A DNA stretch of 64,000 bases from a virus: IMG/VR virus record IMGVR_UViG_3300025276_000021; one strand, written 5' to 3'. Shown here one piece after another: positions 1 through 64,000 of this stretch. The translations under genes and the position numbers were made by a program. The notes beneath the pieces were generated by a model. The model made no database searches. It was not told the DNA's origin and saw only the letters and a program-made list of their open reading frames with translations. Positions within the stretch are counted from its first letter, which is position 1. Every line of letters starts with the position of its first letter.

Positions 1-313
1 TACGATTGAATTGAATATCTTTAGGAAATTCAGATACAATAAACTGTTGAATGTAATTTGTGTTGCCGTAAATTTTGACATTATCCATATCTTTATACGT
101 TTCTAGCCATTCTTTAGCATCACGCATAGATTCAAAATCTACTGGTTGTAGAGAAACGCCGTCAAGTGATTTCCAATCTGTCTGGGTTTTACTACGCACA
201 AACAACGTGGGTTTAAATTTGACACGCTTTTCAATTCTCACACCGTGGTCGTTATAACCACGGTATAAGAGTGAGTTGCCGTATCGCGCTACATTCGTAT
301 AAAAAGCTGCCAA
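1..313 (-). CDS. gp43: DNA polymerase (T4 gp43-like, family B), N-terminal part, truncated by the window edge
   Basis: Not in the ORF track. My translation from TTG at 313 (GGAG RBS at 322-325) reads MAAFYTNVARYGNSLLYRGYNDHGVRIEKRVKFKPTLFV..., the typical marine T4-like gp43 N-terminus. Position downstream of regA/hsp20 fits. Confidence 0.88.
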   Translation of the reverse strand, partial: MAAFYTNVARYGNSLLYRGYNDHGVRIEKRVKFKPTLFVRSKTQTDWKSLDGVSLQPVDFESMRDAKEWLETYKDMDNVKIYGNTNYIQQFIVSEFPKDIQFNR

Positions 314-341
314 GTATCATTCTCCATAAATCATTCTATAT

Positions 342-370
342 ATTATAGCATAGGTGATAGATATTGTCTA
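342..370 (-). promoter_or_regulatory. sigma70-type promoter for gp43
   Basis: TAGACA-17 bp-TATAAT with TG extended -10. Confidence 0.7.
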
Positions 371-589
371 GTCTTTTTTTGAGACAAATGCATACATTTC
401 TTTGGCTTTTTCCATTAATTCTTCTGTTGAATAAATTTTGTATGCTTCTTTAACCTCTTCCATCGATTTTTTACCTTGTTCGTGCATATCATTTGCAAGT
501 TGAATATTCATTGACCATTGCTGATCCATGTAATCTTTTGCCATCGCTAACATTTCTGCGCGGATTTCAAAGGGATTTTTGTGTGCCAT
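368..589 (-). CDS. hypothetical protein
   Basis: 73 aa ORF with AGGA RBS, in operon context. Confidence 0.75.
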   Translation of the reverse strand: MAHKNPFEIRAEMLAMAKDYMDQQWSMNIQLANDMHEQGKKSMEEVKEAYKIYSTEELMEKAKEMYAFVSKKD

Positions 590-608
590 TGTGTGATCCT
601 ATCTAAAT

Positions 609-914
609 TTAATTATGTTCGCCATTATTCTGACGTCCGTTGTATCCGTCAATTCTATTAAAAACTTTAGGCTTTCGTTTTGCTGTCTCAAAAGTACCTA
701 CGGTAATTACAATAGCTGCAAGTAAGAGCGTATGAGCAATTGCATTAATTCCCCAGAAGGCAATGCTGCCCACGTACATGGAACATACAGATACCCACAT
801 CCATGCAAGAATTTGCATAATTAAATGTCTAACTTGTAGGTTTGGTATATTCTTTAATGGATTGATATTTGCATCCATTACACTATTCCAAGCGTCATTA
901 ACATAGTCTTTCAT
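609..914 (-). CDS. hypothetical membrane protein (two hydrophobic segments)
   Basis: Likely start MKDYVNDAWN at 914 after GGAGAA. NPLKNIP...RHLIMQILAWMW resembles a family I recall from marine Alphaproteobacteria (unverified). Confidence 0.65.
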   Translation of the reverse strand: MKDYVNDAWNSVMDANINPLKNIPNLQVRHLIMQILAWMWVSVCSMYVGSIAFWGINAIAHTLLLAAIVITVGTFETAKRKPKVFNRIDGYNGRQNNGEHN

Positions 915-940
915 CACATTCTCCATAATTTGTGTGTGTG

Positions 941-962
941 ATTGGGGCATTTCTGCCCCAAT
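941..962 (-). other. GC-rich hairpin with GAAA tetraloop (possible terminator or stability element)
   Basis: ATTGGGGCA-GAAA-TGCCCCAAT on the minus strand; no minus-strand U-tract. Confidence 0.5.
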
Positions 963-1038
963 TTTTAATTTATTTTATACCAAAAATATTCTATTATTTG
1001 TCGGTATAATCGGTAATTCATTACCATAACGTATACAA

Positions 1039-1188
1039 TCACCCCCAACCTCTGAGGTTATCATTCTCCCATACTTTCATTCGCCTTTCTAGATCGGCGT
1101 GAGATTTAGCTTTTGAGAAATATTCATCTCTCAATTCAATCTCAGTTTTAGGCTTAACAAAATTAAATAGTTTCATAAGTAATTCCAT
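1039..1188 (-). CDS. small protein, DUF3563-like (49 aa)
   Basis: Below the track cutoff: MELLMKLFNFVKPKTEIELRDEYFSKAKSHADLERRMKVWENDNLRGWG. Start overlaps the stop of the upstream ORF; the EYxxxAxxxxDLERRM motif is as I recall for DUF3563. Confidence 0.6.
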   Translation of the reverse strand: MELLMKLFNFVKPKTEIELRDEYFSKAKSHADLERRMKVWENDNLRGWG

Positions 1189-1439
1189 CATCTTTCTGCC
1201 CTTGGAAGATGATCTAAGTTTTCTAAACCCATGGTACTTCTATTCAATAAATCCCAAATTTGATCTACTGTCATATTTGGATATTCGCCTTTTAGCATAG
1301 GGGCAATTTTTCGGTTGGCTTCTACTTGCCTCGCTCTAATCATAGAAACCCACAAACGGTTGAGAGAATCGTTGATCAGATCAATTAATGAACTAATTGC
1401 TTTCGTTAAGTAGTTGTGACTTGTTAGTATATGTTGCAT
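1188..1439 (-). CDS. hypothetical protein
   Basis: 83 aa ORF with GAGGA RBS, overlapping the hsp20 3' end. Confidence 0.65.
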   Translation of the reverse strand: MQHILTSHNYLTKAISSLIDLINDSLNRLWVSMIRARQVEANRKIAPMLKGEYPNMTVDQIWDLLNRSTMGLENLDHLPRAER

Positions 1440-1863
1440 TTGAGTTTTCCTCGTTTTTTCCTATTGAAATTTTACGAGGACGCATTTCTTCTGGGATTTC
1501 ATACTTCAGTTCTACGGCAAGTATGCCATCTTGAATATCTGCTCCGTTTACTTGAACGTGTTCAGACAATCGAAAAGTACGTTTAAACTTCTTGGTACTA
1601 ATACCTCGATGAATAAAGTCTCTTCCTTTGCTAACGTGTTCTCCAGTTATCATCAAAGTTCTATCTTTAACTTCTATTGATAATTCATCTTTTGAAAAGC
1701 CTGCAACTGCAAGTTCAATAAGATATTCATGCTCACTCGCTTTAATAATATTGTGAGGTGGATAGTGATCAGATGCATGACGAACTGTGTGTTCCATTTC
1801 GTTAAACAAATGATCGAATCCTACAAAAGATGATCGTGGAAATAGTGTTTGAATGCCTGTCAT
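1393..1863 (-). CDS. hsp20: small heat shock protein (Hsp20/IbpA family)
   Basis: VGFDHLF, YPPHNI, IELAVAGF, FIHRGIS, F.RTFRL, DGIL.V.L..EIPEE.RPRKI. True start is probably MTGIQ at 1863 after AGAGGAG. Confidence 0.95.
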   Translation of the reverse strand: MTGIQTLFPRSSFVGFDHLFNEMEHTVRHASDHYPPHNIIKASEHEYLIELAVAGFSKDELSIEVKDRTLMITGEHVSKGRDFIHRGISTKKFKRTFRLSEHVQVNGADIQDGILAVELKYEIPEEMRPRKISIGKNEENSNATYTNKSQLLNESN

Positions 1864-1957
1864 TTTGGGGTTCTCCTCTTCCAAGCAAGAATGTTCTGGG
1901 ACCAGATTATTCTGCATCCCGCCTTCATTGGACAACCTCTACAAGCTGTCTCTGTAG
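1864..1957 (-). promoter_or_regulatory. ROSE-like RNA thermometer in the hsp20 5'UTR
   Basis: UUC-UUGCU-UGGAAG-AGGA-GAA hairpin (1871-1891) sequesters the SD with a bulged G; two more hairpins lie upstream. Confidence 0.7.
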
Positions 1958-1958
1958 T

Positions 1959-1998
1959 ATATATGTATTATTATAGTCTATTTCAAGAGTAATGTCAA
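1959..1998 (-). promoter_or_regulatory. consensus sigma70 promoter with nested RpoH-like promoter for hsp20
   Basis: TTGACA(1998-1993)-17-TATAAT(1975-1970); CTTGAA(1987-1982)-16-CATATAT(1965-1959). Confidence 0.7.
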
Positions 1999-2005
1999 GA
2001 TTTAT

Positions 2006-2947
2006 TTAAAATTTTATTCGCATATTAGCGTTTATTCTAGAAATCTCTATTGCCAAATCTTGATTTCTGTCGTGCATCTCAATCTCTTTGCCGAGTTTAT
2101 TTTCAATCCAATCCTCAGCTTTGTCCCATTCAAATTGAACACCAGAGCGCATATCATTTCTTATTTCATGGGTCATATGTACTTGTCTTATTTTATAATT
2201 ATTAACAATTACCTCGTCCCATTGTCCAGCTGGCATCCGATCTTCATTATAATGACTTTGTATCTTTTTGGCAAGTGCTTTAGCATTCTTCTTATATGTT
2301 TTTGTTGCGGCTTCAATATAACCTTTGATAATATCAGAAAGTTCTCCGCTTCTATTTTTTTGCTTTAATTCTGCAGGCAGAAGTTGCCAATACATGGTTA
2401 GACTTTCGCCTTTATTATTAGGTTTTTTACCCCAAACTCTTTCAATAGCACTTATAACATATTTTTCCATATCAGCAGGCATAGTTCCCAAATCCTTTAG
2501 ATCGACCTTGGTATTTTCAAATTTATCAGTGTATGTATCAGAGCGAGCCAATTCATACATTTCATACCAACGCCTGCCCGAATTGTCGGGTTCTGATCCA
2601 ATATCACCGGAGAACGATCCTAACAAATCAGCTTCCAATTCATAGATAACTTGAGCACCACTAGTGGCGACACCTCTAGCAAGACTCGTAGAGGACATAT
2701 TCAAAAATGCGGAAATGCCGCGCTTTTTGTTCTCACCTTTAAACATCGTTTTATGAAACTGTTGAGCTGCAATATGCCAGCAAGTTATTCTTGGAGGAGT
2801 AGGAGTGATCTGTTTCATTTGTGCTGAGGACATAGGCATCCAAAAATTTGCAATGCCTTCATTATCGCTTTTTTTGATATCAAATAGCTTTTGAGATAAA
2901 CTACTTTTACCATGCAATTCTAATAAATAAGACTTAAAATTTTGCAT
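2006..2947 (-). CDS. putative capsid-targeted internal protein; paralogue of 3406-4362; possible ADP-ribosyltransferase-like fold
   Basis: N-terminus MQNFKSYLLE; WH..GISAF..IYEL..GRRW..WDEVIV motifs shared with the paralogue. Confidence 0.55.
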   Translation of the reverse strand: MQNFKSYLLELHGKSSLSQKLFDIKKSDNEGIANFWMPMSSAQMKQITPTPPRITCWHIAAQQFHKTMFKGENKKRGISAFLNMSSTSLARGVATSGAQVIYELEADLLGSFSGDIGSEPDNSGRRWYEMYELARSDTYTDKFENTKVDLKDLGTMPADMEKYVISAIERVWGKKPNNKGESLTMYWQLLPAELKQKNRSGELSDIIKGYIEAATKTYKKNAKALAKKIQSHYNEDRMPAGQWDEVIVNNYKIRQVHMTHEIRNDMRSGVQFEWDKAEDWIENKLGKEIEMHDRNQDLAIEISRINANMRIKF

Positions 2948-3406
2948 CTATTTTGCTTTCCTTGTCAATATATAAAGAGATAATTCATCCAAATCTAGTT
3001 CTTCAATTTTAAAGCCCATTTTAGTAGCAAATCGTTTTACTAATTTACTGTATAATTTGTTTCTGCTTCCGCTCTCACCATCTTCGGCAGATTTAGATGC
3101 TGTAAAACTTGCGACTTTTATTTGTGGATTTTTCTCTATAAATTCTTTTATGTGGTTTATTACTGCGCCAAATATTTGCATTTGGTCGCCTTTACCAGTA
3201 ACAGACATATCACCACCAACACTGAATACAATATTAACGTCCGATTTTTCAGGAATATTTTTAGATTGTGACCAATTATAAATCATTTCTACAAATTGTT
3301 TACCTATTCGACCGAGATATTTTTCAGTTTCAGGTCTGGTGCTAGTTTGTTTCCACTGAATTTTAGTGTTGAACGATTCGCCCAAATGTGATTTAAAACT
3401 TATCAT
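2948..3406 (-). CDS. putative capsid-targeted internal protein of unknown function
   Basis: N-terminus MISFKSHLGE; TGKGD..IF..V...I.EF...F.A.K...SR.KLY pattern. Confidence 0.55.
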   Translation of the reverse strand: MISFKSHLGESFNTKIQWKQTSTRPETEKYLGRIGKQFVEMIYNWSQSKNIPEKSDVNIVFSVGGDMSVTGKGDQMQIFGAVINHIKEFIEKNPQIKVASFTASKSAEDGESGSRNKLYSKLVKRFATKMGFKIEELDLDELSLYILTRKAK

Positions 3407-4362
3407 TAACTTTTAATCCTTGTTGCTAATATATGGGACTGTAAATCTCTAGAATTATCCCACTCAACAACCTCTATACCTCTACTTTTAGCATCTTCCA
3501 TTGCATCTGTAACATCTGACCATAATCCATTTACAAATTGTGGTGCGGAGAGTAGTACATGTAGTTTTTTAACTTTATACTGATTGACAATCATTTCGTC
3601 CCAGGCAGCCTTGTCCAACTTATCAACATATTGTTTTTTTAGTGCAGTCGCTATTTTCTTTGAATTTTTCATATAAGATTTGTTGACTGTATCAATATAA
3701 CCCTTGATAATATTGCCCATCTCTTTTTTTGCGCCAGCTGAGTCAGGCGAACCATGTTTATCTTCTAAGTGTCTTGGTACATCTACCCAATCTGGGCGTA
3801 AGCCTCTTTTTGTATGTCCGTCTAAATTGCCTAATACTTTTCTCACATATGTTTCTATATCTTTGGGTAAACTACCCAAGTCGTTTTTCTCAAGTGGTCT
3901 ATGTAAATCGTTGATATGTGGGAAATCAGAAGTGTTATGGAATCCAGTGTCTAATAATGATTGCAATGTTACCCATCTTCTACCAGTCTTATCTACGCCT
4001 GAACGCACATCCGTTTCGAATGAACCTAAAAGATTAGCATCTAATTCATAGATAAAACCACCGCCAGACGCAATACCTCTATCCATACTACTTGGTTTCA
4101 TATTTCTAAATGCGGACAGTCCAGATTTTTTGTTTTGTCCTTTAACAAGTTTATCGTGATTACTTTCGCTAGTGACATGAAAAACAGAGCCTCTAATTTC
4201 AGTTGGCATCACTCTTTTTATGTTTGCATTACCCATAGGTATTTTAAATGACATTATATCACCATCTTTGCCGCCGAAAAGAGGCATATTAAAGAGATGC
4301 TTGGATAAGCTTGCCTGACTAAAAACTTCCTCTAATTGCATATATTGATAGAATGTTTTCAT
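3406..4362 (-). CDS. putative capsid-targeted internal protein; paralogue of 2006-2947; possible ADP-ribosyltransferase-like fold
   Basis: N-terminus MKTFYQYMQLEE; FHVT..GLSAF..IYEL..GRRW..WDEMIV. Confidence 0.55.
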   Translation of the reverse strand: MKTFYQYMQLEEVFSQASLSKHLFNMPLFGGKDGDIMSFKIPMGNANIKRVMPTEIRGSVFHVTSESNHDKLVKGQNKKSGLSAFRNMKPSSMDRGIASGGGFIYELDANLLGSFETDVRSGVDKTGRRWVTLQSLLDTGFHNTSDFPHINDLHRPLEKNDLGSLPKDIETYVRKVLGNLDGHTKRGLRPDWVDVPRHLEDKHGSPDSAGAKKEMGNIIKGYIDTVNKSYMKNSKKIATALKKQYVDKLDKAAWDEMIVNQYKVKKLHVLLSAPQFVNGLWSDVTDAMEDAKSRGIEVVEWDNSRDLQSHILATRIKS

Positions 4363-4625
4363 TTTCTATTCCTGAGTCTCGGTTCTCTACGATTATATCT
4401 TACTGTGACTGACGCTAGATTTTTCAAGTCATTGTTGAGAGGATTATTATCTTTGTGATGGATGTCACGACCATCTCCATCCTCTGCCATTCCAGACCGA
4501 ACAGCGGCGCGTCTTGCTCTTTTTCTAGCTGCATTTCTTTTCATCTGCTCAGGAGTACCAAGATAGTTTTCGCGTTCTTTTTTATAGTCTCTACCTTCAC
4601 TAATATATGCTTTAAAAGTTTTCAT
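4359..4625 (-). CDS. small basic HNH endonuclease-like protein with capsid-targeting-like leader
   Basis: MKTFKAYISE; DIHHKDNNPLNN..NL......NR HNH motif. Confidence 0.7.
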   Translation of the reverse strand: MKTFKAYISEGRDYKKERENYLGTPEQMKRNAARKRARRAAVRSGMAEDGDGRDIHHKDNNPLNNDLKNLASVTVRYNRREPRLRNRK

Positions 4626-5191
4626 GCTACATTATCCCAAAAAGTTTTACTAATTTCGCCTGCAGGAGAGGCAGACGTACTAGATGCTGGAGTGTTTGCA
4701 GTCCCACCCATATTGCTGTGGTTTGTACAGTAATAATATAAATTAGGAGCACCAACAGCAACAGTTATCTGAGTATATGCTCCAGCACTTCCCGGAGTTC
4801 CTGACGTTGTTACGCCCGTTGTGTATTCACTACCACCGCCATGTGTCCCATTAGATGTAGCACTGAATCTTAATGGATGGTTTGAGTTAGAAGAATCTGA
4901 TTGATCAAATTTATATGTTCTACCTTCTGATAAACTTAATATTCTCTCGGGCCCAACTGCATCTATATAATATCTATTTCCTACTCCTGGATTTGAAACT
5001 GTTACAGCAAAGGTAACAGTACCAGCACTTACTGTTCTGCGGACACTTGTATACACAGCATGACCATTTGTAGTTCTAATACCATTTGTTTGTTTTAACC
5101 ATAGAGGTCTTAATGGGCTATTAGCACCGGGATCAGGCGGAGCGTTATCATATTGCCAACTAGAATTGTTTGTAATATTTACGAACGCCAT
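4622..5191 (-). CDS. protein with cupredoxin-like (His/Cys-His-Met) module, probably a late or virion protein
   Basis: NHPLRF...LYYYCTNHSNMG; TATAAATA late promoter immediately upstream. Confidence 0.65.
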   Translation of the reverse strand: MAFVNITNNSSWQYDNAPPDPGANSPLRPLWLKQTNGIRTTNGHAVYTSVRRTVSAGTVTFAVTVSNPGVGNRYYIDAVGPERILSLSEGRTYKFDQSDSSNSNHPLRFSATSNGTHGGGSEYTTGVTTSGTPGSAGAYTQITVAVGAPNLYYYCTNHSNMGGTANTPASSTSASPAGEISKTFWDNVA

Positions 5192-5203
5192 GTGTCGGTC
5201 TCC

Positions 5204-6418
5204 TCATCGTTTGTTTTTACTATTTATATGTTTTAATAAATCTTCTTTATTGCTTTTACCAGTCTTAATAGAATAGTCTAGTGCAGATTGTAATACATCT
5301 CCAATAGCTTTACCCTTAAATCCAGCTTTAACTGCATCTCTACCATCTATTGGCATGTCTTTTACTGAAATATATTTTATACCCTTTAGTCTACTCGACA
5401 GAGTTTTAGATCCTTTTGCAGATAAAAATGCGTCTATAGCTCTAACATCAACACTTTTAGCATAGTTTGCAAGCTCAACATTATTCATACCTTCTTTCCA
5501 GTCTACGACATTTTGAACAATTTTTGCATCCGTATTCGAAAGTCGTATGACTGTTTTGGCAGTTGAGCCTGCTTTGTTTCCGTAGTCGCTAAGTAATATT
5601 CCCATGAATACAGCAAAATCACTTTTGCCGAGAGCGTCAATTGTTTTCAAATCGTTTGATTTTAATTTAATTGATTTAAATATATGTTTCATCAAACCAG
5701 AATCGAATAGTATTTTTACACCAATACTAGGTTTCTTAGATTTACTGAAAAGCTTTTTAAATTCTTCTTGGAATCTATCTGCGGAAATGGTAGAGATAGT
5801 GCTTGCTCTTTTCTTCATTTCCTTGTATGTCTCTTTTTCGATAGTAAAATCAAATCTTGATGCAAACTGCACAGCTCGAAACATTCTGAGAGGATCATCC
5901 TCGAACGATGTTGGACTGATCATGCGGATTTGCTTATTCTTTATATCCTTCATGCCTTTACCATCAACGTCTATTATCTCACCAGTATCAACATCTTTCG
6001 CTAGTGCATTTATCCAAAAATCGCGCCTTAGCTGATCTTGCTGTAGCGTAATGCCTTTACCAAGTTCTACTTCAAAGTCTTTATGACCTGAGCCTGTGCT
6101 TTTTGAGTCAATTCTTGGCACAGAAATATCTACATCCTCAGCTTCAGTAGAGCCTGTAGGAACAAATTTTAGAATGCCGAACGACTTGCCTACCATGTTG
6201 ACTTTACCGTGAGGCTTTAGAATTTTTTCTATATCATCTAACTCGATTCCAACAATGATAATATCAAGATCCTTAGATATTTTACCTATCATTTCATCAC
6301 GGACAACACCGCCTATTTGATATATTTTCCCACCCGCGCTTTTGATTGCTTTTCGTATCTGCGTTGACAGAAGGTCATCGACCATACTTTCATTCAAATG
6401 AGATATAAAACTTTTCAT
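5204..6418 (-). CDS. cca: class II tRNA nucleotidyltransferase (CCA-adding enzyme) with capsid-targeting-like leader
   Basis: GGVVRD...DLD (motif A), RRDFWINALA, EDDPLR, ISADRF..E; lacks the GR/K-R/K-F poly(A) polymerase signature; N-terminus MKSFISHLNE. Confidence 0.9.
   Translation of the reverse strand: MKSFISHLNESMVDDLLSTQIRKAIKSAGGKIYQIGGVVRDEMIGKISKDLDIIIVGIELDDIEKILKPHGKVNMVGKSFGILKFVPTGSTEAEDVDISVPRIDSKSTGSGHKDFEVELGKGITLQQDQLRRDFWINALAKDVDTGEIIDVDGKGMKDIKNKQIRMISPTSFEDDPLRMFRAVQFASRFDFTIEKETYKEMKKRASTISTISADRFQEEFKKLFSKSKKPSIGVKILFDSGLMKHIFKSIKLKSNDLKTIDALGKSDFAVFMGILLSDYGNKAGSTAKTVIRLSNTDAKIVQNVVDWKEGMNNVELANYAKSVDVRAIDAFLSAKGSKTLSSRLKGIKYISVKDMPIDGRDAVKAGFKGKAIGDVLQSALDYSIKTGKSNKEDLLKHINSKNKR
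5221..5228 (-). promoter_or_regulatory. T4-type late promoter
   Basis: TATAAATA 30 nt upstream of the ORF starting at 5191. Confidence 0.65.
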
Positions 6419-6428
6419 GGTTTATTCC

Positions 6429-6776
6429 TTACCAGTGTTGTACATCTGGATATCTGACAATTGCTCTAATTGATCTTACGGCTAGCTTTGCTGTCGGATC
6501 ACCCCTATCATATAATACAACCTCTGTACCATTTACAAAATCTGATACATTCACACCTTTGCCTATAAGAGACATGGTTCTGTGTAAATAATCATTTTCG
6601 TCGTAATCATTTTCAAATCCTGCTTTGCCTCGAACCTCAACCCACTTACTGCCTGGTAATGGTCGAATCCTTAGAATACCCATCTTACCTTGCCTGATAT
6701 AGGTCAATGCGTAAGACTCTTTTTTCTTACGTTGATTTTTCGTCAATTCAGTTATAAATCTAGTAAAAGATTTCAT
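6429..6776 (-). CDS. putative capsid-targeted internal protein of unknown function
   Basis: N-terminus MKSFTRFITE, very close to T4 internal-protein CTS peptides. Confidence 0.6.
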   Translation of the reverse strand: MKSFTRFITELTKNQRKKKESYALTYIRQGKMGILRIRPLPGSKWVEVRGKAGFENDYDENDYLHRTMSLIGKGVNVSDFVNGTEVVLYDRGDPTAKLAVRSIRAIVRYPDVQHW

Positions 6777-6781
6777 AGCAT

Positions 6782-7345
6782 TTATCCTTTCACATAAGGT
6801 TTGATAATAGTTTCTATGTTTTTTATGATTTTCTTATGTGTAGGACTAAGATCCTTACGATCAGCTTTTACAGCGTCTAAGGCTATTTTTGTATCGCCCG
6901 CATATTTCTTTTGCCATGATGCTGGCTGCTTTGCAATATCAGACACATTTGCTAATCTATCTGCAAGTTTAATAACAAGTGCCCAGCTTGTCATATTAAC
7001 CATTTTGCCTTTGATATATTCACCTTTGCCGCCGGCAGCTTCTAGATCATCTTTCTTAGTTGTCAATTGATCAACTAAATTTGCAACTAATCCACCAAAC
7101 TGTTTGACCAAATCGTCATGCGATAAGTCAGTGTCCTCTAACGTATCGTGTAGATATGCAGCTTGAACTAGTGCAGATAGATTTGAGGATTTAGGTTTGA
7201 ATTTTGCGACTATTTTCGCAACTTCTTTTGGATGAGCAATATATCTACCACCACTTTTCCTAAATTGTCCTTCATGTGCCTTTGTAGCAACTCTTAATGC
7301 ACTTAGGGCGCTTTCATTAAGCATATGCGACTTAAAAGATTTCAT
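6782..7345 (-). CDS. RelA/SpoT-family HD hydrolase (small alarmone hydrolase, Mesh1-like) with capsid-targeting-like leader
   Basis: AHEGQFRKSG..YIAHP, LHDTLEDT, IKLADRLAN; no synthetase domain; N-terminus MKSFKSHMLNE. Confidence 0.9.
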   Translation of the reverse strand: MKSFKSHMLNESALSALRVATKAHEGQFRKSGGRYIAHPKEVAKIVAKFKPKSSNLSALVQAAYLHDTLEDTDLSHDDLVKQFGGLVANLVDQLTTKKDDLEAAGGKGEYIKGKMVNMTSWALVIKLADRLANVSDIAKQPASWQKKYAGDTKIALDAVKADRKDLSPTHKKIIKNIETIIKPYVKG

Positions 7346-7377
7346 ATCTTTTTTTCCTTGACTGATTCTATTTCTTA

Positions 7378-7411
7378 TATTTAGACTAACACGCTAGTCC
7401 AATAATGTCAA
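7378..7411 (-). promoter_or_regulatory. sigma70-like promoter overlapping a CTAAATA late-like element, upstream of the internal-protein block
   Basis: TTGACA-17-TAGTCT with TG extension, overlapping TCTAAATA. Confidence 0.5.
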
Positions 7412-7419
7412 TAGTAGAT

Positions 7420-7836
7420 TTACTTTTTTCCGATGTTATATTTGGGACACAATTCCCAATTTACTTTTTCTTTAAAAGGAATAATCTTAATCTGTCTCAG
7501 AGGTGCCATAATTTCGGCTGCCTTACCATTAACTAAAGTAATCAATCCCCAATCAGAAATGAGTGTTGCTATAGTGTTTCTTCTAGCAACGTCACTTTCT
7601 TCAAGGTTAGATTTTTTACCATCTAGTAGAAATAGTTCCTTAAAATGTACTATAAAGTATCTACCCTGCTTATGCAGAATATGACACGATTGAAATAATT
7701 TATTCTCTTTTCTACTCGAAACGCCGATTCTAGTTAAAGTTTCACGAACCTTCAGAAAATCGTCAGGTTCGTTTAAGGTAATCTCTAACATGGATTCCGG
7801 AGTCCAAGCAACTATATTTGATTCATCCATTGTCAA
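7420..7836 (-). CDS. regA: translational repressor RegA
   Basis: MLEITL.EPDDFLKVRETLTRIG...LFQSCHILHKQGRYFIVHFKELF. Confidence 0.97.
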   Translation of the reverse strand: MTMDESNIVAWTPESMLEITLNEPDDFLKVRETLTRIGVSSRKENKLFQSCHILHKQGRYFIVHFKELFLLDGKKSNLEESDVARRNTIATLISDWGLITLVNGKAAEIMAPLRQIKIIPFKEKVNWELCPKYNIGKK

Positions 7837-7874
7837 CTCACTTTTTTTCTTATATTTTCATTACATGACAATGC

Positions 7875-7882
7875 TATTTATA
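7875..7882 (-). promoter_or_regulatory. T4-type late promoter upstream of regA
   Basis: TATAAATA in the intergenic gap. Confidence 0.65.
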
Positions 7883-7899
7883 CATTTTAAGAATTTACG

Positions 7900-8283
7900 T
7901 TATCGCGCTTTTTTACCACCTTTACTCAACTTTTGTTTAATATGGTCTAAATGCTCTTTTGAAATAAGAGATAGTACCTCTTTGGCACGAGGATTCGAGT
8001 ATCCATAATACTCTTTGATTAATTCTAAGTTTCCAACTTTCTCTGCTTTGAACCACTTAGAAAATCGTTTGCGTTTTCTTACCATATTATTCAAAAAGTC
8101 GTACTGCATTCTAGCAGGAATAGTATGATTAATATTCATTTGATTTGCAATACCAATAGTGTCGTGAAAATAAGATAAGCCACGATTTACCATCCAGCTA
8201 CTATACGCTTTCTCTGCTAAATCGTCTACCATAATATCGTCTTTTTTAATATTGATTGAATTTAAATAATCAAAATGATTCAT
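7900..8283 (-). CDS. gp62: clamp loader small subunit
   Basis: FDYLNSIN...YSSWMVNRGLS...RKRKRFSKW...IKEYYGYS; synteny. Confidence 0.93.
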   Translation of the reverse strand: MNHFDYLNSINIKKDDIMVDDLAEKAYSSWMVNRGLSYFHDTIGIANQMNINHTIPARMQYDFLNNMVRKRKRFSKWFKAEKVGNLELIKEYYGYSNPRAKEVLSLISKEHLDHIKQKLSKGGKKAR

Positions 8284-8888
8284 TATAATGCCTTTATGAT
8301 CGTCTGCATACGCATCACATCCATCACAACATCATGCCGGGCATCATGCGCTATGAATTTTTCTTTGCATCCGTCTGGAATATAACTGTTTCTTGTATTT
8401 GATCCATATAAGAGACCGTCAAGATATGATCTTGTATCACGTACCATCCAGAAAGGATACGGAATAGCATTTCCAGTTTCTTTTAAGATGCCTTCAAGAA
8501 TGGGAATATCAAATGTGTTTCCACGAGTGAATACTGTCTTTAGATTATTCATGTTTACATTTATTACAAAAAAATTATACAGCTTGTCAATAGATTGATC
8601 AATACTAGGATCAGGATCAAGCACTTTCTTAGCTTCAGGACCTTGCGTATTCCACCAATCTAATGTGCCTTTCTGAATTTTTCTATCATATTTCTTAACT
8701 TGCTCAGTAACATCAAATTTCATATATTTTGTATTTTCTAGCAATTCCTCATATGTATAAGGATCATTGCTGAATCTACCACTTGTATATGTAAGTAATC
8801 CTATAGATAGGACAACACCTCTATTGACGTCCGAAGAAAGGGTCTCAAAATCAAAAATTACGCAATCATCTGCTGACATTATAGCCAC
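8283..8888 (-). CDS. dexA: DEDD 3'-5' exonuclease (DexA-like)
   Basis: IFDFETL, RGNTFDIPIL, VRDTRSY, HDARHD. Confidence 0.85.
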   Translation of the reverse strand: MAIMSADDCVIFDFETLSSDVNRGVVLSIGLLTYTSGRFSNDPYTYEELLENTKYMKFDVTEQVKKYDRKIQKGTLDWWNTQGPEAKKVLDPDPSIDQSIDKLYNFFVINVNMNNLKTVFTRGNTFDIPILEGILKETGNAIPYPFWMVRDTRSYLDGLLYGSNTRNSYIPDGCKEKFIAHDARHDVVMDVMRMQTIIKAL

Positions 8889-9817
8889 TCCACATTAGAC
8901 ATTAATTCTGTTAAACACGCTACCGTATTGATTTCTGCATCGGCAACAAATGCATTTTTATATTGATAATCCGCAAGAATAAGAACAACAGCAGGTAAAC
9001 TCGTTGGCTTAACAGTAGCAGACATTTTATCATAAATGCCGCGAAAAATAGCACTACTGTCAGTATCCATATTATTTGCAACCCAGATACGCATTTTCTT
9101 GAAATCTTTATCTTTAAGCAATTTTATGAGATTGCTAATCTCATCCATGCCAGAACTACTAGAACTGCCAGCACTAAGCACACCGCCGATAGACCGTCTC
9201 TGTACTTCATTTAATACCCTTCTCCAGTCAGGAGCATGTTTCAATATAATTTCGCCAACATCAGGATCGTTATATTCAACGCCCTCAGTTTCTAAAATAA
9301 TTTTCAATCTTTTCATAAACTGACTGGCTAATGACGCCATCGCTTTTTTAGATGTATTGAAATCATATACACCACACCGAGAGTGTAAAGGTTCAATGAT
9401 GCGGTTTTTAAAATTACAAGTCAGAATAAATCTACAATTATTAGAAAATTCTTCAATGAAGCCGCGCAGTGCTGGTTGTGTAGATTGTGGATTTAGATAA
9501 TCTGCCTCGTCTAGAATAACAACTTTGTATCCACCCTGTAATGATACTGTTGACGCAAACTGTCTAACTTTGCCGCGCAGAGTGTCGATATTACCCTCTT
9601 CACTTCCGTTGATTACTAGATAATCTAAATCTAGCATTTTACATATAGCTTTTGCAGCCGTAGTCTTACCGCAGCCTGCTGTGCCAGAAAATAACATATT
9701 TGGTATTTCACCAGTTTTGATCACCTCAGTTAAAGTGTATTTCAAATCTTTTGGCAAAATAGTTTCATCTATCGTAGTCGGGCGATACTTTTCTACCCAT
9801 AGGAATTCATCACTCAT
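8879..9817 (-). CDS. gp44: clamp loader large subunit (AAA+)
   Basis: LWVEKYRP, GTAGCGKTT, ILDEAD, SRC motifs. Confidence 0.97.
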   Translation of the reverse strand: MSDEFLWVEKYRPTTIDETILPKDLKYTLTEVIKTGEIPNMLFSGTAGCGKTTAAKAICKMLDLDYLVINGSEEGNIDTLRGKVRQFASTVSLQGGYKVVILDEADYLNPQSTQPALRGFIEEFSNNCRFILTCNFKNRIIEPLHSRCGVYDFNTSKKAMASLASQFMKRLKIILETEGVEYNDPDVGEIILKHAPDWRRVLNEVQRRSIGGVLSAGSSSSSGMDEISNLIKLLKDKDFKKMRIWVANNMDTDSSAIFRGIYDKMSATVKPTSLPAVVLILADYQYKNAFVADAEINTVACLTELMSNVEWL

Positions 9818-9843
9818 CTAATATCTTTCGCTTTGTTCATCAT

Positions 9844-9872
9844 ATAATAACACATTAGTTGCCTAATGTCAA
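9844..9872 (-). promoter_or_regulatory. sigma70-type promoter for gp44
   Basis: TTGACA-17-TATTAT with TG extension. Confidence 0.7.
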
Positions 9873-9879
9873 GTGGTAA

Positions 9880-9900
9880 GGGAGAGCAAATGCTCTCCCC
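9880..9900 (-). terminator. hairpin downstream of the gp45-linked ORF
   Basis: GGGAGAGCA/TGCTCTCCC inverted repeat; weak U-tract. Confidence 0.45.
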
Positions 9901-9910
9901 AACTTTATTT

Positions 9911-10111
9911 TCATTCTTCAGCTTGCTCTTGTTTATAGTTTTCTACAACCTGCACTCCCTGTGTACATTGATCACGCAATTGACCGATAGTCGAAAGTTC
10001 TTCTCCTCTAAAACCACCCCGTTGTGTAACTGTGTCAATAACAGCAATAGCACTCCGCGAAATTTGATTCATAAGGTCGTATGCTTTTTTATGTGGATCT
10101 TTATCAGCCAT
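9911..10111 (-). CDS. hypothetical protein
   Basis: Probable start MADKDPH at 10111 after GGAGAG; IDTVTQRGGFRGEELSTIG. Confidence 0.75.
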   Translation of the reverse strand: MADKDPHKKAYDLMNQISRSAIAVIDTVTQRGGFRGEELSTIGQLRDQCTQGVQVVENYKQEQAEE

Positions 10112-10118
10112 TTGTAAT

Positions 10119-10796
10119 TTACTCTCCGTAAGTTGATGTTTTTTCAAGTGCAATCCAATATTGCAGTCCGTTCTCAGTATTAGTTAGTTTTGAAATTAGT
10201 TTAGATGAAATTTCAACATCGTAGGTTCCTGTAAGAATTTTAAGATTATTAATATTATACACGAACTTATATGTAGCAATATCAGAAGTCGCAGGGATAT
10301 CAATAGAATAAGTATTTGCTGTTGCGTTCTCTAACGTGGTTACTGTCAATTTAGCAAGACCGTCACCACCATCTTGAATAACTAATTCTGAATGTCCGAG
10401 CGCACTAGCTGCAGCTTTTACATTTCCGAGTGTAGTTTCGTCTAATGTCAGTTTAATATTGCCTTCTGGCATTCTAACATCTTTAGTTGTTTTTGTGAGC
10501 ATTTCTGTATCAGAAAAGAAATACTTAATATTCGAACGACCTGAGGAATCACCGACAACGCAATGCTTATCAGCAAATGTAAGTTTTGGCTCATCTACTA
10601 ATCTCAGTACGCTAAGAAATTCACTTAGATCGTAAATACCGAACTCTTGTGGAAATGTTTCTTCAACAGTAACTTTAGCCAGAATGTTTTTTGCTTCGGA
10701 AATAGTTCTAATCGTTTGACCTTCTTCAATAACAATATTACTATTGATCGAGGCAAAATTTCTAAGAATCTCAATTGTCTGTGTAGATAGTCGCAT
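10119..10796 (-). CDS. gp45: sliding clamp
   Basis: MRLSTQTIEILRNFASIN...FGIYDLSEFL...YWIALE. Confidence 0.96.
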   Translation of the reverse strand: MRLSTQTIEILRNFASINSNIVIEEGQTIRTISEAKNILAKVTVEETFPQEFGIYDLSEFLSVLRLVDEPKLTFADKHCVVGDSSGRSNIKYFFSDTEMLTKTTKDVRMPEGNIKLTLDETTLGNVKAAASALGHSELVIQDGGDGLAKLTVTTLENATANTYSIDIPATSDIATYKFVYNINNLKILTGTYDVEISSKLISKLTNTENGLQYWIALEKTSTYGE

Positions 10797-10826
10797 AATA
10801 TAGTCTCCATTGTGTGTATCTGAATT

Positions 10827-10855
10827 ATTATATCATAGTTTATTTGTATTGTCAA
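10827..10855 (-). promoter_or_regulatory. consensus sigma70 promoter for gp45
   Basis: TTGACA-17-TATAAT with TG extension. Confidence 0.75.
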
Positions 10856-10859
10856 CCTT

Positions 10860-12575
10860 TTATTTTAACTTGCTGAAATTTTTGTCTTTGTAAAATTCCA
10901 GCTTTTCTTCGAATTTTCCATCTAGTATTTCGCCTTTATGTGATATGACAAACACGTTAGTATCATCGTCAAGAGTATAGAGTATTTTCATAAGATTGTC
11001 AACCCCATCATGGTCCAATGATGAATCAAATGTTTCATCTAATATCAATAAGTTTGTAGCTACAGAATTTTTCATCTTAGCTATTTGACGCCAAGTGAAT
11101 AGTAGTGCCAGGTCGATACGCTGTTTTTCTCCTTCAGAAAATGAATCATATGAAAACGCATCACGATGGCGAGATCGGATAGTTTCTTGAAAACTTTCAT
11201 CTAGATCGAAATGTACAAAAAAATCTAGGACCTGCAAATATTTGTTTACAAGATTATTTATGACCGGAAGATATTCTTTAATAACTTTAGTTTTAATTCC
11301 AGTATCTTTTAACATTTCAGTCATAACACTGTTATAAAGCATATTTTCATTCAATTCATATCTATCAGAATTTATGCTTTTCTGATCATCAAACATATCG
11401 TTTAATTCGGTATTTGCCTTATTTAAATCGCCTGACGCGCCCTGTGTCGTATTTAATTCGTCTTGATAAGATTGTATTTGTGTTTGCATTCTAGAAATTG
11501 TAGTGCTGTTAGAAGATATAGTGGACAATTTTGCTCGGATGTTATTTGCTAAACCTGTGAAACGCTCAATAGTTTCTTCTACAATAGCAGACTCTTTAGA
11601 GCCTTGTTCCATAGCTTCTTTTAGTTCTTTAGCTTTTGATTGTGCTTCCGCAAGATTCGTGTCGCGTAGTACACTATCAATATTCTGAGTACATGTTGGA
11701 CATGTTTCGTTTTGTTCATAAAATTTTGCATCTTTGACAAGTGTTTTTATTTTTGTCTGAAATTGCGCTTGGTATTGCAAAAGTGTCTGTTTTTTGTCAT
11801 TAGCTTTATTCAACTCTATTTGCATATTAGATTGATTTTCTTGGACAAATTCATCACATATGATATTTTCTTTTTCTAATATAGAGATATCCTTTCTGAT
11901 TTTCTCTATATCTGCTTTGCGCTTAGAAATAAAATCGTCGTTCAATGATGTTATACCGTCAATATATTTCTTTTGAGTTGAAATTTTATTATCTAACAAA
12001 TCCAACGAATACTTTATTTCCTTTGACTTATCTTTTAGTCTTGAATTTTTCTCTTTCAAAATAGTATTCATTTTTGAAAAGACGTTGATATCCAATAAAT
12101 CTTCAATAACATCTCGACGGTGTTGGGCAGGTAGCTGCATGAAAGGAATAAAAGAAGATGAACCTAGAACGATGATCTGGTGAAAAGATTTGTGATTCAG
12201 CTTTAAAATGTTTTGCTCTAATATTTTTTGATATTCTTTAGCATGTGATGATTGATCAACCATAGAGCCGTTTGTCCAAATCTCGAAGGCTGTGGGTTTT
12301 ATACCTCTCACAATTTTAAACTCATTACTGCCGACAGTAAATTCAACCTCAACAACACAATCTTTATTGTTTATAGAGTTTACTAGTTGTGGCTTGTTAA
12401 TATTACGATGAGGTTTGCCAAACAAAGAAAATGAGAGTGCGTCAAGTAGCGTAGATTTGCCAGCGCCGTTTTGTCCAACAATCAATGTGGACTTTATTTT
12501 ATTCAAATTTATTTCTGTCCAGTTGTTACCCGTAGACAAGAAATTTTTATAACGCAATGATTTAAATACTATCAA
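10860..12575 (-). CDS. gp46: recombination endonuclease subunit (SMC/Rad50-like)
   Basis: GQNGAGKST, CPTC zinc hook, FSEGEK, LILDETFD. Confidence 0.97.
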   Translation of the reverse strand: MIVFKSLRYKNFLSTGNNWTEINLNKIKSTLIVGQNGAGKSTLLDALSFSLFGKPHRNINKPQLVNSINNKDCVVEVEFTVGSNEFKIVRGIKPTAFEIWTNGSMVDQSSHAKEYQKILEQNILKLNHKSFHQIIVLGSSSFIPFMQLPAQHRRDVIEDLLDINVFSKMNTILKEKNSRLKDKSKEIKYSLDLLDNKISTQKKYIDGITSLNDDFISKRKADIEKIRKDISILEKENIICDEFVQENQSNMQIELNKANDKKQTLLQYQAQFQTKIKTLVKDAKFYEQNETCPTCTQNIDSVLRDTNLAEAQSKAKELKEAMEQGSKESAIVEETIERFTGLANNIRAKLSTISSNSTTISRMQTQIQSYQDELNTTQGASGDLNKANTELNDMFDDQKSINSDRYELNENMLYNSVMTEMLKDTGIKTKVIKEYLPVINNLVNKYLQVLDFFVHFDLDESFQETIRSRHRDAFSYDSFSEGEKQRIDLALLFTWRQIAKMKNSVATNLLILDETFDSSLDHDGVDNLMKILYTLDDDTNVFVISHKGEILDGKFEEKLEFYKDKNFSKLK

Positions 12576-13636
12576 GATATTTCCAATACTTGTGCTTCAG
12601 TCAAAAGATTTCTCATTTCAATTTTGATTCTATTTTTATCTAAATCCGTATCTACATTGTCTACATAACTATCCAACAAAGTTGTCGTATCCTCTATAGA
12701 AACACCTTCATCGCCAACTCTTTCCCCTATAAATTCTTCAAAGTTCTCTGCAATTTTAAGTTCATGGATGTTCTTACTTTGTATTCTATCACATAATCTA
12801 TCGAATGTAAAGGGGTCAGACTTATTTACCACAACTATTTTTACAAATTTTTCATCTAAGTTATCGACATTATATGACGTATAATCATGTTTGGTATCAT
12901 CGTAAACTATTTTTTCAAATAATGTGAATGGATTTCTAATAGCTTCTATTTCTCGGGTTTCAGTATCTAATACATGAAAGTGCTTAGGATCATGAGCGTC
13001 TGACCAGAAAAATTCCATTTGTGTGCCCAAATACATGATGTTTTCTTGCTGAGACTTTGTATGGTAATGTCCAGATATAACAGTCTCAAATCTTGAAAAT
13101 ATATCTTTGTCTAAACCTCCATGACTTTGAATACCTCGCATCATATCAAAACCACACAACTCTAAGTGACCACCAAGAATAGACGCCTTACAATTTTTGA
13201 TAAAATTCATGGATTCTTCATAGTTCTCGGATGTTATCCAGGGTAGTAATGCAATATCAAGACCACTATAATTCATCACTGTGGGTTTCATAATGATATG
13301 AATTTCGTTCATATAGTGACCCAATAATTCTTTTAGTGAATTTAAATCATTTGTATTTTTAAAATATGTATCGTGGTTACCTGGAATAATGTCCATAGTC
13401 ATGCCACGATCACGCATAGGATTTAGAAAACTTTTTCTATTATGCGTTAGAGATTTGAAGTTAATAAATTTCCGGTGGTCGTAATAATCGCCCAAGTGTA
13501 AGATTTGCTTGATATTTTGGGCGTCACAGTAGGGAAACATTATTTCATTGTAAAATTTAGATGCATTTTCTAAAAATATATCCGAGCTATTTCTAATACC
13601 TGTGTGGGTATCATTCAGGATTGCTATTTTTGCCAT
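12572..13636 (-). CDS. gp47: recombination endonuclease subunit (Mre11-like)
   Basis: DTH, LGD, GNHD, GHYH phosphoesterase motifs. Confidence 0.97.
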   Translation of the reverse strand: MAKIAILNDTHTGIRNSSDIFLENASKFYNEIMFPYCDAQNIKQILHLGDYYDHRKFINFKSLTHNRKSFLNPMRDRGMTMDIIPGNHDTYFKNTNDLNSLKELLGHYMNEIHIIMKPTVMNYSGLDIALLPWITSENYEESMNFIKNCKASILGGHLELCGFDMMRGIQSHGGLDKDIFSRFETVISGHYHTKSQQENIMYLGTQMEFFWSDAHDPKHFHVLDTETREIEAIRNPFTLFEKIVYDDTKHDYTSYNVDNLDEKFVKIVVVNKSDPFTFDRLCDRIQSKNIHELKIAENFEEFIGERVGDEGVSIEDTTTLLDSYVDNVDTDLDKNRIKIEMRNLLTEAQVLEIS

Positions 13637-13751
13637 TCAATCTTCTTTCAATTTCAAGTTTTTGTTCCATAATAATTTTTTGCTGAGACTCAAGTTCCTC
13701 ATACTGAATGTCTGCTTCAGATTTCTTAGGAAATTCGACTATATCACCCAT
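13611..13751 (-). CDS. small hypothetical protein (46 aa)
   Basis: Not in the track: MGDIVEFPKKSEADIQYEELESQQKIIMEQKLEIERRLNGKNSNPE. Coupled to the gp55 stop and fills the gp55-gp47 gap. Confidence 0.5.
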   Translation of the reverse strand: MGDIVEFPKKSEADIQYEELESQQKIIMEQKLEIERRLNGKNSNPE

Positions 13752-14347
13752 CATTCTAGAAAATCTTTTAGATCGGAGTCTACATTGACACTTCTTTTCT
13801 TACGCATTTGTTTCTCCTTCTTACCAAATTCTTTCAATTCTGTATCATATTCTTTAACTTTGTCGATACGGTCTTTCAATACGTCAATAAAGTGAGTCGC
13901 AACACTAGCTGAAGCCTCGCCTTGTTCTGTTACCAGAAAAGCTTCAATGCCGGATTGCGACAGATATTTTTCTTTTATCTCTTGCTGTTTCTTTTCTTTT
14001 GCGATACGTCGAAGAAATGCATACCAAATGATCTGTGTAAAATATGCAAATGCGTTCGGCTTACCCGTGCGTGTTACAGCATTGATATTATAATTCTCAA
14101 CAGCTTTTAAGCAATTTTCGACTGCGTCCATTACCATTTCTTCACGGTACGTATATCTAATAAAATTAGACTTGTGAGATAAATTTTCTGCAATATTAAG
14201 GAAACATCTCGCTAAGTAGTTCGGAACAATAGGTAAATCTTGTTCCGCATCTCTAGCGGAATTGACTGTTTTTACATACTCCACGATGTTTGCAGAAAAT
14301 TCTTGATTATTTACATAGTGTGCATTCTTTGTTTTTTTTCTAGTCAT
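13751..14347 (-). CDS. gp55: sigma factor for late transcription
   Basis: HYVNN, NFIRYTYREEMVMDAVENCL, NAFAYFTQI. Confidence 0.96.
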   Translation of the reverse strand: MTRKKTKNAHYVNNQEFSANIVEYVKTVNSARDAEQDLPIVPNYLARCFLNIAENLSHKSNFIRYTYREEMVMDAVENCLKAVENYNINAVTRTGKPNAFAYFTQIIWYAFLRRIAKEKKQQEIKEKYLSQSGIEAFLVTEQGEASASVATHFIDVLKDRIDKVKEYDTELKEFGKKEKQMRKKRSVNVDSDLKDFLE

Positions 14348-14373
14348 TTCACATTTCCTTCATAATTACTAAC

Positions 14374-14402
14374 ATTATAGCACAATTTTTCAATCTAGTC
14401 AA
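14374..14402 (-). promoter_or_regulatory. sigma70-type promoter for gp55
   Basis: TTGACT-17-TATAAT with TG extension. Confidence 0.7.
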
Positions 14403-14439
14403 GAAATAAATTTTTATTTGATATTGAGGCGATTTCGTC

Positions 14440-14467
14440 TTGACATTTATGAAAATTCTGTTATAAT
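14440..14467 (+). promoter_or_regulatory. divergent sigma70-type promoter, antisense to the uvsW operon
   Basis: TTGACA-16-TATAAT with TG extension; no plus-strand gene follows. Confidence 0.5.
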
Positions 14468-14477
14468 AAGACTCTTC

Positions 14478-14939
14478 TTAGTGAAGCGGGGGTATAGTGT
14501 TTCCTCTAGGGAAGTTTATTACAGTAGAATCAGAATCAGATTTCAAATCAACATGACTCATTCCTAATCTTTCCATCCAAGTAGTTGCGTCTAGTTTAAC
14601 GTCTATTTCTTCAGATTTTATATTTTCTCTGCTTTCTTTTAATATTTCTACAGCAGCATCATATTGGTTCATTAAATCTTCACTTGGAATAGTTCTTGCC
14701 ATAATATGTTGGCAATTAAGAGAAACAAGATTTAGTTGTGTATCGTCCGTGAAAGACATCCATGGTCGTAACATTCCTAGAGTTTTGTTCCCACTCAATT
14801 CTTGCTTAACAATCATAAATGCGTTTTTAACAATAACTTCAAATTCATCTTCATATTCTTCTTCAGGTAATTCAATCATATCACATAATAATTCGTCGCC
14901 GTTTGAAAGTTTAATTTGTAAAATGTTACTATTTTTCAT
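14478..14939 (-). CDS. conserved T4-like hypothetical protein (Sm-like fold suspected)
   Basis: QIKLSNGDELLC...LRPWM; usual position after uvsW. Confidence 0.6.
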   Translation of the reverse strand: MKNSNILQIKLSNGDELLCDMIELPEEEYEDEFEVIVKNAFMIVKQELSGNKTLGMLRPWMSFTDDTQLNLVSLNCQHIMARTIPSEDLMNQYDAAVEILKESRENIKSEEIDVKLDATTWMERLGMSHVDLKSDSDSTVINFPRGNTIPPLH

Positions 14940-16444
14940 AACTTAATCCTATACTCTTTATAATCGAATTGCTCTTTGGTATATATCTTTAATCTTTCTT
15001 CGCCGTGGAGAAGCGCGTAGTTTTTTCTTGATTTGTGCTGTAGGTCGTCTACTAGATCGTATAGCTTACTAACTCTCCCATCATCACTTTTTCTCAAACT
15101 TCTTCCGATACTCTGTAAAACTCTAATCTGCGATTTACTAGGTGAAGCAAATACGATGTTATGTAGATTCTTTATATTTATACCAGTACTAAATGTTCCT
15201 AATGATGCTACAATTATAGAGTTCTCTTGTGTCTCAACGATTTTTCTGATTGCCTCTCTATCTGTTGCTTCTGTTTGACCTGATACATAGAATACTTTTC
15301 GATTTTCTTCCGCTTTTTCTGATATAATATCATACAACACTTTGCCATGCTTTTCGACAAATTGAAATAAAACAAGAGTATTTCCTTTAGCGTCAATAGC
15401 TAAATTTCGTATAAAATTATTTCTCGATTCGTTTAGTACGATCCAGTTTATTTCTTGTGCATAAGTTTTTCCTACATTTTCTATCTTATCTTCGTCGTTA
15501 TATTCTAGGGTTAACATAAAGATATTCAATGCAGCTAAGGTATCATCGTCTTGTAGTTTCTTTGTTGTAGTTACTTTTCTTACTTTACCGAACAAACCTT
15601 CTAACACAAGTTTGTGTGTCTGTGTACCATCTAGTGTACCTGTAGTACCGAAGCGATATGCGGTATTAACACATTTATTCATAATTGATGATAATGATTT
15701 CGATTTGAATCCGTGACACTCATCACCAAATGTTACGCCAAATTCCGCAAACCAATTAGGCTGTAGTTTGTAAATAGATTGCCATGTGCTGATAACAATA
15801 CGTTCCTCAAGATCATGCTTTGCTTTTCCGGAATAGATAACGTGCGCTTCTTTTTCTATATCAAACGAACTATCATGTGTTGAATAGTCGCCAAAATCTG
15901 CAAACATTTGCTGTACTAAAGAAGTTGTAGGAACAATAACTAAAACTTTATCTTCGTGATTTTGCATATACCAACGCATTAGTACATAGATAATTAAAGA
16001 TTTACCTGAGCCTGTTGGAGAAAGTAAAATTGATCTTTTATTTTTAATTGCTGTGCATATAGCATCGAATTGGTAGTCTCTTACTGTAATGGGATTACCA
16101 CGACTTCTTAATTTTAAAGTTTCGATAAATTGCATAATATTGTCAGGATCAACTTGATTGTACTGTTCTGGTGAACCATACTCACCGTCCTCATAATCAA
16201 GTTCATATCCGCGCTGTTTCGCAAAAGCTTTTAGTTGATGCAATAGACCAGCAGGCAATTCTTGCGTCATTCCGTTAAATATGCGAATTTTGCCATCCCA
16301 AACTTTGTTTTTATAGAGCGGCATAAATTTGTAACCATCTACAAAGAAGCTAAAGTATTCGTTTAGTTCCATAAGAATGCCGCTGTCGCAGTCAACTAGT
16401 AGCTGACTTTCGTTTTTCTTCATTACAGTAATTTTTTCAATCAT
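14936..16444 (-). CDS. uvsW: SF2 DNA helicase UvsW
   Basis: SPTGSGKS, GDECH, GTTGT, QSIGRSLR. Confidence 0.96.
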   Translation of the reverse strand: MIEKITVMKKNESQLLVDCDSGILMELNEYFSFFVDGYKFMPLYKNKVWDGKIRIFNGMTQELPAGLLHQLKAFAKQRGYELDYEDGEYGSPEQYNQVDPDNIMQFIETLKLRSRGNPITVRDYQFDAICTAIKNKRSILLSPTGSGKSLIIYVLMRWYMQNHEDKVLVIVPTTSLVQQMFADFGDYSTHDSSFDIEKEAHVIYSGKAKHDLEERIVISTWQSIYKLQPNWFAEFGVTFGDECHGFKSKSLSSIMNKCVNTAYRFGTTGTLDGTQTHKLVLEGLFGKVRKVTTTKKLQDDDTLAALNIFMLTLEYNDEDKIENVGKTYAQEINWIVLNESRNNFIRNLAIDAKGNTLVLFQFVEKHGKVLYDIISEKAEENRKVFYVSGQTEATDREAIRKIVETQENSIIVASLGTFSTGINIKNLHNIVFASPSKSQIRVLQSIGRSLRKSDDGRVSKLYDLVDDLQHKSRKNYALLHGEERLKIYTKEQFDYKEYRIKL

Positions 16445-16664
16445 CTAATAGTCCGTCTCTCCAACTTGATGAATTTGCGTTTTGTTCTATTTTCTTTCTC
16501 TTATCTGTCTGTGCGAGAACAGGCAGATATAATCTCAAAGCCTCTTCGATAATTTGTGTTCTAGTCCTATATCTAGTGATATAAGAGTCAACTTCTGATA
16601 AAAGTTCAACGTCGAGCCTTGCTCTAACACTGAAAGTAGGAACTTTAGGATGTTTGCTGCCCAT
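16437..16664 (-). CDS. ribbon-helix-helix (CopG/Arc-like) DNA-binding protein
   Basis: FSVRARLDVELLSEVD...TRTQIIEEALRLYL: beta-strand plus two-helix pattern. Confidence 0.65.
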   Translation of the reverse strand: MGSKHPKVPTFSVRARLDVELLSEVDSYITRYRTRTQIIEEALRLYLPVLAQTDKRKKIEQNANSSSWRDGLLDD

Positions 16665-16666
16665 TT

Positions 16667-17113
16667 TTAGCCTCCCGCTTCAAACTGTTTCCATTTAATG
16701 ATGTTGCCGATACTTTGATGTTTCCATTTTAAATTTTCAACAATCTCCGTTAGTGTTTCAACGAAAGTTTTATAATATTCTATTTTTTCTTCACTGCGCT
16801 GAATATCCACATCTGAATCGTACCATTTGTTCATATCGCCTTTCATTACCTTAACTCCATTAAACGGATCATAATCCCAACCATGTGCCTCAATAGCGTC
16901 TTGATCCATCTTACCATTATAGTACAGCCATTTCTCTTTTAAAAGAATATTCTGTTTCATCTTAGATTTTTTGAGTTGAAGTTTATTTATAGCGAGAACC
17001 TGCAAATATTTAGAGTGCAGTTTAGCAATATCTACTGTCGCTCTAACTAAATTTGTTTCGTCTATTTGGCAGTCTTTCTGCCATTCTTCTAGCGTAGTCT
17101 CAAGTGTAAGCAA
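16667..17113 (-). CDS. uvsY: recombination mediator UvsY
   Basis: W.KDCQID...LHSKYL...WLYYNGK...I.NIIKWKQFEAG; TTG start. Confidence 0.92.
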   Translation of the reverse strand: MLTLETTLEEWQKDCQIDETNLVRATVDIAKLHSKYLQVLAINKLQLKKSKMKQNILLKEKWLYYNGKMDQDAIEAHGWDYDPFNGVKVMKGDMNKWYDSDVDIQRSEEKIEYYKTFVETLTEIVENLKWKHQSIGNIIKWKQFEAGG

Positions 17114-17151
17114 TTCAAGTCTCCATAATCAAATTCATAATATATATAGTG

Positions 17152-17649
17152 CTATTTTATCTCATAGTAGCCGACTCTAAACGTAACAGGAAACGTGATA
17201 ACAGGCGATGTTTCGGATGTGGCTTCTAACAAAATTGTTCCTATTGATGTAGCGACACAATCGATATATCGAATTGTTTTTACCACATTATTATGGCTAC
17301 TAGTAATCGTCACTGTAATATCCATGGCTGAACCGTTCTTAGAACTTTTTGACATAGGACTTTCGTATTTTTCTGTTACCATATTTTGAATCAGATTAAA
17401 TACTTCAATATAAGTATTTAGATTTTCATCTACTAAAATATCCATCGACAAATCTTCAAATGTGAGAGTATCGCCAGGTAAAGTTATCGTTTGTATTCTC
17501 TTAAATGGAACGGACGGGGAATTGATCGAAACTCCGGGATGAATTAATCTTTGTGCAAAAAATTCTAAGTTCCCAAATTTAGAGTGATCTATCACAACCT
17601 TAAAGTTTGTGGGTTGAAGATAGTTCATATTTTGTGTTAATGCTGACAT
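17152..17649 (-). CDS. gp3: tail completion/tube terminator protein
   Basis: NYLQPTNFK...PGDTLTFEDL...LVDENL; late promoter; synteny. Confidence 0.85.
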   Translation of the reverse strand: MSALTQNMNYLQPTNFKVVIDHSKFGNLEFFAQRLIHPGVSINSPSVPFKRIQTITLPGDTLTFEDLSMDILVDENLNTYIEVFNLIQNMVTEKYESPMSKSSKNGSAMDITVTITSSHNNVVKTIRYIDCVATSIGTILLEATSETSPVITFPVTFRVGYYEIK

Positions 17650-17681
17650 AAGATATATCCGATTCGATCTAATTATATCTC

Positions 17682-17689
17682 TATTTATA
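17682..17689 (-). promoter_or_regulatory. T4-type late promoter
   Basis: TATAAATA upstream of gp3. Confidence 0.75.
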
Positions 17690-17701
17690 TAAAAATAAAG
17701 C

Positions 17702-17730
17702 TTGACATTACAAAGCTATTATGTTACATT
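17702..17730 (+). promoter_or_regulatory. sigma70-type early promoter for the plus-strand island
   Basis: TTGACA-17-TACATT with TG extension; A-rich upstream element. Confidence 0.7.
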
Positions 17731-17766
17731 AGTTATAGAAACAGAATCACTTGAAAGGGTTCACAA

Positions 17767-18120
17767 ATGACTAAGTTCAACAAAAAAGACTTCACATACC
17801 ACGGTGGTTATTTGCACTACACTGGAGATTATACAGATCGTCCCGTTTGGCCTGTTGTCAGTAAAAACGGCGTAAATGTTCATCCGTCACTTGTCGGCAA
17901 AAGCAAAGACCTATTCATCGCTCGTTTCAAGCATAGTGGTCCATTCACAAAAGCAAAATTTGTAGCAGAATTGTTAAAGTCTTTTACTGTTGAAGAATAT
18001 GTTGATGCAAGAAATGAAGAAGGTTTAGATAGTTCCCCACTTCAAATTCTTCGGAATAAAAATGAAGATTGGTACTACAAAACAATCCAAAATTGGAAAA
18101 TGAAAAGAGGAGTTTTATAA
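17767..18120 (+). CDS. hypothetical early protein
   Basis: 117 aa, own promoter and RBS (AAGGG). Confidence 0.75.
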   Translation: MTKFNKKDFTYHGGYLHYTGDYTDRPVWPVVSKNGVNVHPSLVGKSKDLFIARFKHSGPFTKAKFVAELLKSFTVEEYVDARNEEGLDSSPLQILRNKNEDWYYKTIQNWKMKRGVL

Positions 18121-18329
18121 TGCAAGTCGTAACAGTTAGGTTTGTAGGATCGATGGTTCAGCCATCACACCACGATTGTGAAATTGTAGAAGGTTCTATG
18201 AGTATGCGATATGATGTGCGGGAAGATGATACTAATCCTCCAGTATGCGAAATTATCTCGCCATTCGGCAAAGATAATACATTAAAAGCGTTCTATGTGA
18301 ATGAACAATGGAATTGCATTTTAGATTAA
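18120..18329 (+). CDS. hypothetical protein (69 aa)
   Basis: ATG overlapping the upstream TAA, GAGGAG RBS; MQVVTVRFVG... Confidence 0.7.
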   Translation: MQVVTVRFVGSMVQPSHHDCEIVEGSMSMRYDVREDDTNPPVCEIISPFGKDNTLKAFYVNEQWNCILD

Positions 18330-18358
18330 AAAAAAGACAGTGCCGAAACACTGTCTTT
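18328..18358 (-). terminator. intrinsic terminator for the gp23 transcript
   Basis: AAAGACAGTG/CACTGTCTTT stem, UUCG-containing loop on the minus strand, long U-tract. Confidence 0.8.
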
Positions 18359-18368
18359 GAGTAGTAGT

Positions 18369-18401
18369 AAAGAGCGCCCTCTGTGTGGCGCTCTTTTTTT
18401 T
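18369..18401 (+). terminator. intrinsic terminator for the plus-strand island
   Basis: AAAGAGCGCC/GGCGCTCTTT stem followed by a T-run. Confidence 0.75.
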
Positions 18402-18405
18402 GTTC

Positions 18406-19755
18406 TTATGCACCCAGAATGTTGTCAACTCTGAAGATTCTGTAATACTGATTAGTCTTAGCGTTTGCAAGACCGTCAGAAGCTGTTGGACCAACAAAAG
18501 GATTCGAAACCATGCCGTAGCGGGTCTTAAAGCCGATTTTTGGTTGAAAGCTATCCTCAGCAACAGCGCGAACCATTGTGAGAGGTACGTATGGGCAATA
18601 GAAGATACCAGCATCGTATGCATTTGTACCTTTATAGCCACATGTGATGTAGTCAACAGTTGCATATGGATCAACATATACTTTTGTACGACCGTTAAGA
18701 ACACCAGCAAAAGTGTTTCCTGTATCATCTACGTTCAAGTTGGCAGAGATTGCTGGAGCATAGTCTAGCATTCCGGTTGCAGCCAAGCATGACGCAACGT
18801 CCGAAGAAGTGATGATAAAGTTACCACGACCGCGGCGAGTATCTTTTGCGATTGCGTTTGCTTCGCGCTCGATTTGTACCATCAGACCTTTGAACTTTTC
18901 AACACTCCAACGACCGTCTGCATCTGTTTGCAGATCAAACACACCGTTAAGAAGGGTGTTAGCTTGACTTGCGCCAGTTTTAGCTTGGCTGTTGATTGTG
19001 CGGATAACTTCACGATTGATTTCCGCGAGGATTTCAGTCGAAAGAATGTTAGCCAGTTCACTTTCAGCGTCCAGACCGTGGATAGCTTTCAAGTCTTGTG
19101 CGAGTTCAAGCGAATATTCTGCTTTCAATGCGCGTGTTTTGGCTGATACGTCTGCACGATCAATGGTGAAACCCATTTCTGCCCATGCGCTTGCGCCGGA
19201 TGTGCCCAGTCCTTCGCCTTCAACTTTAGTCATGCCGCCTGCAGGAGCTGCACTATTACGGTTATCGTCGATAGTTGAGTCTGCGTTAGCATCAGCAACA
19301 CCAGCAAGACCAGAACCATCTACAATGTTAGTTGTAGCGGAATCGCCTGAGAAGCCAGTGACGGCTTCGCTATGCAGTGCTTCATTGCCGCTAGTTGCAC
19401 CAGCGCGAGTAGTTTTGTAGGTAGATTTCATTGCAAAGATCAGTCCAGTTGGACCAGTCATTGGCTGAACACCACATACGTCATATGCCATCATGTTAGG
19501 CATAGCACGACGAACCAACGAAATCAGAACTGGGTCCCAATTTTGTACGTTACCAGTGTTGTTTGCTGGAGCTGCTTCAGTCAGTCCACCAAAACCTTGG
19601 TATTGTGTGCGCTGCTCCATGAGAGCTTTTTCTTGGTTCTCAAGAACAACAGCAGTTACCGACTTGCGGTGCTTGTCTTGAATTGCGCCAGCAGATTCTT
19701 CATTCAGAACTGGTGCCCACTTTTCAATAAGTGTATTGTAGTTAGTTGTTTGCAT
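18406..19755 (-). CDS. gp23: major capsid protein
   Basis: EKWAPVL, DPVLISLVRRAMP, GVQPMTGPTGLIFAM, ELAQDLKAIHGLDAE, FYCPYVPL, FQPKIGFKTRYG; LTE/A cleavage-like site. Confidence 0.99.
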   Translation of the reverse strand: MQTTNYNTLIEKWAPVLNEESAGAIQDKHRKSVTAVVLENQEKALMEQRTQYQGFGGLTEAAPANNTGNVQNWDPVLISLVRRAMPNMMAYDVCGVQPMTGPTGLIFAMKSTYKTTRAGATSGNEALHSEAVTGFSGDSATTNIVDGSGLAGVADANADSTIDDNRNSAAPAGGMTKVEGEGLGTSGASAWAEMGFTIDRADVSAKTRALKAEYSLELAQDLKAIHGLDAESELANILSTEILAEINREVIRTINSQAKTGASQANTLLNGVFDLQTDADGRWSVEKFKGLMVQIEREANAIAKDTRRGRGNFIITSSDVASCLAATGMLDYAPAISANLNVDDTGNTFAGVLNGRTKVYVDPYATVDYITCGYKGTNAYDAGIFYCPYVPLTMVRAVAEDSFQPKIGFKTRYGMVSNPFVGPTASDGLANAKTNQYYRIFRVDNILGA

Positions 19756-19766
19756 TTTAATAACTC

Positions 19767-20867
19767 CTAGGTATTATTTTTAAGTGCGGCAACATAATGT
19801 GCCATGCTAGAGGAAACATCAACAGGCGCTTCTGTTTCTTCGCTTTCTTCAGTAATCATTGTTTCTTCAACTAGATCAGCATGTGTTTCTACATCTGATT
19901 TATTTGAAAAATATGATTCCTTGATGGTTTCGACTTTAAAGAGAAACGACTCAACGTCCTCAAATTCGATTCCTTCTGCTAGTTTTTCTAATTTGGTTGC
20001 TTGAGTATCTGCAAGATCCTTAGAAGCTTCACGAATGATCGCGAGGCGTTGTAGGTCTTTTACATGCTCATTCATTTCCATATTAGTAGCTGTTTGCTTG
20101 TTTAGGCGAGTCTCAAGTTCTTGGACTTCCTCTGCAAGCTGGTCAACTAGATCAACTTTGGATTCTGGAACTTCGATATATGACTCAGTAAACAGGTCTT
20201 TCAACTTGCTCATAAATCCTTCTGAAATTTCATTCCGAATACCAGTCTCAACAGCGAGACGGTTTTCTTCTACCCATTGTTCGACTACATAGTTAAGATA
20301 AGAATCAATTTTGTCTACCAATTCGCTTTTGGCTTCCACAATTGCTTCCGAAGTCTCGTCGGCGTATTGCTCTTCGAGGCTTTCGATTCTATTGCTAAAT
20401 GCTTCTTCCAATTCTTGAACTTTTGATTCAACCCGAAGGTTCAATGCGGCTTCAAAAATAGTGCCAGCTTTATCTTTAAAATCTTCTGATAGTGACTCAT
20501 CGCTTGAAATCAGTGCTTCGAGATCAGCTTCGGTAGTATCTTCTACCATCACTTCTTCCTCGTCACTTACTTCAATTTCTTCGCCCATCATGCTTGAATA
20601 AGCCGCCATCAACTTAACTTTGTTAAGCTCTGACATTTTTTGGCTCATTGCATTGATCATACCCGCTTTAGTTTTCGGGGGTGATGCTTTTTTTACATTG
20701 CTAGTATCACCAGCGGCTTTTGCTGGATCAGCGGGGCCTCCGGTACCAGCATCTTCAGATCCACCGGCTGGCAGCTCCATGCTGCTCTCCGATACATCTA
20801 GTTCTTCGTTAGATTCCACAATTTCCTCATCATGGACTTCAACGTATTCTTGATCTTGATCAGTCAT
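19767..20867 (-). CDS. gp22: prohead core scaffold protein
   Basis: Acidic coiled coil; LSEDFKDKAGTIFEAA, IDSYLNYVVEQW. Confidence 0.93.
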   Translation of the reverse strand: MTDQDQEYVEVHDEEIVESNEELDVSESSMELPAGGSEDAGTGGPADPAKAAGDTSNVKKASPPKTKAGMINAMSQKMSELNKVKLMAAYSSMMGEEIEVSDEEEVMVEDTTEADLEALISSDESLSEDFKDKAGTIFEAALNLRVESKVQELEEAFSNRIESLEEQYADETSEAIVEAKSELVDKIDSYLNYVVEQWVEENRLAVETGIRNEISEGFMSKLKDLFTESYIEVPESKVDLVDQLAEEVQELETRLNKQTATNMEMNEHVKDLQRLAIIREASKDLADTQATKLEKLAEGIEFEDVESFLFKVETIKESYFSNKSDVETHADLVEETMITEESEETEAPVDVSSSMAHYVAALKNNT

Positions 20868-20881
20868 ACTTGACTCCTTTT

Positions 20882-21529
20882 TTATTTCAATAACGAGAGG
20901 AAATTTTCAAACCCACGAACTTGCGCTTCTTGCAATGCTCTTGATGGTGCTCTTTTTATTTCAGTCTCTATTTTTTCAATGTCTTGAGCCTCGATCAGAC
21001 CATTATTCCAAACCCACTCTACACCTTCCATAATTCCATTAACAAAAGCATTAGGTGCAGATGGATCCTGGACAATGTCGATAGTGCTAAGGACGAAATC
21101 GTCTTTAACTTCCATCACGCCGTTACGATTTTCCAGACTTCCCATACCACGAGTCGAAACACCTAGTTGAACACCGCCATCTAGCAGACCTTTAACAATC
21201 TTACCCATAGGAGTATCTAATATAAGTGCTTTACCCATCACATTATTTCCCTCAAAATTGAGATCCGTAATACGATGGGATACTTTATCCAAATTAATAG
21301 TCGGGCCTTCGGGGTGATTTAACTCACCAACAGCACGACCTTTGGAAACTTGTTCTGTAACATATTTGCCTACAGCTTTTTCCATAATCGCTTTCGGATA
21401 ATTTCTACCGTTACGATTTTTTTGGTCAGCTTGTGCAAATACACCTTCGATTTGATAAGACTTAGCTTCGCCTTTACCTTCAGTGACCAGTGATAGATCG
21501 TGGTCACAATATTCTGCGATTAGTTTCAT
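20882..21529 (-). CDS. gp21: prohead protease
   Basis: NRNGRNYP, GELNHP, GVSTRGMGS, DIVQDPSAP. Confidence 0.97.
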   Translation of the reverse strand: MKLIAEYCDHDLSLVTEGKGEAKSYQIEGVFAQADQKNRNGRNYPKAIMEKAVGKYVTEQVSKGRAVGELNHPEGPTINLDKVSHRITDLNFEGNNVMGKALILDTPMGKIVKGLLDGGVQLGVSTRGMGSLENRNGVMEVKDDFVLSTIDIVQDPSAPNAFVNGIMEGVEWVWNNGLIEAQDIEKIETEIKRAPSRALQEAQVRGFENFLSLLK

Positions 21530-21532
21530 GTC

Positions 21533-21736
21533 TTATCCTTTACCTTTAGAAAATTGTTTAATAAACTCTTTAGCCATTTTAATAGCATCTTTTTCAGAAT
21601 CGTAATCATCTAAATGTTCGCCGTCGATAGTAGCTTTAAATCGATCACCAGCTTTAGTGACAACAATCGTTTGATCTCCAACCTTAACTTTTTTCTCAGT
21701 CAACAACGATTCTTTTAGTTCATTAAAAGTTTTCAT
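21533..21736 (-). CDS. prohead core protein (gp68-like position)
   Basis: Probable start MKTFNELKES at 21736; immediately upstream of gp21. Confidence 0.6.
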   Translation of the reverse strand: MKTFNELKESLLTEKKVKVGDQTIVVTKAGDRFKATIDGEHLDDYDSEKDAIKMAKEFIKQFSKGKG

Positions 21737-21746
21737 TTGTATTCTT

Positions 21747-22028
21747 TCATTCTGCTTCGGCAGTAGCAAACATATTACTGCCGATATTAATTCTTTGCAT
21801 TTCTAATTCATCGCTAAGTTTACTACCCAATACATCTTGAAATAATGTCTCAGCCGAATTAAATTCATCGCTTGCAATTGCATCAATCATATCTTCTACA
21901 GGATTCGTAGGCTCATCGTCGTCCATCAAATCCTCGTCACTAATATCTTTCATCTCTATATCGTCTACATTAATATCGTCTACATTAATGTCAATATCAT
22001 CTACATCAATATCTAATTCATCATCCAT
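21747..22028 (-). CDS. acidic prohead core protein (gp67-like)
   Basis: Very acidic; late promoter and AGGAG RBS; synteny. Confidence 0.65.
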   Translation of the reverse strand: MDDELDIDVDDIDINVDDINVDDIEMKDISDEDLMDDDEPTNPVEDMIDAIASDEFNSAETLFQDVLGSKLSDELEMQRINIGSNMFATAEAE

Positions 22029-22054
22029 TTCAATTCTTCTCCTTGTTACACTGT

Positions 22055-22062
22055 TATTTATA
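22055..22062 (-). promoter_or_regulatory. T4-type late promoter
   Basis: TATAAATA. Confidence 0.75.
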
Positions 22063-22082
22063 CAAAGTTATTTTTTGACTTT

Positions 22083-23858
22083 TTATATTGGTGTACCTTC
22101 ATTATATGGCAATTTCTTGAAACCACCTGTACCAGTTGAATTTGTTGAAAACCATATTACAACCATTGCTGGACCTCCAGGCATACCCGGCTGCTCAGTT
22201 CCTATATTGTTGCCACCACTTAAAAAATAGTTACTTGCCGCACCACCACCACAGCCAAATGCATTAAAACGGTTGCCGCTAGTATCCGCTGTGATACTAT
22301 TTAAGTAGGTTCTATGATCTGCTCCAGAAAATCCTCCATACACTCCACCACCGCCCATAGAGTTATTACCTGCGTTTGTGCCCGCTACACCTCTAGAATC
22401 TCTACCACCAGTCAGTGGAGTTAGATTTTCGTTAGTGTACTGTCCAGTTAGAAAAAATTTACTAAACCAATTTTGGGGATAATTTCTTCTACTTGAGCTT
22501 TTTTGGTAGTGTCTGTATTTAGCACTATTTTCAAACTTTAACTCATCGGCACTTGAAGAATAAGTTGGGGGACCAGAGCTGTGTGATGCCGACGGAAAAG
22601 ATGTAACTGATCCGCCCTGATACCCAACGCCAGAATGTTTGCTCCAAAAAGCATTGTTATTGTTATTGCTAAAAGGTGGATATGGGTCTACAAATGGGGG
22701 ATTAGTTCCATCATATATGACTCGTCGCCAAGATTCGCCATTGCCAGATAGTAATGGTAAAATACTACTTCCACCACTATTATATCCGCCAGGCGAATTA
22801 AATGAACCGCCAAACGTAGTGTACCACGTGTATTCACCGTTATATGTACTAAATGTTGCTTCAGATGCACCACCGCCTGCGCCGCCAAAATTGCCTTGGC
22901 TTCCAGAGCCACCATTTGTACCGCCGTCACCTCCATCTGCTTGATTTACTCCTGTCGCGTCGAAGCCGCCTGCGCCGCCACCGCCACCGCCGAAAGCTGC
23001 CGCTGTAGTAGGTCTGAGTACTGTTACACCTTCTCCACCAGTGCCACCTATTCCAATAAATGAGTTGCTTGGTTGAACAGGGATAGTGCCACCAGCACCG
23101 CCATAAATTAGCGTCTGCATCGCTGTGCTGGGTGGGACATAATAGAAATCTGATCCACCCCCACCACCGCCGTTTACTTTAGCTATAATATTGTCTACAT
23201 GATCGTCTCCAGTTACGCCAGAAGAACTACTAATTATAATGGGTCCACCTGCGCCACCGCCCAATGTGGTGGCACCATTGTGGTAAGAACCGCCGGCATA
23301 ACCTGGTGATCCAATTTCAATCTTATATTGTCTATTTTTATCAAAAGGGATGCCGTGAGTAGTCAACAAACATGAGCCTCCACCACCGCCACTACCGCCC
23401 ATGAGCCATTGCTGACCTTGGTAGTTAGTAGTTCTCTCACTTAAACTACCACCGCCGCCGGCACTTAACGCATAAAATCCCCATGTACCTCCATCATATA
23501 CATCCATATCAGTACTCCAAGGAATTCCGCCAGTGCCGAAATCTTTTCCAAAGTAATAAGTTTTTGTTGCACCTTTAGATTCACTTGTTAGGGATCTAAC
23601 AGACCTAGTACCTGTCATATAAATGGTTGCAGCAATTGGATTTCCTGTAACACTATTTGCTGCTCCATAAAAATCAAACAGACTAATAGTAGTGCCAGCG
23701 CTGCCGGCTGGGATATTTTTTGTAGTTATATTATTTGGTACAAAGTTTCCCCCCAATGATCCACCTCGATAATATTCGAATAATCCTTGAGCATTCGTCC
23801 CACCAAACTCATTCTCTATATCATCTAATGATATAGGACCATGGTACGGTAAAACCAT
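22083..23858 (-). CDS. glycine-rich fibre-tip adhesin (gp38-like role)
   Basis: N-terminus LP..GPISLDDIENEFGG...EYYRGG; many poly-Gly motifs; coupled to the S74-type fibre. Confidence 0.6.
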   Translation of the reverse strand: MVLPYHGPISLDDIENEFGGTNAQGLFEYYRGGSLGGNFVPNNITTKNIPAGSAGTTISLFDFYGAANSVTGNPIAATIYMTGTRSVRSLTSESKGATKTYYFGKDFGTGGIPWSTDMDVYDGGTWGFYALSAGGGGSLSERTTNYQGQQWLMGGSGGGGGSCLLTTHGIPFDKNRQYKIEIGSPGYAGGSYHNGATTLGGGAGGPIIISSSSGVTGDDHVDNIIAKVNGGGGGGSDFYYVPPSTAMQTLIYGGAGGTIPVQPSNSFIGIGGTGGEGVTVLRPTTAAAFGGGGGGAGGFDATGVNQADGGDGGTNGGSGSQGNFGGAGGGASEATFSTYNGEYTWYTTFGGSFNSPGGYNSGGSSILPLLSGNGESWRRVIYDGTNPPFVDPYPPFSNNNNNAFWSKHSGVGYQGGSVTSFPSASHSSGPPTYSSSADELKFENSAKYRHYQKSSSRRNYPQNWFSKFFLTGQYTNENLTPLTGGRDSRGVAGTNAGNNSMGGGGVYGGFSGADHRTYLNSITADTSGNRFNAFGCGGGAASNYFLSGGNNIGTEQPGMPGGPAMVVIWFSTNSTGTGGFKKLPYNEGTPI

Positions 23859-26800
23859 TATTTATTTTCCTCATTTTCCAATTTTTCAATACGTCCTTTT
23901 AATTCTTTTATTGATTCTATCAATAAAGGAATAAGTTTTTCGTAGTATACTGCCTTATAACCATCTATTCTATCTATAACAATTTCTGGCATCACTGCCT
24001 CAACTTCCTGCGCAATAACACCAACATCTTTTAAATCTGTATTTCTACCTTCAGCTTTTTCGTTCCAGTTGAAAGTATATCCACTTAATGAAGAAATTTT
24101 ATCTAAAGAATTGTTTATTTTCTCTATATTTTCTTTCAACCTAGAATCTGATGAGTGTGCAGCTATTATATTTCCTGTAGCTCTAATTTCTCCTGCTACA
24201 GTGAAATCGCCAGTATAATTACCACTCATGGCTAAGGTTTCATTTGTAGCGTCTACTGTTATACCCTTATTCGCTACTGCCGTATATGTTGTACCGCCGC
24301 CTAAAGCATCATCGTCAATATCAAACGTGACTGTCTGATTCAATGCTGTAATAGAAAGTGCTGCATTTGAGGAAGCAAACGTAATATTTTGTTTATCTGC
24401 GTTCAATGTAGTTGAACTGGCGTCAGCTCCAACTATTTGACCTATAAAGAATGAAGGTTTAAATTGAAGTATTCCTGTTGCAGAATCATAAAATAAAGCA
24501 GCGTCTACGGAATCTGCTACAGCATTAGGGCCTATAGTTAAAGGCGGTGGCGGAGCTACATTAGTCCAACTATCACCGTTGTACTCTAATATATCATATT
24601 GCTGTGGGTTCGTAATCGTTACATCTTGCAATGAATCTAGCCAAGCGTATAATGTGACAGAAACACTATCTTCCGCCCAATCTGCAGACATTGTTGGCAT
24701 TAAACGAATACCAGTACCACCATTCCAATAAAAGCCATCTCTGCCAGATCCTGATGCTGGATCACTAGTTGAAAATATCTCTTGGTCATATGGAGAATTT
24801 GCAGCGTCATAACTCTTTATCCAAAATCTTGAAAAACTATGAGGAAAACTAATGTTAAATTGTCCTGTAGCTTCTGCATAAGCAAGTGAACCTTCGTTTG
24901 TCGGATTATCTTCAACTATAGTAAAGTTTGAATATGATCCATCAGAATTTTGTGCTGCTGTAATAGCTTCTGCATGTTCCGTTATGGCAGACTCTGGAAC
25001 AACAGGCATCAAGGCCGGAGCCAACGGTCCCGCTGCGGAATCAATTTTAGCTGCAGGTATTTGAGGTATTTCGGCAGCAACTAGTTCGTCTACATTTAAA
25101 GTTATAGTTCCTGTTGCTGCATCGTATGCTAATAGTTGAGCATATGTTCCAGTTCCAGTATTTACTGTTGTTATATCTAGTTCTGGCAACTCTGCAGTTT
25201 CTAAGGCATCTACGTTTAATGTGTATGTTCCACTCGCCTCGGTATATGCTAATTGAGCGTATGTGCCTGTGCCAGTATTTGCGGCAGAAAATAATTCTCT
25301 AACCCTCTCGTTGGTGTGATATTCGTTTATGTCGCCTTCTTGTATCTCATCTGTAGTATAGTGGCCAAGTGCATTTGGGACTGTGGCAAATGGATGGCTG
25401 AAAGTCCAAATGCCGCCACTATCATTCATCCATCTGATATATGCTGGTGGACCATCAATATCTATGCCAGCGCCGTCTGCCGAAGCTGCATCTGTTGCGC
25501 CAGAAGCTAATATAATATTTTTATCTGCGATTGTGACTTCTGTTGAATTTACTGTTGTAGTCGTACCATTAACAGTCAAATTGCCTTTAATAGTCACTAA
25601 TCCAGTGCTATCACCATGTGTAGCAGGATCAATAATAAGATTTGATGGTCCAAGTATTTGTCCAGTAAGTTCTACTGTGTCTGTGAGTAAATGTCCTTTA
25701 TTAGTTATTCTAGCTGCAATATCACCTTGCCAATTTGTTAAAGCTGAAGGACTTTGCTGTGTATCTTGAACAATAAAAGTATTTGATAGGAACTGCACAA
25801 CCAGATCTACATGATTATCTAAACTATTTGCTACTGAAGGTGGCTGCGCTGCAGCTTCATATGATGCACCTCCCACTTGAAATATTCCAGCATAAGAAAG
25901 TCCTGAAACGTAATGAGCGTCAGAAGTTGAAGGTGTACTCGCTAATCTAGCTAAATTTACTGATAAACATGCAGCTTCGAATCCTGCAGGTATAGATGAT
26001 GGTGACCACACGCCTCCGGAATGTATAACTCCCATTTCGCCGTCTATCATGGCTGAAATCAAAGCGGCTAGACCGCCATATGCACTAGGACCTAAGTTTA
26101 CAACATCTTCAATTATGCCAAATTTACTTAATTTTGTAAATGTTAGACCCACAAAATCTGCAGCATGTTCATAAAATAGCGAATCTGGATCCAATGGACC
26201 AGACTTTCTAATTCTATCTAAAGACCTACCGTTGAAAATAAAATATCTAACGTCTCCAGTAACTCCAGTAGCTCGAATGTCTACTTTGCCTTCAGGTATC
26301 AATAAAGCTGGGTTTTCATCGTCTTGTAAGATTTGACCTACTAGAATAGTTCGCCAAGGATCTTGATACCAAGTCTTTTTTGTCTCTGGATTATGATAAA
26401 ATCTTCCTGTTGCCAAATCGCCGCCAAGAATATCATTTCCTTCGCTGTCTGTATTAACTTTTTTATAGCCTACTGTCTCACCATACTTAGCTGCTTTATC
26501 AGAGTCATAAAATAGGTAAGTATCTCTCTTTTTTAAATCAACAACAGTTGTCTCATCCCAATTAAATTTTCCAGTATCTAAAGTTGAAAATTTTATGTTT
26601 GATATCAATCCTTGATTTATATTATGAAACGCAAATCCCCAGTGTACATCCTGTGCAAATATTGATAAGTCCACACCACTTCTGTAATCTGTTTGATTTA
26701 AATCGATGTTTATTTGATTAGTAATAAATGTTGAGCTTCCAAACGGCGTAGTATCAATTTTAAGACCATTTTCATTTTTCTCTATTTTAACTGTTGTGCT

Positions 26801-28636
26801 ACCCGCTGTAGCCCAAGACATATTTCTATTCGGCGTTGGTGTTTCGGATGCTTCAGAATATATAATTTTTTCGTCTGGTTGGAATGCATTATATACTAAG
26901 GAATAGTTCATTACTGTATGTTTATGATATGAAGTCCAGCCAGGAGGTTCGTTAAAAGTATATGTGTATGGTCCTGCTGAATCGTCTCTTCCCAAGTCTA
27001 CAGTACTTCTAAATAGAGTTAATGTTTTTTCTTCAGTCGCGGTTTTAACTAACCCTACAAGAATACCTATGGCACCAGCTTGAGGCACAGTTTCGCTTGC
27101 TGCCGACATTGTTACTTGTAAGTTATATTTTGAAACTGGTTCAGGAGAGTAATATCCTTGAATCTCGTTTCTAGGATTGAATATACTTGATCCAACATTA
27201 CCACTAATTGTCGCGCCCGAAAAGTTAATATCTTGACCAGTTATACTGTCAAATTCGTATCCTCTATTAATATTTGTCACACCCGGCACGCGAGACTTGG
27301 TGGAGAAGATAACATTGATAGAATCAAACTCTAATTGATCTATGCGAGTTTTACCTGGAAAGATGCCTATGCTATCTTCGTGACGATATATCTTAAATTT
27401 TTCCCACTCACTCTTTGATGAATCTGTGTCTGATAGTCCAGTAGGAAAATCATTCAAAAGTCTAGTAACTTCATCACTGTCATATGCGAATCTTGCTATG
27501 ACAAAAGGATAATCCCAGACATATGCACTATCGTATTTACTATATGATAGTAATTGACCGGGCAATCCTTTGCCATGATGCATACCTGAGTCTACATTCT
27601 CTGATCCAATATTTTTTGCCAGAGGCGGATTAAATTCCCATTCATCTTTAATTTCATCATATTTTAAAGACGCAATTTTTTTATCCTTGCCAGTCAAATC
27701 TTCTTTTATATAATAAAGACCTCCAAAATTATCTTCTGCAAGTGCTTTAATATCAGAAAACCAATCATTGCGGTCATATATACCAGCATCAAGCATATAT
27801 CTTCCAGCACGAACAGAGCTGTCCATGTAAACGCTGCCGCCGTTAGTTTTATTTATTTGTGCTGTCGTAATGACTCCATCTCTTGCAGTCAAATTTACTG
27901 TGACGATATCCACAGCGTTCACGTTATTTATTGTAGCAGAATCACTTATCAGTGAAAATGCTTCACCTATAGTTGAATATGAGTATAAAGATCGTATGCT
28001 ATCAGAATAGAGGAATCTCATTCTGGAACTGTCTGCGCGTAAACCAATAAAATGTGCGCTATCAGCTTCTATTCTACCAAAAACACCAAGATCTGCTCTT
28101 ATACTATCTGCTTCTATTCCGGTAAAAACACCTAGACCAGGCGGAAAAACTGTACCTGAAATAGATGAATCTCCGATAGCTATACCATCAGCGCCCCCAC
28201 CTAATCCTGTATTTATGTCAAAAAGAGGATCATCTATAATGTCTAGTAGTGCGACATTAAAAAATATATTAGTGTAAGTCGTTTCTTCCGACCACAGATA
28301 GCCGTCTCGGGCTTCATTATCTACTGCAGAAAAAGTATCTATTGCAAATACGCTATTCAGAGGAGATATTGGTATTCCGATTAAATAAAATGATGAAACG
28401 TCGGAGCCATATCCATTTTCAGGATGAGTAAATGCTAAGTTTACGCCTCCTGTTTGTCTTGGTTTCCAGACTGTAGGTCTTTTCGAACCTGACGCTTTAT
28501 TAAATAACGGATCAAGTACAACGCCCACGAAAACAGCAGTTGTTCCATGAGGCAATTTTATTTCAGTGTCGTTTCTTAATTCCGTTCTGCCTTCTATACC
28601 GCTAGGTTGTGCAGCCCACTTAATAATATCCGCCAT
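23858..28636 (-). CDS. tail fibre with C-terminal intramolecular chaperone (peptidase S74)
   Basis: SSDSRLKENI...GYTFNW...GVIAQEV...VYYEKLIPLLIESIKEL; GNLTVNGTTTTVNST shaft motif. Confidence 0.8.
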   Translation of the reverse strand: MADIIKWAAQPSGIEGRTELRNDTEIKLPHGTTAVFVGVVLDPLFNKASGSKRPTVWKPRQTGGVNLAFTHPENGYGSDVSSFYLIGIPISPLNSVFAIDTFSAVDNEARDGYLWSEETTYTNIFFNVALLDIIDDPLFDINTGLGGGADGIAIGDSSISGTVFPPGLGVFTGIEADSIRADLGVFGRIEADSAHFIGLRADSSRMRFLYSDSIRSLYSYSTIGEAFSLISDSATINNVNAVDIVTVNLTARDGVITTAQINKTNGGSVYMDSSVRAGRYMLDAGIYDRNDWFSDIKALAEDNFGGLYYIKEDLTGKDKKIASLKYDEIKDEWEFNPPLAKNIGSENVDSGMHHGKGLPGQLLSYSKYDSAYVWDYPFVIARFAYDSDEVTRLLNDFPTGLSDTDSSKSEWEKFKIYRHEDSIGIFPGKTRIDQLEFDSINVIFSTKSRVPGVTNINRGYEFDSITGQDINFSGATISGNVGSSIFNPRNEIQGYYSPEPVSKYNLQVTMSAASETVPQAGAIGILVGLVKTATEEKTLTLFRSTVDLGRDDSAGPYTYTFNEPPGWTSYHKHTVMNYSLVYNAFQPDEKIIYSEASETPTPNRNMSWATAGSTTVKIEKNENGLKIDTTPFGSSTFITNQINIDLNQTDYRSGVDLSIFAQDVHWGFAFHNINQGLISNIKFSTLDTGKFNWDETTVVDLKKRDTYLFYDSDKAAKYGETVGYKKVNTDSEGNDILGGDLATGRFYHNPETKKTWYQDPWRTILVGQILQDDENPALLIPEGKVDIRATGVTGDVRYFIFNGRSLDRIRKSGPLDPDSLFYEHAADFVGLTFTKLSKFGIIEDVVNLGPSAYGGLAALISAMIDGEMGVIHSGGVWSPSSIPAGFEAACLSVNLARLASTPSTSDAHYVSGLSYAGIFQVGGASYEAAAQPPSVANSLDNHVDLVVQFLSNTFIVQDTQQSPSALTNWQGDIAARITNKGHLLTDTVELTGQILGPSNLIIDPATHGDSTGLVTIKGNLTVNGTTTTVNSTEVTIADKNIILASGATDAASADGAGIDIDGPPAYIRWMNDSGGIWTFSHPFATVPNALGHYTTDEIQEGDINEYHTNERVRELFSAANTGTGTYAQLAYTEASGTYTLNVDALETAELPELDITTVNTGTGTYAQLLAYDAATGTITLNVDELVAAEIPQIPAAKIDSAAGPLAPALMPVVPESAITEHAEAITAAQNSDGSYSNFTIVEDNPTNEGSLAYAEATGQFNISFPHSFSRFWIKSYDAANSPYDQEIFSTSDPASGSGRDGFYWNGGTGIRLMPTMSADWAEDSVSVTLYAWLDSLQDVTITNPQQYDILEYNGDSWTNVAPPPPLTIGPNAVADSVDAALFYDSATGILQFKPSFFIGQIVGADASSTTLNADKQNITFASSNAALSITALNQTVTFDIDDDALGGGTTYTAVANKGITVDATNETLAMSGNYTGDFTVAGEIRATGNIIAAHSSDSRLKENIEKINNSLDKISSLSGYTFNWNEKAEGRNTDLKDVGVIAQEVEAVMPEIVIDRIDGYKAVYYEKLIPLLIESIKELKGRIEKLENEENK

Positions 28637-28639
28637 ATT

Positions 28640-30178
28640 TTATCGCCGATCGTCGTTATCTTCTGCCCTCGGATCATCAATATCGCCCGCTTTTATTTCA
28701 GCAGCAATTTCATTTTTCATGTCTTTAACATCCTTATCATCATATCTCAAAACATTTTTAAGAACCCAAGCTTTAGAGAAATAATCTCCGACATACTGCG
28801 TCATTTGATCTAGTGTTTGTAATCTTTCGCGTAGTACCTCAGACTCTTTTAGTTCTGCAAAGTAATTATCTCTTGCATAATCTACGCTAATATGCGTTTT
28901 CCATTCTTCCCAATCTGCATCTGTGCAAATTTTTTTTAATATGAGTTGTTTTCTCAATACGTTTAAGAAAATCATTCCAAATTTCTTACGCAGTCTGTCG
29001 ATGAATTTTTGAAATTTAATTTCTTCGCGGCTCACTTCATTTCCACGACCTAGAGAAAACTGTGCCTCTTGCTCAAGTCTATTCATGGGCACGTTTAATG
29101 CTCTGTAAACTCTTTTTTGAAAATAAATAATGTCATCAATCTGACCAAGATTGTCGCCGCCAGGAAGTGTTGTGACTTCAGTTCCTCTGCCACCTTCACG
29201 TCTAGGTAACCAAAAATCTTCTAGCATTGACATGTGTTTTCTATCATCGCGCATTTCGCCAGTGCTTGCGTCATATACAAGTTTATTTCTATACTTAGAC
29301 ATAATATTTCGCATGTATTCTTCGGCTTTACCTTTGGGTAGGTTGCCCACATCGACATAAAAAATTCTACGCTCGGGCGCACGACTCAATCTATAAATTA
29401 CCAGAGAGTCTTCCATCATTCTTAATTGATTAACAGGCTTGATACATTTATGTAAATGAGATACAACTTTTTTTCTAGTCTCATCTAGCAAACCACTTGT
29501 CACATAATTAATAGAATCTGCTGTAAATTTTATGCCTTTATTATGTGTTTGACCAAAAGATTTTGTTCCATTTTTGTCGTGATATACATAATATTCGTTT
29601 ATAGACTCGATAATATCTGCATTTGTGACTGGATCTTTTTTAGTCTTAACTTCTTTAACTTTTCTAATTTTTGTGGCATCAATGAAACGTACTTCCTGAA
29701 TACCTTGCTTTTCGTTCTTTTCGTCAACTAAAACATGATGATAAATTCTACCGTCGATATACCACCTCTTAAACAAATCGTGCGCGTGTTCTGTAGCATC
29801 GAACATCGAAAGAACATTATTAAATTCTTCTTCCATAGATTTCTTGATATTATCTGGCGCTTCCACATTATCTAAGTTTAAGCTAAGTGCGTCCTCATCT
29901 CCGTTATTTACAATTGCTTCATTTACGATATCCTCAATAGCCATATCGACTTCGGGATGTACAGCAATGCCTCTATATTTGTTGATGAGAGCAAACATAT
30001 CTTTGGCATTATCGCCATCAATGTCAACATATTGTCCGAAATGACTGCCTGAAGCGGTAACATAACCTGCACCATCGTCACTCTGTGGAGCGACAACAGA
30101 TTTTAGTTTCTCTATATTATCTTCTTTTTTAGTTCTCTTTAATTCAAAACCAAAAAGTCTAATGCTATTATCAGCCAT
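28640..30178 (-). CDS. gp20: portal protein
   Basis: LRMMEDSLVIYRLSRAPERRIFYVDVGNLPKGKAEEY, EDFWLPRREGGRGTE. Confidence 0.99.
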   Translation of the reverse strand: MADNSIRLFGFELKRTKKEDNIEKLKSVVAPQSDDGAGYVTASGSHFGQYVDIDGDNAKDMFALINKYRGIAVHPEVDMAIEDIVNEAIVNNGDEDALSLNLDNVEAPDNIKKSMEEEFNNVLSMFDATEHAHDLFKRWYIDGRIYHHVLVDEKNEKQGIQEVRFIDATKIRKVKEVKTKKDPVTNADIIESINEYYVYHDKNGTKSFGQTHNKGIKFTADSINYVTSGLLDETRKKVVSHLHKCIKPVNQLRMMEDSLVIYRLSRAPERRIFYVDVGNLPKGKAEEYMRNIMSKYRNKLVYDASTGEMRDDRKHMSMLEDFWLPRREGGRGTEVTTLPGGDNLGQIDDIIYFQKRVYRALNVPMNRLEQEAQFSLGRGNEVSREEIKFQKFIDRLRKKFGMIFLNVLRKQLILKKICTDADWEEWKTHISVDYARDNYFAELKESEVLRERLQTLDQMTQYVGDYFSKAWVLKNVLRYDDKDVKDMKNEIAAEIKAGDIDDPRAEDNDDRR

Positions 30179-30210
30179 GTAATTTTCCTAATAGTTATAA
30201 TGTAATTATG

Positions 30211-30232
30211 GTGGGGAGACGAATCTCCCCAC
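30211..30232 (-). other. UUCG tetraloop hairpin between gp19 and gp20
   Basis: GTGGGGAGA-TTCG-TCTCCCCAC just downstream of a late promoter. Confidence 0.6.
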
Positions 30233-30241
30233 TATCACTCT

Positions 30242-30249
30242 TATTTATA
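30242..30249 (-). promoter_or_regulatory. T4-type late promoter
   Basis: TATAAATA upstream of gp20. Confidence 0.75.
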
Positions 30250-30254
30250 CAACT

Positions 30255-30782
30255 TTATGAGGTCGTATTACTTTCCCAATACTGTATCTGGAATTCACAA
30301 GTAAATTCTTCGATTGCAGCGGCTTCGTCATATGACAACTCAATAGTCGAAATATTAGTTGGAAAACATCCACGAAAGACATACCGCTTTAGTACACTCT
30401 CATCTTTGTCTAATTGATCAACTAACAAGTCTGCCTGATATGCTGTCGGATCAGTTACGCCAGTATTTGTTGAATGTGCATTCATACCATTCATCCAGCG
30501 TTCTAACGCATTTCTTGTACCAAAATCTGTGTCATTATAGATCGTTACCTGCCAGGGCTGGAATGTACGATCACCCGCAATTTGCAGAGTTCTGCCACGA
30601 AATGGTACTGGAACTGTCGAGATTTCCGATGCTGGAAGCGCGGCTCCTTTACACATGAATGATGTTAATTCAACGTCACCCGCAGCATAACCTGGAAAGT
30701 TAATTGTTGCTTTAAAGAGATTTGAGCGGGCGCCCCCACCTCTTAGTTTTGCTTTGAAATCGTCTACACCTAAGATAGCCAT
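30255..30782 (-). CDS. gp19: tail tube protein
   Basis: GGGARSNLF, FRGRTLQIAGDRTF..W.VTIYND. Confidence 0.96.
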   Translation of the reverse strand: MAILGVDDFKAKLRGGGARSNLFKATINFPGYAAGDVELTSFMCKGAALPASEISTVPVPFRGRTLQIAGDRTFQPWQVTIYNDTDFGTRNALERWMNGMNAHSTNTGVTDPTAYQADLLVDQLDKDESVLKRYVFRGCFPTNISTIELSYDEAAAIEEFTCEFQIQYWESNTTS

Positions 30783-30801
30783 TTTTTTCTCCTATACTTT
30801 C

Positions 30802-32547
30802 TTATACAGTGCCAACAACTTCTTCAAACGAAACACCGGTGCGTACTGCAACAAAGTTAAGTGTGATGAAATTGATTGATCTTGCTGGTTTAATGAATAG
30901 GCTAGCTACAAATTGATTTGTGTCTACAACCAACGGTGTGTTGTTTGTTTCATCGCAAACCATTTTGAAATCTGTGATACCACGTCTACCCTTCACGTCT
31001 CGGAGAAGTGGTTCGATGATATTCACAAATTCTGCTCTGGTAAATTCATCGTTAAATTCAAACAGAATGTTTTGTGCTGCCGCTGAAATTGCTCTTTCAA
31101 GTACAAGAAACAATCTACGAACATTGATTCGATCAAATGCTGATGGTCTTGCAAGGTGAGTTTTATCACCATATAACAAGATGCCTTGACCTGGGATGTT
31201 TGCAATAGGATTGATCCCAGCTTGATATAGCTGATCTCTTTCAGATTTGTTTGGAGAATATGCCAAACTTGTGACGCCAAAATATTGACCTCTACGTGTT
31301 CCTGCAGGTGAGAACCAAGGTGCAAAGTTGTTATCTGTTGCTGCCATGAGTCCAGCAGTTGATGAAGCCGCAGGAATATTGATATAGTTATCATTATACT
31401 TATCATAGACTTTCAAGAATTGATTGTCTACAGCAAGATATGAACTGCGCGTGAATCCTGCAACGGCTGTGAGTGTTGTTGCAACAGGAGTTGCAGCTCC
31501 AAGTACAGCACTTCTATTTGGTGAAGTAACAACCATACAATCTTTTCTGATACTTTGTGCAATTCCTACAAGATCATTAACAATAGTAGTTTGATCTGTC
31601 GAATTTGCAACGCTAGGAGCAATTAAGAAGTCGATTGCTAATGCGTTTGGATCTTCAAACTTATCAAATCCAGTACCATAGTCTGATGCTGTAAGTAATG
31701 CTGAGTTTGCGCCGCCAGTAAGAGCTAAATCTACATCGGCTGTGAAACCAGCTGTATAGTTGCTGCTTGTTGTGGCTGCGGTGCCTGCGTTGGTACCGTA
31801 TTTCCCGTTAAAGCCTGCAAGCCAAACGTAATTAGACTGCGTGTTAATTACGTTTTTAATGTAGCTTGACGTACCGTCTGAAGTTTTTGCGCCAAGTGCC
31901 ATAGAAACGAATGGGAAAGTTTCGAGTATTGTTCCTTGCGTACCCGTAATTTTGCCACCCTTATCAATAACGACAACGTGTGCCTCATCTTTGATAGTAC
32001 TGTTGGATTGAGTAGCATTTGCTGAATCAATTCCAACACACCAAGACGATGTTTCTGGCTGAGCGTCAAAATTTGCTTTATATGGCCAATTTGCATAATC
32101 AGTATCGCCGGCGCCTACGACAGAAATCATCAAAGAATTTCCTAGTTCGCCTGGATATTTTGCGATAAATGTATGAGAATCAGTAGACTCTAAAGTCGAA
32201 ACTTGACCGTCAAAATTGTCTGTATTTGTTACTAGTGGTGCGTGATCTGCATCTGAATCACATGCGTTCAATGCAGTACTTGTATACTCCCGAACAATGT
32301 AAAGATCGTCGGAATATCTTAGATAATATGCTGCTGAGTGAAAGTCTACTGTATTTATGGTATCTGGTGAGCCAAATACGTTTGCCAGTTTCGCTTCATT
32401 ATTTATGAGAGTCGGTTCGTCGCAAGGACCCCAATTAAAGTTGCCAACAAATGCACCTGTAGATGTAGGTACATTGGCAACGCCATTAGTAAGGTCTATT
32501 TCTTTTACAACTACAGCAGGAGACTCTGATGGTGAGAATAACGCCAT
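30802..32547 (-). CDS. gp18: tail sheath protein
   Basis: SPAVVVKEIDLT, PWFSPAG, FDRINVRRLF, IKPARSINFI; probable start MALFS at 32547. Confidence 0.97.
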   Translation of the reverse strand: MALFSPSESPAVVVKEIDLTNGVANVPTSTGAFVGNFNWGPCDEPTLINNEAKLANVFGSPDTINTVDFHSAAYYLRYSDDLYIVREYTSTALNACDSDADHAPLVTNTDNFDGQVSTLESTDSHTFIAKYPGELGNSLMISVVGAGDTDYANWPYKANFDAQPETSSWCVGIDSANATQSNSTIKDEAHVVVIDKGGKITGTQGTILETFPFVSMALGAKTSDGTSSYIKNVINTQSNYVWLAGFNGKYGTNAGTAATTSSNYTAGFTADVDLALTGGANSALLTASDYGTGFDKFEDPNALAIDFLIAPSVANSTDQTTIVNDLVGIAQSIRKDCMVVTSPNRSAVLGAATPVATTLTAVAGFTRSSYLAVDNQFLKVYDKYNDNYINIPAASSTAGLMAATDNNFAPWFSPAGTRRGQYFGVTSLAYSPNKSERDQLYQAGINPIANIPGQGILLYGDKTHLARPSAFDRINVRRLFLVLERAISAAAQNILFEFNDEFTRAEFVNIIEPLLRDVKGRRGITDFKMVCDETNNTPLVVDTNQFVASLFIKPARSINFITLNFVAVRTGVSFEEVVGTV

Positions 32548-32611
32548 GTCTATTTCCTTTTCCAAGTATAGAATTATAAGTTTTCATAATACGATTATGT
32601 TCAATTACTGT

Positions 32612-32619
32612 TATTTATA
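32612..32619 (-). promoter_or_regulatory. T4-type late promoter
   Basis: TATAAATA upstream of gp18. Confidence 0.75.
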
Positions 32620-32630
32620 TAATATCTATT

Positions 32631-34250
32631 TTAGCGATAATCATGCCAAACTTCTGGTTGAATTACTCCCCAAGGATCATCTGGTTGCGCTAGTGGTTCA
32701 TCTCTACCATCGTCAATAAATCCGAACGGCAACATGTCGTTTTCAATTTCGTGCATTCTTTGTGAGAACATGAGGTCTTTAACATTTATATCACTCAATT
32801 CTTGAAAGTCTGATGTACCTGTATAGTATCCGAAAAGAACAAAATTCATCATTAAATCGTCGTGATTTCCGTTACTAGCCTCGAATGAATTGCCTCTGGC
32901 TTCAAATGTTGATATTTCTAAAATAGTTTCCTCATCATGTATTATTAGCTTGCCTGTTTCTAATAAATCTTTTATAGCAGAGCATCCTATACGTTTGACT
33001 TTTTTCGTCATATTGATGCCAATTTTGTCTGCATGTACTACAGACTCAACAAACATATTCTCATACTCTAAATCGTGGTATAGACCGTTACACACTACCT
33101 GACCTGCATCATTAGATTCGACCACGATTGTGGCTTCATTATATGTTGCTGCATATTTTACAATAATATTAGGAAACAATAAAGGAGATATTAAATTATT
33201 TCGATAAACTGCGACTTGCTCAATAGGCTCACCTTCTGTTACATCTATTATATTAAATGTTGAATAATCTTGACCTCTGCCACGAGCAACGTCTACCATA
33301 CAAACATAATTGTGGTTCTTTACAGGTTCTTTATACACTAAAACTGAGTCTCTGTCAATACGTCTTAAAGGTTCTTTTGCTTTTAATGCCAACAGACATT
33401 CAGCAGCTATCAGTGTATTTCCTGTACCCATAAAGGTATTGCCAAATTCTTGATCAAATTGTAGTTGTGAAGTATTAGCGATAGTTGAAGCTTTCCAAGC
33501 CTCATCACGTCCAGGAACATCATACCAATCAACACGAAATGGTTTATACTCGTTAGTGTTCTGCATTGCGCCTTCCCAAATTTTATGAAAGACGTTACCG
33601 ACACCATTAGCTGTTGAAGTAATAATAACCTTTGTAGATTCACCGCTAGACACAACAGGATATGTTGATGTATAGAATGTTGCTGCATTTTCTACAAATG
33701 CAAATTCGTCAAGATATAGTAAGTTTACTGACATACCACGAATAGATGATCCTGAAGTAGCCGCAGCCACAATCTTAGAATTATTGCTAAACTCTATAGA
33801 GCCTTTGTTTAATGCTTTACATCCAGGTTGAAGAAAGAATGGCAAGCCTTCTAACATGAGTGTGACCCTACCGATCATTTCTCTTGCTGTAGCGCCTTTG
33901 TTTGCCATGACTGCAATAGTTTGTTCGGAATGGAATAGAGCATACCAGAGTAAATATGCACATGATGATATAGATTTTCCTGACTGTCTACATGCCAAAA
34001 CGATTGAGAATCTATTCTCATTAAACGATTTAAACATTTCCTCTTGATATGCGTATAATTCAAATGGAACTAGACCGCGATCCAAAGATATAATTTTACA
34101 ATAGGTTTTGGCAAAATATGCAGGGTTGTGCATACATTTTGCGTACTCTTGTACATCAGCGTTTGTCCACTGCTGAATAACGCCATCTTTCTTTACTTGA
34201 GGATTACCAAGATAGCTTTCTTTTTCATTTAGTATCATCTGTAACATCAA
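32631..34250 (-). CDS. gp17: terminase large subunit
   Basis: YLGNP, RQSGKS, LYLDEFAF, TSTANG, HDDLMM; start may be 34238. Confidence 0.97.
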   Translation of the reverse strand: MMLQMILNEKESYLGNPQVKKDGVIQQWTNADVQEYAKCMHNPAYFAKTYCKIISLDRGLVPFELYAYQEEMFKSFNENRFSIVLACRQSGKSISSCAYLLWYALFHSEQTIAVMANKGATAREMIGRVTLMLEGLPFFLQPGCKALNKGSIEFSNNSKIVAAATSGSSIRGMSVNLLYLDEFAFVENAATFYTSTYPVVSSGESTKVIITSTANGVGNVFHKIWEGAMQNTNEYKPFRVDWYDVPGRDEAWKASTIANTSQLQFDQEFGNTFMGTGNTLIAAECLLALKAKEPLRRIDRDSVLVYKEPVKNHNYVCMVDVARGRGQDYSTFNIIDVTEGEPIEQVAVYRNNLISPLLFPNIIVKYAATYNEATIVVESNDAGQVVCNGLYHDLEYENMFVESVVHADKIGINMTKKVKRIGCSAIKDLLETGKLIIHDEETILEISTFEARGNSFEASNGNHDDLMMNFVLFGYYTGTSDFQELSDINVKDLMFSQRMHEIENDMLPFGFIDDGRDEPLAQPDDPWGVIQPEVWHDYR

Positions 34251-34581
34251 TCATATTATCATTTTTATCTATATCTAAAAGCATCCTTTGTAGTTCAACA
34301 GTAGAGCCTACAAACAAATTATTTGTAGTGCTACCTTCAATTTGTTTATGTTTATTTGCTTGAGAAAGTTCCAACCTTTTTTTGTGAAGATCCAACAATT
34401 TATCGTTAGTATCTGAAACTGTTTTGATGAGACCCGCGACCACCTCAAATGCTCTTGGATGCTCTAAAGCACTAGCAATAGAAGTCATTTCATCTAAAGC
34501 ATTTTGCCCTTTATTAATCAAATCATAATATGTCTGTCGCGTAAACTCTATATCGTTTATTGCATTATCTGAATCGTTCAT
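34225..34581 (-). CDS. gp16: terminase small subunit
   Basis: HPRAFEV, NNLFVGSTVELQRML. Confidence 0.92.
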   Translation of the reverse strand: MNDSDNAINDIEFTRQTYYDLINKGQNALDEMTSIASALEHPRAFEVVAGLIKTVSDTNDKLLDLHKKRLELSQANKHKQIEGSTTNNLFVGSTVELQRMLLDIDKNDNMIDVTDDTK

Positions 34582-34590
34582 TATATTTCC

Positions 34591-35376
34591 TTATGCGGAA
34601 TCAAAAGTTTCATTAGTAATTATCGAAAATCCGAAATCGCTATCTCCTAGAGGTGGCGTGAGACCTAGTGGATTAGGCTCTATCACATATTGCGCGAACT
34701 GCGGATCACTAGAATCTCCCAAAATTTGACTGTGTACGTCCGTAATTGTTTTTCTTATAACATTTCCAGACGTTATAGGTCCATAGAAGTTTGCTAACAT
34801 CGTAAAGTCTAAAGTATATATTATAGTTCTTCTTTGTTCAAGAGATCCTTCAAAATCATCCGAAAACGTAACGCCGTTTAAAGTGATAGGAATATCTTCC
34901 CTAATATCAGACGCTAGGGTAGCAAAAGGCTTCATAGTAATTGTATAATGCGGATTAAAATAAGGTATTATTTGCTCTACCATTTGTAGAGCATCGTCTT
35001 GTGTTTTAGCGTAAATATTTAATTGAAAGATAATATCGTACGGTGCGGGACTATAGAATTTATTTTTCTGTGTAGTTGAAAGCGTTTTATTAAACGTATT
35101 CATCTTAGGTAGCTTTCGTTCCGAATTATACGTCATGCCAACAATTTCAAACGACATTCTAGGAAGCTTTATTGCAACTTTTGTGTCAGTATCTAAATCT
35201 GGATTTTCTCTAATTCTGTCAAGATATTTAGCCTTAGGTGCATACGACAGAGGAACTTTGACCTGACTTCTTACCCTTCCTGAAGAATCTTTTCTCAAAA
35301 CATAGATGTTATTAAACATTGTTCCAAATATTGCAACAGATTTTCTAATTCTCTCGTGGTAAAAATACGTTAACAT
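34591..35376 (-). CDS. gp15: tail sheath stabiliser/terminator
   Basis: YFYHERIRK...FG.MFN, VPLSYAPK, LPRMSFE, EQIIPYFNP. Confidence 0.93.
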   Translation of the reverse strand: MLTYFYHERIRKSVAIFGTMFNNIYVLRKDSSGRVRSQVKVPLSYAPKAKYLDRIRENPDLDTDTKVAIKLPRMSFEIVGMTYNSERKLPKMNTFNKTLSTTQKNKFYSPAPYDIIFQLNIYAKTQDDALQMVEQIIPYFNPHYTITMKPFATLASDIREDIPITLNGVTFSDDFEGSLEQRRTIIYTLDFTMLANFYGPITSGNVIRKTITDVHSQILGDSSDPQFAQYVIEPNPLGLTPPLGDSDFGFSIITNETFDSA

Positions 35377-36467
35377 TATGTGTCTCCTGGATCGCCAAAG
35401 GGATTAGTCTCGGAGAAGTCTAGAAAATCAAGCAAAACATTAGAAGCTGTAGCATCGAATATATCATTTTGCGAGTTTATTTGAATTTTATTATTATCCG
35501 TAACTGTTGCTATTCCGACATAAGAACCTTCTGCTCCTATAATATCAGAGTCCCCAGATGCAACGAGAGAATGATATTTACCATCATCCGCACCTACATG
35601 AATTAGCGACATTGTAGCATTCGTCTTACTATATGCGGATACTTCGCCTCTTAGTGTAGTACTGCCAACAGAGTGCCTTATCTTTTCTCCTATATTAAAA
35701 TTTAATTGAGTCAATGCTTTAGGTTCTGCAATAGTCACTAGAGGAGGGTTAATCGAATCGTAATACTTACCTTTATGTATTAACTCTAATCTTAACAATC
35801 TCTTATTATCAAAATCAAATATTGCCTGAGCCCGCGCTCTAAAAAGTTGATTTGTGCCAGTCGCAGAGTCTATTGTTATATTCGGAATACCTGTGTAAAA
35901 ATCACCAGAATCTAAAATACTTACAGAAAATATGCTATTATTGCTATCTTCGCTTTTCATTATAACCGCTGCTTGCGCTCTAAAATCATTAGGAGTTCCG
36001 GTTGGTGAAGCTATAGTTACTGTCGGAGCACTAGTGTAACCCGCACCAGCATCACTCAATGTTAATGTCGAGACTCTATTATTTTCTATAGTTGCTGTTG
36101 CTGTTGCTAAAGTTCCGGGTAAAGAGTCAGGATCGGAAAACGTCACAGTAGGCACACTGTTATAGAATTTTCCGGAATCGTCTATTGCTACCGAATACAC
36201 GTTCTTATTTAAATTATCCCACACCAAAGACGCGATAGCATTTTTGTTGCTAGAATCCGAAGGTATATCTATAGTAACTTGAGGTTGAGTTATATAATAA
36301 CTGCCTGAATTTGTTACTACTGCACCACTAACCTTTCCCAGTCCGTCCACTGCAGCGGTTGCTGTTGCAAGTATTGGAGTGCCTTGTGGTAGAGATATAA
36401 TAACAGAAGGCGCACTATCATATCTACTGCCTGTGTTAGTCAAATTTAATGAAATAATACTACTCAT
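35376..36467 (-). CDS. C-terminal part of a split gp14-type neck protein (ATATA..G.GY..P.V.I repeats)
   Basis: Repeat modules; ends LDFSETNPFG like marine gp14 C-termini. Confidence 0.65.
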   Translation of the reverse strand: MSSIISLNLTNTGSRYDSAPSVIISLPQGTPILATATAAVDGLGKVSGAVVTNSGSYYITQPQVTIDIPSDSSNKNAIASLVWDNLNKNVYSVAIDDSGKFYNSVPTVTFSDPDSLPGTLATATATIENNRVSTLTLSDAGAGYTSAPTVTIASPTGTPNDFRAQAAVIMKSEDSNNSIFSVSILDSGDFYTGIPNITIDSATGTNQLFRARAQAIFDFDNKRLLRLELIHKGKYYDSINPPLVTIAEPKALTQLNFNIGEKIRHSVGSTTLRGEVSAYSKTNATMSLIHVGADDGKYHSLVASGDSDIIGAEGSYVGIATVTDNNKIQINSQNDIFDATASNVLLDFLDFSETNPFGDPGDT

Positions 36468-37066
36468 ACTGAACCTACCACCGCTGTTGCTGTTGCTATT
36501 TCTGGTTGATTCAGAGTCAACTCATAAGTATAAGATCCTTCAGTTTCTATAGAATTTAGAGATTCTAATGAAGTGTTGAAATCTTCTCCGTTGTATTCAA
36601 ACAATTCACATCTCATTTTATATGTTGGTAAATTACTTAACTGATAAAATGGAGATTCGTGTTCAACATGCATAATCTCAAACATAGAATTTGAAAGAGG
36701 TAACCAGATAAGATCACCTTCAACGGGTCTTTCAGTTTCTATATCGTTTGATCCTTGACCAATGATGCCACTCCATCTTCGCCTTGCTACAATAAAAGTT
36801 GCTGCATCACGAATTTCAACTCCAAATTTTGTAAAAAGATCACCATCACCATCAAAACCTTCTGCGTTTTCGATGTACATTTCAATCTTGTAGGATGAAT
36901 TAAATACTGATGGTATATCTTCACCGAAAACTTTATTTTCATTCACTATAGACCTAGGAAGATAATATACATCTTGCCCATACAGCTTTAAGGACTCAAT
37001 AATTATGTCCTCGTGAAGATTTTGTTCATTAGTGTGTTTTTGTGAAAAGTATATATTAGTTGCCAT
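36464..37066 (-). CDS. gp14: neck protein, N-terminal part
   Basis: EQNL.EDIIIESLKLYGQDVYYLPR, RPVEGDLIW, PFYQL. Confidence 0.9.
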   Translation of the reverse strand: MATNIYFSQKHTNEQNLHEDIIIESLKLYGQDVYYLPRSIVNENKVFGEDIPSVFNSSYKIEMYIENAEGFDGDGDLFTKFGVEIRDAATFIVARRRWSGIIGQGSNDIETERPVEGDLIWLPLSNSMFEIMHVEHESPFYQLSNLPTYKMRCELFEYNGEDFNTSLESLNSIETEGSYTYELTLNQPEIATATAVVGSV

Positions 37067-37070
37067 TTAC

Positions 37071-37829
37071 TTATCCCACAAAAAAATCTACGGGCAATTC
37101 TTGTTCTAATCTAATTCTTTCTTCCAGTTTTTCTATATCTACTGTAGCATCTTCGTATATCTGTCTACCGTTAAGGATAACTCCACCCGGTAGTTGCATG
37201 CCTTCAAACTTAATAAGATTTGCGCCCCATTGCCTTTTAATGAGTGCTGTCGCATATTCTTTTAGCCACATATCATTGTATATGGAAGTATGTGTTTCGG
37301 GATTAATGATTTGAACAACTTGAGCAATTATATAATCACCAGCTTTAATATCGCCTGCTCCAAATTCGCCGTGAATTACTAGACGATTTTGACGCCGAGA
37401 AAACGACACTTGAGGAGTTCCGTTGATTTTCATATCAAGTAAAGACATGTGTTGTTGCATCTGTTCATAGTATACTAATTCACTCATAAAGTTACCTAGA
37501 TTACCAACATCATTTAGCATAATTTGATATTTTATTCCAGACCAATCGTTAACGCCACTTGCGGAATTTACAGGAAATAGTCTCTGCACAAAAATAACGT
37601 CAGATGATATAGGAATATATCCATTCGTTACATCAGATTCAGTTACTAGATGCTTCAGATATGTTCTGATTGTTGCATCTGAATGAAATTCTTGATAATA
37701 CTCTAAGGCATCGTCAATTCTATCTTCGACTTGTTCAAGTGCAACATTTACTTCAAGCACAGGTTCGCCCAGCTTGCGCTTGCAATAGCTTATAAGATCG
37801 TCTCTGGTATCTGGATGATTTGTACTCAT
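37071..37829 (-). CDS. gp13: neck protein
   Basis: YCKRKLGEPVLEVNV, WLKEYATALIKRQWG, LPGGVILNG. Confidence 0.95.
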   Translation of the reverse strand: MSTNHPDTRDDLISYCKRKLGEPVLEVNVALEQVEDRIDDALEYYQEFHSDATIRTYLKHLVTESDVTNGYIPISSDVIFVQRLFPVNSASGVNDWSGIKYQIMLNDVGNLGNFMSELVYYEQMQQHMSLLDMKINGTPQVSFSRRQNRLVIHGEFGAGDIKAGDYIIAQVVQIINPETHTSIYNDMWLKEYATALIKRQWGANLIKFEGMQLPGGVILNGRQIYEDATVDIEKLEERIRLEQELPVDFFVG

Positions 37830-37857
37830 TTTACGTCCCGTTATATATCTTTACTTC

Positions 37858-37865
37858 TATTTATA
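37858..37865 (-). promoter_or_regulatory. T4-type late promoter
   Basis: TATAAATA upstream of gp13. Confidence 0.75.
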
Positions 37866-40578
37866 CAGCCCGCACATTGAAGTTTACTTTTGCTGTATAT
37901 GTATCTATTGAAATATTATTATTAGTGTCTTTTTTAGTTAATGTCTGAAATTTACTACCGTCAGAATTGAAGCTAATATCTCTAATATCTCTATTAAAAA
38001 CGCCCGACAATATATACACATCATTATTAAATGAACTATTCTTAAATAATCCAGGCGTCTTATCTAAATCGTATTCTCTAACGCTGGACAAACTTGTGTT
38101 GCCGCCGCCAATAAACATCTTAGTTTCATCTGGATTTAAGTGCATAGAAGAAACATTTGTAAATGATGTAGAAAAAGCTGAATCGAAGGTCGCACTATAT
38201 ATTTCATTTGAATCCGATAAATTATACTTGTAAATTTGATTTGTCGTGTTACTAGAAAGGTACATCTCTGTTCCTTTATTAGCAAGCAAAATATTTGATA
38301 ACCCCGAAACTGTTCCGTTAAGATCAAGAAATTTTTGATTATGCTCTAAAGAAGCTAATCCTATAGGCGCACTATCATTAGTGCTTCCTGTCATTTTGAA
38401 TTGAGTGATACTTTTGTTCGCTGGTGACGCTAAAAATATTTTATTGGTTGTCACTATATCTGTAGAATCGCCTGCAATGTCAAAACCTAAATTTTCGGAA
38501 AGATCAATATTTGTATAAGTATTTTGTTGTGTTGCCGTCGATAACATATAATTTGTGGACATATTATATTCTAGAATTTCCGTGTCATCCGAAATATAAA
38601 GTTTTGCACCACTCGCACTAATTTTCATATGTGTAGGCACAAAACTTGAAAGGTAATAGAGTGATGCAGTCTTGCTAGTATAAGGTGAGACCGCAGCATC
38701 AGGAAATATATTTTCATCAGTTTCTATCGTGGAAAGTGCCCAAGGTACACTCATAGTATATTGATGTACGCCTTCATTATATGTGTCTAAAATATACAGA
38801 TATTGACCATCAGAGCTAATTTGCATAGAAATAGCGCCCAAATCTTTAAACTCCATCATGTTGTCGCTCAAAATTTTACCAATTCGATGTGGTACTTCAG
38901 ATACTTTTGTAGCAGTAGATACGTCAAATTTAACACTCAGGTCATATTGAAGTATTTTACCATTTTGCCTTGCGATACCCCATAATACATAAAGATGATT
39001 TCCATCTGCACTAATCGTAAATGCTTGAGCATATGATGTAAAAACGCTTAAATAGTACCCATAGTAGCTAAGATACCTGTTCAAATAATTATAGTAAAAA
39101 CTATACAAAAATATGTACCGCGACATTTTCCATCTCTCGTTAGTAACGGGTATTGGAGGATTAGCATTGGATGTCGGTCTAGTATAGCGACTAGTTGTCC
39201 AACTGCCGAACTGTGTTTCTGTATGTGCTGGGCCAGTAGTTGTAGTTGTAGATAAATTCTCTAGATAATTCCAAGTTGCTTGGTAATAATGAATAAAATC
39301 ACTTCTATATGGGCTGCCGGATTTGGCAATCGTTGAAGTCACAGAAAACGTGTGTGTTGATACATATTGTGCAGATGATATGTTGTAAGGAATTGTCAAC
39401 TCAAAATATTTTATATGAAGGTGGTCCATGAGGTAATAATGTTTTCCATCAGCAGACATTTGTGTGATGTTGGTTTTAGGATATTGCGATAAGTTTGTGA
39501 GTACATTTCCTGGAACATGCACGCCATTTCTCCATAATCCGTATGAGTTCTGGAAACCATAATAAGTACTAAACCTAACCGTAAAACTTGACGTCCGCGT
39601 ATTTTTCCTTTTATCCGAATTAGATTTTTGACCAATTGCTACTTGGGTATTTTCATAATAATTTGTAAGATATTCTGTTGTTAAAATATCTCCGGGAGAA
39701 GTCAATTCGTATTGATATATTTTATTGTGACCTCTATCCGCAACAAACATCCTATTCTCAGAATCGCTCAACGCGACTCCTTCTAAATAACTAGAATTAT
39801 TGGCCTCACCATTTGATATTCCTAATTGTGTATATGTGTCGAAGGATGCTATGGGTTGCTCATTACCAACAAACGCTCTATAATCATATGGTGCCGGAAC
39901 TTGGTATTGCTGTATAGATTTTGTGCCTGTATTTTGTGCGATATACAACATTGTTCCATCAGAGTTATAATCTAATCCTTCTGCGGTTGTAGATAAAATC
40001 AGAGGAACTCCTTTATTAGCGTCATATAAAACGTCAGGACTTGAAGTCATATTCATAAATTTTAAAGATTCTGCTAAATTAGTTTCGAACAAGTCGAGTC
40101 TATCAACATTATACTTAAACCGAATTATTAAGCCTTGATCGATATGAATATTATTTGAATCGCCAGAAGTTTTAGGTATTTTAGTAGGACTAACAATAGT
40201 TCCTTTAAATTTATAAATGTTATTTTCACTCAAAGATTTTTCTATAGAAGCTGAATCCGTCAAATCTAATGTAGGAGATATCGTATATATGCCGTCTCCA
40301 CCAACAACTTTGGTTATAACTTTACTTGAAACTATATTTTCTAAAACTGGCGTCCATGTTATAGCGTTTCCATCTGAATCTTCTGTGTATAAAGATATGA
40401 TTGGAGTTATAGGTTTATCAGAAAAATCAAAACTAGAATCGAAACTTGACGTCCATACTCCATCTTTAAATGTCACACTATCAACACCATCATTCAGCAC
40501 ACTAATAGGTACTAAAGTGCCGTCATCTAAATATTTGCTAAATTTAAATGAACCCGCATGGTAGTAAATTTCAGACAT
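37861..40578 (-). CDS. virion protein with beta-propeller repeats
   Basis: Repeated S.DG...Y....I.QY.L..P.D..TA blades. Confidence 0.6.
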   Translation of the reverse strand: MSEIYYHAGSFKFSKYLDDGTLVPISVLNDGVDSVTFKDGVWTSSFDSSFDFSDKPITPIISLYTEDSDGNAITWTPVLENIVSSKVITKVVGGDGIYTISPTLDLTDSASIEKSLSENNIYKFKGTIVSPTKIPKTSGDSNNIHIDQGLIIRFKYNVDRLDLFETNLAESLKFMNMTSSPDVLYDANKGVPLILSTTAEGLDYNSDGTMLYIAQNTGTKSIQQYQVPAPYDYRAFVGNEQPIASFDTYTQLGISNGEANNSSYLEGVALSDSENRMFVADRGHNKIYQYELTSPGDILTTEYLTNYYENTQVAIGQKSNSDKRKNTRTSSFTVRFSTYYGFQNSYGLWRNGVHVPGNVLTNLSQYPKTNITQMSADGKHYYLMDHLHIKYFELTIPYNISSAQYVSTHTFSVTSTIAKSGSPYRSDFIHYYQATWNYLENLSTTTTTGPAHTETQFGSWTTSRYTRPTSNANPPIPVTNERWKMSRYIFLYSFYYNYLNRYLSYYGYYLSVFTSYAQAFTISADGNHLYVLWGIARQNGKILQYDLSVKFDVSTATKVSEVPHRIGKILSDNMMEFKDLGAISMQISSDGQYLYILDTYNEGVHQYTMSVPWALSTIETDENIFPDAAVSPYTSKTASLYYLSSFVPTHMKISASGAKLYISDDTEILEYNMSTNYMLSTATQQNTYTNIDLSENLGFDIAGDSTDIVTTNKIFLASPANKSITQFKMTGSTNDSAPIGLASLEHNQKFLDLNGTVSGLSNILLANKGTEMYLSSNTTNQIYKYNLSDSNEIYSATFDSAFSTSFTNVSSMHLNPDETKMFIGGGNTSLSSVREYDLDKTPGLFKNSSFNNDVYILSGVFNRDIRDISFNSDGSKFQTLTKKDTNNNISIDTYTAKVNFNVRAV

Positions 40579-43500
40579 TATAGATATCCCTCATAAGATT
40601 GAAATGGATCGAATGTGACTTGAGTTGAGTCAAAGCCTATCGCTTTTGAACTATCTAGATCAAATATACGAATATATTGTATATCAGCTATATATGTAAC
40701 GCCAACTCCCATGTCACCGTTGTATTCGAAAATGACTTCTATATCTCCCGATGTTGAATCGTTTAATCGTGTGCCGCTCTCAATATGAGGAGTTCGAGTT
40801 GCTGAATCTATATGTTTACCGACAAAATTCAAATCTGTATTCCAATGAAGATTCGATTCTGATATATCATACGCTTTGACATAAAATATAGAATTACTAT
40901 CATCGTCATATCTACCTAGTTGAATATTATTTCTAGGTATACTTTTTGTGTATGACCAATTGATACTATCTCCTAAATCGTCAAACCTTTTAAGTTTTAT
41001 AATATGACTTGATCTATCAAAAGCTAAATCAGAATCTGGAGTAACTAAACTATCATGTATAAAACCTGTTAGCTCTCCGATGTAGCTGCCGTCAGATTCT
41101 ACAATAGATGTATATCCTGTAGGATTACTTAGTAGACCGTCTGATTCATACTTAAAAACATAATGAGGTACAGGTCTGTAACCATCTCTGAGAGTAAAAT
41201 TTAACGGTTCTTCATTTTTAGCGGGCGCGTTTGTACCGGAGCCAATAGTTACGAGAGGTTCAAAAGCAGCACTTTCTATTCCAGGATTAAAACTATGCAC
41301 TTTTCTATAAGCTTTTGCGTCTGCTGTGTAAGGACTAACATCTATAGATAATGGATTTCCGGATACTGTTGCATCTAGTATAACTGTATAGCTGTCTGTT
41401 GTTAAATCAGCATCGGGTAATGTAAATACATCGCCACTCTCTCTCATTTTTCTACTAACACGCATTTCTTTAATATACAAATTAGAAAAACTTTTAACTA
41501 TAGAATGAGATGTTATGTCATAATCGTCTGTTGATGCCAATAATAAGTTAGACTTTGACAATTCCTCTATATCAAGTTCTATATTCATAGAATCTATTTT
41601 ATTTCCATCAAAATATGAAAATAGAACATTATCCGATCCTCTATAGTTGAATGAATGGTGATGCCAGTCACCCAGGTCATTTGAAGCATTATTAAGTTTT
41701 ATTGATTTATTATTAATAATTAATGTACCATCTATGTTATATGCTAGTTGTTCGCCACCAGTCATATTTGAAGCAATATGCAATTTTGTATTACTGTCCG
41801 TAAAGGGTTGTCTATTAATAGGAAAGAGACCTGATGCTGGAGTGTTTGCTTTCCATCCCATAGATGAGTGATTTGTGCAGTAATAATAAAGTGTCGGCGC
41901 ACCAGATGCCACAACTATCTGGGTGTAAGCCCCAGCATTTCCCGGTGTTCCAGAAGTTGTCACACCTGTTGTATACTCACTTCCTCCATCATGCGTTCCG
42001 TTTGGCGTACTAGAAAATCTGAGAGGATGCCCAGAATTAGAAGATGCGCTCTGATCGAATCTGTATGTGCTGCCTTCTGTCAGTAGAAGTGTGACATCAG
42101 ATGTCGCAGTAGACCCATCGATAGCATATTTATTAGATGAACCAACATTATGATAAGGATGGTTTGAAGGATTGCCGCCAACGACTGTAGTTATTAAAGT
42201 TGTCGTTACAGATATAGAATCATACTTATCCGTTTTATGGATCATAAAATCTTCGATATATCTTTTCTTATTAACTGGCGTGTTAGGATTTTCAGTATCT
42301 ACTTTAAAATAAGGAATTCCTAACCTAAACTTGCTTTTGCTAGGTTTAATATCATCGCCAACCTGCATGATATTGGTTCCAATAAAAACATTTGCTTGCC
42401 TTGGGTCTGTCTGAAGTGCAGGATCTTGACCTCCTGTTTTTTCGAAGATACAATTTATCCACTTGAAGCATCTAGCATCATACTTGCTCCAGATCGAATT
42501 GCGGGGGGTACTTGTATTTGATATTAAACATTCTTCAAATCTTATATCTGAAGTGCGCCGCGAGGCATACACATGATAACTATTGCTCCTAAATTCGAAA
42601 TTAACTCTGTATGCGCGGCCAGAAACACTGTAAGTTGGTGCATATATAAGCGCCCATGGAGAATGTTTAAATGTTAAGTATGCAAGTTCTTTTAAAGCTC
42701 CTGACGGTGACGCGCCATCAGCCGCATTGCGCCCCGAAAATAACTCACCGAAATACGCTACGTCAAGAATAACATCAGTAGGATCATTTGTTGATCCTGT
42801 AATTAAAATATTTTTTCTTTGGTGAAAACCAAGCACGCCTGACATATTCGCAGTGCCGTGGTCATTAATTACAGTATATGTGCCAGGAGCTATTACAATA
42901 GCATCACCATCGTTTATTTGCGACATTTGTTGTTGTAATGAAAGACCTGATCCGTCTGGATTACTCCAATTATAGATAGTTCCTCCAGTATTTGCCACAT
43001 AATCTATAGCGTGTTGCGTTCCAGTTTCATGAGGCAAACCTTTTACAGATTTTATATTATTACCAACGAATAACTCAGCGTCACTATAATTAACAAAGAG
43101 TTGTTTGTTATACAATAAATTTGAAGATAATGTTCCAGTCCATGTTGATCCGTCTGAATCTATTCCTACTGATCCTATTTTAGATGTTGCAACGCTTCCA
43201 GCGTGCGTCCCATTTGCTGTAGTGCTGAATTTAAGTATATGAGTTGCGTTGCTGGTATCCGATTGGTCAAACGTATAAGTCGCGCCAGGTGCTAGGCTGA
43301 TGAGTGCCTGTTGAACGCCGTTCAAAAAATATTTATTACCATCACTCGTGGATGCCACAGTAACAACATAGGTCGTCGCGGTTGCAGCCGAATGATCAGT
43401 TGCCCCTCCCATACCTGAGTGATTGCCACAATAATAATTCAAAATAGGCTCACCAGCCGCTACCGTTATTTCAGTATAAGCACCCGCACTTCCTGGAGTT

Positions 43501-46133
43501 CCATATGTTGTTACACCTGTTGTGTATTCGGTTGCTGCTGTAACACCTCCTCTATGTGCATCAGGAACATTTTTATATGCAACTTCAGGATCCCAGCGCC
43601 AACTCTTTTGCGAAAACTTTAATACAGCCTGATTGTATGTGTAATCGTGAGAATGACCACCTGCGCCAGTACCAAGGCCTTCATTTTCAAATTCCCTGAT
43701 CCGTTTCATGTTGGCATTATATGTGTTACCCATACTGCCGTGCTCATGGTCAGAGTTCCAAATCGTTCTCATTCGCCACGCTGAGTATTGTCCTGCAGCC
43801 TCTTGAGCGTTGGTGCCTCTACTAGATATTATAAATTTATACGGACCATCGCCACTTGGAAAAGGGTAACTTGCCTTCCAAACACCGTTGGTAAACATAT
43901 GAACATGACTATCTTGTTCCGAAATTATAAATTCTTCATGGTTCTGCGTTTTGCCGTATATTCCGCTAGTATAATATTTAGAAATGTCTATATCATCTAC
44001 AGCTTCACTGTAAATGCCATCGCCATGAGGCTCACTGAAGGGGTAAGTACCATAGTTTCCTCCAGTGGTGCTGGGGTAAACCCAACTGCCACCCGGACGC
44101 GGACCAGAAGGCATTCTATTTTCATAAAATACGCTAGTATCGTCTATTAGACTTTCTTTGACTAGATAATATTTATAATTTCTGGTCTCTGAGAAATAGC
44201 GGTCATACCAATTTCCTGGTTCCCTCTCACCAACTTCAAAATAATAATTATTCTTGCCGCCAGGAGTAATTGTCATACTATTAATTTTTACATAACTTGC
44301 AAGAACGGGTGTAGAAACCTTACTATATTTAGTCCGATACTGCACGCTCCAAGTCTTAAACCAGAAGCTGTTTTCGTTGTTGGTACTACCAGGGGGTACC
44401 AAGCGCCAGCGATAGCCTTGGTGTCCAAAGCCGTGGTGCTCAGTCGCGCCATTTTTAAAGAGACCCATATTAATCCGGTCATTTTCTGTAAAGTTCACGC
44501 CTGTTGCAGGATTTTTCACGAAGTCTGGCCAATATAAATTTTTCCACCAAGAGCCACTGGTACTTCCTTTAAACTTTGTCCCGGTTGGATTTGACCTTTG
44601 AAAAACAGACCCATCGGAGGTCTCTTTGCGAGAGCCATATGCTGAGCCATTGCCTACAACATGCCCAGCCACCCAGGAAGGTTCCTTAAATGCATTTTCT
44701 GTATACCTTGGAAAATATGGAAAGCCATACTTTGAAAAACCCGCGCCGCCGCCAAGATCATCATTAGACCTATGATAACTCATATTTGCTGCAGGATAGT
44801 TACCATAATCAGAGGATGAATAACCACCTGCTAAAATCGTGTTTGCCTGGCCAACGGGCATGGGTCCAACAACAGAAGGATAACAGATAATATACCTGTA
44901 AGAACCATCAGGCAATTTATGAAATGCAGGCTTATCCATAAAAGCTGGACCTTGATTATAAAATTGTGCTCCGTCAGTTCTATCTTTGGTGGCAATTTCT
45001 GTAGATCCAGTAATGCCTCCTGTTATCATAGTCTTAGATTCTGTAAATGAAGTCAAATCTGGCGGCAAAAACGCTGTTCCTGCCCATTCATCATTATCTA
45101 AAGATGTTGTAATGGAAGCTTCTCCTTGATAGTTACTATCAATCCAAAGTCTGATTTTTCCGGGTCTCGGATTTACATCCCAAGATATTACGTGCTGATT
45201 TATATTATCGGGAACATTAGCAGTCAAAGATAATTGTTTGCTTCTTCCTGCTGAAATTTCGATTTGAGTTCCCAAATTTATTGTTCTAACAACTAACCTA
45301 TTTGTTTCCACGCCACAGAAGAACAAAGTTTTATCGCTTTCTGGTATTGTAGTTTTTATAGAAAATGAAGCGGAAACTTTCCTATCAATGTCTTTGCTTG
45401 GGTCTACTACGCCTACAGGAAAATGAGTACTATCTTGCCTAGTTAGAGAAGTTAGAAGATTTCCATCTCTGTATATTCTAGGCTCAAATCCATCATACGA
45501 TAAAACATTATGTGTCCAGCTATCGGATAGTAAATTACTATCTTCATGTAAATTATATTTTGTTCCGTTATAAACAATTCCTGTTTCGTCAAGAGATAAG
45601 AGCGTATCGAATCTTTGATTTATAGAAAATATTCTATTATTTTTAGTATTAAATTTATTATAAAGATATTCTATAGTAAATGGCGAAAATAAATTCAAAC
45701 TATCTAAAGCTGAATCAACTTGCATAATATTCCAATCACTTTCTAAAGTAATTGACGAGTTTCCTGAATCATAAGCAGGAAACAACTTTGCGTCTATTGC
45801 TCCAAAATTAGTAATAGTATGCGAATCCAAAGAAAGATCCATAAAAGAATCTGTCCAAGGCAACACTGCGGCGAACGCCCGACCATCATCGTTCGCACCT
45901 CTATTTGTCCAAAAATCTATTGTAATAGAATCGTTTGTACTATCGAAATTTTCAAAAGGAGTGCCTAAATCTAATTGCTTCGATCCCAAAAAACGATATG
46001 AGAATGATGGGAATGTTGATAAGTCAAAATAACGATATATGCCAGATTTTGCGCCTGAAGCAATTACTACCTCATCGCCTTCTTTCGCAACTTGGTTAAT
46101 CTCGCCAAAACTATCATGTATAAATGTCGCCAC
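40578..46133 (-). CDS. large mosaic virion protein (LamG/concanavalin-like segments, two cupredoxin-like modules, beta-helix-like segment)
   Basis: FTIE..WTH....YRDG, WHHH..YFDG, YYYCTNHSSMG, YYCGNHSGMG; GTG start. Confidence 0.6.
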   Translation of the reverse strand: MATFIHDSFGEINQVAKEGDEVVIASGAKSGIYRYFDLSTFPSFSYRFLGSKQLDLGTPFENFDSTNDSITIDFWTNRGANDDGRAFAAVLPWTDSFMDLSLDSHTITNFGAIDAKLFPAYDSGNSSITLESDWNIMQVDSALDSLNLFSPFTIEYLYNKFNTKNNRIFSINQRFDTLLSLDETGIVYNGTKYNLHEDSNLLSDSWTHNVLSYDGFEPRIYRDGNLLTSLTRQDSTHFPVGVVDPSKDIDRKVSASFSIKTTIPESDKTLFFCGVETNRLVVRTINLGTQIEISAGRSKQLSLTANVPDNINQHVISWDVNPRPGKIRLWIDSNYQGEASITTSLDNDEWAGTAFLPPDLTSFTESKTMITGGITGSTEIATKDRTDGAQFYNQGPAFMDKPAFHKLPDGSYRYIICYPSVVGPMPVGQANTILAGGYSSSDYGNYPAANMSYHRSNDDLGGGAGFSKYGFPYFPRYTENAFKEPSWVAGHVVGNGSAYGSRKETSDGSVFQRSNPTGTKFKGSTSGSWWKNLYWPDFVKNPATGVNFTENDRINMGLFKNGATEHHGFGHQGYRWRLVPPGSTNNENSFWFKTWSVQYRTKYSKVSTPVLASYVKINSMTITPGGKNNYYFEVGEREPGNWYDRYFSETRNYKYYLVKESLIDDTSVFYENRMPSGPRPGGSWVYPSTTGGNYGTYPFSEPHGDGIYSEAVDDIDISKYYTSGIYGKTQNHEEFIISEQDSHVHMFTNGVWKASYPFPSGDGPYKFIISSRGTNAQEAAGQYSAWRMRTIWNSDHEHGSMGNTYNANMKRIREFENEGLGTGAGGHSHDYTYNQAVLKFSQKSWRWDPEVAYKNVPDAHRGGVTAATEYTTGVTTYGTPGSAGAYTEITVAAGEPILNYYCGNHSGMGGATDHSAATATTYVVTVASTSDGNKYFLNGVQQALISLAPGATYTFDQSDTSNATHILKFSTTANGTHAGSVATSKIGSVGIDSDGSTWTGTLSSNLLYNKQLFVNYSDAELFVGNNIKSVKGLPHETGTQHAIDYVANTGGTIYNWSNPDGSGLSLQQQMSQINDGDAIVIAPGTYTVINDHGTANMSGVLGFHQRKNILITGSTNDPTDVILDVAYFGELFSGRNAADGASPSGALKELAYLTFKHSPWALIYAPTYSVSGRAYRVNFEFRSNSYHVYASRRTSDIRFEECLISNTSTPRNSIWSKYDARCFKWINCIFEKTGGQDPALQTDPRQANVFIGTNIMQVGDDIKPSKSKFRLGIPYFKVDTENPNTPVNKKRYIEDFMIHKTDKYDSISVTTTLITTVVGGNPSNHPYHNVGSSNKYAIDGSTATSDVTLLLTEGSTYRFDQSASSNSGHPLRFSSTPNGTHDGGSEYTTGVTTSGTPGNAGAYTQIVVASGAPTLYYYCTNHSSMGWKANTPASGLFPINRQPFTDSNTKLHIASNMTGGEQLAYNIDGTLIINNKSIKLNNASNDLGDWHHHSFNYRGSDNVLFSYFDGNKIDSMNIELDIEELSKSNLLLASTDDYDITSHSIVKSFSNLYIKEMRVSRKMRESGDVFTLPDADLTTDSYTVILDATVSGNPLSIDVSPYTADAKAYRKVHSFNPGIESAAFEPLVTIGSGTNAPAKNEEPLNFTLRDGYRPVPHYVFKYESDGLLSNPTGYTSIVESDGSYIGELTGFIHDSLVTPDSDLAFDRSSHIIKLKRFDDLGDSINWSYTKSIPRNNIQLGRYDDDSNSIFYVKAYDISESNLHWNTDLNFVGKHIDSATRTPHIESGTRLNDSTSGDIEVIFEYNGDMGVGVTYIADIQYIRIFDLDSSKAIGFDSTQVTFDPFQSYEGYL

Positions 46134-46157
46134 TATATTATCCTTTTTGTGAGCAGA

Positions 46158-49100
46158 TTATTTTTCAGTGAATAACCAGCCGTTCGCAGTATTATAATAA
46201 ACTAAACCAAACGCTGCACGGTCAACATCAATCGTTAAATCTGAATCGCTTGCTTCAATCTTATGTCCATTTCTATTTATAGTGATATTATTAGTCGATG
46301 CATTTCCCGTTCCATCTATAATTCTAATTTCATCTCCCAATGTGGCAGTAACAGGAAGATTTACGACGATTGCTGTTGAAGTGTCAAGGATAAGTCTTTG
46401 TCCAGCTGTTACTGTGACTGTAGATGTTACTTCTGACCAACTATTTGGAGCTGATGTTCTGGCTGAAATATATGCACTATCGACAATTCCTACAACGTCT
46501 GCGCTATCAAATGCTGCTGGAATAACAACTCTTGCGTTGATGTATGCACTATCAATTAAACCTATGACCGAAGCACTATCAGTTCCAGATGATCCAGATG
46601 AAACTCTTGCGTTGATGTATGCACTATCAATTAAACTTACAACACTTGATGCTCCAGATGGATTTGCTTTTACCCACTGCGAAGTTGCATTGTCGTCCGT
46701 ATAGTAAACATATGTTTCTAGAGCTTCTGGATCAAACCACATCTGTCCTTCTTCTGGTGATGCTGGTGCAGTATCGGATACTGTTAATCCACCGCCCGAG
46801 GAGCCGCCTGCGATTTCAATAATGTCAGCACTATCCAGAATACTTGCGTCATATAACTCTGTTCCGTGTACAATAGCGTTAATGATTATTTCATCGCCAG
46901 AGTCTAAACCGTATGTTGTTGTGATAGTGTTCGTAGCTGTTACTGAATAGTCTGCTCCCAATACAAGTCTGATACCATTATTAAATACTTGAATTTTATC
47001 AGCATCGAATGAAGCATTAATCCCATTAACATCTGTACCAGTAAATACTGTTGAACCACTATCAGCTTCAAATTTGTAGTTAACAAATTTAGGTTTCGTA
47101 TATGCGACTTGTGTTGTGGTGTTATAAACAACAGAGCCAGTAGCATTTTTGAAGCCCATAATCGTTATTTCGTCAGTAGAGTCTGCGGCAGTATTCAGTG
47201 TTACCGTATCTGTACCAGTTCTAGTATAATCGTCATTAAATCTAAGCAAAGCACCGTTAAAATAAACTAGTGGAGAATTATTAGTTGCCAGAAATTCTAG
47301 CGCGATTCCATTTTCATCGTTACCTGTAAACACAGTTTGATTTTGTGTTGCAGTATATTTGTAAATATCAAACCCAGTTGTTGTGCCAACACGCGCTTGA
47401 ATGTATGCACTATCTACAGTATTTGCGACAGTTTCTTCCGATACAGTAACTCTTGCGCCTATATAAGCACTATCAATAAGATTGACGATTGCTGCACTGT
47501 CAGTTCCAGCAGATACTCTCGCTTGGATATAAGCACTATCGACAAGATTACCAGCGACAAAGGAAGCATCTGCACTATCAAATGCTGCTGGGATAACAAC
47601 TCTTGCATTGACGTATGCACTATCGACAAGATTACCAGCGACGAAAGAAGCATCTGCACTATCAAATGCGGGTGGGATAACAACTCTTGCGTTGATGTAT
47701 GCACTATCAATATCAGATGCATTAGCTAGTTGAATCCAATTACCAGCATGAGAATAATATGCTTTTTGTGTTCCATGAACATGTGCAAACATACCATGAT
47801 ATGTGCTGGCTGATGGAAGATCGCCTTCAGTAGAATAAACATTTGAATATAGAACTTTATTTGAACCAAGATTAAGGTCTCCAGTCAAAGTTCCGCCGGC
47901 TAATGGTAATTTATCAGCAATACTATTCGTTATTGTAGTCGAGAAATTAGAATCGTTTCCTAATGCAGACGCTAATTCAACTAAAGTGTTTAATGCGTCT
48001 GGTGCAGCGCCAACAAGTCCGTTTACTGCACTATCAGCAATAGTGCGGACAAAATCTTCAGTCGGTAGTACATTCCATGAGCCGCCCTGTGCAACTCTTG
48101 GTTTGCCTGCTTGCATTGCAAACATACCTTCGTAAGTAGAAGGACTAGGCATACTTGCAATTGTAGGATAATTGTTAGAGTATGCAATTTTATTTGCGCC
48201 GAAATCTATATCTGAAGTGCCTATTCCGATTGCAGTATTGATATATGCTGTTGTTACGACATTAGCAATATCCGATGCACTGGCTGCTTCCTGTCTTGAT
48301 TGGACATAAGCACTATCAACAAATATATTAGATATAGATGTAATATAAGCACTATCGATAACAGATTTTAAATCAGCACTTAAAATATAAGCACTATCTG
48401 CCACAGATTTTATCCATGTGATATTTGCTCTTGATTGAACATAAGCACTATCAATCATATTGCTGGCTGCGTTTGAATCTATACCTATTACTTTAGATGC
48501 AATGCCGTTTTCATCTGCAATACTAATTCCTGTGGGACTAGAAGATAGTGATATTCCGCCAAGGTTGATTGTGTTTCCACTAAGATGTAAGTCTCTCCAA
48601 GCGCGAGTTGGCGATCCTAGATCGTATATTTCATGCGCTGCAGGTATTACATTATGTGCAGAATTTAAGACACTTTGAATATATCCTGAGTCAGCAGCAC
48701 TTAAAATGTACGCTGAGTCTGCGGCACTTAAAATATATGCACTATCTGCTACTGTTTTTACATACGCTGAGTCTGCGGCACTTAAAATATATGCACTATC
48801 AATAACAGATTTTAAATCTGTACCCAGAACGTATGCACTATCAGCAGCACTTAAAATATATGCACTATCAATAACAGATTTTAAATCTGTGCCTAGAACG
48901 TATGCTGAGTCTGCGGCACTTAAAATATATGCACTATCAATAACAGATTTTAAATCTGTACCTAGAATGTATGCTGAGTCTGCAATAAATTTGATATGGT
49001 CACTATCAGCCGCAGAATGAATATAAGCACTATCAATTATCTCTTTCAGATAATTTTCGTTTACTATAGTCGAAATATGATCACTATCAGCCGCAGAATG

Positions 49101-52100
49101 AATATAATCACTATCCGCAAGTTCTCTGATCCATTCATAACTTGCTACTGTTTTGACATAATCACTATCCAGAAGATCCACAATATTAACAGAATTTATG
49201 AATACACCATCATCTGCATTTATTTTGCCTGCAACGTCAAGTTCAAACGCGGGCGTAGTTTTGCCAATGCCTAAGAATTTGGTATTGTCATATACTGTAT
49301 ATGTACTTCCTTCTTCAAACACATTTGTAATTTGTAATTTTTCGCCATTGATTTCAATGTGTCCATTCCAAATTTCAAGTGCAGCTTTTTCTACAAACCC
49401 TGCTGGATCTTGAGGACCAGATATTACAACTTTGCCGCCTACACCTAGTCCTGCATTCGAGGCGCCCGGCGTAGTTTTACCGAGGAAATCGATCAGTTCT
49501 GTGCCTTGTACAATAGTATTGCCTGAGATAAGAGTTACATCATAAGGTGATTTGCCGATGCCGACTTTAGTATTATATAAAGCCTCAAATGCGCTTGGAT
49601 TTGTAAACTGAGTCCAACCTGTAGGAGTAATAGGATAATCATTACCAAACTTAGGTGATGGTCCATTAACTCTAAACGCAATCATAGATGGATCAATTGC
49701 AGAATCGAGTCTTTCTTGCAAGTCCTCGAACGATGGCCATGGTGTTGTGTCTACACGATCATTAATATAGTCAGCATCTATCATTTCAAATACTGCAACA
49801 GAATCATTTGCGTGAAGTGGATTTCCACCAAAGCTTGCGCGTTCATTGATGTAAGTACTATCAAACCAAAGAGTTGCAGATTCTTCACTTATGCTTATGG
49901 TATAAGCTTCCGTGACATGATTCAAATATACAGCGTCTTCCTGAACAAGAGGAAGAATAACATCGCCTTGATAAGTTAAGCCGTCGAGGTTTACATTTCC
50001 TTTAACGTCTAATTTATAAGGAATAGCTGGTTTGTAATCAAAGCCGTTTGGAGGATATCTCAGATAATTTGGGTTATTATCAAAGCTAGATTTGTCTAGT
50101 CCTATTCCTACTGCACCTTGACCATTATAAAGTAGATCGCCTGTTGGTCCCGAATTATCGTTTTGGAAGAACATGTCATCAGTTTGAGTTTGTCTTAGAT
50201 ACTCTTTTGTGACTGCTGAATGGATATAATCACTGTCAGCAATAAATTTGATATGATCGCTATCAGAAGCAATTTGTCTAATATAATCATACAAACGCAT
50301 GCCCTGGACAAAGAATTGATTATTTCTTCCTCCTACATCACCACAGACATTAATGTTACCATAGACTTCTAAGCCGATATCTGTATTACTCCAAGCGCCG
50401 TTAGAAGTTGTTACAGATTTTGTGCTACTATTTAATGTAGGACTTGAAGGAACAGTATTTACAACATCCTGACCTATGATAACTGTACCGCCCTGAATAG
50501 ATAGTGTGTCTGGCGTGCTTGAAGTAACTTGAGTACTACCTAGACCAATCGAAACACTATTTGTTGCAGTTGCCGCCGTCGATACATTATGTCCTAGTGA
50601 AATAGTATTAAGTCCGTCAGCAGAAATATTTCTACCAATCGCGATTGCGTTATTTGCTGCAGTAATGTCGCGTCCAAATGCAATTGCGTTATTTGTTACT
50701 GTATTACTTCTACCAAATGCGATACCGTCTGATGCAGCATTATTTAATCTACCAAACGCGGATGAGAAACTATTTGATGTTGATGCAGTGTTGTTATGAC
50801 CGAATGCTATACCACCATCAGTAGTATTAGATTTACCAAATGCTTGACCAGAGTAACTTACTTGGTTGCTAGATCCAAATGCGATACCATTATAACCTGC
50901 TACAGTATTTGCACGCCCGTAAACCATTGACTCAAGATTATTGTTTGTTGAGCTTGTAGATGCAGTATTGCTGTGTCCAAAAATAGTAACTCTATAATTT
51001 CCGGTGTTACTATTTCCGAAAATTTCAGATGAATTATTACCCGTATTAGAACGCCCAACTACATTAGTATCAACATTTCCAGTATTATAAGTGCCAACTG
51101 TGTATTCATAATTACCAGAACTACTTGTCGAGTTTCCATGTCCTATAACTATATAGTTTGTGCCTACAGTATTACTTGATCCAACACCGGTTGAATTTGT
51201 ACCTACTGTGTTGTTTCGTCCAACAGATACAGATAATCTGCCCGATGCTAGTGTTCTATAGCCGATTGCCGTAGATTGAGTTCCAGATGCAACACTTCCG
51301 TGTCCTGAAGCAAAGGCTGTGCCACCTGATGCCAGATTGTTCATGCCAATAGCAACGCCGCTGTTACCAGTTGTCTTATTTGATCTACCAATTGCAACAC
51401 CGTTTGACGAAGCGGCAGAGTTTCCTTTACCTATACTTACAGCATTTGTGCCGTTAATTAATGAACCTTCGCCAATGACAACTCCAGAGTTGCCACTTTT
51501 AACTGATCTACCTAGTGCAAGACCATTTGCGCCATAAGCGTATACGTTTTGTCCAATTGCTAGTCCGCCGGAAGTTGCATAGAGCGAGTTACCTATAGCT
51601 GTACCGCCGCCCGCTGCATAAATTTGTCTACCGATGCCAGTCGCATTAGATGATCCCGTAACTTCAACATCATAGCCTATTGATGATCCATAATGCGAAT
51701 TTACTTTTGAATTTCTACCAATAACAACGCCATGACTACCGCGCGTTTGGACTTCAACGTCTTTACCTACAGCAACAGCTTGTGCAGAGTTTACAACAGC
51801 ATTGTTACCTACAGCAACAGCATCAGACCTTGTACTTTTTGCCCCTGTGCCCACGACAACAGACCTTCTGGCACTAGTGGTAGTAGTTATATTATTTCTA
51901 CCTATAGAGACAACTTCTGATCCTCTTTGTGACGAGAAATTGCTTGCACCTACAAAGACAGAGTTTGCAGCATTATCAATAGAAAAGTTTCTGCCCATAA
52001 CTATAGAGCTTGCTGCATTATTAGTGGTTATCGTATGACCCATAATTGTTGAGTTTAATGCATTAGTAGTGTTTATCGTATATCCGATTGCTAGTGCAGT

Positions 52101-55100
52101 TTTAGAAATACTAACATCTTTACCTATAAGAATACTATTATCTGCATTTGTGGTAAGTGTAGTCAGACCTTTACCAATAGATACAATATTAGCAGCGAGA
52201 TTTGCTGTAGGTGTATTGATAGTAGCACCAATAGATAGATTATTTGCTCCGTAGCTGAATATCGTTTGACCAATTGATACGATATTGTTTGTGGAAAATC
52301 TATGTACTGTGTTTACGTCTGTATTCGTAATTCCTTGACCGAGAGCAACAGAACCAAAATTTTCGTTAATGATCGTTTGACCTATTGAAACTGCGTGTGT
52401 TCTATTTACTGAACCACTTACAGTCTCGTCAAATGTAACGCCTGCTTTCGTATCATTACCAAGAGCAGTAGAGTGATGTCCCGCTCTTGTATTACTACCT
52501 ATTGCGATTGATTTGAAACCTACATTACTATCTTTCCAGAAATCTGCTGAAGTAGCATAATCCAGAGCACCAATTCTTAATGCGCCTCTTGTGCCAAACC
52601 ACATCATACTAGATGCTGAATTATAATTAGGAATTGAGCCTCTAATTGGATTATTTTGGTCAGCTTCTAAAATACTACTTAGGAATACAGCATTTCCAGA
52701 ATCTACAATAAATTTTGTGAAATCGTCTGTTGCCAATAGTGTATTTTTAGGACCAATAATTACGGCGCCTTCTTCATCATAATAAATTTTCTTTTGACTT
52801 CCTGTCTGTTCGATATTCCAGGGAGTTTCAAGTCTAGTACCAATATAATCTGAATCTACAATTCTTGCGATATGATCATCTACATCAACTCTAAGAATTT
52901 TTCTGGTGCCGTCTGCATTTAATACATGATGTAGCTTTCCTGTCGGAGTAGTATACGCTTTACCACCAAAGACTGGAGAACCGTCAGATTCAATTTTATA
53001 CATGACATTCTGAGCATCACCTTCAGTAGTAAAGAAGGTTTGATAATTTACGCTAGTCTCGAAGAATTTTTGGGCACGGACATGCTTCAATGTAGAATGA
53101 TATTGATTATATGTATTAGGTGGGAATACTGTTTTTATGCCGGAGCCTGTTCCGTCAGACTCATGCTTGAAATAGTACATTGGGTTACTAACAAACACTG
53201 AGCCTTGCGAATCAACATCAATATCGTCTTTAAAGAACGACTTACCACCAACGTCTATGTTTCCGCCAGCTTTTATGTTTCCGCCGGCGTCTATAGAATC
53301 TTCTACTGTTAAAGTTCTATTGTAAACGCTATCGTGTATAGTTACTGGTAGACTCAATGTAAGTGTTGGAATGTCGTTAAGTGGTAGACTTTCGAGAACT
53401 CTGACAACATAAGAATCTAGCGTGGCTTGCTTACCTGTTACTGTAGTAACTACTGTTCTTCTAGGATTGCCCGCACTATCAGGATTTCTTGCTGCAATTG
53501 CAGGATCAGCGTTTGTAGGATCGTACCAAGGGCCTAATGTGCCATCGAATGTACCATCAGATTCAATTTTGCCTAATGAGTTGCCGATACCATCACTATC
53601 TTGTTTAAATGCTGAAGAACTAATATTTTGAATAGCGCCATAATACATGACGCCGTTAGGATCCATAGTTAACTGCTTAATTGTAGTATTAGCTGCCGCT
53701 GCCAAATTATCAATGATATGAGAGTCCATACCCTTAGCAAGATTGTATGATGAATCTATAGTACTAGCGGCAATAATATTGCTGTAGTGTCCGTATCCAT
53801 CTTTTTCTGTTCTGAGATGAATGACGCCAGTAGGAGTTCCTTGAACAAAACTATTTGTTAAGTTAGGACCACCGTCTGATTCAACTCTTCCTGATAGAGT
53901 ACCAGAGCCATCAGATTCTTGCTTATCTTCAAGCACTGCGGGAACAATAGTTGAATTAGTAATAGTTTTAGATGGTCCAAAGAACCAAGTACTCTGAGAG
54001 TCAACGTGAACGTCTTGGAAAAACTCTAATGTGCCAGTTGCATTACTTTCAAATCTCATTCCGCCTTTAACAATAAAGCTATCGTGCGTAGTAAATCTAG
54101 AACCTATATGAGGATAGCCTGGTTTCGCAGCGGTTGCCATCGCTGCTGAGCCTAGAACAACTTCTCCGTAAAGATTTGTAGGTCCGAATATATTCGTTTC
54201 ACTTGTTAGTTTAACTGAATAATCTTGAATGATAAATTTATCGCCGAGTTTAATTGTTCCTAGAGAATCACTAACTGCGGCTGAATTGCCTCCCGGAAAA
54301 GGTTCTGAGGATAATCTTAAATCATCATAAATTTCAATATATTGATTATTGATGATTTTAAAATCTCTGTTATTATCATTAGTTAATTGACCTTTAAAAT
54401 TACCTAAAGAATCTAACAACTTGACGATAGGATCATTAACTCCATGGAGAGAAATGCCAGCGTTTATATCTAAAGAATCGCCGTTATCATCAATTAAATT
54501 TGAATCTTTGTCTTGCAAAACACCTGCATCGTCATATTTTTTAGCTGCTAATATGATCGTATTTCGAGTAGATGTTGTATCAGGATACATCCATCTGCTA
54601 TTCGCTGTTGCAGAAATATCATTTGTAGCAAGAGCAGTTTCTAATACATATACTGTTTTTGAATAGTTAATATGCGTTTTTAGTGCATTATAAACTCCAC
54701 CAATGCCATAGATAGCAGAATCAAATAATGCTGTATTTCCTAAAGAGTCGTAGTGAACGCCTTGTACTAATACAGATGAATTGCCATTGCTATCAACTCT
54801 TACAATTCTAGTATAACGATCATCAACGCTATCATTAAACAAAAACGAAACGTGTTGTTCGTCTGCACCAGCATCGGGGTTGCCGATTTGCGTCTGAAGT
54901 TCAACAGTATTTAATGTTTTTGCTTGACGCAGGTTTAAATAACTGCTATCAAATGTAAATGTATATTCAGAATCTAATACGTTATCGTGACCTAATACAA
55001 GCAATCCACCTCTTAGGTGTGTGCTATCACCAACATATAATCCTTTAGTTCCTACTATTTTATTTTCGTTTGCACCTATATTATCTAAGCCAGAATATGA

Positions 55101-58100
55101 TCCAACACTAAGCATATTTTCAAAATATACATCACCCTTTACTTCAAGATCACTGTCAAAATTACCAGAACCAAGAACGTCGAGATTGTGTGTTGCTTCA
55201 CGACCCGTCTTATTGATTGCAATTTTTAGTTTACCATCATATCGGAAACTATTAGCTTCATCATCGCCTGTTACAGGGTGCGGCGCACCGATGTAAACTG
55301 CGTTAAAGCTATCGTGTTTCCAGTAATAATCAGAATCCCAAACACTAATAACAAATGCACTATCAATCTGGGCCTGAATCCAAGACGCTGTGATGCCGCC
55401 ACCACCATCTTGCTTTATCCAATTAGTATCATCGTATGGTGTGTTAGGCACAAGCACATGTTGAATCCAAGCCGAATCTGCAGCACTTAAAATATACGAA
55501 CTATCAATAAAAGACTTATATAATGCACTATCAAACTGCGCTCTAATATGAGTTTGATCAAGATAGTTTTCTTGAATCATCCATGACTTGCTAGGCCAAC
55601 CTTCTCCATTAGCCATGATTGGGGGCGTACCACCGTTATATACGCCATTTTTGTACATAGCTTTATTCATGTTAAAGGGATTAGTTCTTACATTTAGACG
55701 CCCTTGAACATCAAGACCTATAGAATCTCCAGTGCCACCACTCAAATTGCCTTTATTGAAAGATGTACTTTGTTGGTATGCTGTTGTCTGAAAAGTACCT
55801 ACATTAGTAGCGCCGTCTGCCATAGTTTTATATTGACCAGTCCAAGCTTGATCGTTTGATAAGCCTATAGCAACAGCTTTTGGTTCATCGTTTGGATTAT
55901 ATACAAGTGCGTCTGGTAATACACGCCAGTTGTTTTCTGAATCAACTCTTTGTTGAACGTAGTCTGTATCAAACATATCAAAAACAGCATTATAAATCGC
56001 GCTTCCTGGTCTAACAACAAAGCTGTCGAGAGACATAGGATTGCCTAATGCATTATAGCCAATATAAAAACTGTCATTATCTGTATCGTCTAACCAATGT
56101 ACGCTACCCGCAACAGTAAGTTTACCTGTTATATAAACGCTGTCGCCAAATAAGGCTGTAGTTGCACCAGTAAGTGAGCCAGCAATAGTTAGATCGCCTC
56201 CGGCTGTAATACTATCACTAAACTCGCCAAATGTAGCACCAGTTAAAGAACCCCCAATAGTTAGATCGCCTCCGGCTGTAATACTATCACTAAACTCGCC
56301 AAATGTAGCACCAGTAAGTGAGCCAGCAATAGTTAGATCGCCTCCGGCTGTAATACTATCACTAAACTCGCCAAATGTAGCACCAGTAAGTGAGCCAGCA
56401 ATAGTTAGATCGCCTCCGGCTGTAATGCTATCACCGAATTTACCATAAGAAGCTATATCTAGATAGTTACCGCCTTTGATATATCCGCTAGTAACATCTA
56501 AATAATTACCGTTGACTATTACATCTTTAGCTACACTTAAAGAATCGCCTAGTGTTGTAGTTCCCTTAACAATTAAGTCACTATCAATAATTACGCTATT
56601 TTTGAAACGTGAGGGCGCGACAGATATAACAGGCTTCGGTTGAAGTTTAAGATAAGCGCCGAACGGAATGCTAGTGCCAGATACTGCACCCCAAAAAGAT
56701 GGATCATAATTATCTGTTGCGGGATCGCCTGTATTATTAAGAGTTATGACACCCGCACTAAGCTTAGATCGGCTAGTACCCTTGAGAGTACTAACATTAG
56801 TAGTGTCTGTAATGTCTCTGAGACTAAAACTATCTCCTTGAGGACCAATAGCTGAAATTGTGTAAATAGAGTCATTTAAGAATTGCCCTATTGTAGACAC
56901 CGCCGGCAATTCAAATTGAATTGTTTTTCCGATAGTCAATAGACCATTAGTATTTTGAACAACGACAACAGCAGGATTACTTTGTTCAATGTCTATTACA
57001 GTACTCAATGGCAATGCAACAGGCTCAGGAACTATTTCAATATCAACGGGTTCAATGCCAAAGATGTAATCTCTAAGTTCTATATCATTAACATATATTG
57101 TTGCATCATAACTATCACCAGGAACAATGAGTGGTGTTCCGGAGACGCCAGTGCCATCAGTCATCACTCCACTCTTATATCCAAAGTGAATTGTACCACC
57201 AGAAACATCAAGCGCACCTCTAGCATATGATCTACCTATTGCAACTTTCGTATTATTGCTTTCGCCGACGAGATTTGAACTTGTTGGATTACTCAAAACA
57301 ATTTGATTTGCGTGTCCACCGGGAGGATTAGTTAGTGTTGTTTTCTGACCTAAAAGAAATACGGGCTTACTTAATGTTGTTGCAATTCTATTATCTTTAC
57401 CAATCACATATGCATTTTGCAGATTATGAGCAGCGGAATCTACAATATTGTCTCTACCGATAAAGAAATTGCCTGATCTGGTGCCGGTTGTTCCGTTCAA
57501 AGACGATCTATCAGAATCTTTATTACCTTCGCCTATAAAGACTGAATATGATCCTTTAATATGATTCGAACCAGTGCCCATTGCTATCGATACACTGTTG
57601 GCTCCGATTATTTTTGTATTATTACCGCCTATAGATATTGATCTAGAGCCTGATATAGTGTGATTTGTACCACCTATTGCAATTGCACGACTACCTTCAA
57701 TAGTACCACTCGCATTTAATGCAGTTGCGTATGTGCCCGAAATCGTAGTACTGCCTTGTACATTAAATGCTGCGGCGTAGTTAGCTTCTAATGTGACGGC
57801 TCCTGCACCACCGATAATTGTGTTTCTTTGTGATTTTATTCTGGATCCAGAAGCTGCAGATATCATACTGGAATAATCTGAAGTACTGTCTATCTGCGAA
57901 CTAACGCTGTTTAATATCATACTATATGATGGTTGAGAACTCTGACCTACACCACCTATATTAACACTTTGACCGCCAAGGATAATTGATTTTGTGCCAT
58001 ATATATTACCGTCAAACGCGCCTATGACAGTTGAATATGATCCTAGACTATCAACTTTCGATGTACTGAAAGCATTTGCTACCATAGAATAATCACCAGC

Positions 58101-61100
58101 AGCATGACTTGTATTACCGCCTAAGACTGTACTATAGTCTCCGATAACTTTATTTTTATAACCAATACCAATAGAATGTGCGCCCATAGAATCGTTACTG
58201 TGTTGCGAGGCAATTATTTGTCCTGCTCTTAAAATACCACCTTCAGGATAATATGTGAATAAACTTGGAGCGGCATTTACACCACCTGCTGATCTGTATT
58301 GTGCAAAACTACTAGTGCCTGCAGCAGAATCAAAATGATCTACCAAATTTTTATAATTAGAGCTATAGTCACCTCTTACTAAAATATCGCCCGTTATTTC
58401 TAAAATATGATTTGGCGCGGGTGTATATACACCAAGATTTTTATTTGGTTCGCTATATGTAGTTTGAATTCCATCGTCTATCCATGGATTTGTATTTTCT
58501 ACACCATTTGGGCCGCGCTTGAAGAATGAACCTTCATAAATTAAATCGCCTTTAACAAGAAGGTTACCAACACCAACTGAAATACCAGCTTCTACAAGAT
58601 CGGAATCACTACCGATAGTAACACTTCCTTCTTGGATAGACATAAAGTTATCCGCTGTAGTTGGTACCCATGTCTTAGAGCCTGTACCAACACCTAAGTT
58701 AAAGCCCACAGAGTTATCGCCGCGTATATCTAGATTTTTACCGAAAGCGAATGAGTTTGTGTTGCCTGTTGCAATTGTAGAGCCAGAGCCAAAAGCGAAA
58801 CTGAGGTTTGCGCCGACATTATGCCCTTTACCCAGAACATAAGATGCATTTCCAGACACTACATTAGGTGTTCCTGCTTCACCGCCGATTGCGATAGATG
58901 CTGATCCTCCAACAATATTATAATTACCTATACCAATAGACAATTCTGCAACACTGTTATTTGAACCTATTGCTATAGAGTTATTACTATCTGCTAAGTT
59001 TAATTTACCTATTGCGATACCAATGTCTGCATTTACGACATTTAGTTCACCAATCGCAATACCTGTTGTAGGATTTGTTGAATTAAAAGTCGGTTCCCAG
59101 TGATACGCTGCATAATTGCCAGGGCCCTGGAAATCAATTACTTCATTATCTTTACCAATAGCTATAGAATATGCACCAGAGTTTGCTTGGAATGTACCAA
59201 CTCTATTTGTTTTACCTACTGAAAAGCTGTGTGGAGCATATGCGCGTGATGTATCGCCCGCAGCAAAAGAAAATATGCTTGCGCGAGTATTTTTACCAAA
59301 CGCTGCAGAGAAACCACCAAAAGCAGATGGTTCATTGCCCGCGATATCAGTAAAGTCAAAATAACCAGCTCTAAATCTAGCTTGTGTTGTATCAAAAAGA
59401 AGCCTTGACTTATCACTATCGTCAGAAACAGTTGGATATCCAAGGCTAGCTAAAATTTCGTTTTGTGCAGACGGCTGTAGAGGATATACAATTGGACCAG
59501 ATGGAGTGGGGTTGAGTGCTGTTGAAGCAATCTGTGCTGAGAACGAAAATGTTTTGCCTGTAGCATCAATATCGAATTTAGGATTGCTTTTACCAATCGC
59601 AACACGACTTCCAATTCCTGTCGGACCGTGTACCTTTGCCGGATCTGGAACATATTGTACATCTGCAATATCACCAGCAGGACCAAACGGAGTCTTATCG
59701 AAAATGCCACCAGCAGTATACTTTTCTCCATCTTTGAAAAGATCGCCCGTCATATTTAAAGAGCCGTCTTTACGCAGTTCTAAAAGATTACTGTCCGCGT
59801 TACTTTTAATAGTGACTAAACTTATATCTTCGCCTGCAATTCGAGATGCTATTGCAGAATCTTTACTAATGTCAGATTTAAATGTGTTATTTTGTAGAGT
59901 TGATGTAAAACTATCAAGTGTAGTTTCTATTCCATAAAAAGTGTGGGGTGTAATAACACCACGGTCTGTTCCGCTATAATTTCTTCCTAATGAAGAATCG
60001 CCAATTTTTAATGTTTCTGCAAATAAATTATTTGTTGTTAATGTACCGTCATTAGTTATGCGAGTATTATACCATCCTGAATCTGCATCTGCCGCAAAAC
60101 CTTCGCCACCGGCACCTGCATTACCAGCGACAATTTTTTTACCTATCTGAAGTCCAACGTCTGTTCCATGATTAGCAGAAACACTACTACCGTATATTAA
60201 ACCACTATCTTGAACTAATCTATTATTATTATCTGTAAAAATAAGTCGATGTTCATCTGCAAAATTCCAGAACATACTATCAACAAAGGTCTTATCTATG
60301 TAACCAAGATTATAATTTAATACGATGCCTTCATTCTGTGTAATAAATGCGCTGTCTGATGTAAATTGACTTATAGTTCCAGAGTCGTAAATTACATGTG
60401 AGCCGCTTAATTTTGCAATTCTTCCACTATCTGCGTCGATAGTTGGTGTTATTATACCTACAGATGTACGCCATTTATTTTCTGTTGCGTCCCAATAAAT
60501 ACTTGCTCTACCGTAAATACCCGCAGAAGGTTCTCCGTAAACTGTAATGCCAGCGCCGTCTGCGGCAGCATCATTTATTGCACTATCTGCAATGAGAATA
60601 TTTTTGTCATTTGTAGAAACTACAGTTGAATTAACAATAGTTTGATCGCCATCAATTTGCAAATCGCCCTTGATTAAAACTTTGCCTGTGTTGTCGCCAA
60701 TGCCAGAAGGATCGATTGTAATTGTAGAAGGACCCGTGATTAACGGCTGATAAGACGTATGAATTGTAGCGTATGTAATTTCTGCTGAGTCAGATGTAAG
60801 TTGTCCGATGTTAGCACTATCGATATCTGCGCGAGAAATATATGCACTATCAATATCAACTTGACTAATGTCGGCACTGTCAATATTTGCATAATTAATT
60901 GTTGCATGATCAATGTGTGCGCTATCAACATCTAAGTTATCGACATGTGCGCTATCAATATCTGCATATTTAACATAAGCAGAATCAATAGTTACATTAT
61001 CAATATGCCCACTATCAAGATCCATAAATTTGACATAAGCAGAATCGATAGACACGTTATCAATATGGGCACTATCCACATCAGCATATCGAATATAAGC

Positions 61101-61586
61101 AGAGTCAATAGACACGTTATCAATATGGGCACTGTCAATATCGGCATATTGTATATAAGCACTATCAACAGAAATATTATGAATATAGGCACTATCTGCT
61201 CCCAAATAAGTTATATGTGCTGAATCTGACATAAGGTTGTTAATGACTGCGCTATCAGCATCAAGAAATCTAATGTAAGCAGAATCTATGCTTGCATTTG
61301 TAATTTCAGCACTATCTAATTTCAGATAGTCTAAGTTTCTGTCAGGTCCAAGTACAGCAACCATTCCCGCAGAAGCTATTCCTGGAGTAGAATTGAGTAT
61401 TTCTGTAAATCTTTCTCCACCAATCACAGCTATTGCTGAGGCATCACCAGTAGAGTTAATTGCTGGACCTATTCCAATATATAGTTGCTTTGAAGCGTCT
61501 GCATAAGAATATGCTAATTCACCAACTTTTAGTGATGCTGGAGTTAATAGATCGCCGGATCGTTTTATTCGGATAATTGCTGGCAT
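46158..61586 (-). CDS. giant tail-fibre/adhesin-like virion protein (5142 aa) with YadA-head-like repeats and DSA repeats
   Basis: N-terminus IRIKRS...L..GELAYS; AIAIG-type repeats at about 50540-52520 and 57300-59330; PDALNTLVELASALGND fibre motif; late promoter upstream. Confidence 0.75.
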   Translation of the reverse strand: MPAIIRIKRSGDLLTPASLKVGELAYSYADASKQLYIGIGPAINSTGDASAIAVIGGERFTEILNSTPGIASAGMVAVLGPDRNLDYLKLDSAEITNASIDSAYIRFLDADSAVINNLMSDSAHITYLGADSAYIHNISVDSAYIQYADIDSAHIDNVSIDSAYIRYADVDSAHIDNVSIDSAYVKFMDLDSGHIDNVTIDSAYVKYADIDSAHVDNLDVDSAHIDHATINYANIDSADISQVDIDSAYISRADIDSANIGQLTSDSAEITYATIHTSYQPLITGPSTITIDPSGIGDNTGKVLIKGDLQIDGDQTIVNSTVVSTNDKNILIADSAINDAAADGAGITVYGEPSAGIYGRASIYWDATENKWRTSVGIITPTIDADSGRIAKLSGSHVIYDSGTISQFTSDSAFITQNEGIVLNYNLGYIDKTFVDSMFWNFADEHRLIFTDNNNRLVQDSGLIYGSSVSANHGTDVGLQIGKKIVAGNAGAGGEGFAADADSGWYNTRITNDGTLTTNNLFAETLKIGDSSLGRNYSGTDRGVITPHTFYGIETTLDSFTSTLQNNTFKSDISKDSAIASRIAGEDISLVTIKSNADSNLLELRKDGSLNMTGDLFKDGEKYTAGGIFDKTPFGPAGDIADVQYVPDPAKVHGPTGIGSRVAIGKSNPKFDIDATGKTFSFSAQIASTALNPTPSGPIVYPLQPSAQNEILASLGYPTVSDDSDKSRLLFDTTQARFRAGYFDFTDIAGNEPSAFGGFSAAFGKNTRASIFSFAAGDTSRAYAPHSFSVGKTNRVGTFQANSGAYSIAIGKDNEVIDFQGPGNYAAYHWEPTFNSTNPTTGIAIGELNVVNADIGIAIGKLNLADSNNSIAIGSNNSVAELSIGIGNYNIVGGSASIAIGGEAGTPNVVSGNASYVLGKGHNVGANLSFAFGSGSTIATGNTNSFAFGKNLDIRGDNSVGFNLGVGTGSKTWVPTTADNFMSIQEGSVTIGSDSDLVEAGISVGVGNLLVKGDLIYEGSFFKRGPNGVENTNPWIDDGIQTTYSEPNKNLGVYTPAPNHILEITGDILVRGDYSSNYKNLVDHFDSAAGTSSFAQYRSAGGVNAAPSLFTYYPEGGILRAGQIIASQHSNDSMGAHSIGIGYKNKVIGDYSTVLGGNTSHAAGDYSMVANAFSTSKVDSLGSYSTVIGAFDGNIYGTKSIILGGQSVNIGGVGQSSQPSYSMILNSVSSQIDSTSDYSSMISAASGSRIKSQRNTIIGGAGAVTLEANYAAAFNVQGSTTISGTYATALNASGTIEGSRAIAIGGTNHTISGSRSISIGGNNTKIIGANSVSIAMGTGSNHIKGSYSVFIGEGNKDSDRSSLNGTTGTRSGNFFIGRDNIVDSAAHNLQNAYVIGKDNRIATTLSKPVFLLGQKTTLTNPPGGHANQIVLSNPTSSNLVGESNNTKVAIGRSYARGALDVSGGTIHFGYKSGVMTDGTGVSGTPLIVPGDSYDATIYVNDIELRDYIFGIEPVDIEIVPEPVALPLSTVIDIEQSNPAVVVVQNTNGLLTIGKTIQFELPAVSTIGQFLNDSIYTISAIGPQGDSFSLRDITDTTNVSTLKGTSRSKLSAGVITLNNTGDPATDNYDPSFWGAVSGTSIPFGAYLKLQPKPVISVAPSRFKNSVIIDSDLIVKGTTTLGDSLSVAKDVIVNGNYLDVTSGYIKGGNYLDIASYGKFGDSITAGGDLTIAGSLTGATFGEFSDSITAGGDLTIAGSLTGATFGEFSDSITAGGDLTIGGSLTGATFGEFSDSITAGGDLTIAGSLTGATTALFGDSVYITGKLTVAGSVHWLDDTDNDSFYIGYNALGNPMSLDSFVVRPGSAIYNAVFDMFDTDYVQQRVDSENNWRVLPDALVYNPNDEPKAVAIGLSNDQAWTGQYKTMADGATNVGTFQTTAYQQSTSFNKGNLSGGTGDSIGLDVQGRLNVRTNPFNMNKAMYKNGVYNGGTPPIMANGEGWPSKSWMIQENYLDQTHIRAQFDSALYKSFIDSSYILSAADSAWIQHVLVPNTPYDDTNWIKQDGGGGITASWIQAQIDSAFVISVWDSDYYWKHDSFNAVYIGAPHPVTGDDEANSFRYDGKLKIAINKTGREATHNLDVLGSGNFDSDLEVKGDVYFENMLSVGSYSGLDNIGANENKIVGTKGLYVGDSTHLRGGLLVLGHDNVLDSEYTFTFDSSYLNLRQAKTLNTVELQTQIGNPDAGADEQHVSFLFNDSVDDRYTRIVRVDSNGNSSVLVQGVHYDSLGNTALFDSAIYGIGGVYNALKTHINYSKTVYVLETALATNDISATANSRWMYPDTTSTRNTIILAAKKYDDAGVLQDKDSNLIDDNGDSLDINAGISLHGVNDPIVKLLDSLGNFKGQLTNDNNRDFKIINNQYIEIYDDLRLSSEPFPGGNSAAVSDSLGTIKLGDKFIIQDYSVKLTSETNIFGPTNLYGEVVLGSAAMATAAKPGYPHIGSRFTTHDSFIVKGGMRFESNATGTLEFFQDVHVDSQSTWFFGPSKTITNSTIVPAVLEDKQESDGSGTLSGRVESDGGPNLTNSFVQGTPTGVIHLRTEKDGYGHYSNIIAASTIDSSYNLAKGMDSHIIDNLAAAANTTIKQLTMDPNGVMYYGAIQNISSSAFKQDSDGIGNSLGKIESDGTFDGTLGPWYDPTNADPAIAARNPDSAGNPRRTVVTTVTGKQATLDSYVVRVLESLPLNDIPTLTLSLPVTIHDSVYNRTLTVEDSIDAGGNIKAGGNIDVGGKSFFKDDIDVDSQGSVFVSNPMYYFKHESDGTGSGIKTVFPPNTYNQYHSTLKHVRAQKFFETSVNYQTFFTTEGDAQNVMYKIESDGSPVFGGKAYTTPTGKLHHVLNADGTRKILRVDVDDHIARIVDSDYIGTRLETPWNIEQTGSQKKIYYDEEGAVIIGPKNTLLATDDFTKFIVDSGNAVFLSSILEADQNNPIRGSIPNYNSASSMMWFGTRGALRIGALDYATSADFWKDSNVGFKSIAIGSNTRAGHHSTALGNDTKAGVTFDETVSGSVNRTHAVSIGQTIINENFGSVALGQGITNTDVNTVHRFSTNNIVSIGQTIFSYGANNLSIGATINTPTANLAANIVSIGKGLTTLTTNADNSILIGKDVSISKTALAIGYTINTTNALNSTIMGHTITTNNAASSIVMGRNFSIDNAANSVFVGASNFSSQRGSEVVSIGRNNITTTTSARRSVVVGTGAKSTRSDAVAVGNNAVVNSAQAVAVGKDVEVQTRGSHGVVIGRNSKVNSHYGSSIGYDVEVTGSSNATGIGRQIYAAGGGTAIGNSLYATSGGLAIGQNVYAYGANGLALGRSVKSGNSGVVIGEGSLINGTNAVSIGKGNSAASSNGVAIGRSNKTTGNSGVAIGMNNLASGGTAFASGHGSVASGTQSTAIGYRTLASGRLSVSVGRNNTVGTNSTGVGSSNTVGTNYIVIGHGNSTSSSGNYEYTVGTYNTGNVDTNVVGRSNTGNNSSEIFGNSNTGNYRVTIFGHSNTASTSSTNNNLESMVYGRANTVAGYNGIAFGSSNQVSYSGQAFGKSNTTDGGIAFGHNNTASTSNSFSSAFGRLNNAASDGIAFGRSNTVTNNAIAFGRDITAANNAIAIGRNISADGLNTISLGHNVSTAATATNSVSIGLGSTQVTSSTPDTLSIQGGTVIIGQDVVNTVPSSPTLNSSTKSVTTSNGAWSNTDIGLEVYGNINVCGDVGGRNNQFFVQGMRLYDYIRQIASDSDHIKFIADSDYIHSAVTKEYLRQTQTDDMFFQNDNSGPTGDLLYNGQGAVGIGLDKSSFDNNPNYLRYPPNGFDYKPAIPYKLDVKGNVNLDGLTYQGDVILPLVQEDAVYLNHVTEAYTISISEESATLWFDSTYINERASFGGNPLHANDSVAVFEMIDADYINDRVDTTPWPSFEDLQERLDSAIDPSMIAFRVNGPSPKFGNDYPITPTGWTQFTNPSAFEALYNTKVGIGKSPYDVTLISGNTIVQGTELIDFLGKTTPGASNAGLGVGGKVVISGPQDPAGFVEKAALEIWNGHIEINGEKLQITNVFEEGSTYTVYDNTKFLGIGKTTPAFELDVAGKINADDGVFINSVNIVDLLDSDYVKTVASYEWIRELADSDYIHSAADSDHISTIVNENYLKEIIDSAYIHSAADSDHIKFIADSAYILGTDLKSVIDSAYILSAADSAYVLGTDLKSVIDSAYILSAADSAYVLGTDLKSVIDSAYILSAADSAYVKTVADSAYILSAADSAYILSAADSGYIQSVLNSAHNVIPAAHEIYDLGSPTRAWRDLHLSGNTINLGGISLSSSPTGISIADENGIASKVIGIDSNAASNMIDSAYVQSRANITWIKSVADSAYILSADLKSVIDSAYITSISNIFVDSAYVQSRQEAASASDIANVVTTAYINTAIGIGTSDIDFGANKIAYSNNYPTIASMPSPSTYEGMFAMQAGKPRVAQGGSWNVLPTEDFVRTIADSAVNGLVGAAPDALNTLVELASALGNDSNFSTTITNSIADKLPLAGGTLTGDLNLGSNKVLYSNVYSTEGDLPSASTYHGMFAHVHGTQKAYYSHAGNWIQLANASDIDSAYINARVVIPPAFDSADASFVAGNLVDSAYVNARVVIPAAFDSADASFVAGNLVDSAYIQARVSAGTDSAAIVNLIDSAYIGARVTVSEETVANTVDSAYIQARVGTTTGFDIYKYTATQNQTVFTGNDENGIALEFLATNNSPLVYFNGALLRFNDDYTRTGTDTVTLNTAADSTDEITIMGFKNATGSVVYNTTTQVAYTKPKFVNYKFEADSGSTVFTGTDVNGINASFDADKIQVFNNGIRLVLGADYSVTATNTITTTYGLDSGDEIIINAIVHGTELYDASILDSADIIEIAGGSSGGGLTVSDTAPASPEEGQMWFDPEALETYVYYTDDNATSQWVKANPSGASSVVSLIDSAYINARVSSGSSGTDSASVIGLIDSAYINARVVIPAAFDSADVVGIVDSAYISARTSAPNSWSEVTSTVTVTAGQRLILDTSTAIVVNLPVTATLGDEIRIIDGTGNASTNNITINRNGHKIEASDSDLTIDVDRAAFGLVYYNTANGWLFTEK
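47460..47712 (-). repeat. 84-bp coding tandem repeat (DSAYxNARVVIPxAFDSADASFVAGNLV); related copy near 46470-46630
   Basis: Near-identical DNA units. Confidence 0.75.
48688..49170 (-). repeat. coding tandem repeats, 69-bp unit IDSAYILSAADSAYVLGTDLKSV plus 27-bp subunits
   Basis: Near-identical units such as gcacttaaaatatatgcactatcaataacagattttaaatctgt. Confidence 0.85.
56164..56435 (-). repeat. 72-bp coding tandem repeat, about 4 copies (FSDSITAGGDLTIAGSLTGATFGE)
   Basis: Almost identical DNA copies of caatagttagatcgcctccggctgtaat. Confidence 0.9.
60780..61320 (-). repeat. 10-aa periodic DSA(Y/H)I repeat, 18 DS motifs
   Basis: IDSAYIRYADVDSAHIDNVS...; degenerate at the DNA level. Confidence 0.85.
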
Positions 61587-61617
61587 AAAAACTTTACCTT
61601 AAATTTAGATTCAATTG

Positions 61618-61625
61618 TATTTATA
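61618..61625 (-). promoter_or_regulatory. T4-type late promoter
   Basis: TATAAATA upstream of the 5142-aa gene. Confidence 0.75.
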
Positions 61626-61629
61626 CAAA

Positions 61630-61869
61630 CTAGAAGCCTTCTCCCGCATCAATGATCTGTTTATCCAATAAAATACTGGCATCATATTGTCCAGATATTG
61701 GATTGTAAACCAATAGTTGACCATCCGCAGCGACATTGTTCGGTGCATTAACATTTTGCAATTCACCTAGGTCTGATACAACTCTAATTTGCGCGACCTG
61801 AGGAACAGGAGTGCCCACAACAACCCTTTTGATAATTGTGTTGGAACTTACTACTTTTACATTTGACAT
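61630..61869 (-). CDS. small virion-associated protein
   Basis: LGELQNVN...DGQLLVYN...IDAGEGF fibre-like motif; AGGAG RBS. Confidence 0.6.
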   Translation of the reverse strand: MSNVKVVSSNTIIKRVVVGTPVPQVAQIRVVSDLGELQNVNAPNNVAADGQLLVYNPISGQYDASILLDKQIIDAGEGF

Positions 61870-61878
61870 TTTTTTCTC

Positions 61879-62265
61879 CTAAGATATGCCCGGCGTGACT
61901 GTGAGGGTGCCCTCTAATATCCTCTCCACTATATTAGAATTTGTCGCAGAATCAATACTTGTTATTTCAACGTCATAGACGTATCTACCGGGTTTCATAG
62001 TTTCTGTCTGAATATTAGTTAGCGATAGTTGTAAAATATTAGGATTATTCAAATCTAAAAATGAAGTATTAAAAGAAACGAAAGTTGCAGAATCCGCTGT
62101 ATAACTTTTCGCTACTTTACCCGAAGCAGTAAATGGAGCAATTGTTGCACCAGTATTAGGATCAAGTTTTTTAAATTTTTTCTCGCTGCCGTCTGTGTTG
62201 AAACACTCTAGGCTTATCATAATATCGCTACCTTGATCAACCATAATATCTTCCGATTGTGCCAT
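61879..62265 (-). CDS. conserved T4-like virion/baseplate-associated protein
   Basis: VDQGSD...GRYVYDVEI...RILEG.LTVTPG. Confidence 0.7.
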   Translation of the reverse strand: MAQSEDIMVDQGSDIMISLECFNTDGSEKKFKKLDPNTGATIAPFTASGKVAKSYTADSATFVSFNTSFLDLNNPNILQLSLTNIQTETMKPGRYVYDVEITSIDSATNSNIVERILEGTLTVTPGIS

Positions 62266-62275
62266 TTATTATCTC

Positions 62276-63553
62276 CTATGTAAATGTTGGTGTGTCTGGA
62301 TCAAGCCCTGATGATGGGGTAATATGAGGACCATAATCACCATCAAAAAACATAATTCTTACAAAAGCGTCACCACCAGACTCTGACGCATATGGACCAT
62401 AATTAGCGTATTGGCCCTCGCCGCCAAAACCATATCCAGTAGCAAAGCCTGCTCTGCCCATAAATGCGTTAACGCCTTGCGACCGCCAATAACCGCCAGA
62501 AGGTTGAGTATTAGACCATAAACGAATTTTATTCACACTGTATATTTCATAACCTCTCCCGCGAAGTTTATTTGAGAGTTGATCACTCGCTAAAAACCCT
62601 GCCGCTGCGCCACCATAACCACCTTTGCTGTTAATTCCATAAGCAGATGTATTGCCTCCGACTACGAGACGTCCCGTCCCGTAGTCCTCACGGTACGCAT
62701 ATGGAACATAACCCATACCGCCTTGTCCACCATTTAGCCATATATCAGAGCCATTAGTTCCATTACTTCCACTATTATTATCAGCAGATGGACTATATAA
62801 AGTTCTTGTGTTCCCTCCGAAATAATCCGCACCAACGTCATAGTCTGCTATTAATTTCGATTTCGATTGTGAAGCCAGTCCTCCAGGAACTCTCAACGCA
62901 TAGGTCGTGTTCACTTTAACATAAGTCTCTGCGCCGTTATTATTATTTCCACCATTGCTGTACTGTGTTCCAAAAGTTCCTCTGGAACCAGCGATGGCGT
63001 TATTATCATAGACGCCGCCGGAGCTGGCACCACCTGCTCCGACTTGGATATTGATTACATCACCGCCCGAAACTTGCTGTTGAAATTTTATTGCATATGC
63101 GCCGCCATTACCACCAGTGGCTGCTGAACCACCAAAAGTGCTCTCTTGTTGACCACTACCCCAACCGCCGGGTGGACTAATTAGCGCCATACCAACTGTA
63201 CCACTGCCACCAGAACCTTGAATGATTATTCTCATATGTTTATAGCCGCTATTTTGGGGTATCTGAAAACTATGTGGCGTGGTGACCCCTACCGAAGAAC
63301 AAAAAAAATGTTCATCCCAAAATGGCCGGACGCTAAAATTGCCTAAAGATATTTTTCCAGATTCTGGAACACCATACTCATTACTTCCCAAAAGATATGC
63401 ACCGTCTGAGTCTGATACAAGTCCACCGCCCTTGTAATAACTAGAAAGGCTTACAGGTGAACTTCCACCAAAATGGGTCTGTAGTTCACTTAATCGTAAA
63501 TCATCTCCAAATAAAGGATACTGATTATTGGGTATAAAACGTCTAGTTGCCAT
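62276..63553 (-). CDS. glycine-rich fibre-tip adhesin (gp38-like role)
   Basis: LSELQTHFGG..PVSLSSYYKGG N-domain like 22083-23858; Gly-rich motifs; follows an S74-type fibre. Confidence 0.6.
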   Translation of the reverse strand: MATRRFIPNNQYPLFGDDLRLSELQTHFGGSSPVSLSSYYKGGGLVSDSDGAYLLGSNEYGVPESGKISLGNFSVRPFWDEHFFCSSVGVTTPHSFQIPQNSGYKHMRIIIQGSGGSGTVGMALISPPGGWGSGQQESTFGGSAATGGNGGAYAIKFQQQVSGGDVINIQVGAGGASSGGVYDNNAIAGSRGTFGTQYSNGGNNNNGAETYVKVNTTYALRVPGGLASQSKSKLIADYDVGADYFGGNTRTLYSPSADNNSGSNGTNGSDIWLNGGQGGMGYVPYAYREDYGTGRLVVGGNTSAYGINSKGGYGGAAAGFLASDQLSNKLRGRGYEIYSVNKIRLWSNTQPSGGYWRSQGVNAFMGRAGFATGYGFGGEGQYANYGPYASESGGDAFVRIMFFDGDYGPHITPSSGLDPDTPTFT

Positions 63554-64000
63554 TTACTTTTTCTTTTAATTCATTAATATCAGATTTTAAGTCTTTGATT
63601 GCTTCAATAATTAAACCCATCATGTTACCATAACGAACAGCTTTATATTCACCATCAAATTCATAAACAACTTCTGGTAAAACAGATTCAACTTCATCTG
63701 CCATGACACCTGTCATTTTTTCTTCACGACCAATATAGTTAAATGTGTACCCAGAAAGAGTCATTACTTTGTCAATAGCATTGTCAATGACTTCTATATT
63801 TTCTTTGAGTTTTCTATCAGACGCACTATTGAACGCGGTAATATCACCATTAGATGTAATTGCACTATCAGCATGTAATGTTGATGAGAGGGATAATGAA
63901 ACACCATTATCACCTACGTCTGATCTTAAATATTTTGGATCAGTTAGAGTTGCAATCATTGTTGCAGAATCTATTCCAGGAGGGGATCTTTCTATGATAT
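63543..64000 (-). CDS. tail fibre C-terminus with peptidase S74 chaperone (5' truncated)
   Basis: ASDRKLKENI...GYTFNY...GVMADEV...VRYGNMMGLIIEAIKDL; frame stays open to the window edge. Confidence 0.8.
   Translation of the reverse strand, partial: IIERSPPGIDSATMIATLTDPKYLRSDVGDNGVSLSLSSTLHADSAITSNGDITAFNSASDRKLKENIEVIDNAIDKVMTLSGYTFNYIGREEKMTGVMADEVESVLPEVVYEFDGEYKAVRYGNMMGLIIEAIKDLKSDINELKEKVNGN

Follow-up and report, generated by a model that had tools for sequence, protein, structure and literature searches.

Seven of eight consecutive phage genes share a leader resembling the capsid-targeting sequence of T4 internal proteins

It is already described in the literature that a capsid-targeting sequence (CTS) lets T4-like phages package diverse proteins (PMC3012670, PMC9026906). 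The T4 genes ipII and ipIII encode the N-terminus MKTYQEFIAE and ipI encodes MKTFKEF...ITE (NC_000866). Mutagenesis assigned CTS residues 4 and 7 to targeting and residues 8 and 10 to processing, the protease gp21 cleaves after L/I-x-E, and the internal proteins are basic (PMC9026906). An anti-defence role at entry has been demonstrated for IPI* and, genetically, for IPIII. The T4 cargo is small (about 8-20 kDa), lacks enzyme folds and is scattered at two loci. T4 Alt, a capsid-loaded ADP-ribosyltransferase that is ejected with the DNA, is also cut by gp21 at a short N-terminal propeptide (between MELITE and LFDE), although its leader is unlike the CTS. In the giant phages phiKZ, 201phi2-1, and SPN3US, a distant homologue of gp21 cleaves many head-internal proteins on the C-terminal side of Glu, and these proteins enter the cell. 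Instead of a fixed 10-residue tag, they have long propeptides of variable sequence that contain several sites (PMC9026906, PMC5694885).

A tandem block of genes with one leader

The DNA analysed here (64,000 nucleotides, IMG/VR record IMGVR_UViG_3300025276_000021; "the window") comes from an uncultured marine T4-like phage. Between gp43 and regA, it carries eight consecutive minus-strand ORFs (2006-7345) that are tightly packed or overlapping. As an earlier note on this DNA had claimed, seven of the eight open with one N-terminal pattern, M-x-x-F-x-x-(H/Y/F)-(L/I)-x-E or a form one to two residues longer, and all seven leaders close with (L/I)-x-E:

6782-7345, minus strand: tagged cargo 1, predicted RelA/SpoT-type HD hydrolase, 187 aa, leader MKSFKSHMLNE
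6429-6776, minus strand: tagged cargo 2, 115-aa protein, leader MKSFTRFITE
5204-6418, minus strand: tagged cargo 3, predicted class II tRNA nucleotidyltransferase (CCA-adding type), 404 aa, leader MKSFISHLNE
4622-5191, minus strand: untagged exception, 189 aa, starts MAFVNITNN, tail-fibre/baseplate-like domain
4359-4625, minus strand: tagged cargo 4, very basic HNH-motif protein, 88 aa, leader MKTFKAYISE
3406-4362, minus strand: tagged cargo 5, 318 aa, paralogue of 2006-2947, leader MKTFYQYMQLEE
2948-3406, minus strand: tagged cargo 6, 152-aa protein, leader MISFKSHLGE
2006-2947, minus strand: tagged cargo 7, 313 aa, leader MQNFKSYLLE

The pattern was applied as a regular expression to all ATG, GTG, and TTG starts in every ORF of at least 35 aa in the window, and at real gene starts it matched only in the block and at 21533-21736. 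A scan of the genome for the leader had been proposed in the earlier note; none of about 35 other gene N-termini of the window has it, the small gene beside gp21 excepted. At the DNA level, the pattern ATGNNNNNNTWYNNNNNNYWYHTNNNNGAR, which corresponds to the 10-residue form, has five matches in the window, all at block start codons, against 0.34 ± 0.52 expected from shuffles (0 of 100 shuffles reached five). Over all of T4, the leader pattern identified ipII, ipIII, gene 61.1, and one likely chance match at 155114.

The protein bodies are unrelated except for a single paralogue pair, cargo 5 and cargo 7 (33% identical), which also agrees with the earlier description. Three of the tagged proteins belong to Pfam families (HD_4, PolyA_pol with its RNA-binding domain, and HNH_3) and four do not. 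Cargo 1 (HD_4, E 5e-15) aligns to RelA/SpoT hydrolase domains, MESH1, and small alarmone hydrolases (SAHs) from residue 13-16 onward and has the residues HP38, HD66-67, ED70-71, and D129. It is predicted to be a stand-alone, SAH-like hydrolase of the RelA/SpoT type with a mature form of 176 aa (pI 9.6). Cargo 3 (PolyA_pol, E 1e-18; PolyA_pol_RNAbd, E 8e-15) has the motifs GGVVRD36, DLD50, and RRD131, and its alignment to solved CCA enzymes begins at residue 14-31. Cargo 4 matches HNH_3 with 28.3 bits (cut-off 24.8) and has a mature pI of 10.9. Cargo 2 has no match in Pfam or PHROG, its homologues are close relatives only, and its AF2 model is of low confidence. Cargo 6 belongs to PHROG 16075, a family annotated as of unknown function. 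The cargo 7 family is widespread in phages (155 clusters at 50% identity), with a strict leader on 66 of 150 representatives and with H58, D115, and E245 invariant. The AF2 model of cargo 7 has a pLDDT of 86.9, with residues 1-10 below 50, and its best fold matches are weak hits to ADP-ribosyltransferases (ARTs; Z 5.3-4.5, Foldseek E ≥ 0.02), so that cargo 7 and cargo 5 possibly have an ART-like fold. The two paralogues may share this fold with T4 Alt, but the ART assignment is weak (Z about 5) and no sequence similarity to Alt was noted. The untagged exception is predicted to be a tail-fibre-like virion protein (PHROG tail fibre and baseplate families, E 1e-22 to 1e-18), and in relatives it is absent, truncated, or replaced.

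All seven tagged proteins are basic (pI 8.8-10.6), compared to a median pI of 5.3 for 41 other window proteins (Mann-Whitney p 4e-5). However, basicity is weak evidence for packaging because leaderless HD homologues are likewise basic (median pI 9.1-9.3).

Conservation and portability of the leader

The constraint on the leader was examined in 41 distinct 10-residue leaders from related contigs. Position 7 is Y, H, or F in 40 of the 41, which was not imposed by the search, while F4 (40 of 41), L/I8, and E10 hold as well but were required by it. Positions 2, 3, 5, 6, and 9 are free to vary. The leader therefore resembles the T4 CTS as the earlier note had proposed, agreeing with MKTYQEFIAE in the residues at the functional positions, which supports its assignment as a T4-type capsid-targeting and processing tag. 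The codons differ among the leaders (Ser3 as AGT, AGC, TCT, or TCC; Leu8 in all six codons; F4 as TTT or TTC; E10 as GAA or GAG), and this synonymous variation shows that selection acts on the peptide.

The leader is kept in all complete orthologues among 24 related contigs, whereas the content of the cassette varies among them, the cargo being swapped and the tag kept. In these relatives, the tag occurs on at least 10 unrelated cargo families, including further proteins of 92 aa (DUF6321), 133 aa, 157 aa, about 280 aa, and 418 aa (DUF6267). Pfam DUF6267 begins directly after the leader. About 103 of the 120 best homologues of cargo 3 carry the leader, as do most HD homologues at or above about 54% identity, whereas in more distant HD homologues (168-177 aa) it is missing and the first HD helix forms the N-terminus. 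Alignments to solved SAH and CCA structures likewise leave the leader out, beginning at residue 13-31 (RelA/SpoT hydrolase domains, MESH1, and SAHs from 13-16, CCA enzymes from 14-31). The earlier note had suggested such a comparison as a check on whether the leader is a phage extension; together with the start of DUF6267 and the low pLDDT of residues 1-10 in the cargo 7 model, it indicates that the leader is an add-on to the cargo.

In L006, L017, and L020, the cargo 6 homologue is fused behind the 133-aa module, and the joint, KYES(Y/H)I(A/G)E followed by AFNTKI, aligns to the leader of stand-alone cargo 6. Since (Y/H)-I-x-E is kept at this internal position, a translation-start feature does not explain it. 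The number of cargo families, the untagged distant HD homologues, and this internal joint support the portability of the tag across cargo families, which had been part of the original proposal. Cassette joints fall exactly at ATG, as in the 96%-identical relative L002, from which cargo 5 is missing. The locus is thus, as judged from these comparisons, a plastic cassette in which leader and cargo appear to be gained or lost together as whole units, and such units to fuse or split. Not every member of the wider group has the tag: the pattern did not match in S-PM2, and in HTVC008M its matches did not exceed the control.

As in the T4 internal proteins, a constant tag of about 10 residues, M-K-(S/T)-(F/Y)-x-x-(F/Y/H)-(I/L)-x-E, precedes cargo that is unrelated and changes fast; the functional positions of the tag agree, the mature proteins are basic, and both phages have a protease of the gp21 family. 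Unlike in T4, seven tagged genes are arranged in tandem, most of the cargo is 12-44 kDa, and three proteins belong to recognizable enzyme families; moreover, this phage is a distant marine relative.

Head-assembly genes, promoters, and virion proteomes

The window encodes T4-type head proteins, among them the presumed partners of the leader, and has two candidate promoters near the block:

18406-19755, minus strand: gp23 major capsid protein, conserved maturation site GGLTE followed by AAP
19767-20867, minus strand: gp22-type scaffolding core protein, presumed docking target of the tag (Pfam T4_CASP, E 2e-63)
20882-21529, minus strand: gp21 prohead protease, presumed processing enzyme (Pfam Peptidase_S77, E 7e-40)
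21533-21736, minus strand: small prohead-operon protein, 67 aa, 9-residue leader MKTFNELKE
5221-5228, minus strand: T4-type late promoter TATAAATA, inside the 3' end of the CCA gene
7875-7882, minus strand: T4-type late promoter TATAAATA, 38 nt upstream of the regA start (7836)

The gp23 site corresponds to SFLTE/AEI in T4 and to FLTE/T, FLGE/I, and FLSE/A in relatives (slash, cleavage). The gp23 itself is below 60% identical to that of every relative listed save two (65% and 61.5%). The gene at 21533-21736, between a gp67-like gene and gp21, had been called a prohead-core gene in the earlier note. Its leader is present, and a homologue in phage C48C1 would begin with MRTFKELRE were translation to start from a GTG further upstream, but its label as gp68 comes from position only because the protein has no Pfam or PHROG family match.

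The exception in the block had been thought to have a late promoter of its own. The site at 5221 does lie 29 nt upstream of its ATG (5191), a spacing also found before structural genes at 17649, 22028, 37829, and 61586, but it would also drive the four tagged genes downstream. The late promoter at 7875, also correctly spaced, could allow readthrough into the first three tagged genes, as no terminator-like site was seen on the minus strand between regA and 7345. The timing of block expression is nevertheless unsettled, because in relatives a sigma-70-like TATAAT directly precedes the first tagged gene, the 5221 site is not conserved in relatives, and TATAAATA occurs 12 times in the window against 9.8 expected, which is not above chance.

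Virion proteomes of cyanophages include a protein with the same leader. The cyanophage core protein T4-GC190 is a cytidylyltransferase. In S-SM1 (gene 190) it opens with MKKFSAFLNE, and 25 peptide counts identified it in purified virions (PMC3037559, Table S8; Sullivan 2010). Its orthologues open with MKKFSAFLSE in Syn9 (gp184) and MKSFSQFLTE in P-SSM2 (gene 194). The proteomes of Syn9 and S-PM2 gave no detection of T4-GC190 (PMC3037559, Table S8). Cyanophage virion proteomes repeatedly contain cytidyltransferases and kinases (PMC10665884), and the authors of the S-CREM2 study warn that abundant enzymes can co-purify with virions. Like cargo 3, T4-GC190 is a nucleotidyltransferase-fold enzyme, but it belongs to another enzyme family and is a single gene rather than part of a cassette. 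In the searchable literature, its leader is neither noted nor linked to the T4 CTS.

Packaging and alternative readings

We consider it likely that the common leader serves as a capsid-targeting and processing propeptide of the T4 type, with packaging, cleavage, and ejection argued by analogy. The seven proteins would be made with a leader of 10-12 residues, and the aromatics at positions 4 and 7 would dock them on the gp22/gp21 scaffolding core during prohead assembly. The gp21 protease would then cut after the leader-terminal (L/I)-x-E, and the mature basic proteins would remain in the head with the DNA and exit with it at the next infection, as do T4 IPI/II/III and Alt. As the ten-residue tag is the same as the T4 head-loading tag, the phage probably carries the seven tagged enzymes and proteins inside the virus particle, and they may be delivered with its DNA and might act, as the earlier note had put forward, before any phage gene expression.

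It is unlikely, though it is the best-surviving alternative, that the leader leads to the prohead core and gp21 but the cargo consists of assembly-phase components that are degraded or expelled around DNA packaging and not delivered. Such cargo might assist the scaffold or act enzymatically on DNA or proteins within the head. T4 gp67, gp68, and gp22 are cut by gp21 and most of their fragments leave the head (PMC9026906), the same tag is found on the small prohead-operon gene, and ejection is here argued by analogy. However, each tagged protein has a single N-terminal site, as in the T4 proteins retained in the virion and not as in the multiply cut scaffold; the cargo comprises folded enzymes with intact catalytic motifs, whose tRNA or nucleotide substrates are absent from the prohead; and the tagged cytidylyltransferase was found in mature S-SM1 virions.

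Somewhat less probable still is a role of the leader as a cytoplasmic gp21 cleavage or recognition tag without encapsidation, for activation, timed late destruction, or as another docking peptide. The early-type promoter of the relatives suggests synthesis well before head assembly, and in T4 a D10 mutant that is targeted but uncut shows that the two functions can be uncoupled (PMC9026906). On the other hand, apart from the cleavage site, conservation singles out positions 4 and 7, precisely the two that serve targeting in T4, T4 gp21 works within the assembled prohead core (PMC9026906), and the S-SM1 gene 190 product was detected in virions.

A similarity at the RNA or DNA level, in which a shared translation-initiation region, a RegA operator, or a copied recombination cassette leaves the peptide without a role, is very improbable. 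The first codons are A/U-rich (ATGAAAnnTTTTAAA), the block is just downstream of regA, and the joints are exactly at ATG, but the conserved residues use different codons (both Ser boxes and all six Leu codons), and the conserved stretch runs as far as residue 10, with residue 7 alternating between aromatic and His. Moreover, the same peptide is kept at the internal fusion joint, far from start codons, and the leader is common to T4 ipII and ipIII, where a peptide function has been shown (PMC9026906). Finally, a relic of common descent, with 5' ends duplicated at gene assembly and now unconstrained, is hardly credible despite the paralogue pair and a tandem layout that favours duplication, as the four key leader residues persist in orthologues with as little as about 50% body identity while the other leader positions drift, and in the 115-aa family (body column identity 89%) the most variable columns are leader positions 2, 3, 5, and 6, yet F4, F/Y7, I8, and E10 are fixed.

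If the tagged proteins are packaged as a CTS-type propeptide suggests, their role would most likely be to disarm or repair host responses in the first moments of infection. The CCA-adding enzyme gene sits two genes downstream of the HD hydrolase gene, and SAHs strip the pyrophosphate that toxSAS toxins add to the tRNA CCA end (Kurata et al., bioRxiv 10.1101/2021.04.30.441581). Cargo 1 is stand-alone, has the size of an SAH, and aligns to solved SAHs, a class of which ATfaRel, MESH1, and PaSpo reverse toxSAS action, although the known SAH antitoxins are not virion proteins and the activity of cargo 1 is predicted from sequence. CapRel, a toxSAS, is reported to be triggered by newly made capsid protein (PMC9712102); because that trigger comes late in infection, pre-loading is not obviously needed for counter-defence. 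Alternatively, the pairing of the HD and CCA enzymes may act in tRNA repair generally or in resetting the stringent response. The candidate roles of the two enzymes would be restoring tRNA 3' ends and removing alarmones in starved or toxSAS-armed hosts.

A block of leader-bearing genes between gp43 and regA

The source of the window is an uncultured marine T4-like myophage. Its capsid protein (18406-19755) shares 65% identity with the phage C48C1 protein and 57-61% with the proteins of DLP_6, Melnitz, S-SKS1, and HTVC008M. The block consists of eight closely packed minus-strand genes located between the gp43 N-terminus (2-313) and regA (7420-7836; Translat_reg), which adjoin each other in T4, where the block is absent:

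6782-7345, minus strand: HD protein, tagged
6429-6776, minus strand: 115-aa protein, tagged
5204-6418, minus strand: CCA protein, tagged
4622-5191, minus strand: tail-fibre-like protein, untagged
4359-4625, minus strand: HNH protein, tagged
3406-4362, minus strand: 318-aa protein, tagged
2948-3406, minus strand: 152-aa protein, tagged
2006-2947, minus strand: 313-aa protein, tagged

The block had no megablast match among 50,697 phage records, and an identical CCA protein is encoded on a 194,829-nt contig.

The earlier note had claimed that seven of these eight consecutive genes share one N-terminal leader, and this was confirmed. The leaders are MKSFKSHMLNE, MKSFTRFITE, MKSFISHLNE, MKTFKAYISE, MKTFYQYMQLEE, MISFKSHLGE, and MQNFKSYLLE; all seven have Phe at position 4 and His, Tyr, or Phe at position 7, and all end in the (L/I)-x-E motif of the prohead protease gp21, as the note had stated (LNE, ITE, LNE, ISE, LEE, LGE, and LLE). 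When all possible starts of all ORFs were searched with the motif, real gene starts were returned only in the block and at 21533-21736. The exact 10-residue pattern, back-translated, matched the window five times, each time at a start codon of the block, compared with 0.34 ± 0.52 matches on the shuffled window, so that the sharing exceeds chance. The motif is absent from all of the ~35 other genes of the window. The bodies behind the leaders are unrelated, apart from one paralogous pair also recognized by the note (the 313-aa and 318-aa proteins, 33% identical). This census covers the 64-kb window of the phage; the complete genomes of cultured relatives were scanned instead of the remainder.

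Several other features of the window are recorded here. An Rv2179c-like 3'-5' exoribonuclease gene (8283-8888, minus strand) separates clamp-loader genes 62 and 44, which adjoin in T4, and the virion module contains very large ORFs, the longest with a late promoter ahead of it at 61618:

46158-61586, minus strand: ORF of 5142 aa
40578-46133, minus strand: ORF of 1851 aa
23858-28636, minus strand: ORF of 1592 aa

Correspondence of the leader with the T4 capsid-targeting sequence

For comparison, 135 kb of the T4 genome (NC_000866) was retrieved and the relevant genes were translated. The N-termini are MKTYQEFIAE in ipII and ipIII, MKTFKEFTSTTTPVSTITE in ipI, and MELITELFDE in Alt, and the cleavage site of gp23 is SFLTE|AEI. 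The DNA pattern returned ipII, ipIII, gene 61.1, and one likely chance match from the whole T4 genome, with zero matches for the reversed-pattern control, which indicates that the pattern is specific for leaders of the capsid-targeting sequence (CTS) type in the phage where the CTS was defined. Gene 61.1 (18966-19130, minus strand) encodes an unstudied hypothetical protein of 54 aa that starts with MKTFKEFIKE, a perfect leader of the CTS type, and it is not listed among the T4 internal proteins. In T4, residues 1-10 of IPIII are sufficient for packaging, residues 4 and 7 are the main targeting determinants, residues 8 and 10 serve in processing, and gp21 cleaves after L/I-x-E (PMC9026906).

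Two scans of IMG/VR yielded 24 related contigs whose cargo proteins share 67-97% identity with those of the window, and the leader is kept in every complete orthologue. Among 41 distinct 10-residue leaders, position 7 is Tyr, His, or Phe in 40, although this position was not imposed by the search; Phe4 is present in 40, and Leu/Ile8 and Glu10 also hold across the relatives, these three positions having been imposed. Positions 2, 3, 5, 6, and 9 vary to the same extent as residues downstream of the leader. For the 115-aa family, column identity in the body is 89%, and free variation is confined to leader positions 2, 3, 5, and 6. The constrained positions are the four functional positions of T4 (4, 7, 8, and 10). 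Ser3 is encoded by AGT, AGC, TCT, and TCC, Leu8 by all six Leu codons, and Phe4 and Glu10 by both of theirs, which shows selection on the peptide and speaks against an origin of the similarity in a RegA operator, a recombination box, or an element of translation initiation.

The window also encodes the machinery that a CTS would require:

20882-21529: prohead protease gp21 (Peptidase_S77, E 7e-40)
19767-20867: gp22-type scaffold (T4_CASP, E 2e-63)
18406-19755: capsid protein gp23, with GGLTE|AAP where T4 has its site
21533-21736: small gene between a gp67-like gene and gp21

The corresponding gp23 sites are FLTE|T in C48C1, FLGE|I in HTVC008M, and FLSE|A in Melnitz. The small gene had been described as a prohead-core gene sharing the leader. 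The leader part of this description stood (MKTFNELKE, and MRTFKELRE in the C48C1 homologue when started at an upstream GTG), but the identity as a core gene did not gain a family match, and because no known family was matched, the name gp68 is withheld. The gp21 proteins of the window phage, C48C1, HTVC008M, and Melnitz (the last three being genomes L028-L030) begin with M-K-L-I-(A/S/T)-E, and this short I-x-E site has a counterpart in T4 gp21, for which a LIE-9 site has been noted.

In the pattern scan of cultured relatives, C48C1 had three tagged genes in a cluster (inspection by eye shows more), Melnitz had two, S-SKS1 two to three, and DLP_6 one; S-PM2 had none, and the single match in HTVC008M was not above the reversed-pattern control. 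The cyanophage matches are a "cytidylyltransferase," T4-GC190 (Syn9 gp184, MKKFSAFLSE; P-SSM2 gene 194, MKSFSQFLTE; S-SM1 gene 190, MKKFSAFLNE). T4-GC190 is among the proteins detected in purified S-SM1 virions (Sullivan et al., 2010; PMC3037559), with 25 peptide counts, and was undetected in the S-PM2 and Syn9 proteomes (Table S8, PMC3037559). [quoted passage not shown] No paper connecting the CTS with T4-GC190-type proteins, or with any protein of a marine phage, was returned by the literature search, and in the literature searched the term was applied only to T4, P1, and giant phages.

Taken together, all sequence tests and one proteomic result (S-SM1 gene 190, from a cultured relative) give good support to the reading of the leader as a capsid-targeting tag of the T4 type. 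The earlier note's description of the leader as capsid-targeting-like is thus borne out by the match to T4, the conserved positions, the machinery, and that detection. For the seven block proteins themselves, we infer cleavage, packaging, and ejection.

The leader as an add-on, and turnover of the cassette

The HD and CCA proteins were aligned to cellular homologues, as the note had proposed, and in both the leader lies outside the alignable part. Alignment starts at residue 13-16 of the HD protein with solved structures of SAHs, MESH1, and RelA/SpoT hydrolase domains, and at residue 14-31 of the CCA protein with solved CCA enzymes. Homologues of the HD protein (n = 120, some on long contigs of 158 kb and 231 kb) are mostly leader-first above ~54% identity; homologues at greater distance, 168-177 aa long, begin right at helix 1 of the HD domain. 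The leader is present on ~103 of the best 120 CCA homologues (49-100% identical), the exceptions being mostly miscalled start codons. The 313-aa family comprises 155 clusters at 50% identity, with the strict leader in 66 of 150 representatives; many others carry a second short leader that also ends in (L/I)-x-E (MIKLKDLLxE, MKILITE). In the confident AlphaFold2 model of the 313-aa protein, residues 1-10 have pLDDT < 50 against 86.9 overall. Judging from these comparisons, the enzymes carry the tag as an add-on. The second leader type was seen in the 313-aa (P0125-P0270) and HD (P0076-P0117) families of homologous proteins (MIKLKDLLxE, MKILITES, MKINEIIIE, MRLKNYISILE). Similar to the propeptide of T4 Alt and to the N-terminus of gp21, it may serve another phage lineage as its tag.

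Clustering of the tagged proteins of the window and the 24 related contigs gave at least 10 unrelated families; two of these are DUF6321 and DUF6267, with Pfam profiles that start immediately past the leader. With this breadth and the leaderless distant HD homologues, the proposal of a portable tag on host-like enzymes is sustained. Cassette genes are gained, lost, fused, and split among these relatives, and content differs even between contigs that are 96% identical; related contig L002, for example, is without the 318-aa gene, and the joint is precisely at the ATG. In several relatives, the untagged gene is swapped for a 77-aa ORF starting with MIKTFSKFADG (L002:7720-8010, L003:3118-3415, and contigs L006 and L020), a leader-like sequence with Asp in place of Glu. 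In T4, Asp at this position allows targeting and blocks cleavage (PMC9026906).

A 133-aa module and the 152-aa module, elsewhere separate and each with its own leader, are fused in three contigs into proteins of ~280 aa (L006:3703-4542, L017:1636-2472, L020:11745-12590). The fusion joint, KYES(Y/H)I(A/G)E|AFNTKI, aligns to the stand-alone leader, ..FKSHLGE|SFNTKI, so that the processing end of the tag is retained inside the protein, and the fusion may be cut into two mature proteins.

DUF6267 proteins (~410 aa) are tagged in three distant phages (L042:3828-5048, which is C48C1; L018:2028-3284; and DLP_6 at 52316), and DUF6267 may be a conserved packaged protein. A metagenomic protein of 595 aa (P0373) consists of the leader, a generic HD domain (PF01966), and a CCA-adding enzyme; it was rejected as a Rosetta-stone link between the HD and CCA proteins of the window, since its HD part is unlike the HD_4 protein.

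Expression, predicted cargo, and significance

Twelve copies of the late-promoter sequence TATAAATA occur, all on the coding strand, and for eight of them a start codon follows 26-63 nt downstream. Of these eight, six precede virion genes, which leaves those at 5221 and 7875. The 7875 site precedes regA, with no terminator found between regA and the block. The untagged gene had been credited with its own late promoter, and the 5221 site is indeed in front of it, but this site also precedes the four tagged genes that follow and is absent in the relatives, where a TATAAT box lies before the first tagged gene. The late sites in the window, together with the TATAAT box and the missing 5221 site in relatives, suggest that the block may be transcribed both early and late. 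The T4 internal-protein genes are expressed early and late. Directly past the block, a perfect sigma-70 promoter (1970-1998, minus strand; TTGACA, 17 nt, TATAAT) lies upstream of an Hsp20-family gene (1393-1935).

The HD protein scores 56 bits against HD_4 (cut-off 27.2), can be aligned with SAHs, MESH1, and the hydrolase domains of RelA/SpoT, is of stand-alone size (187 aa), and retains HP38, HD66, ED70, and DR129; it is predicted to be a stand-alone RelA/SpoT-type hydrolase with intact catalytic residues. Two genes downstream, the CCA protein (PolyA_pol, 67.9 bits; RNAbd, 54.9 bits) is predicted to be a class II CCA-adding enzyme with intact motifs (GGVVRD36, DLD50, RRD131, and DDPLR aligned to EDALR of a solved CCA enzyme). 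SAHs of this type undo the pyrophosphorylation of the tRNA CCA end by toxSAS (bioRxiv 10.1101/2021.04.30.441581). The two proteins are candidates either for a tRNA 3'-end repair pair or for the removal of (p)ppGpp in starved hosts, and action of the pair on tRNA ends or alarmones at entry is a tentative proposal, with the chances somewhat against it.

In the 313-aa and 318-aa proteins, H58, D115, and E245 are invariant. The best fold matches of the 313-aa model are CteC, Tpt1, and DarT, at weak Z-scores of 5.3-4.5; Foldseek gave E-values of 0.02 or worse, with zero matches at E ≤ 0.001, and among named families in the ESM Atlas, Arr and DarT/PARP come closest (0.87). These weak but concordant matches hint at a possible ADP-ribosyltransferase-like fold, which recalls T4 Alt. 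The 318-aa protein also has a weak match below the cut-off to a CDI-toxin nuclease domain of Pfam (E 0.007). The HNH protein (HNH_3, 28.3 bits, cut-off 24.8, residues 51-80) is tiny and very basic, with 78 aa and a pI of 10.9 when mature, and for this reason may bind DNA rather than cut it. For the 115-aa protein, membership in the 2H phosphoesterase clan (ESM Atlas neighbours, 0.84-0.88) was considered and dropped: at most one HxT motif is present, the AlphaFold2 model is poor (pLDDT 61), and Foldseek gave unrelated weak matches. All seven tagged proteins are basic, but basicity carries little weight as a packaging signature because the leaderless HD homologues share it.

The CTS concept, the variability of internal proteins, and the packaging of the enzyme Alt are already established, and the present finding extends this knowledge rather than founding it. 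What is new is the reach into marine T4-like phages, the tandem cassette of seven genes, and the host-like enzyme cargo (HD hydrolase and CCA enzyme). In the broadest reading, abundant but uncultured marine T4-like phages would load their capsids with an exchangeable kit of functional enzymes under the same tag, all injected with the DNA. In the window phage, the kit would comprise a CCA-adding enzyme paired with an alarmone/tRNA-pyrophosphate hydrolase for repair of tRNA 3' ends, two ADP-ribosyltransferase-like proteins, and a small HNH protein. Host responses that target tRNA or use alarmones, or starvation in oligotrophic hosts, would be undone ahead of any phage gene expression; we consider this reading rather unlikely as a whole. 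If it is true, the injected proteome of thousands of uncultured phages could be read from sequence alone. The payload would be unusual, as a protein-delivered RelA/SpoT-type hydrolase and CCA enzyme would be the first ready-made means of tRNA-end repair or alarmone removal at infection.

Proteins co-injected with the genome are the first line of a phage against host defence and are hard to find without a common fold. If the tag works as in T4, it would account for the cytidylyltransferase and similar enzymes in cyanophage virion proteomes, and hundreds of uncharacterised families, such as the 313-aa family, DUF6267, and DUF6321, would become candidate injected effectors. The motif M-x-x-F-x-x-(Y/H/F)-(L/I)-x-E in a gp21-encoding genome would then identify the packaged proteome of very abundant ocean phages.

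Follow-up and report, generated by a model that had tools for sequence, protein, structure and literature searches.

Leader-tagged alarmone hydrolase and CCA-type nucleotidyltransferase genes as separate cassettes of a putative internal-protein array in a marine T4-like phage

A 64,000-nt stretch of DNA (the window) from an uncultured marine T4-like myophage was analysed. Three closely packed minus-strand genes at 5204-7345 encode a small alarmone hydrolase (SAH, 187 aa), a 115-aa protein (o115) and a CCA-adding-type nucleotidyltransferase (404 aa), and all three start with a leader resembling the capsid-targeting sequence (CTS) of T4 internal proteins. By analogy with T4, we consider it fairly probable that the three are independent cassettes of an internal-protein array, which would be packaged into the head by means of the leader and injected together with the DNA. 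As judged from the gene content of related phages, SAH and CCA genes come and go independently of each other, as separate cargo cassettes rather than as a fixed repair pair.

The regA-hsp20 array and its leader

regA and hsp20 enclose a hypervariable array of cargo genes, which is similar to the T4 internal-protein loci but loaded with enzymes. As listed in Table 1, the leader, M-K-[ST]-F-x-x-[FYH]-[LI]-x-E and about 10 residues long, heads seven of the eight consecutive ORFs at 2006-7345 (-). When the strict pattern M[KQIL][STN]F..[FYH][LIM].{1,2}E was applied to the window in six frames, only seven of 1254 candidate starts matched, all of them first codons of ORFs in this same stretch; the clustering of the leader on adjacent ORFs is far beyond chance. 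The only array ORF lacking the leader is the tail-fibre or baseplate-like one, which has its own TATAAATAG promoter box 36 nt upstream, within the 3' end of the CCA gene. The o318 and o313 cassettes are paralogues of each other.

Table 1. Coordinates of the array, of its upstream elements and of head-module genes in the window
Feature	Position	Strand	Remark
Small alarmone hydrolase (SAH; RelA/SpoT-type HD_4 domain, 187 aa)	6782-7345	-	First cargo cassette past regA
o115, leader-bearing 115-aa protein	6429-6776	-	Leader 6747-6776, MKSFTRFITE
Class II tRNA nucleotidyltransferase, CCA-adding type, 404 aa	5204-6418	-	Leader 6389-6418, MKSFISHLNE
Tail-fibre or baseplate-like ORF	4622-5191	-	PHROG tail-fibre families, 1e-18 to 1e-22
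HNH_3 protein, leader-bearing	4359-4625	-	HNH_3, 1e-6
o318, leader-bearing cassette	3406-4362	-	Leader at N-terminus
o152, leader-bearing cassette	2948-3406	-	Leader at N-terminus
o313, leader-bearing cassette	2006-2947	-	Leader at N-terminus
Promoter-like elements, 74-nt regA-hydrolase gap	7377-7411	-	Weak consensus matches only
gp22-type scaffolding core protein	19767-20867	-	T4_CASP, 2e-63
gp21-type prohead serine protease	20882-21529	-	Peptidase_S77, 7e-40; N-terminus MKLIAE
Small head-module protein, between portal and protease genes	21533-21736	-	Leader-like start, MKTFNELKE

The leader shares with those of T4 IPI, IPII and IPIII a length of about 10 residues, M1, K2, T/S3, aromatic residues at 4 and 7, I/L at 8 and Glu at 10; the T4 ipII and ipIII products both begin with MKTYQEFIAE. 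In T4, residues 4 and 7 of the CTS serve head targeting and residues 8 and 10 processing, and CTS fusions up to the size of beta-galactosidase were packaged in 20-200 copies and delivered (PMC9026906). Among 53 distinct leaders, we found K2 in 64%, T/S3 in 70%, I/L8 in 81% and E10 in 75%. Since Ser3 is encoded by both TCT and AGT, which are not interconvertible, the constraint lies on the protein and not on the RNA. In 37 contigs, at least 14 protein families share the leader, and the set of genes lying between regA and hsp20 varies. A single SAH family bears five different leaders across phages, the cassettes of one contig all share one leader type (L018; clade L038-48), and distant homologues of both enzymes have no leader. 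In these comparisons the leader behaves as an add-on that follows the phage, not the enzyme.

The head genes of the window are in keeping with a capsid-targeting role of the leader. By analogy with T4, the gp21-type protease is expected to clip the leaders after Glu, and the gp22-type scaffold to be their docking partner. The gp23 propeptide ends in L-T-E, and the gp55 late sigma factor is also encoded. It counts against packaging that, with two exceptions, gp23 is less than 60% identical to those of cultured phages, the T4 head proteins being only distant relatives, and that the regA-hsp20 site is free of tagged cassettes in two cultured relatives, C48C1 and HTVC008M. No near-identical DNA was found among cultured phages.

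A sequence-only reading of this DNA had proposed three ORFs at these positions, with one small tagged ORF between two capsid-tagged enzymes. Our ORF check matched it exactly, and the middle ORF is o115. The view of the leader as a capsid tag gains support from the T4 ipII/ipIII match, the T4-type protease and scaffold, and the dependence of the leader on the phage. Searches of the literature outside subscription journals turned up neither a paper that describes capsid-targeting leaders for marine T4-like phages nor one that describes CCA enzymes carried in virions.

Upstream of the hydrolase gene, the 74-nt gap to regA contains TTGACA (7406-7411)-N17-TAGTCT, overlapped by a variant late-type box, CTAAATAT (7377-7384). 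The gap is kept only in the closest relatives; elsewhere the hydrolase start abuts the regA stop, and in most relatives the gene lies directly against regA without a promoter of its own. This arrangement and the variant form of the box count against the delivery reading.

Identity of the tagged proteins

The 187-aa protein is, by its sequence, a RelA/SpoT-type small alarmone hydrolase, and its catalytic motifs make it look active. It matched Pfam HD_4 with 56 bits (5e-15; cut-off 27.2), Pfam HD at 8e-6 and, over the hydrolase part, NCBIfam spoT_relA at 3e-26 (positions 1-138 of the 687-position model). Among PDB entries, the window SAH is nearer to the hydrolase domains of long Rel/SpoT proteins (1e-16) than to solved SAHs (2e-7), with MESH1 at 4e-12. 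Alignment to Rel/SpoT and MESH1 structures revealed that the motifs H-x-G-Q-x-R, HP, HD-x-x-ED and KLADR-x-x-N are all kept. The protein is single-domain, without synthetase or regulatory domains; its leader comprises residues 1-11, MKSFKSHMLNE (7313-7345, -), with a predicted cut after Glu11, and HD_4 starts at residue 16. Homologues of at least about 54% identity are mostly leader-tagged, and those below about 50% have no leader and start 12-20 residues ahead of the first motif. The SAHs of the cultured phages DLP_6 and SRILMA are untagged. PbcSpo and PaSpo, encoded by the lytic Salmonella phages PVP-SE1 and SSU5, are likewise single-domain RelA/SpoT hydrolases with an intact catalytic site (Jimmy et al. 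2020, PMC7229694). In contrast to the tagged SAH of the window, they lack a capsid-targeting leader, and their synthesis is presumed to follow infection.

The nucleotidyltransferase matched Pfam PolyA_pol (67.9 bits; cut-off 23) and PolyA_pol_RNAbd (54.9 bits; cut-off 22), the PHROG tRNA nucleotidyltransferase family (9e-60) and PDB CCA enzymes (2e-21). Motifs A (GGVVRD...DLD) and C (RRDF) are exact in the translation, and motif D reads DDPLR in place of the usual EDxxR, its D-x-x-R part being invariant in 26 family members. The full-length model aligned with the T. maritima CCA enzyme in complex with tRNA, 5hc9 (Foldseek E 1e-14, TM 0.62, 436 columns), and by this comparison the head-neck-body-tail architecture is complete; pLDDT exceeds 90 in body and tail and is low in the head domain. 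The best NCBIfam score for a CCA-enzyme equivalog was 129.5 bits, against a cut-off of 438.8. Taken together, sequence and fold show a full-length class II enzyme of the CCA type, from a divergent family whose specificity may be for CCA, A or poly(A) addition. The same class II architecture with motifs A-D is found in the tRNA nucleotidyltransferases of tRNA-rich jumbo phages and cluster C mycobacteriophages and in E. coli Cca; the window enzyme is at most 36% identical to those of cultured phages, has a leader, and lacks the HD domain that the multifunctional E. coli Cca has in its chain. Its best 120 homologues (at least 49% identity) are nearly all tagged, with the GG motif at fixed position 35, and the tagged family comprises more than 100 clusters at 90% identity from ocean metagenomes. 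For both enzymes, the identities and intact motifs that had been proposed earlier (SpoT/Mesh1-type, and class II with GGxxRD-DLD, RRDF and DDPLR) were thus confirmed by the profile searches, by the structural alignments of the hydrolase and by the translation of the transferase.

No Pfam, PHROG or NCBIfam match was obtained for o115. Its core of about 85 aa is also a module of large multidomain phage proteins: many of its 171 library matches lie within long proteins with cytidylyltransferase, DUF5824, ParB_N or NT5C, and E47, R49, G50, K51, D59, D62 and H65 are invariant. The AF2 model (pLDDT 82) had no fold match in the PDB (best Foldseek E 0.17, best VIA Z 3.6). Protein-atlas matches (0.84-0.85) had pointed to a 2H phosphoesterase, which was rejected on the single H-x-T motif and the lack of a PDB match. 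o115 and the CCA gene occur together in 11 of 11 cases in one clade. An obligate partnership was nevertheless rejected: distant tagged CCA genes have no o115, and in L060 an o115-like gene stands beside SAH with no CCA gene. The predicted complex of o115 with the CCA enzyme scored 0.10, against a mark of 0.32, and speaks neither for nor against binding.

Elsewhere the tagged cargo includes ADP-ribosyltransferase, SprT-like protease, HNH, ParB-like, cytidylyltransferase and kinase-like proteins. A tagged 708-aa ADP-ribosyltransferase (L062) was considered as a homologue of T4 Alt and rejected, its matches being confined to six Vibrio phages with none in the T4 group. DUF6267 was likewise rejected as a ligase despite its KWDG and EGYV..D motifs, with no ligase match in PDB sequence and profile searches or in the atlas. 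Tagged DUF6267 adjoins SAH in clade 2 and an HD-CCA fusion in L064.

Proposed delivery and alternative explanations

In the proposed mechanism, each cassette would be a complete protein behind a T4-type propeptide. The propeptide would dock the protein on the gp22 scaffolding core of the prohead and be removed after Glu by the gp21-type protease, and the mature protein would be kept in the filled head and then ejected with the DNA into the next host. The predicted mature proteins would begin at residue 12 of the hydrolase and at residue 11 of both o115 and the CCA enzyme. Because each starts with a T4-type head-loading leader, both enzymes are probably injected ready-made. The hydrolase would reach the host ahead of any phage gene expression and strip 3'-pyrophosphates off (p)ppGpp or (pp)pApp, and possibly off pyrophosphorylated tRNA, so that a starved or defending host would be released from a stringent-response or alarmone-based growth arrest. 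The transferase, working in parallel, would complete or rebuild tRNA 3' ends. As a rough estimate, 100 injected molecules in a marine cell of 0.05 fL would correspond to about 3 uM enzyme, and would therefore be enough to matter.

The sequence-only reading had instead joined the two enzymes in a functional pair, one co-selected module that would mend toxSAS-damaged tRNA 3' ends by removing pyrophosphate and then rebuilding CCA. The background to this proposal is sound: SAHs reverse tRNA 3'-pyrophosphorylation (bioRxiv 10.1101/2021.04.30.441581), and phage SAHs neutralise every toxSAS tested (PMC7229694). Moreover, the two genes lie close together in the window, SAH is also present in 17 of the 19 assessable loci retrieved via the CCA protein, and in one related contig (P0217) an HD domain of a different type is fused to a tagged CCA enzyme. 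Co-occurrence was only partial, however. Both genes are present in 11 of 17 complete regA-hsp20 intervals, and SAH stands alone in the other 6 and in all clade-2 loci. L013 has CCA without SAH; in more distant lineages, tagged CCA is found with no SAH within 8 kb (L055, L058) and tagged SAH with no CCA within 8 kb (L060, L062). Between L030 and L031, a clean 1.56-kb indel takes o115 and CCA as one and leaves SAH untouched. The published reaction also weakens the pair: SAHs act alone, their product is an intact, aminoacylatable CCA-OH end (bioRxiv 10.1101/2021.04.30.441581), and that repair therefore does not call for a CCA enzyme. Finally, a type IV antitoxin SAH of a toxSAS operon has an adjacent synthetase gene, and Pfam, PHROG and NCBIfam searches found no RelA/SpoT synthetase among the neighbouring ORFs. 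We regard the module as quite improbable, and an anti-toxSAS role as one of several tasks that the SAH could have. What stands of the earlier reading is therefore the identities, motifs, middle tagged ORF and capsid tag, and not the fixed pair.

Somewhat less improbable, though still unlikely in our view, is that the leader is no packaging signal but a junction from cassette shuffling or a device of translational control, with the enzymes acting as ordinary intracellular auxiliary genes, for CCA addition to phage tRNAs or tmRNA and for alarmone control in the latent period. A tRNA gene search of the window found none. The array does follow immediately after regA, which encodes a translational repressor, and in relatives it is translationally coupled to that gene; untagged SAH and CCA genes are common among cultured phages, and conserved 5' ends would help recombination between cassettes. 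Against this, the conserved leader positions are those needed for targeting and cleavage in T4 (PMC9026906), and the Ser codons noted above show conservation as amino acids. In other lineages, moreover, scattered genes that lie far away from regA carry the same leader, and it also heads the small protein inside the head-gene module. Recombination and targeting are, furthermore, compatible roles, and the T4 CTS serves as both. The least probable alternative, to which we give very little credence, is that the nucleotidyltransferase does not repair tRNA but works like a poly(A) polymerase or as a CCACCA-tagging enzyme, injected to mark host RNAs for decay as part of host shut-off. The head-domain motifs of class II CCA enzymes are all found in bacterial poly(A) polymerases as well, NCBIfam pcnB (3e-33) comes near the CCA models (1e-37) with none at cut-off, and the DDPLR form of motif D is family-wide. 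Conversely, several family members match the tRNA_NucTran2_2 domain. Superposition of the full-length model gave TM 0.61-0.64 with CCA enzymes, against only 0.47-0.48 with E. coli poly(A) polymerase, which is weak evidence for CCA over poly(A) because the model's head domain has low confidence.

Known systems and possible significance

Packaged, separately exchanged cassettes would resemble the T4 internal proteins, in which the leader also heads unrelated proteins with genes clustered in a hypervariable locus, in the presence of a gp21-type protease and a gp22 scaffold. T4 internal proteins, however, are small and basic, IPI* being a restriction-enzyme inhibitor, whereas the cargo here consists of enzymes of up to 404 aa, longer in relatives; the T4 locus lies near gene e and this array between regA and hsp20. 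T4 also packages an enzyme, Alt, while packaging here is inferred by sequence analogy to T4. The polyvalent proteins of phages and conjugative elements (Iyer et al. 2017, PMC5512222) similarly deliver enzymatic domains alongside the invading DNA, and their cargo overlaps with ours in ART, Zn-protease, ParB-like, cytidylyltransferase and the o115 core domain; they are one giant polypeptide, whereas here each domain has a separate gene and its own leader. The survey of these proteins lists RelA/SpoT synthetase domains but no hydrolase, and no 'CCA-adding' (PMC5512222).

More tentatively, abundant marine T4-like phages may inject, at DNA entry, an alarmone hydrolase that stops stringent or alarmone arrest and a CCA-adding enzyme that restores tRNA ends. 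If true, these would be the first virion-delivered enzymes aimed at host translation and starvation signalling, and in the very small cells of marine oligotrophs a micromolar concentration would be attained with a hundred molecules injected. The way in which phages take over marine bacteria that are starved and grow slowly is still debated; the clearing of ppGpp by cyanophage MazG is an older idea that has since been questioned. A capsid-delivered hydrolase would act before phage genes are read, and would thereby make the question directly testable. The T4 capsid-targeting system would extend beyond small inhibitor proteins to a toolkit of enzymes that is modular and exchangeable, and the leader gives a simple sequence handle by which injected phage effectors can be sought in metagenomes. 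A laboratory system is offered by Melnitz, a cultured OM43 phage with a leader-tagged, RimK-like ATP-grasp enzyme at the corresponding site, immediately after regA.

Leader-bearing genes in a T4-like phage

The window derives from an uncultured marine T4-like myophage, and every gene treated here lies on the minus strand. Gene order runs from the gp44 clamp loader through a DexA-like exonuclease, gp62 and regA to a three-gene stretch (alarmone hydrolase, o115 and CCA enzyme), and then to more small genes and hsp20. The major capsid protein gp23 shares no more than 65% identity with its counterpart in any cultured phage, the nearest cultured relatives by this protein being Phage C48C1, Stenotrophomonas phage DLP_6, OM43 phage Melnitz, Pelagibacter phage HTVC008M and cyanophages. 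No near-identical DNA was found in the phage collection searched; a CCA protein identical to that of the window was found on a 194,829-base contig.

The hydrolase, o115 and the CCA enzyme each start with M-K-S-F-x-x-[FH]-[LIM]-x(1-2)-E. A strict form of this pattern occurs at only 7 of the window's 1254 candidate starts. Each of these seven is the first codon of one of the adjacent ORFs between 2006 and 7345, a block in which a fibre-like ORF is the sole one to lack the leader. Because both TCT and AGT codons are used for Ser at position 3, selection acts on the peptide. The T4 capsid-targeting sequence (CTS) was read directly from ipII and ipIII, which both start MKTYQEFIAE. In T4, residues 4 and 7 serve targeting and residues 8 and 10 processing, and CTS fusions up to the size of beta-galactosidase are packaged in 20-200 copies and delivered into cells (review of Black's work, PMC9026906). 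Compared with the CTS, the window leaders have aromatics at positions 4 and 7, a Leu, Ile or Met at position 8, and a Glu in position 10 or 11.

Further along the window lies a head module with portal, small core proteins, gp21 protease, gp22 scaffold and gp23. Judged from sequence, the putative leader-using machinery, namely protease, scaffold and a gp23 with an L-T-E site, is encoded in the window itself. One small head-module protein also has a leader-like N-terminus. In the tail region one ORF codes for 5142 aa, and ORFs of 1851 and 905 aa adjoin it. Midway through the cargo array lies an untagged protein with tail-fibre/baseplate PHROG matches and its own late-type box, an odd location for a tail component. 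Two tagged paralogues belong to no known family; one scored 17 bits, below the cut-off of 27, against a CDI-toxin restriction-endonuclease-like domain.

Features discussed in the window and in related loci
Feature	Location	Strand	Length (aa)	Basis or remark
RelA/SpoT-type hydrolase, single-domain	window 6782-7345	-	187	Pfam HD_4, spoT_relA model, PDB alignments
o115	window 6429-6776	-	115	leader-bearing, no family
Class II nucleotidyltransferase (CCA enzyme)	window 5204-6418	-	404	Pfam, PHROG, PDB, predicted structure
Untagged tail-fibre/baseplate-like protein	window 4622-5191		189	
Tagged paralogues	window 3406-4362; 2006-2947		318; 313	
Prohead protease	window head module			Peptidase_S77
Scaffold	window head module			T4_CASP
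gp23	window head module			mature domain begins after L-T-E site
Long ORF in tail region	window 46158-61586		5142	
RimK-like ATP-grasp enzyme, Melnitz-1	L054:6404-7453 (MZ577095.1)		349	
Tagged DUF6267 proteins	L038:6580-7806; L064:3622-4890		about 410	
Tagged ADP-ribosyltransferases	L062:858-2984; L044:1047-1988		708; 313	
DUF5824-containing protein, tagged hydrolase and tagged o115-like protein	L060:3805-7502		951 (DUF5824-containing); 97 (o115-like)	
HD-CCA fusion, P0217	L064:1832-3619		595	
Indel	L030 and L031, around 6550-8120			1.56 kb

The three genes following regA

The hydrolase scored 56 bits against Pfam HD_4 (cut-off 27.2) and matched the hydrolase part only of the spoT_relA model at 3e-26. 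It aligned to solved Rel/SpoT hydrolase domains (1e-16) and human MESH1 (4e-12), with all catalytic motifs present. Upstream in the window is an early-type, promoter-like TTGACA-N17-TAGTCT element overlapped by a late-type CTAAATAT box; the hydrolase gene directly adjoins regA in most relatives.

The third gene encodes a class II nucleotidyltransferase. Its PolyA_pol head and RNA-binding domains both lie far above the Pfam cut-offs, and it matched the PHROG tRNA nucleotidyltransferase at 9e-60 and solved CCA enzymes at 2e-21. A model built from 26 family members superposed over its full length on bacterial CCA-adding enzymes (E 1e-14 and TM 0.62 against the tRNA-bound T. maritima enzyme), with a poorer fit to poly(A) polymerase (TM 0.47-0.48). 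The head domain of the model is of low confidence and no NCBIfam equivalog cut-off was reached, so the enzyme may be CCA-adding, A-adding or tailing in specificity.

Between them, o115 matched no family in Pfam, PHROG or NCBIfam, and its confident model had no counterpart among solved folds. It retains an invariant set of charged residues, and its core of about 85 residues recurs within many long multidomain proteins that also contain cytidylyltransferase, DUF5824, ParB_N or NT5C domains. Among the DUF5824-containing giants, P0255 and P0258 include this core; in L060, genes for a tagged hydrolase and then a tagged o115-like protein of 97 aa come after that for another DUF5824-containing protein.

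The leader and its cargo across relatives

IMG/VR searches with both enzymes yielded 48 loci on 37 contigs. Gene content between regA and hsp20 differs from contig to contig, and nearly every gene there bears a leader. The hydrolase family carries five leader versions in different phages, while unrelated cassettes on one contig share the same version, examples being M-K-T-F-Y-Q-Y, found on four L018 cassettes, and M-L-x-F, found on every cassette of the second clade (L038-48). Nearly all of the best 120 CCA-protein homologues (down to 49% identity) are tagged and keep the GG motif at a constant spacing. Hydrolase homologues of at least about 54% identity are mostly tagged; more distant ones begin 12-20 residues ahead of the first catalytic motif, and the cultured phages DLP_6 and SRILMA have untagged hydrolases. 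Taken together, these patterns mark the leader as a separate and probably phage-specific module.

Further tagged cargo includes ADP-ribosyltransferases, a SprT-like protease, an HNH protein, a ParB-like protein, a methyltransferase, and cytidylyltransferase-like and kinase-like proteins. This repertoire overlaps that of the polyvalent proteins delivered alongside phage and plasmid DNA (PMC5512222), but here the domains are individual genes, each with its own leader. The ADP-ribosyltransferases of L062 and L044 are functional analogues of the packaged Alt of T4, although without detectable sequence similarity to T4-group phages. Tagged DUF6267 proteins adjoin the alarmone hydrolase in the second clade (L038) and an HD-CCA fusion in L064; their KWDG and EGYV..D motifs resemble ligase nucleotidyl-transfer motifs, a likeness for which structural and profile searches gave no support.

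No gene at the regA-hsp20 site is tagged in the cultured relatives C48C1 and HTVC008M. In the cultured OM43 phage Melnitz (Methylophilales phage Melnitz-1), a RimK-like ATP-grasp enzyme with a leader-like N-terminus (K-F-S-Q-F-I-T-E) directly follows regA. GenBank product names in that record appear to be one gene out, the regA-matching ORF being called "RimK-like" and the next, ATP-grasp ORF "hypothetical".

Pairing of the enzymes and a proposed model for their delivery

The sequence-only reading had proposed that hydrolase and CCA enzyme form a tRNA-repair/anti-toxSAS module directed at toxic small alarmone synthetases. Pairing held only for part of one lineage. Both enzymes occur in 11 of 17 contigs spanning the whole interval and the hydrolase alone in 6, in a sample biased because these two proteins were the search queries. 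Loci retrieved with the CCA protein also contain the hydrolase in 17 of 19 assessable cases (exceptions L013 and L019). The nearly identical contigs L030 and L031 differ by a clean indel with flanks 95-98% identical, by which o115 and the CCA gene were lost together while the hydrolase stays in place; the deletion junction recreates a late-promoter-like TATAAATAG box ahead of the fibre-like gene. The L030 fibre-like gene is also short of 348 bp internally. In distant lineages, tagged CCA genes at 53% and 50% identity have neither hydrolase nor o115 within 8 kb, and no CCA gene lies within 8 kb of the tagged hydrolases at 65% and 57% identity.

In P0217 a tagged generic HD domain (PF01966), not of the alarmone type, is fused before a CCA enzyme, with a vestigial leader lacking its Met between the two parts. 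Either two cassettes have fused in this ORF or the assembly is wrong here; the ORF hints that phosphohydrolase-plus-CCA combinations recur, but is a single case. MESH1 and ATfaRel on their own restore aminoacylation of pyrophosphorylated tRNA (bioRxiv 10.1101/2021.04.30.441581), and untagged phage hydrolases neutralise every tested toxSAS toxin (PMC7229694), which loosens the link between hydrolase and CCA enzyme.

The analysis shows the enzyme families with their active-site motifs intact, a leader with its particular distribution, and genes for protease and scaffold in the window; our proposal builds on these. Its central step, which we infer, is packaging of the tagged enzymes: the leader would dock each cargo protein onto the scaffolding core, the prohead protease would clip it off, and the mature enzymes would exit the head together with the DNA. 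At time zero the hydrolase could lower alarmone levels or strip 3'-pyrophosphates from tRNA, and the transferase could complete tRNA 3' ends. By a rough estimate with assumed numbers, 100 molecules in a 0.05-fL cell would amount to about 3 uM and, at one turnover per second, might hydrolyse several thousand alarmone molecules in a matter of minutes.

Capsid-targeted internal proteins of T-even phages and phage CCA enzymes are already known, as are phage alarmone hydrolases with a possible anti-toxSAS role. No description of a T4-type leader on recognisable enzymes in marine phages was found in the literature searched, which included few subscription journals; what is new is that, across a large, abundant marine phage group, such a leader is joined to recognisable enzymes.
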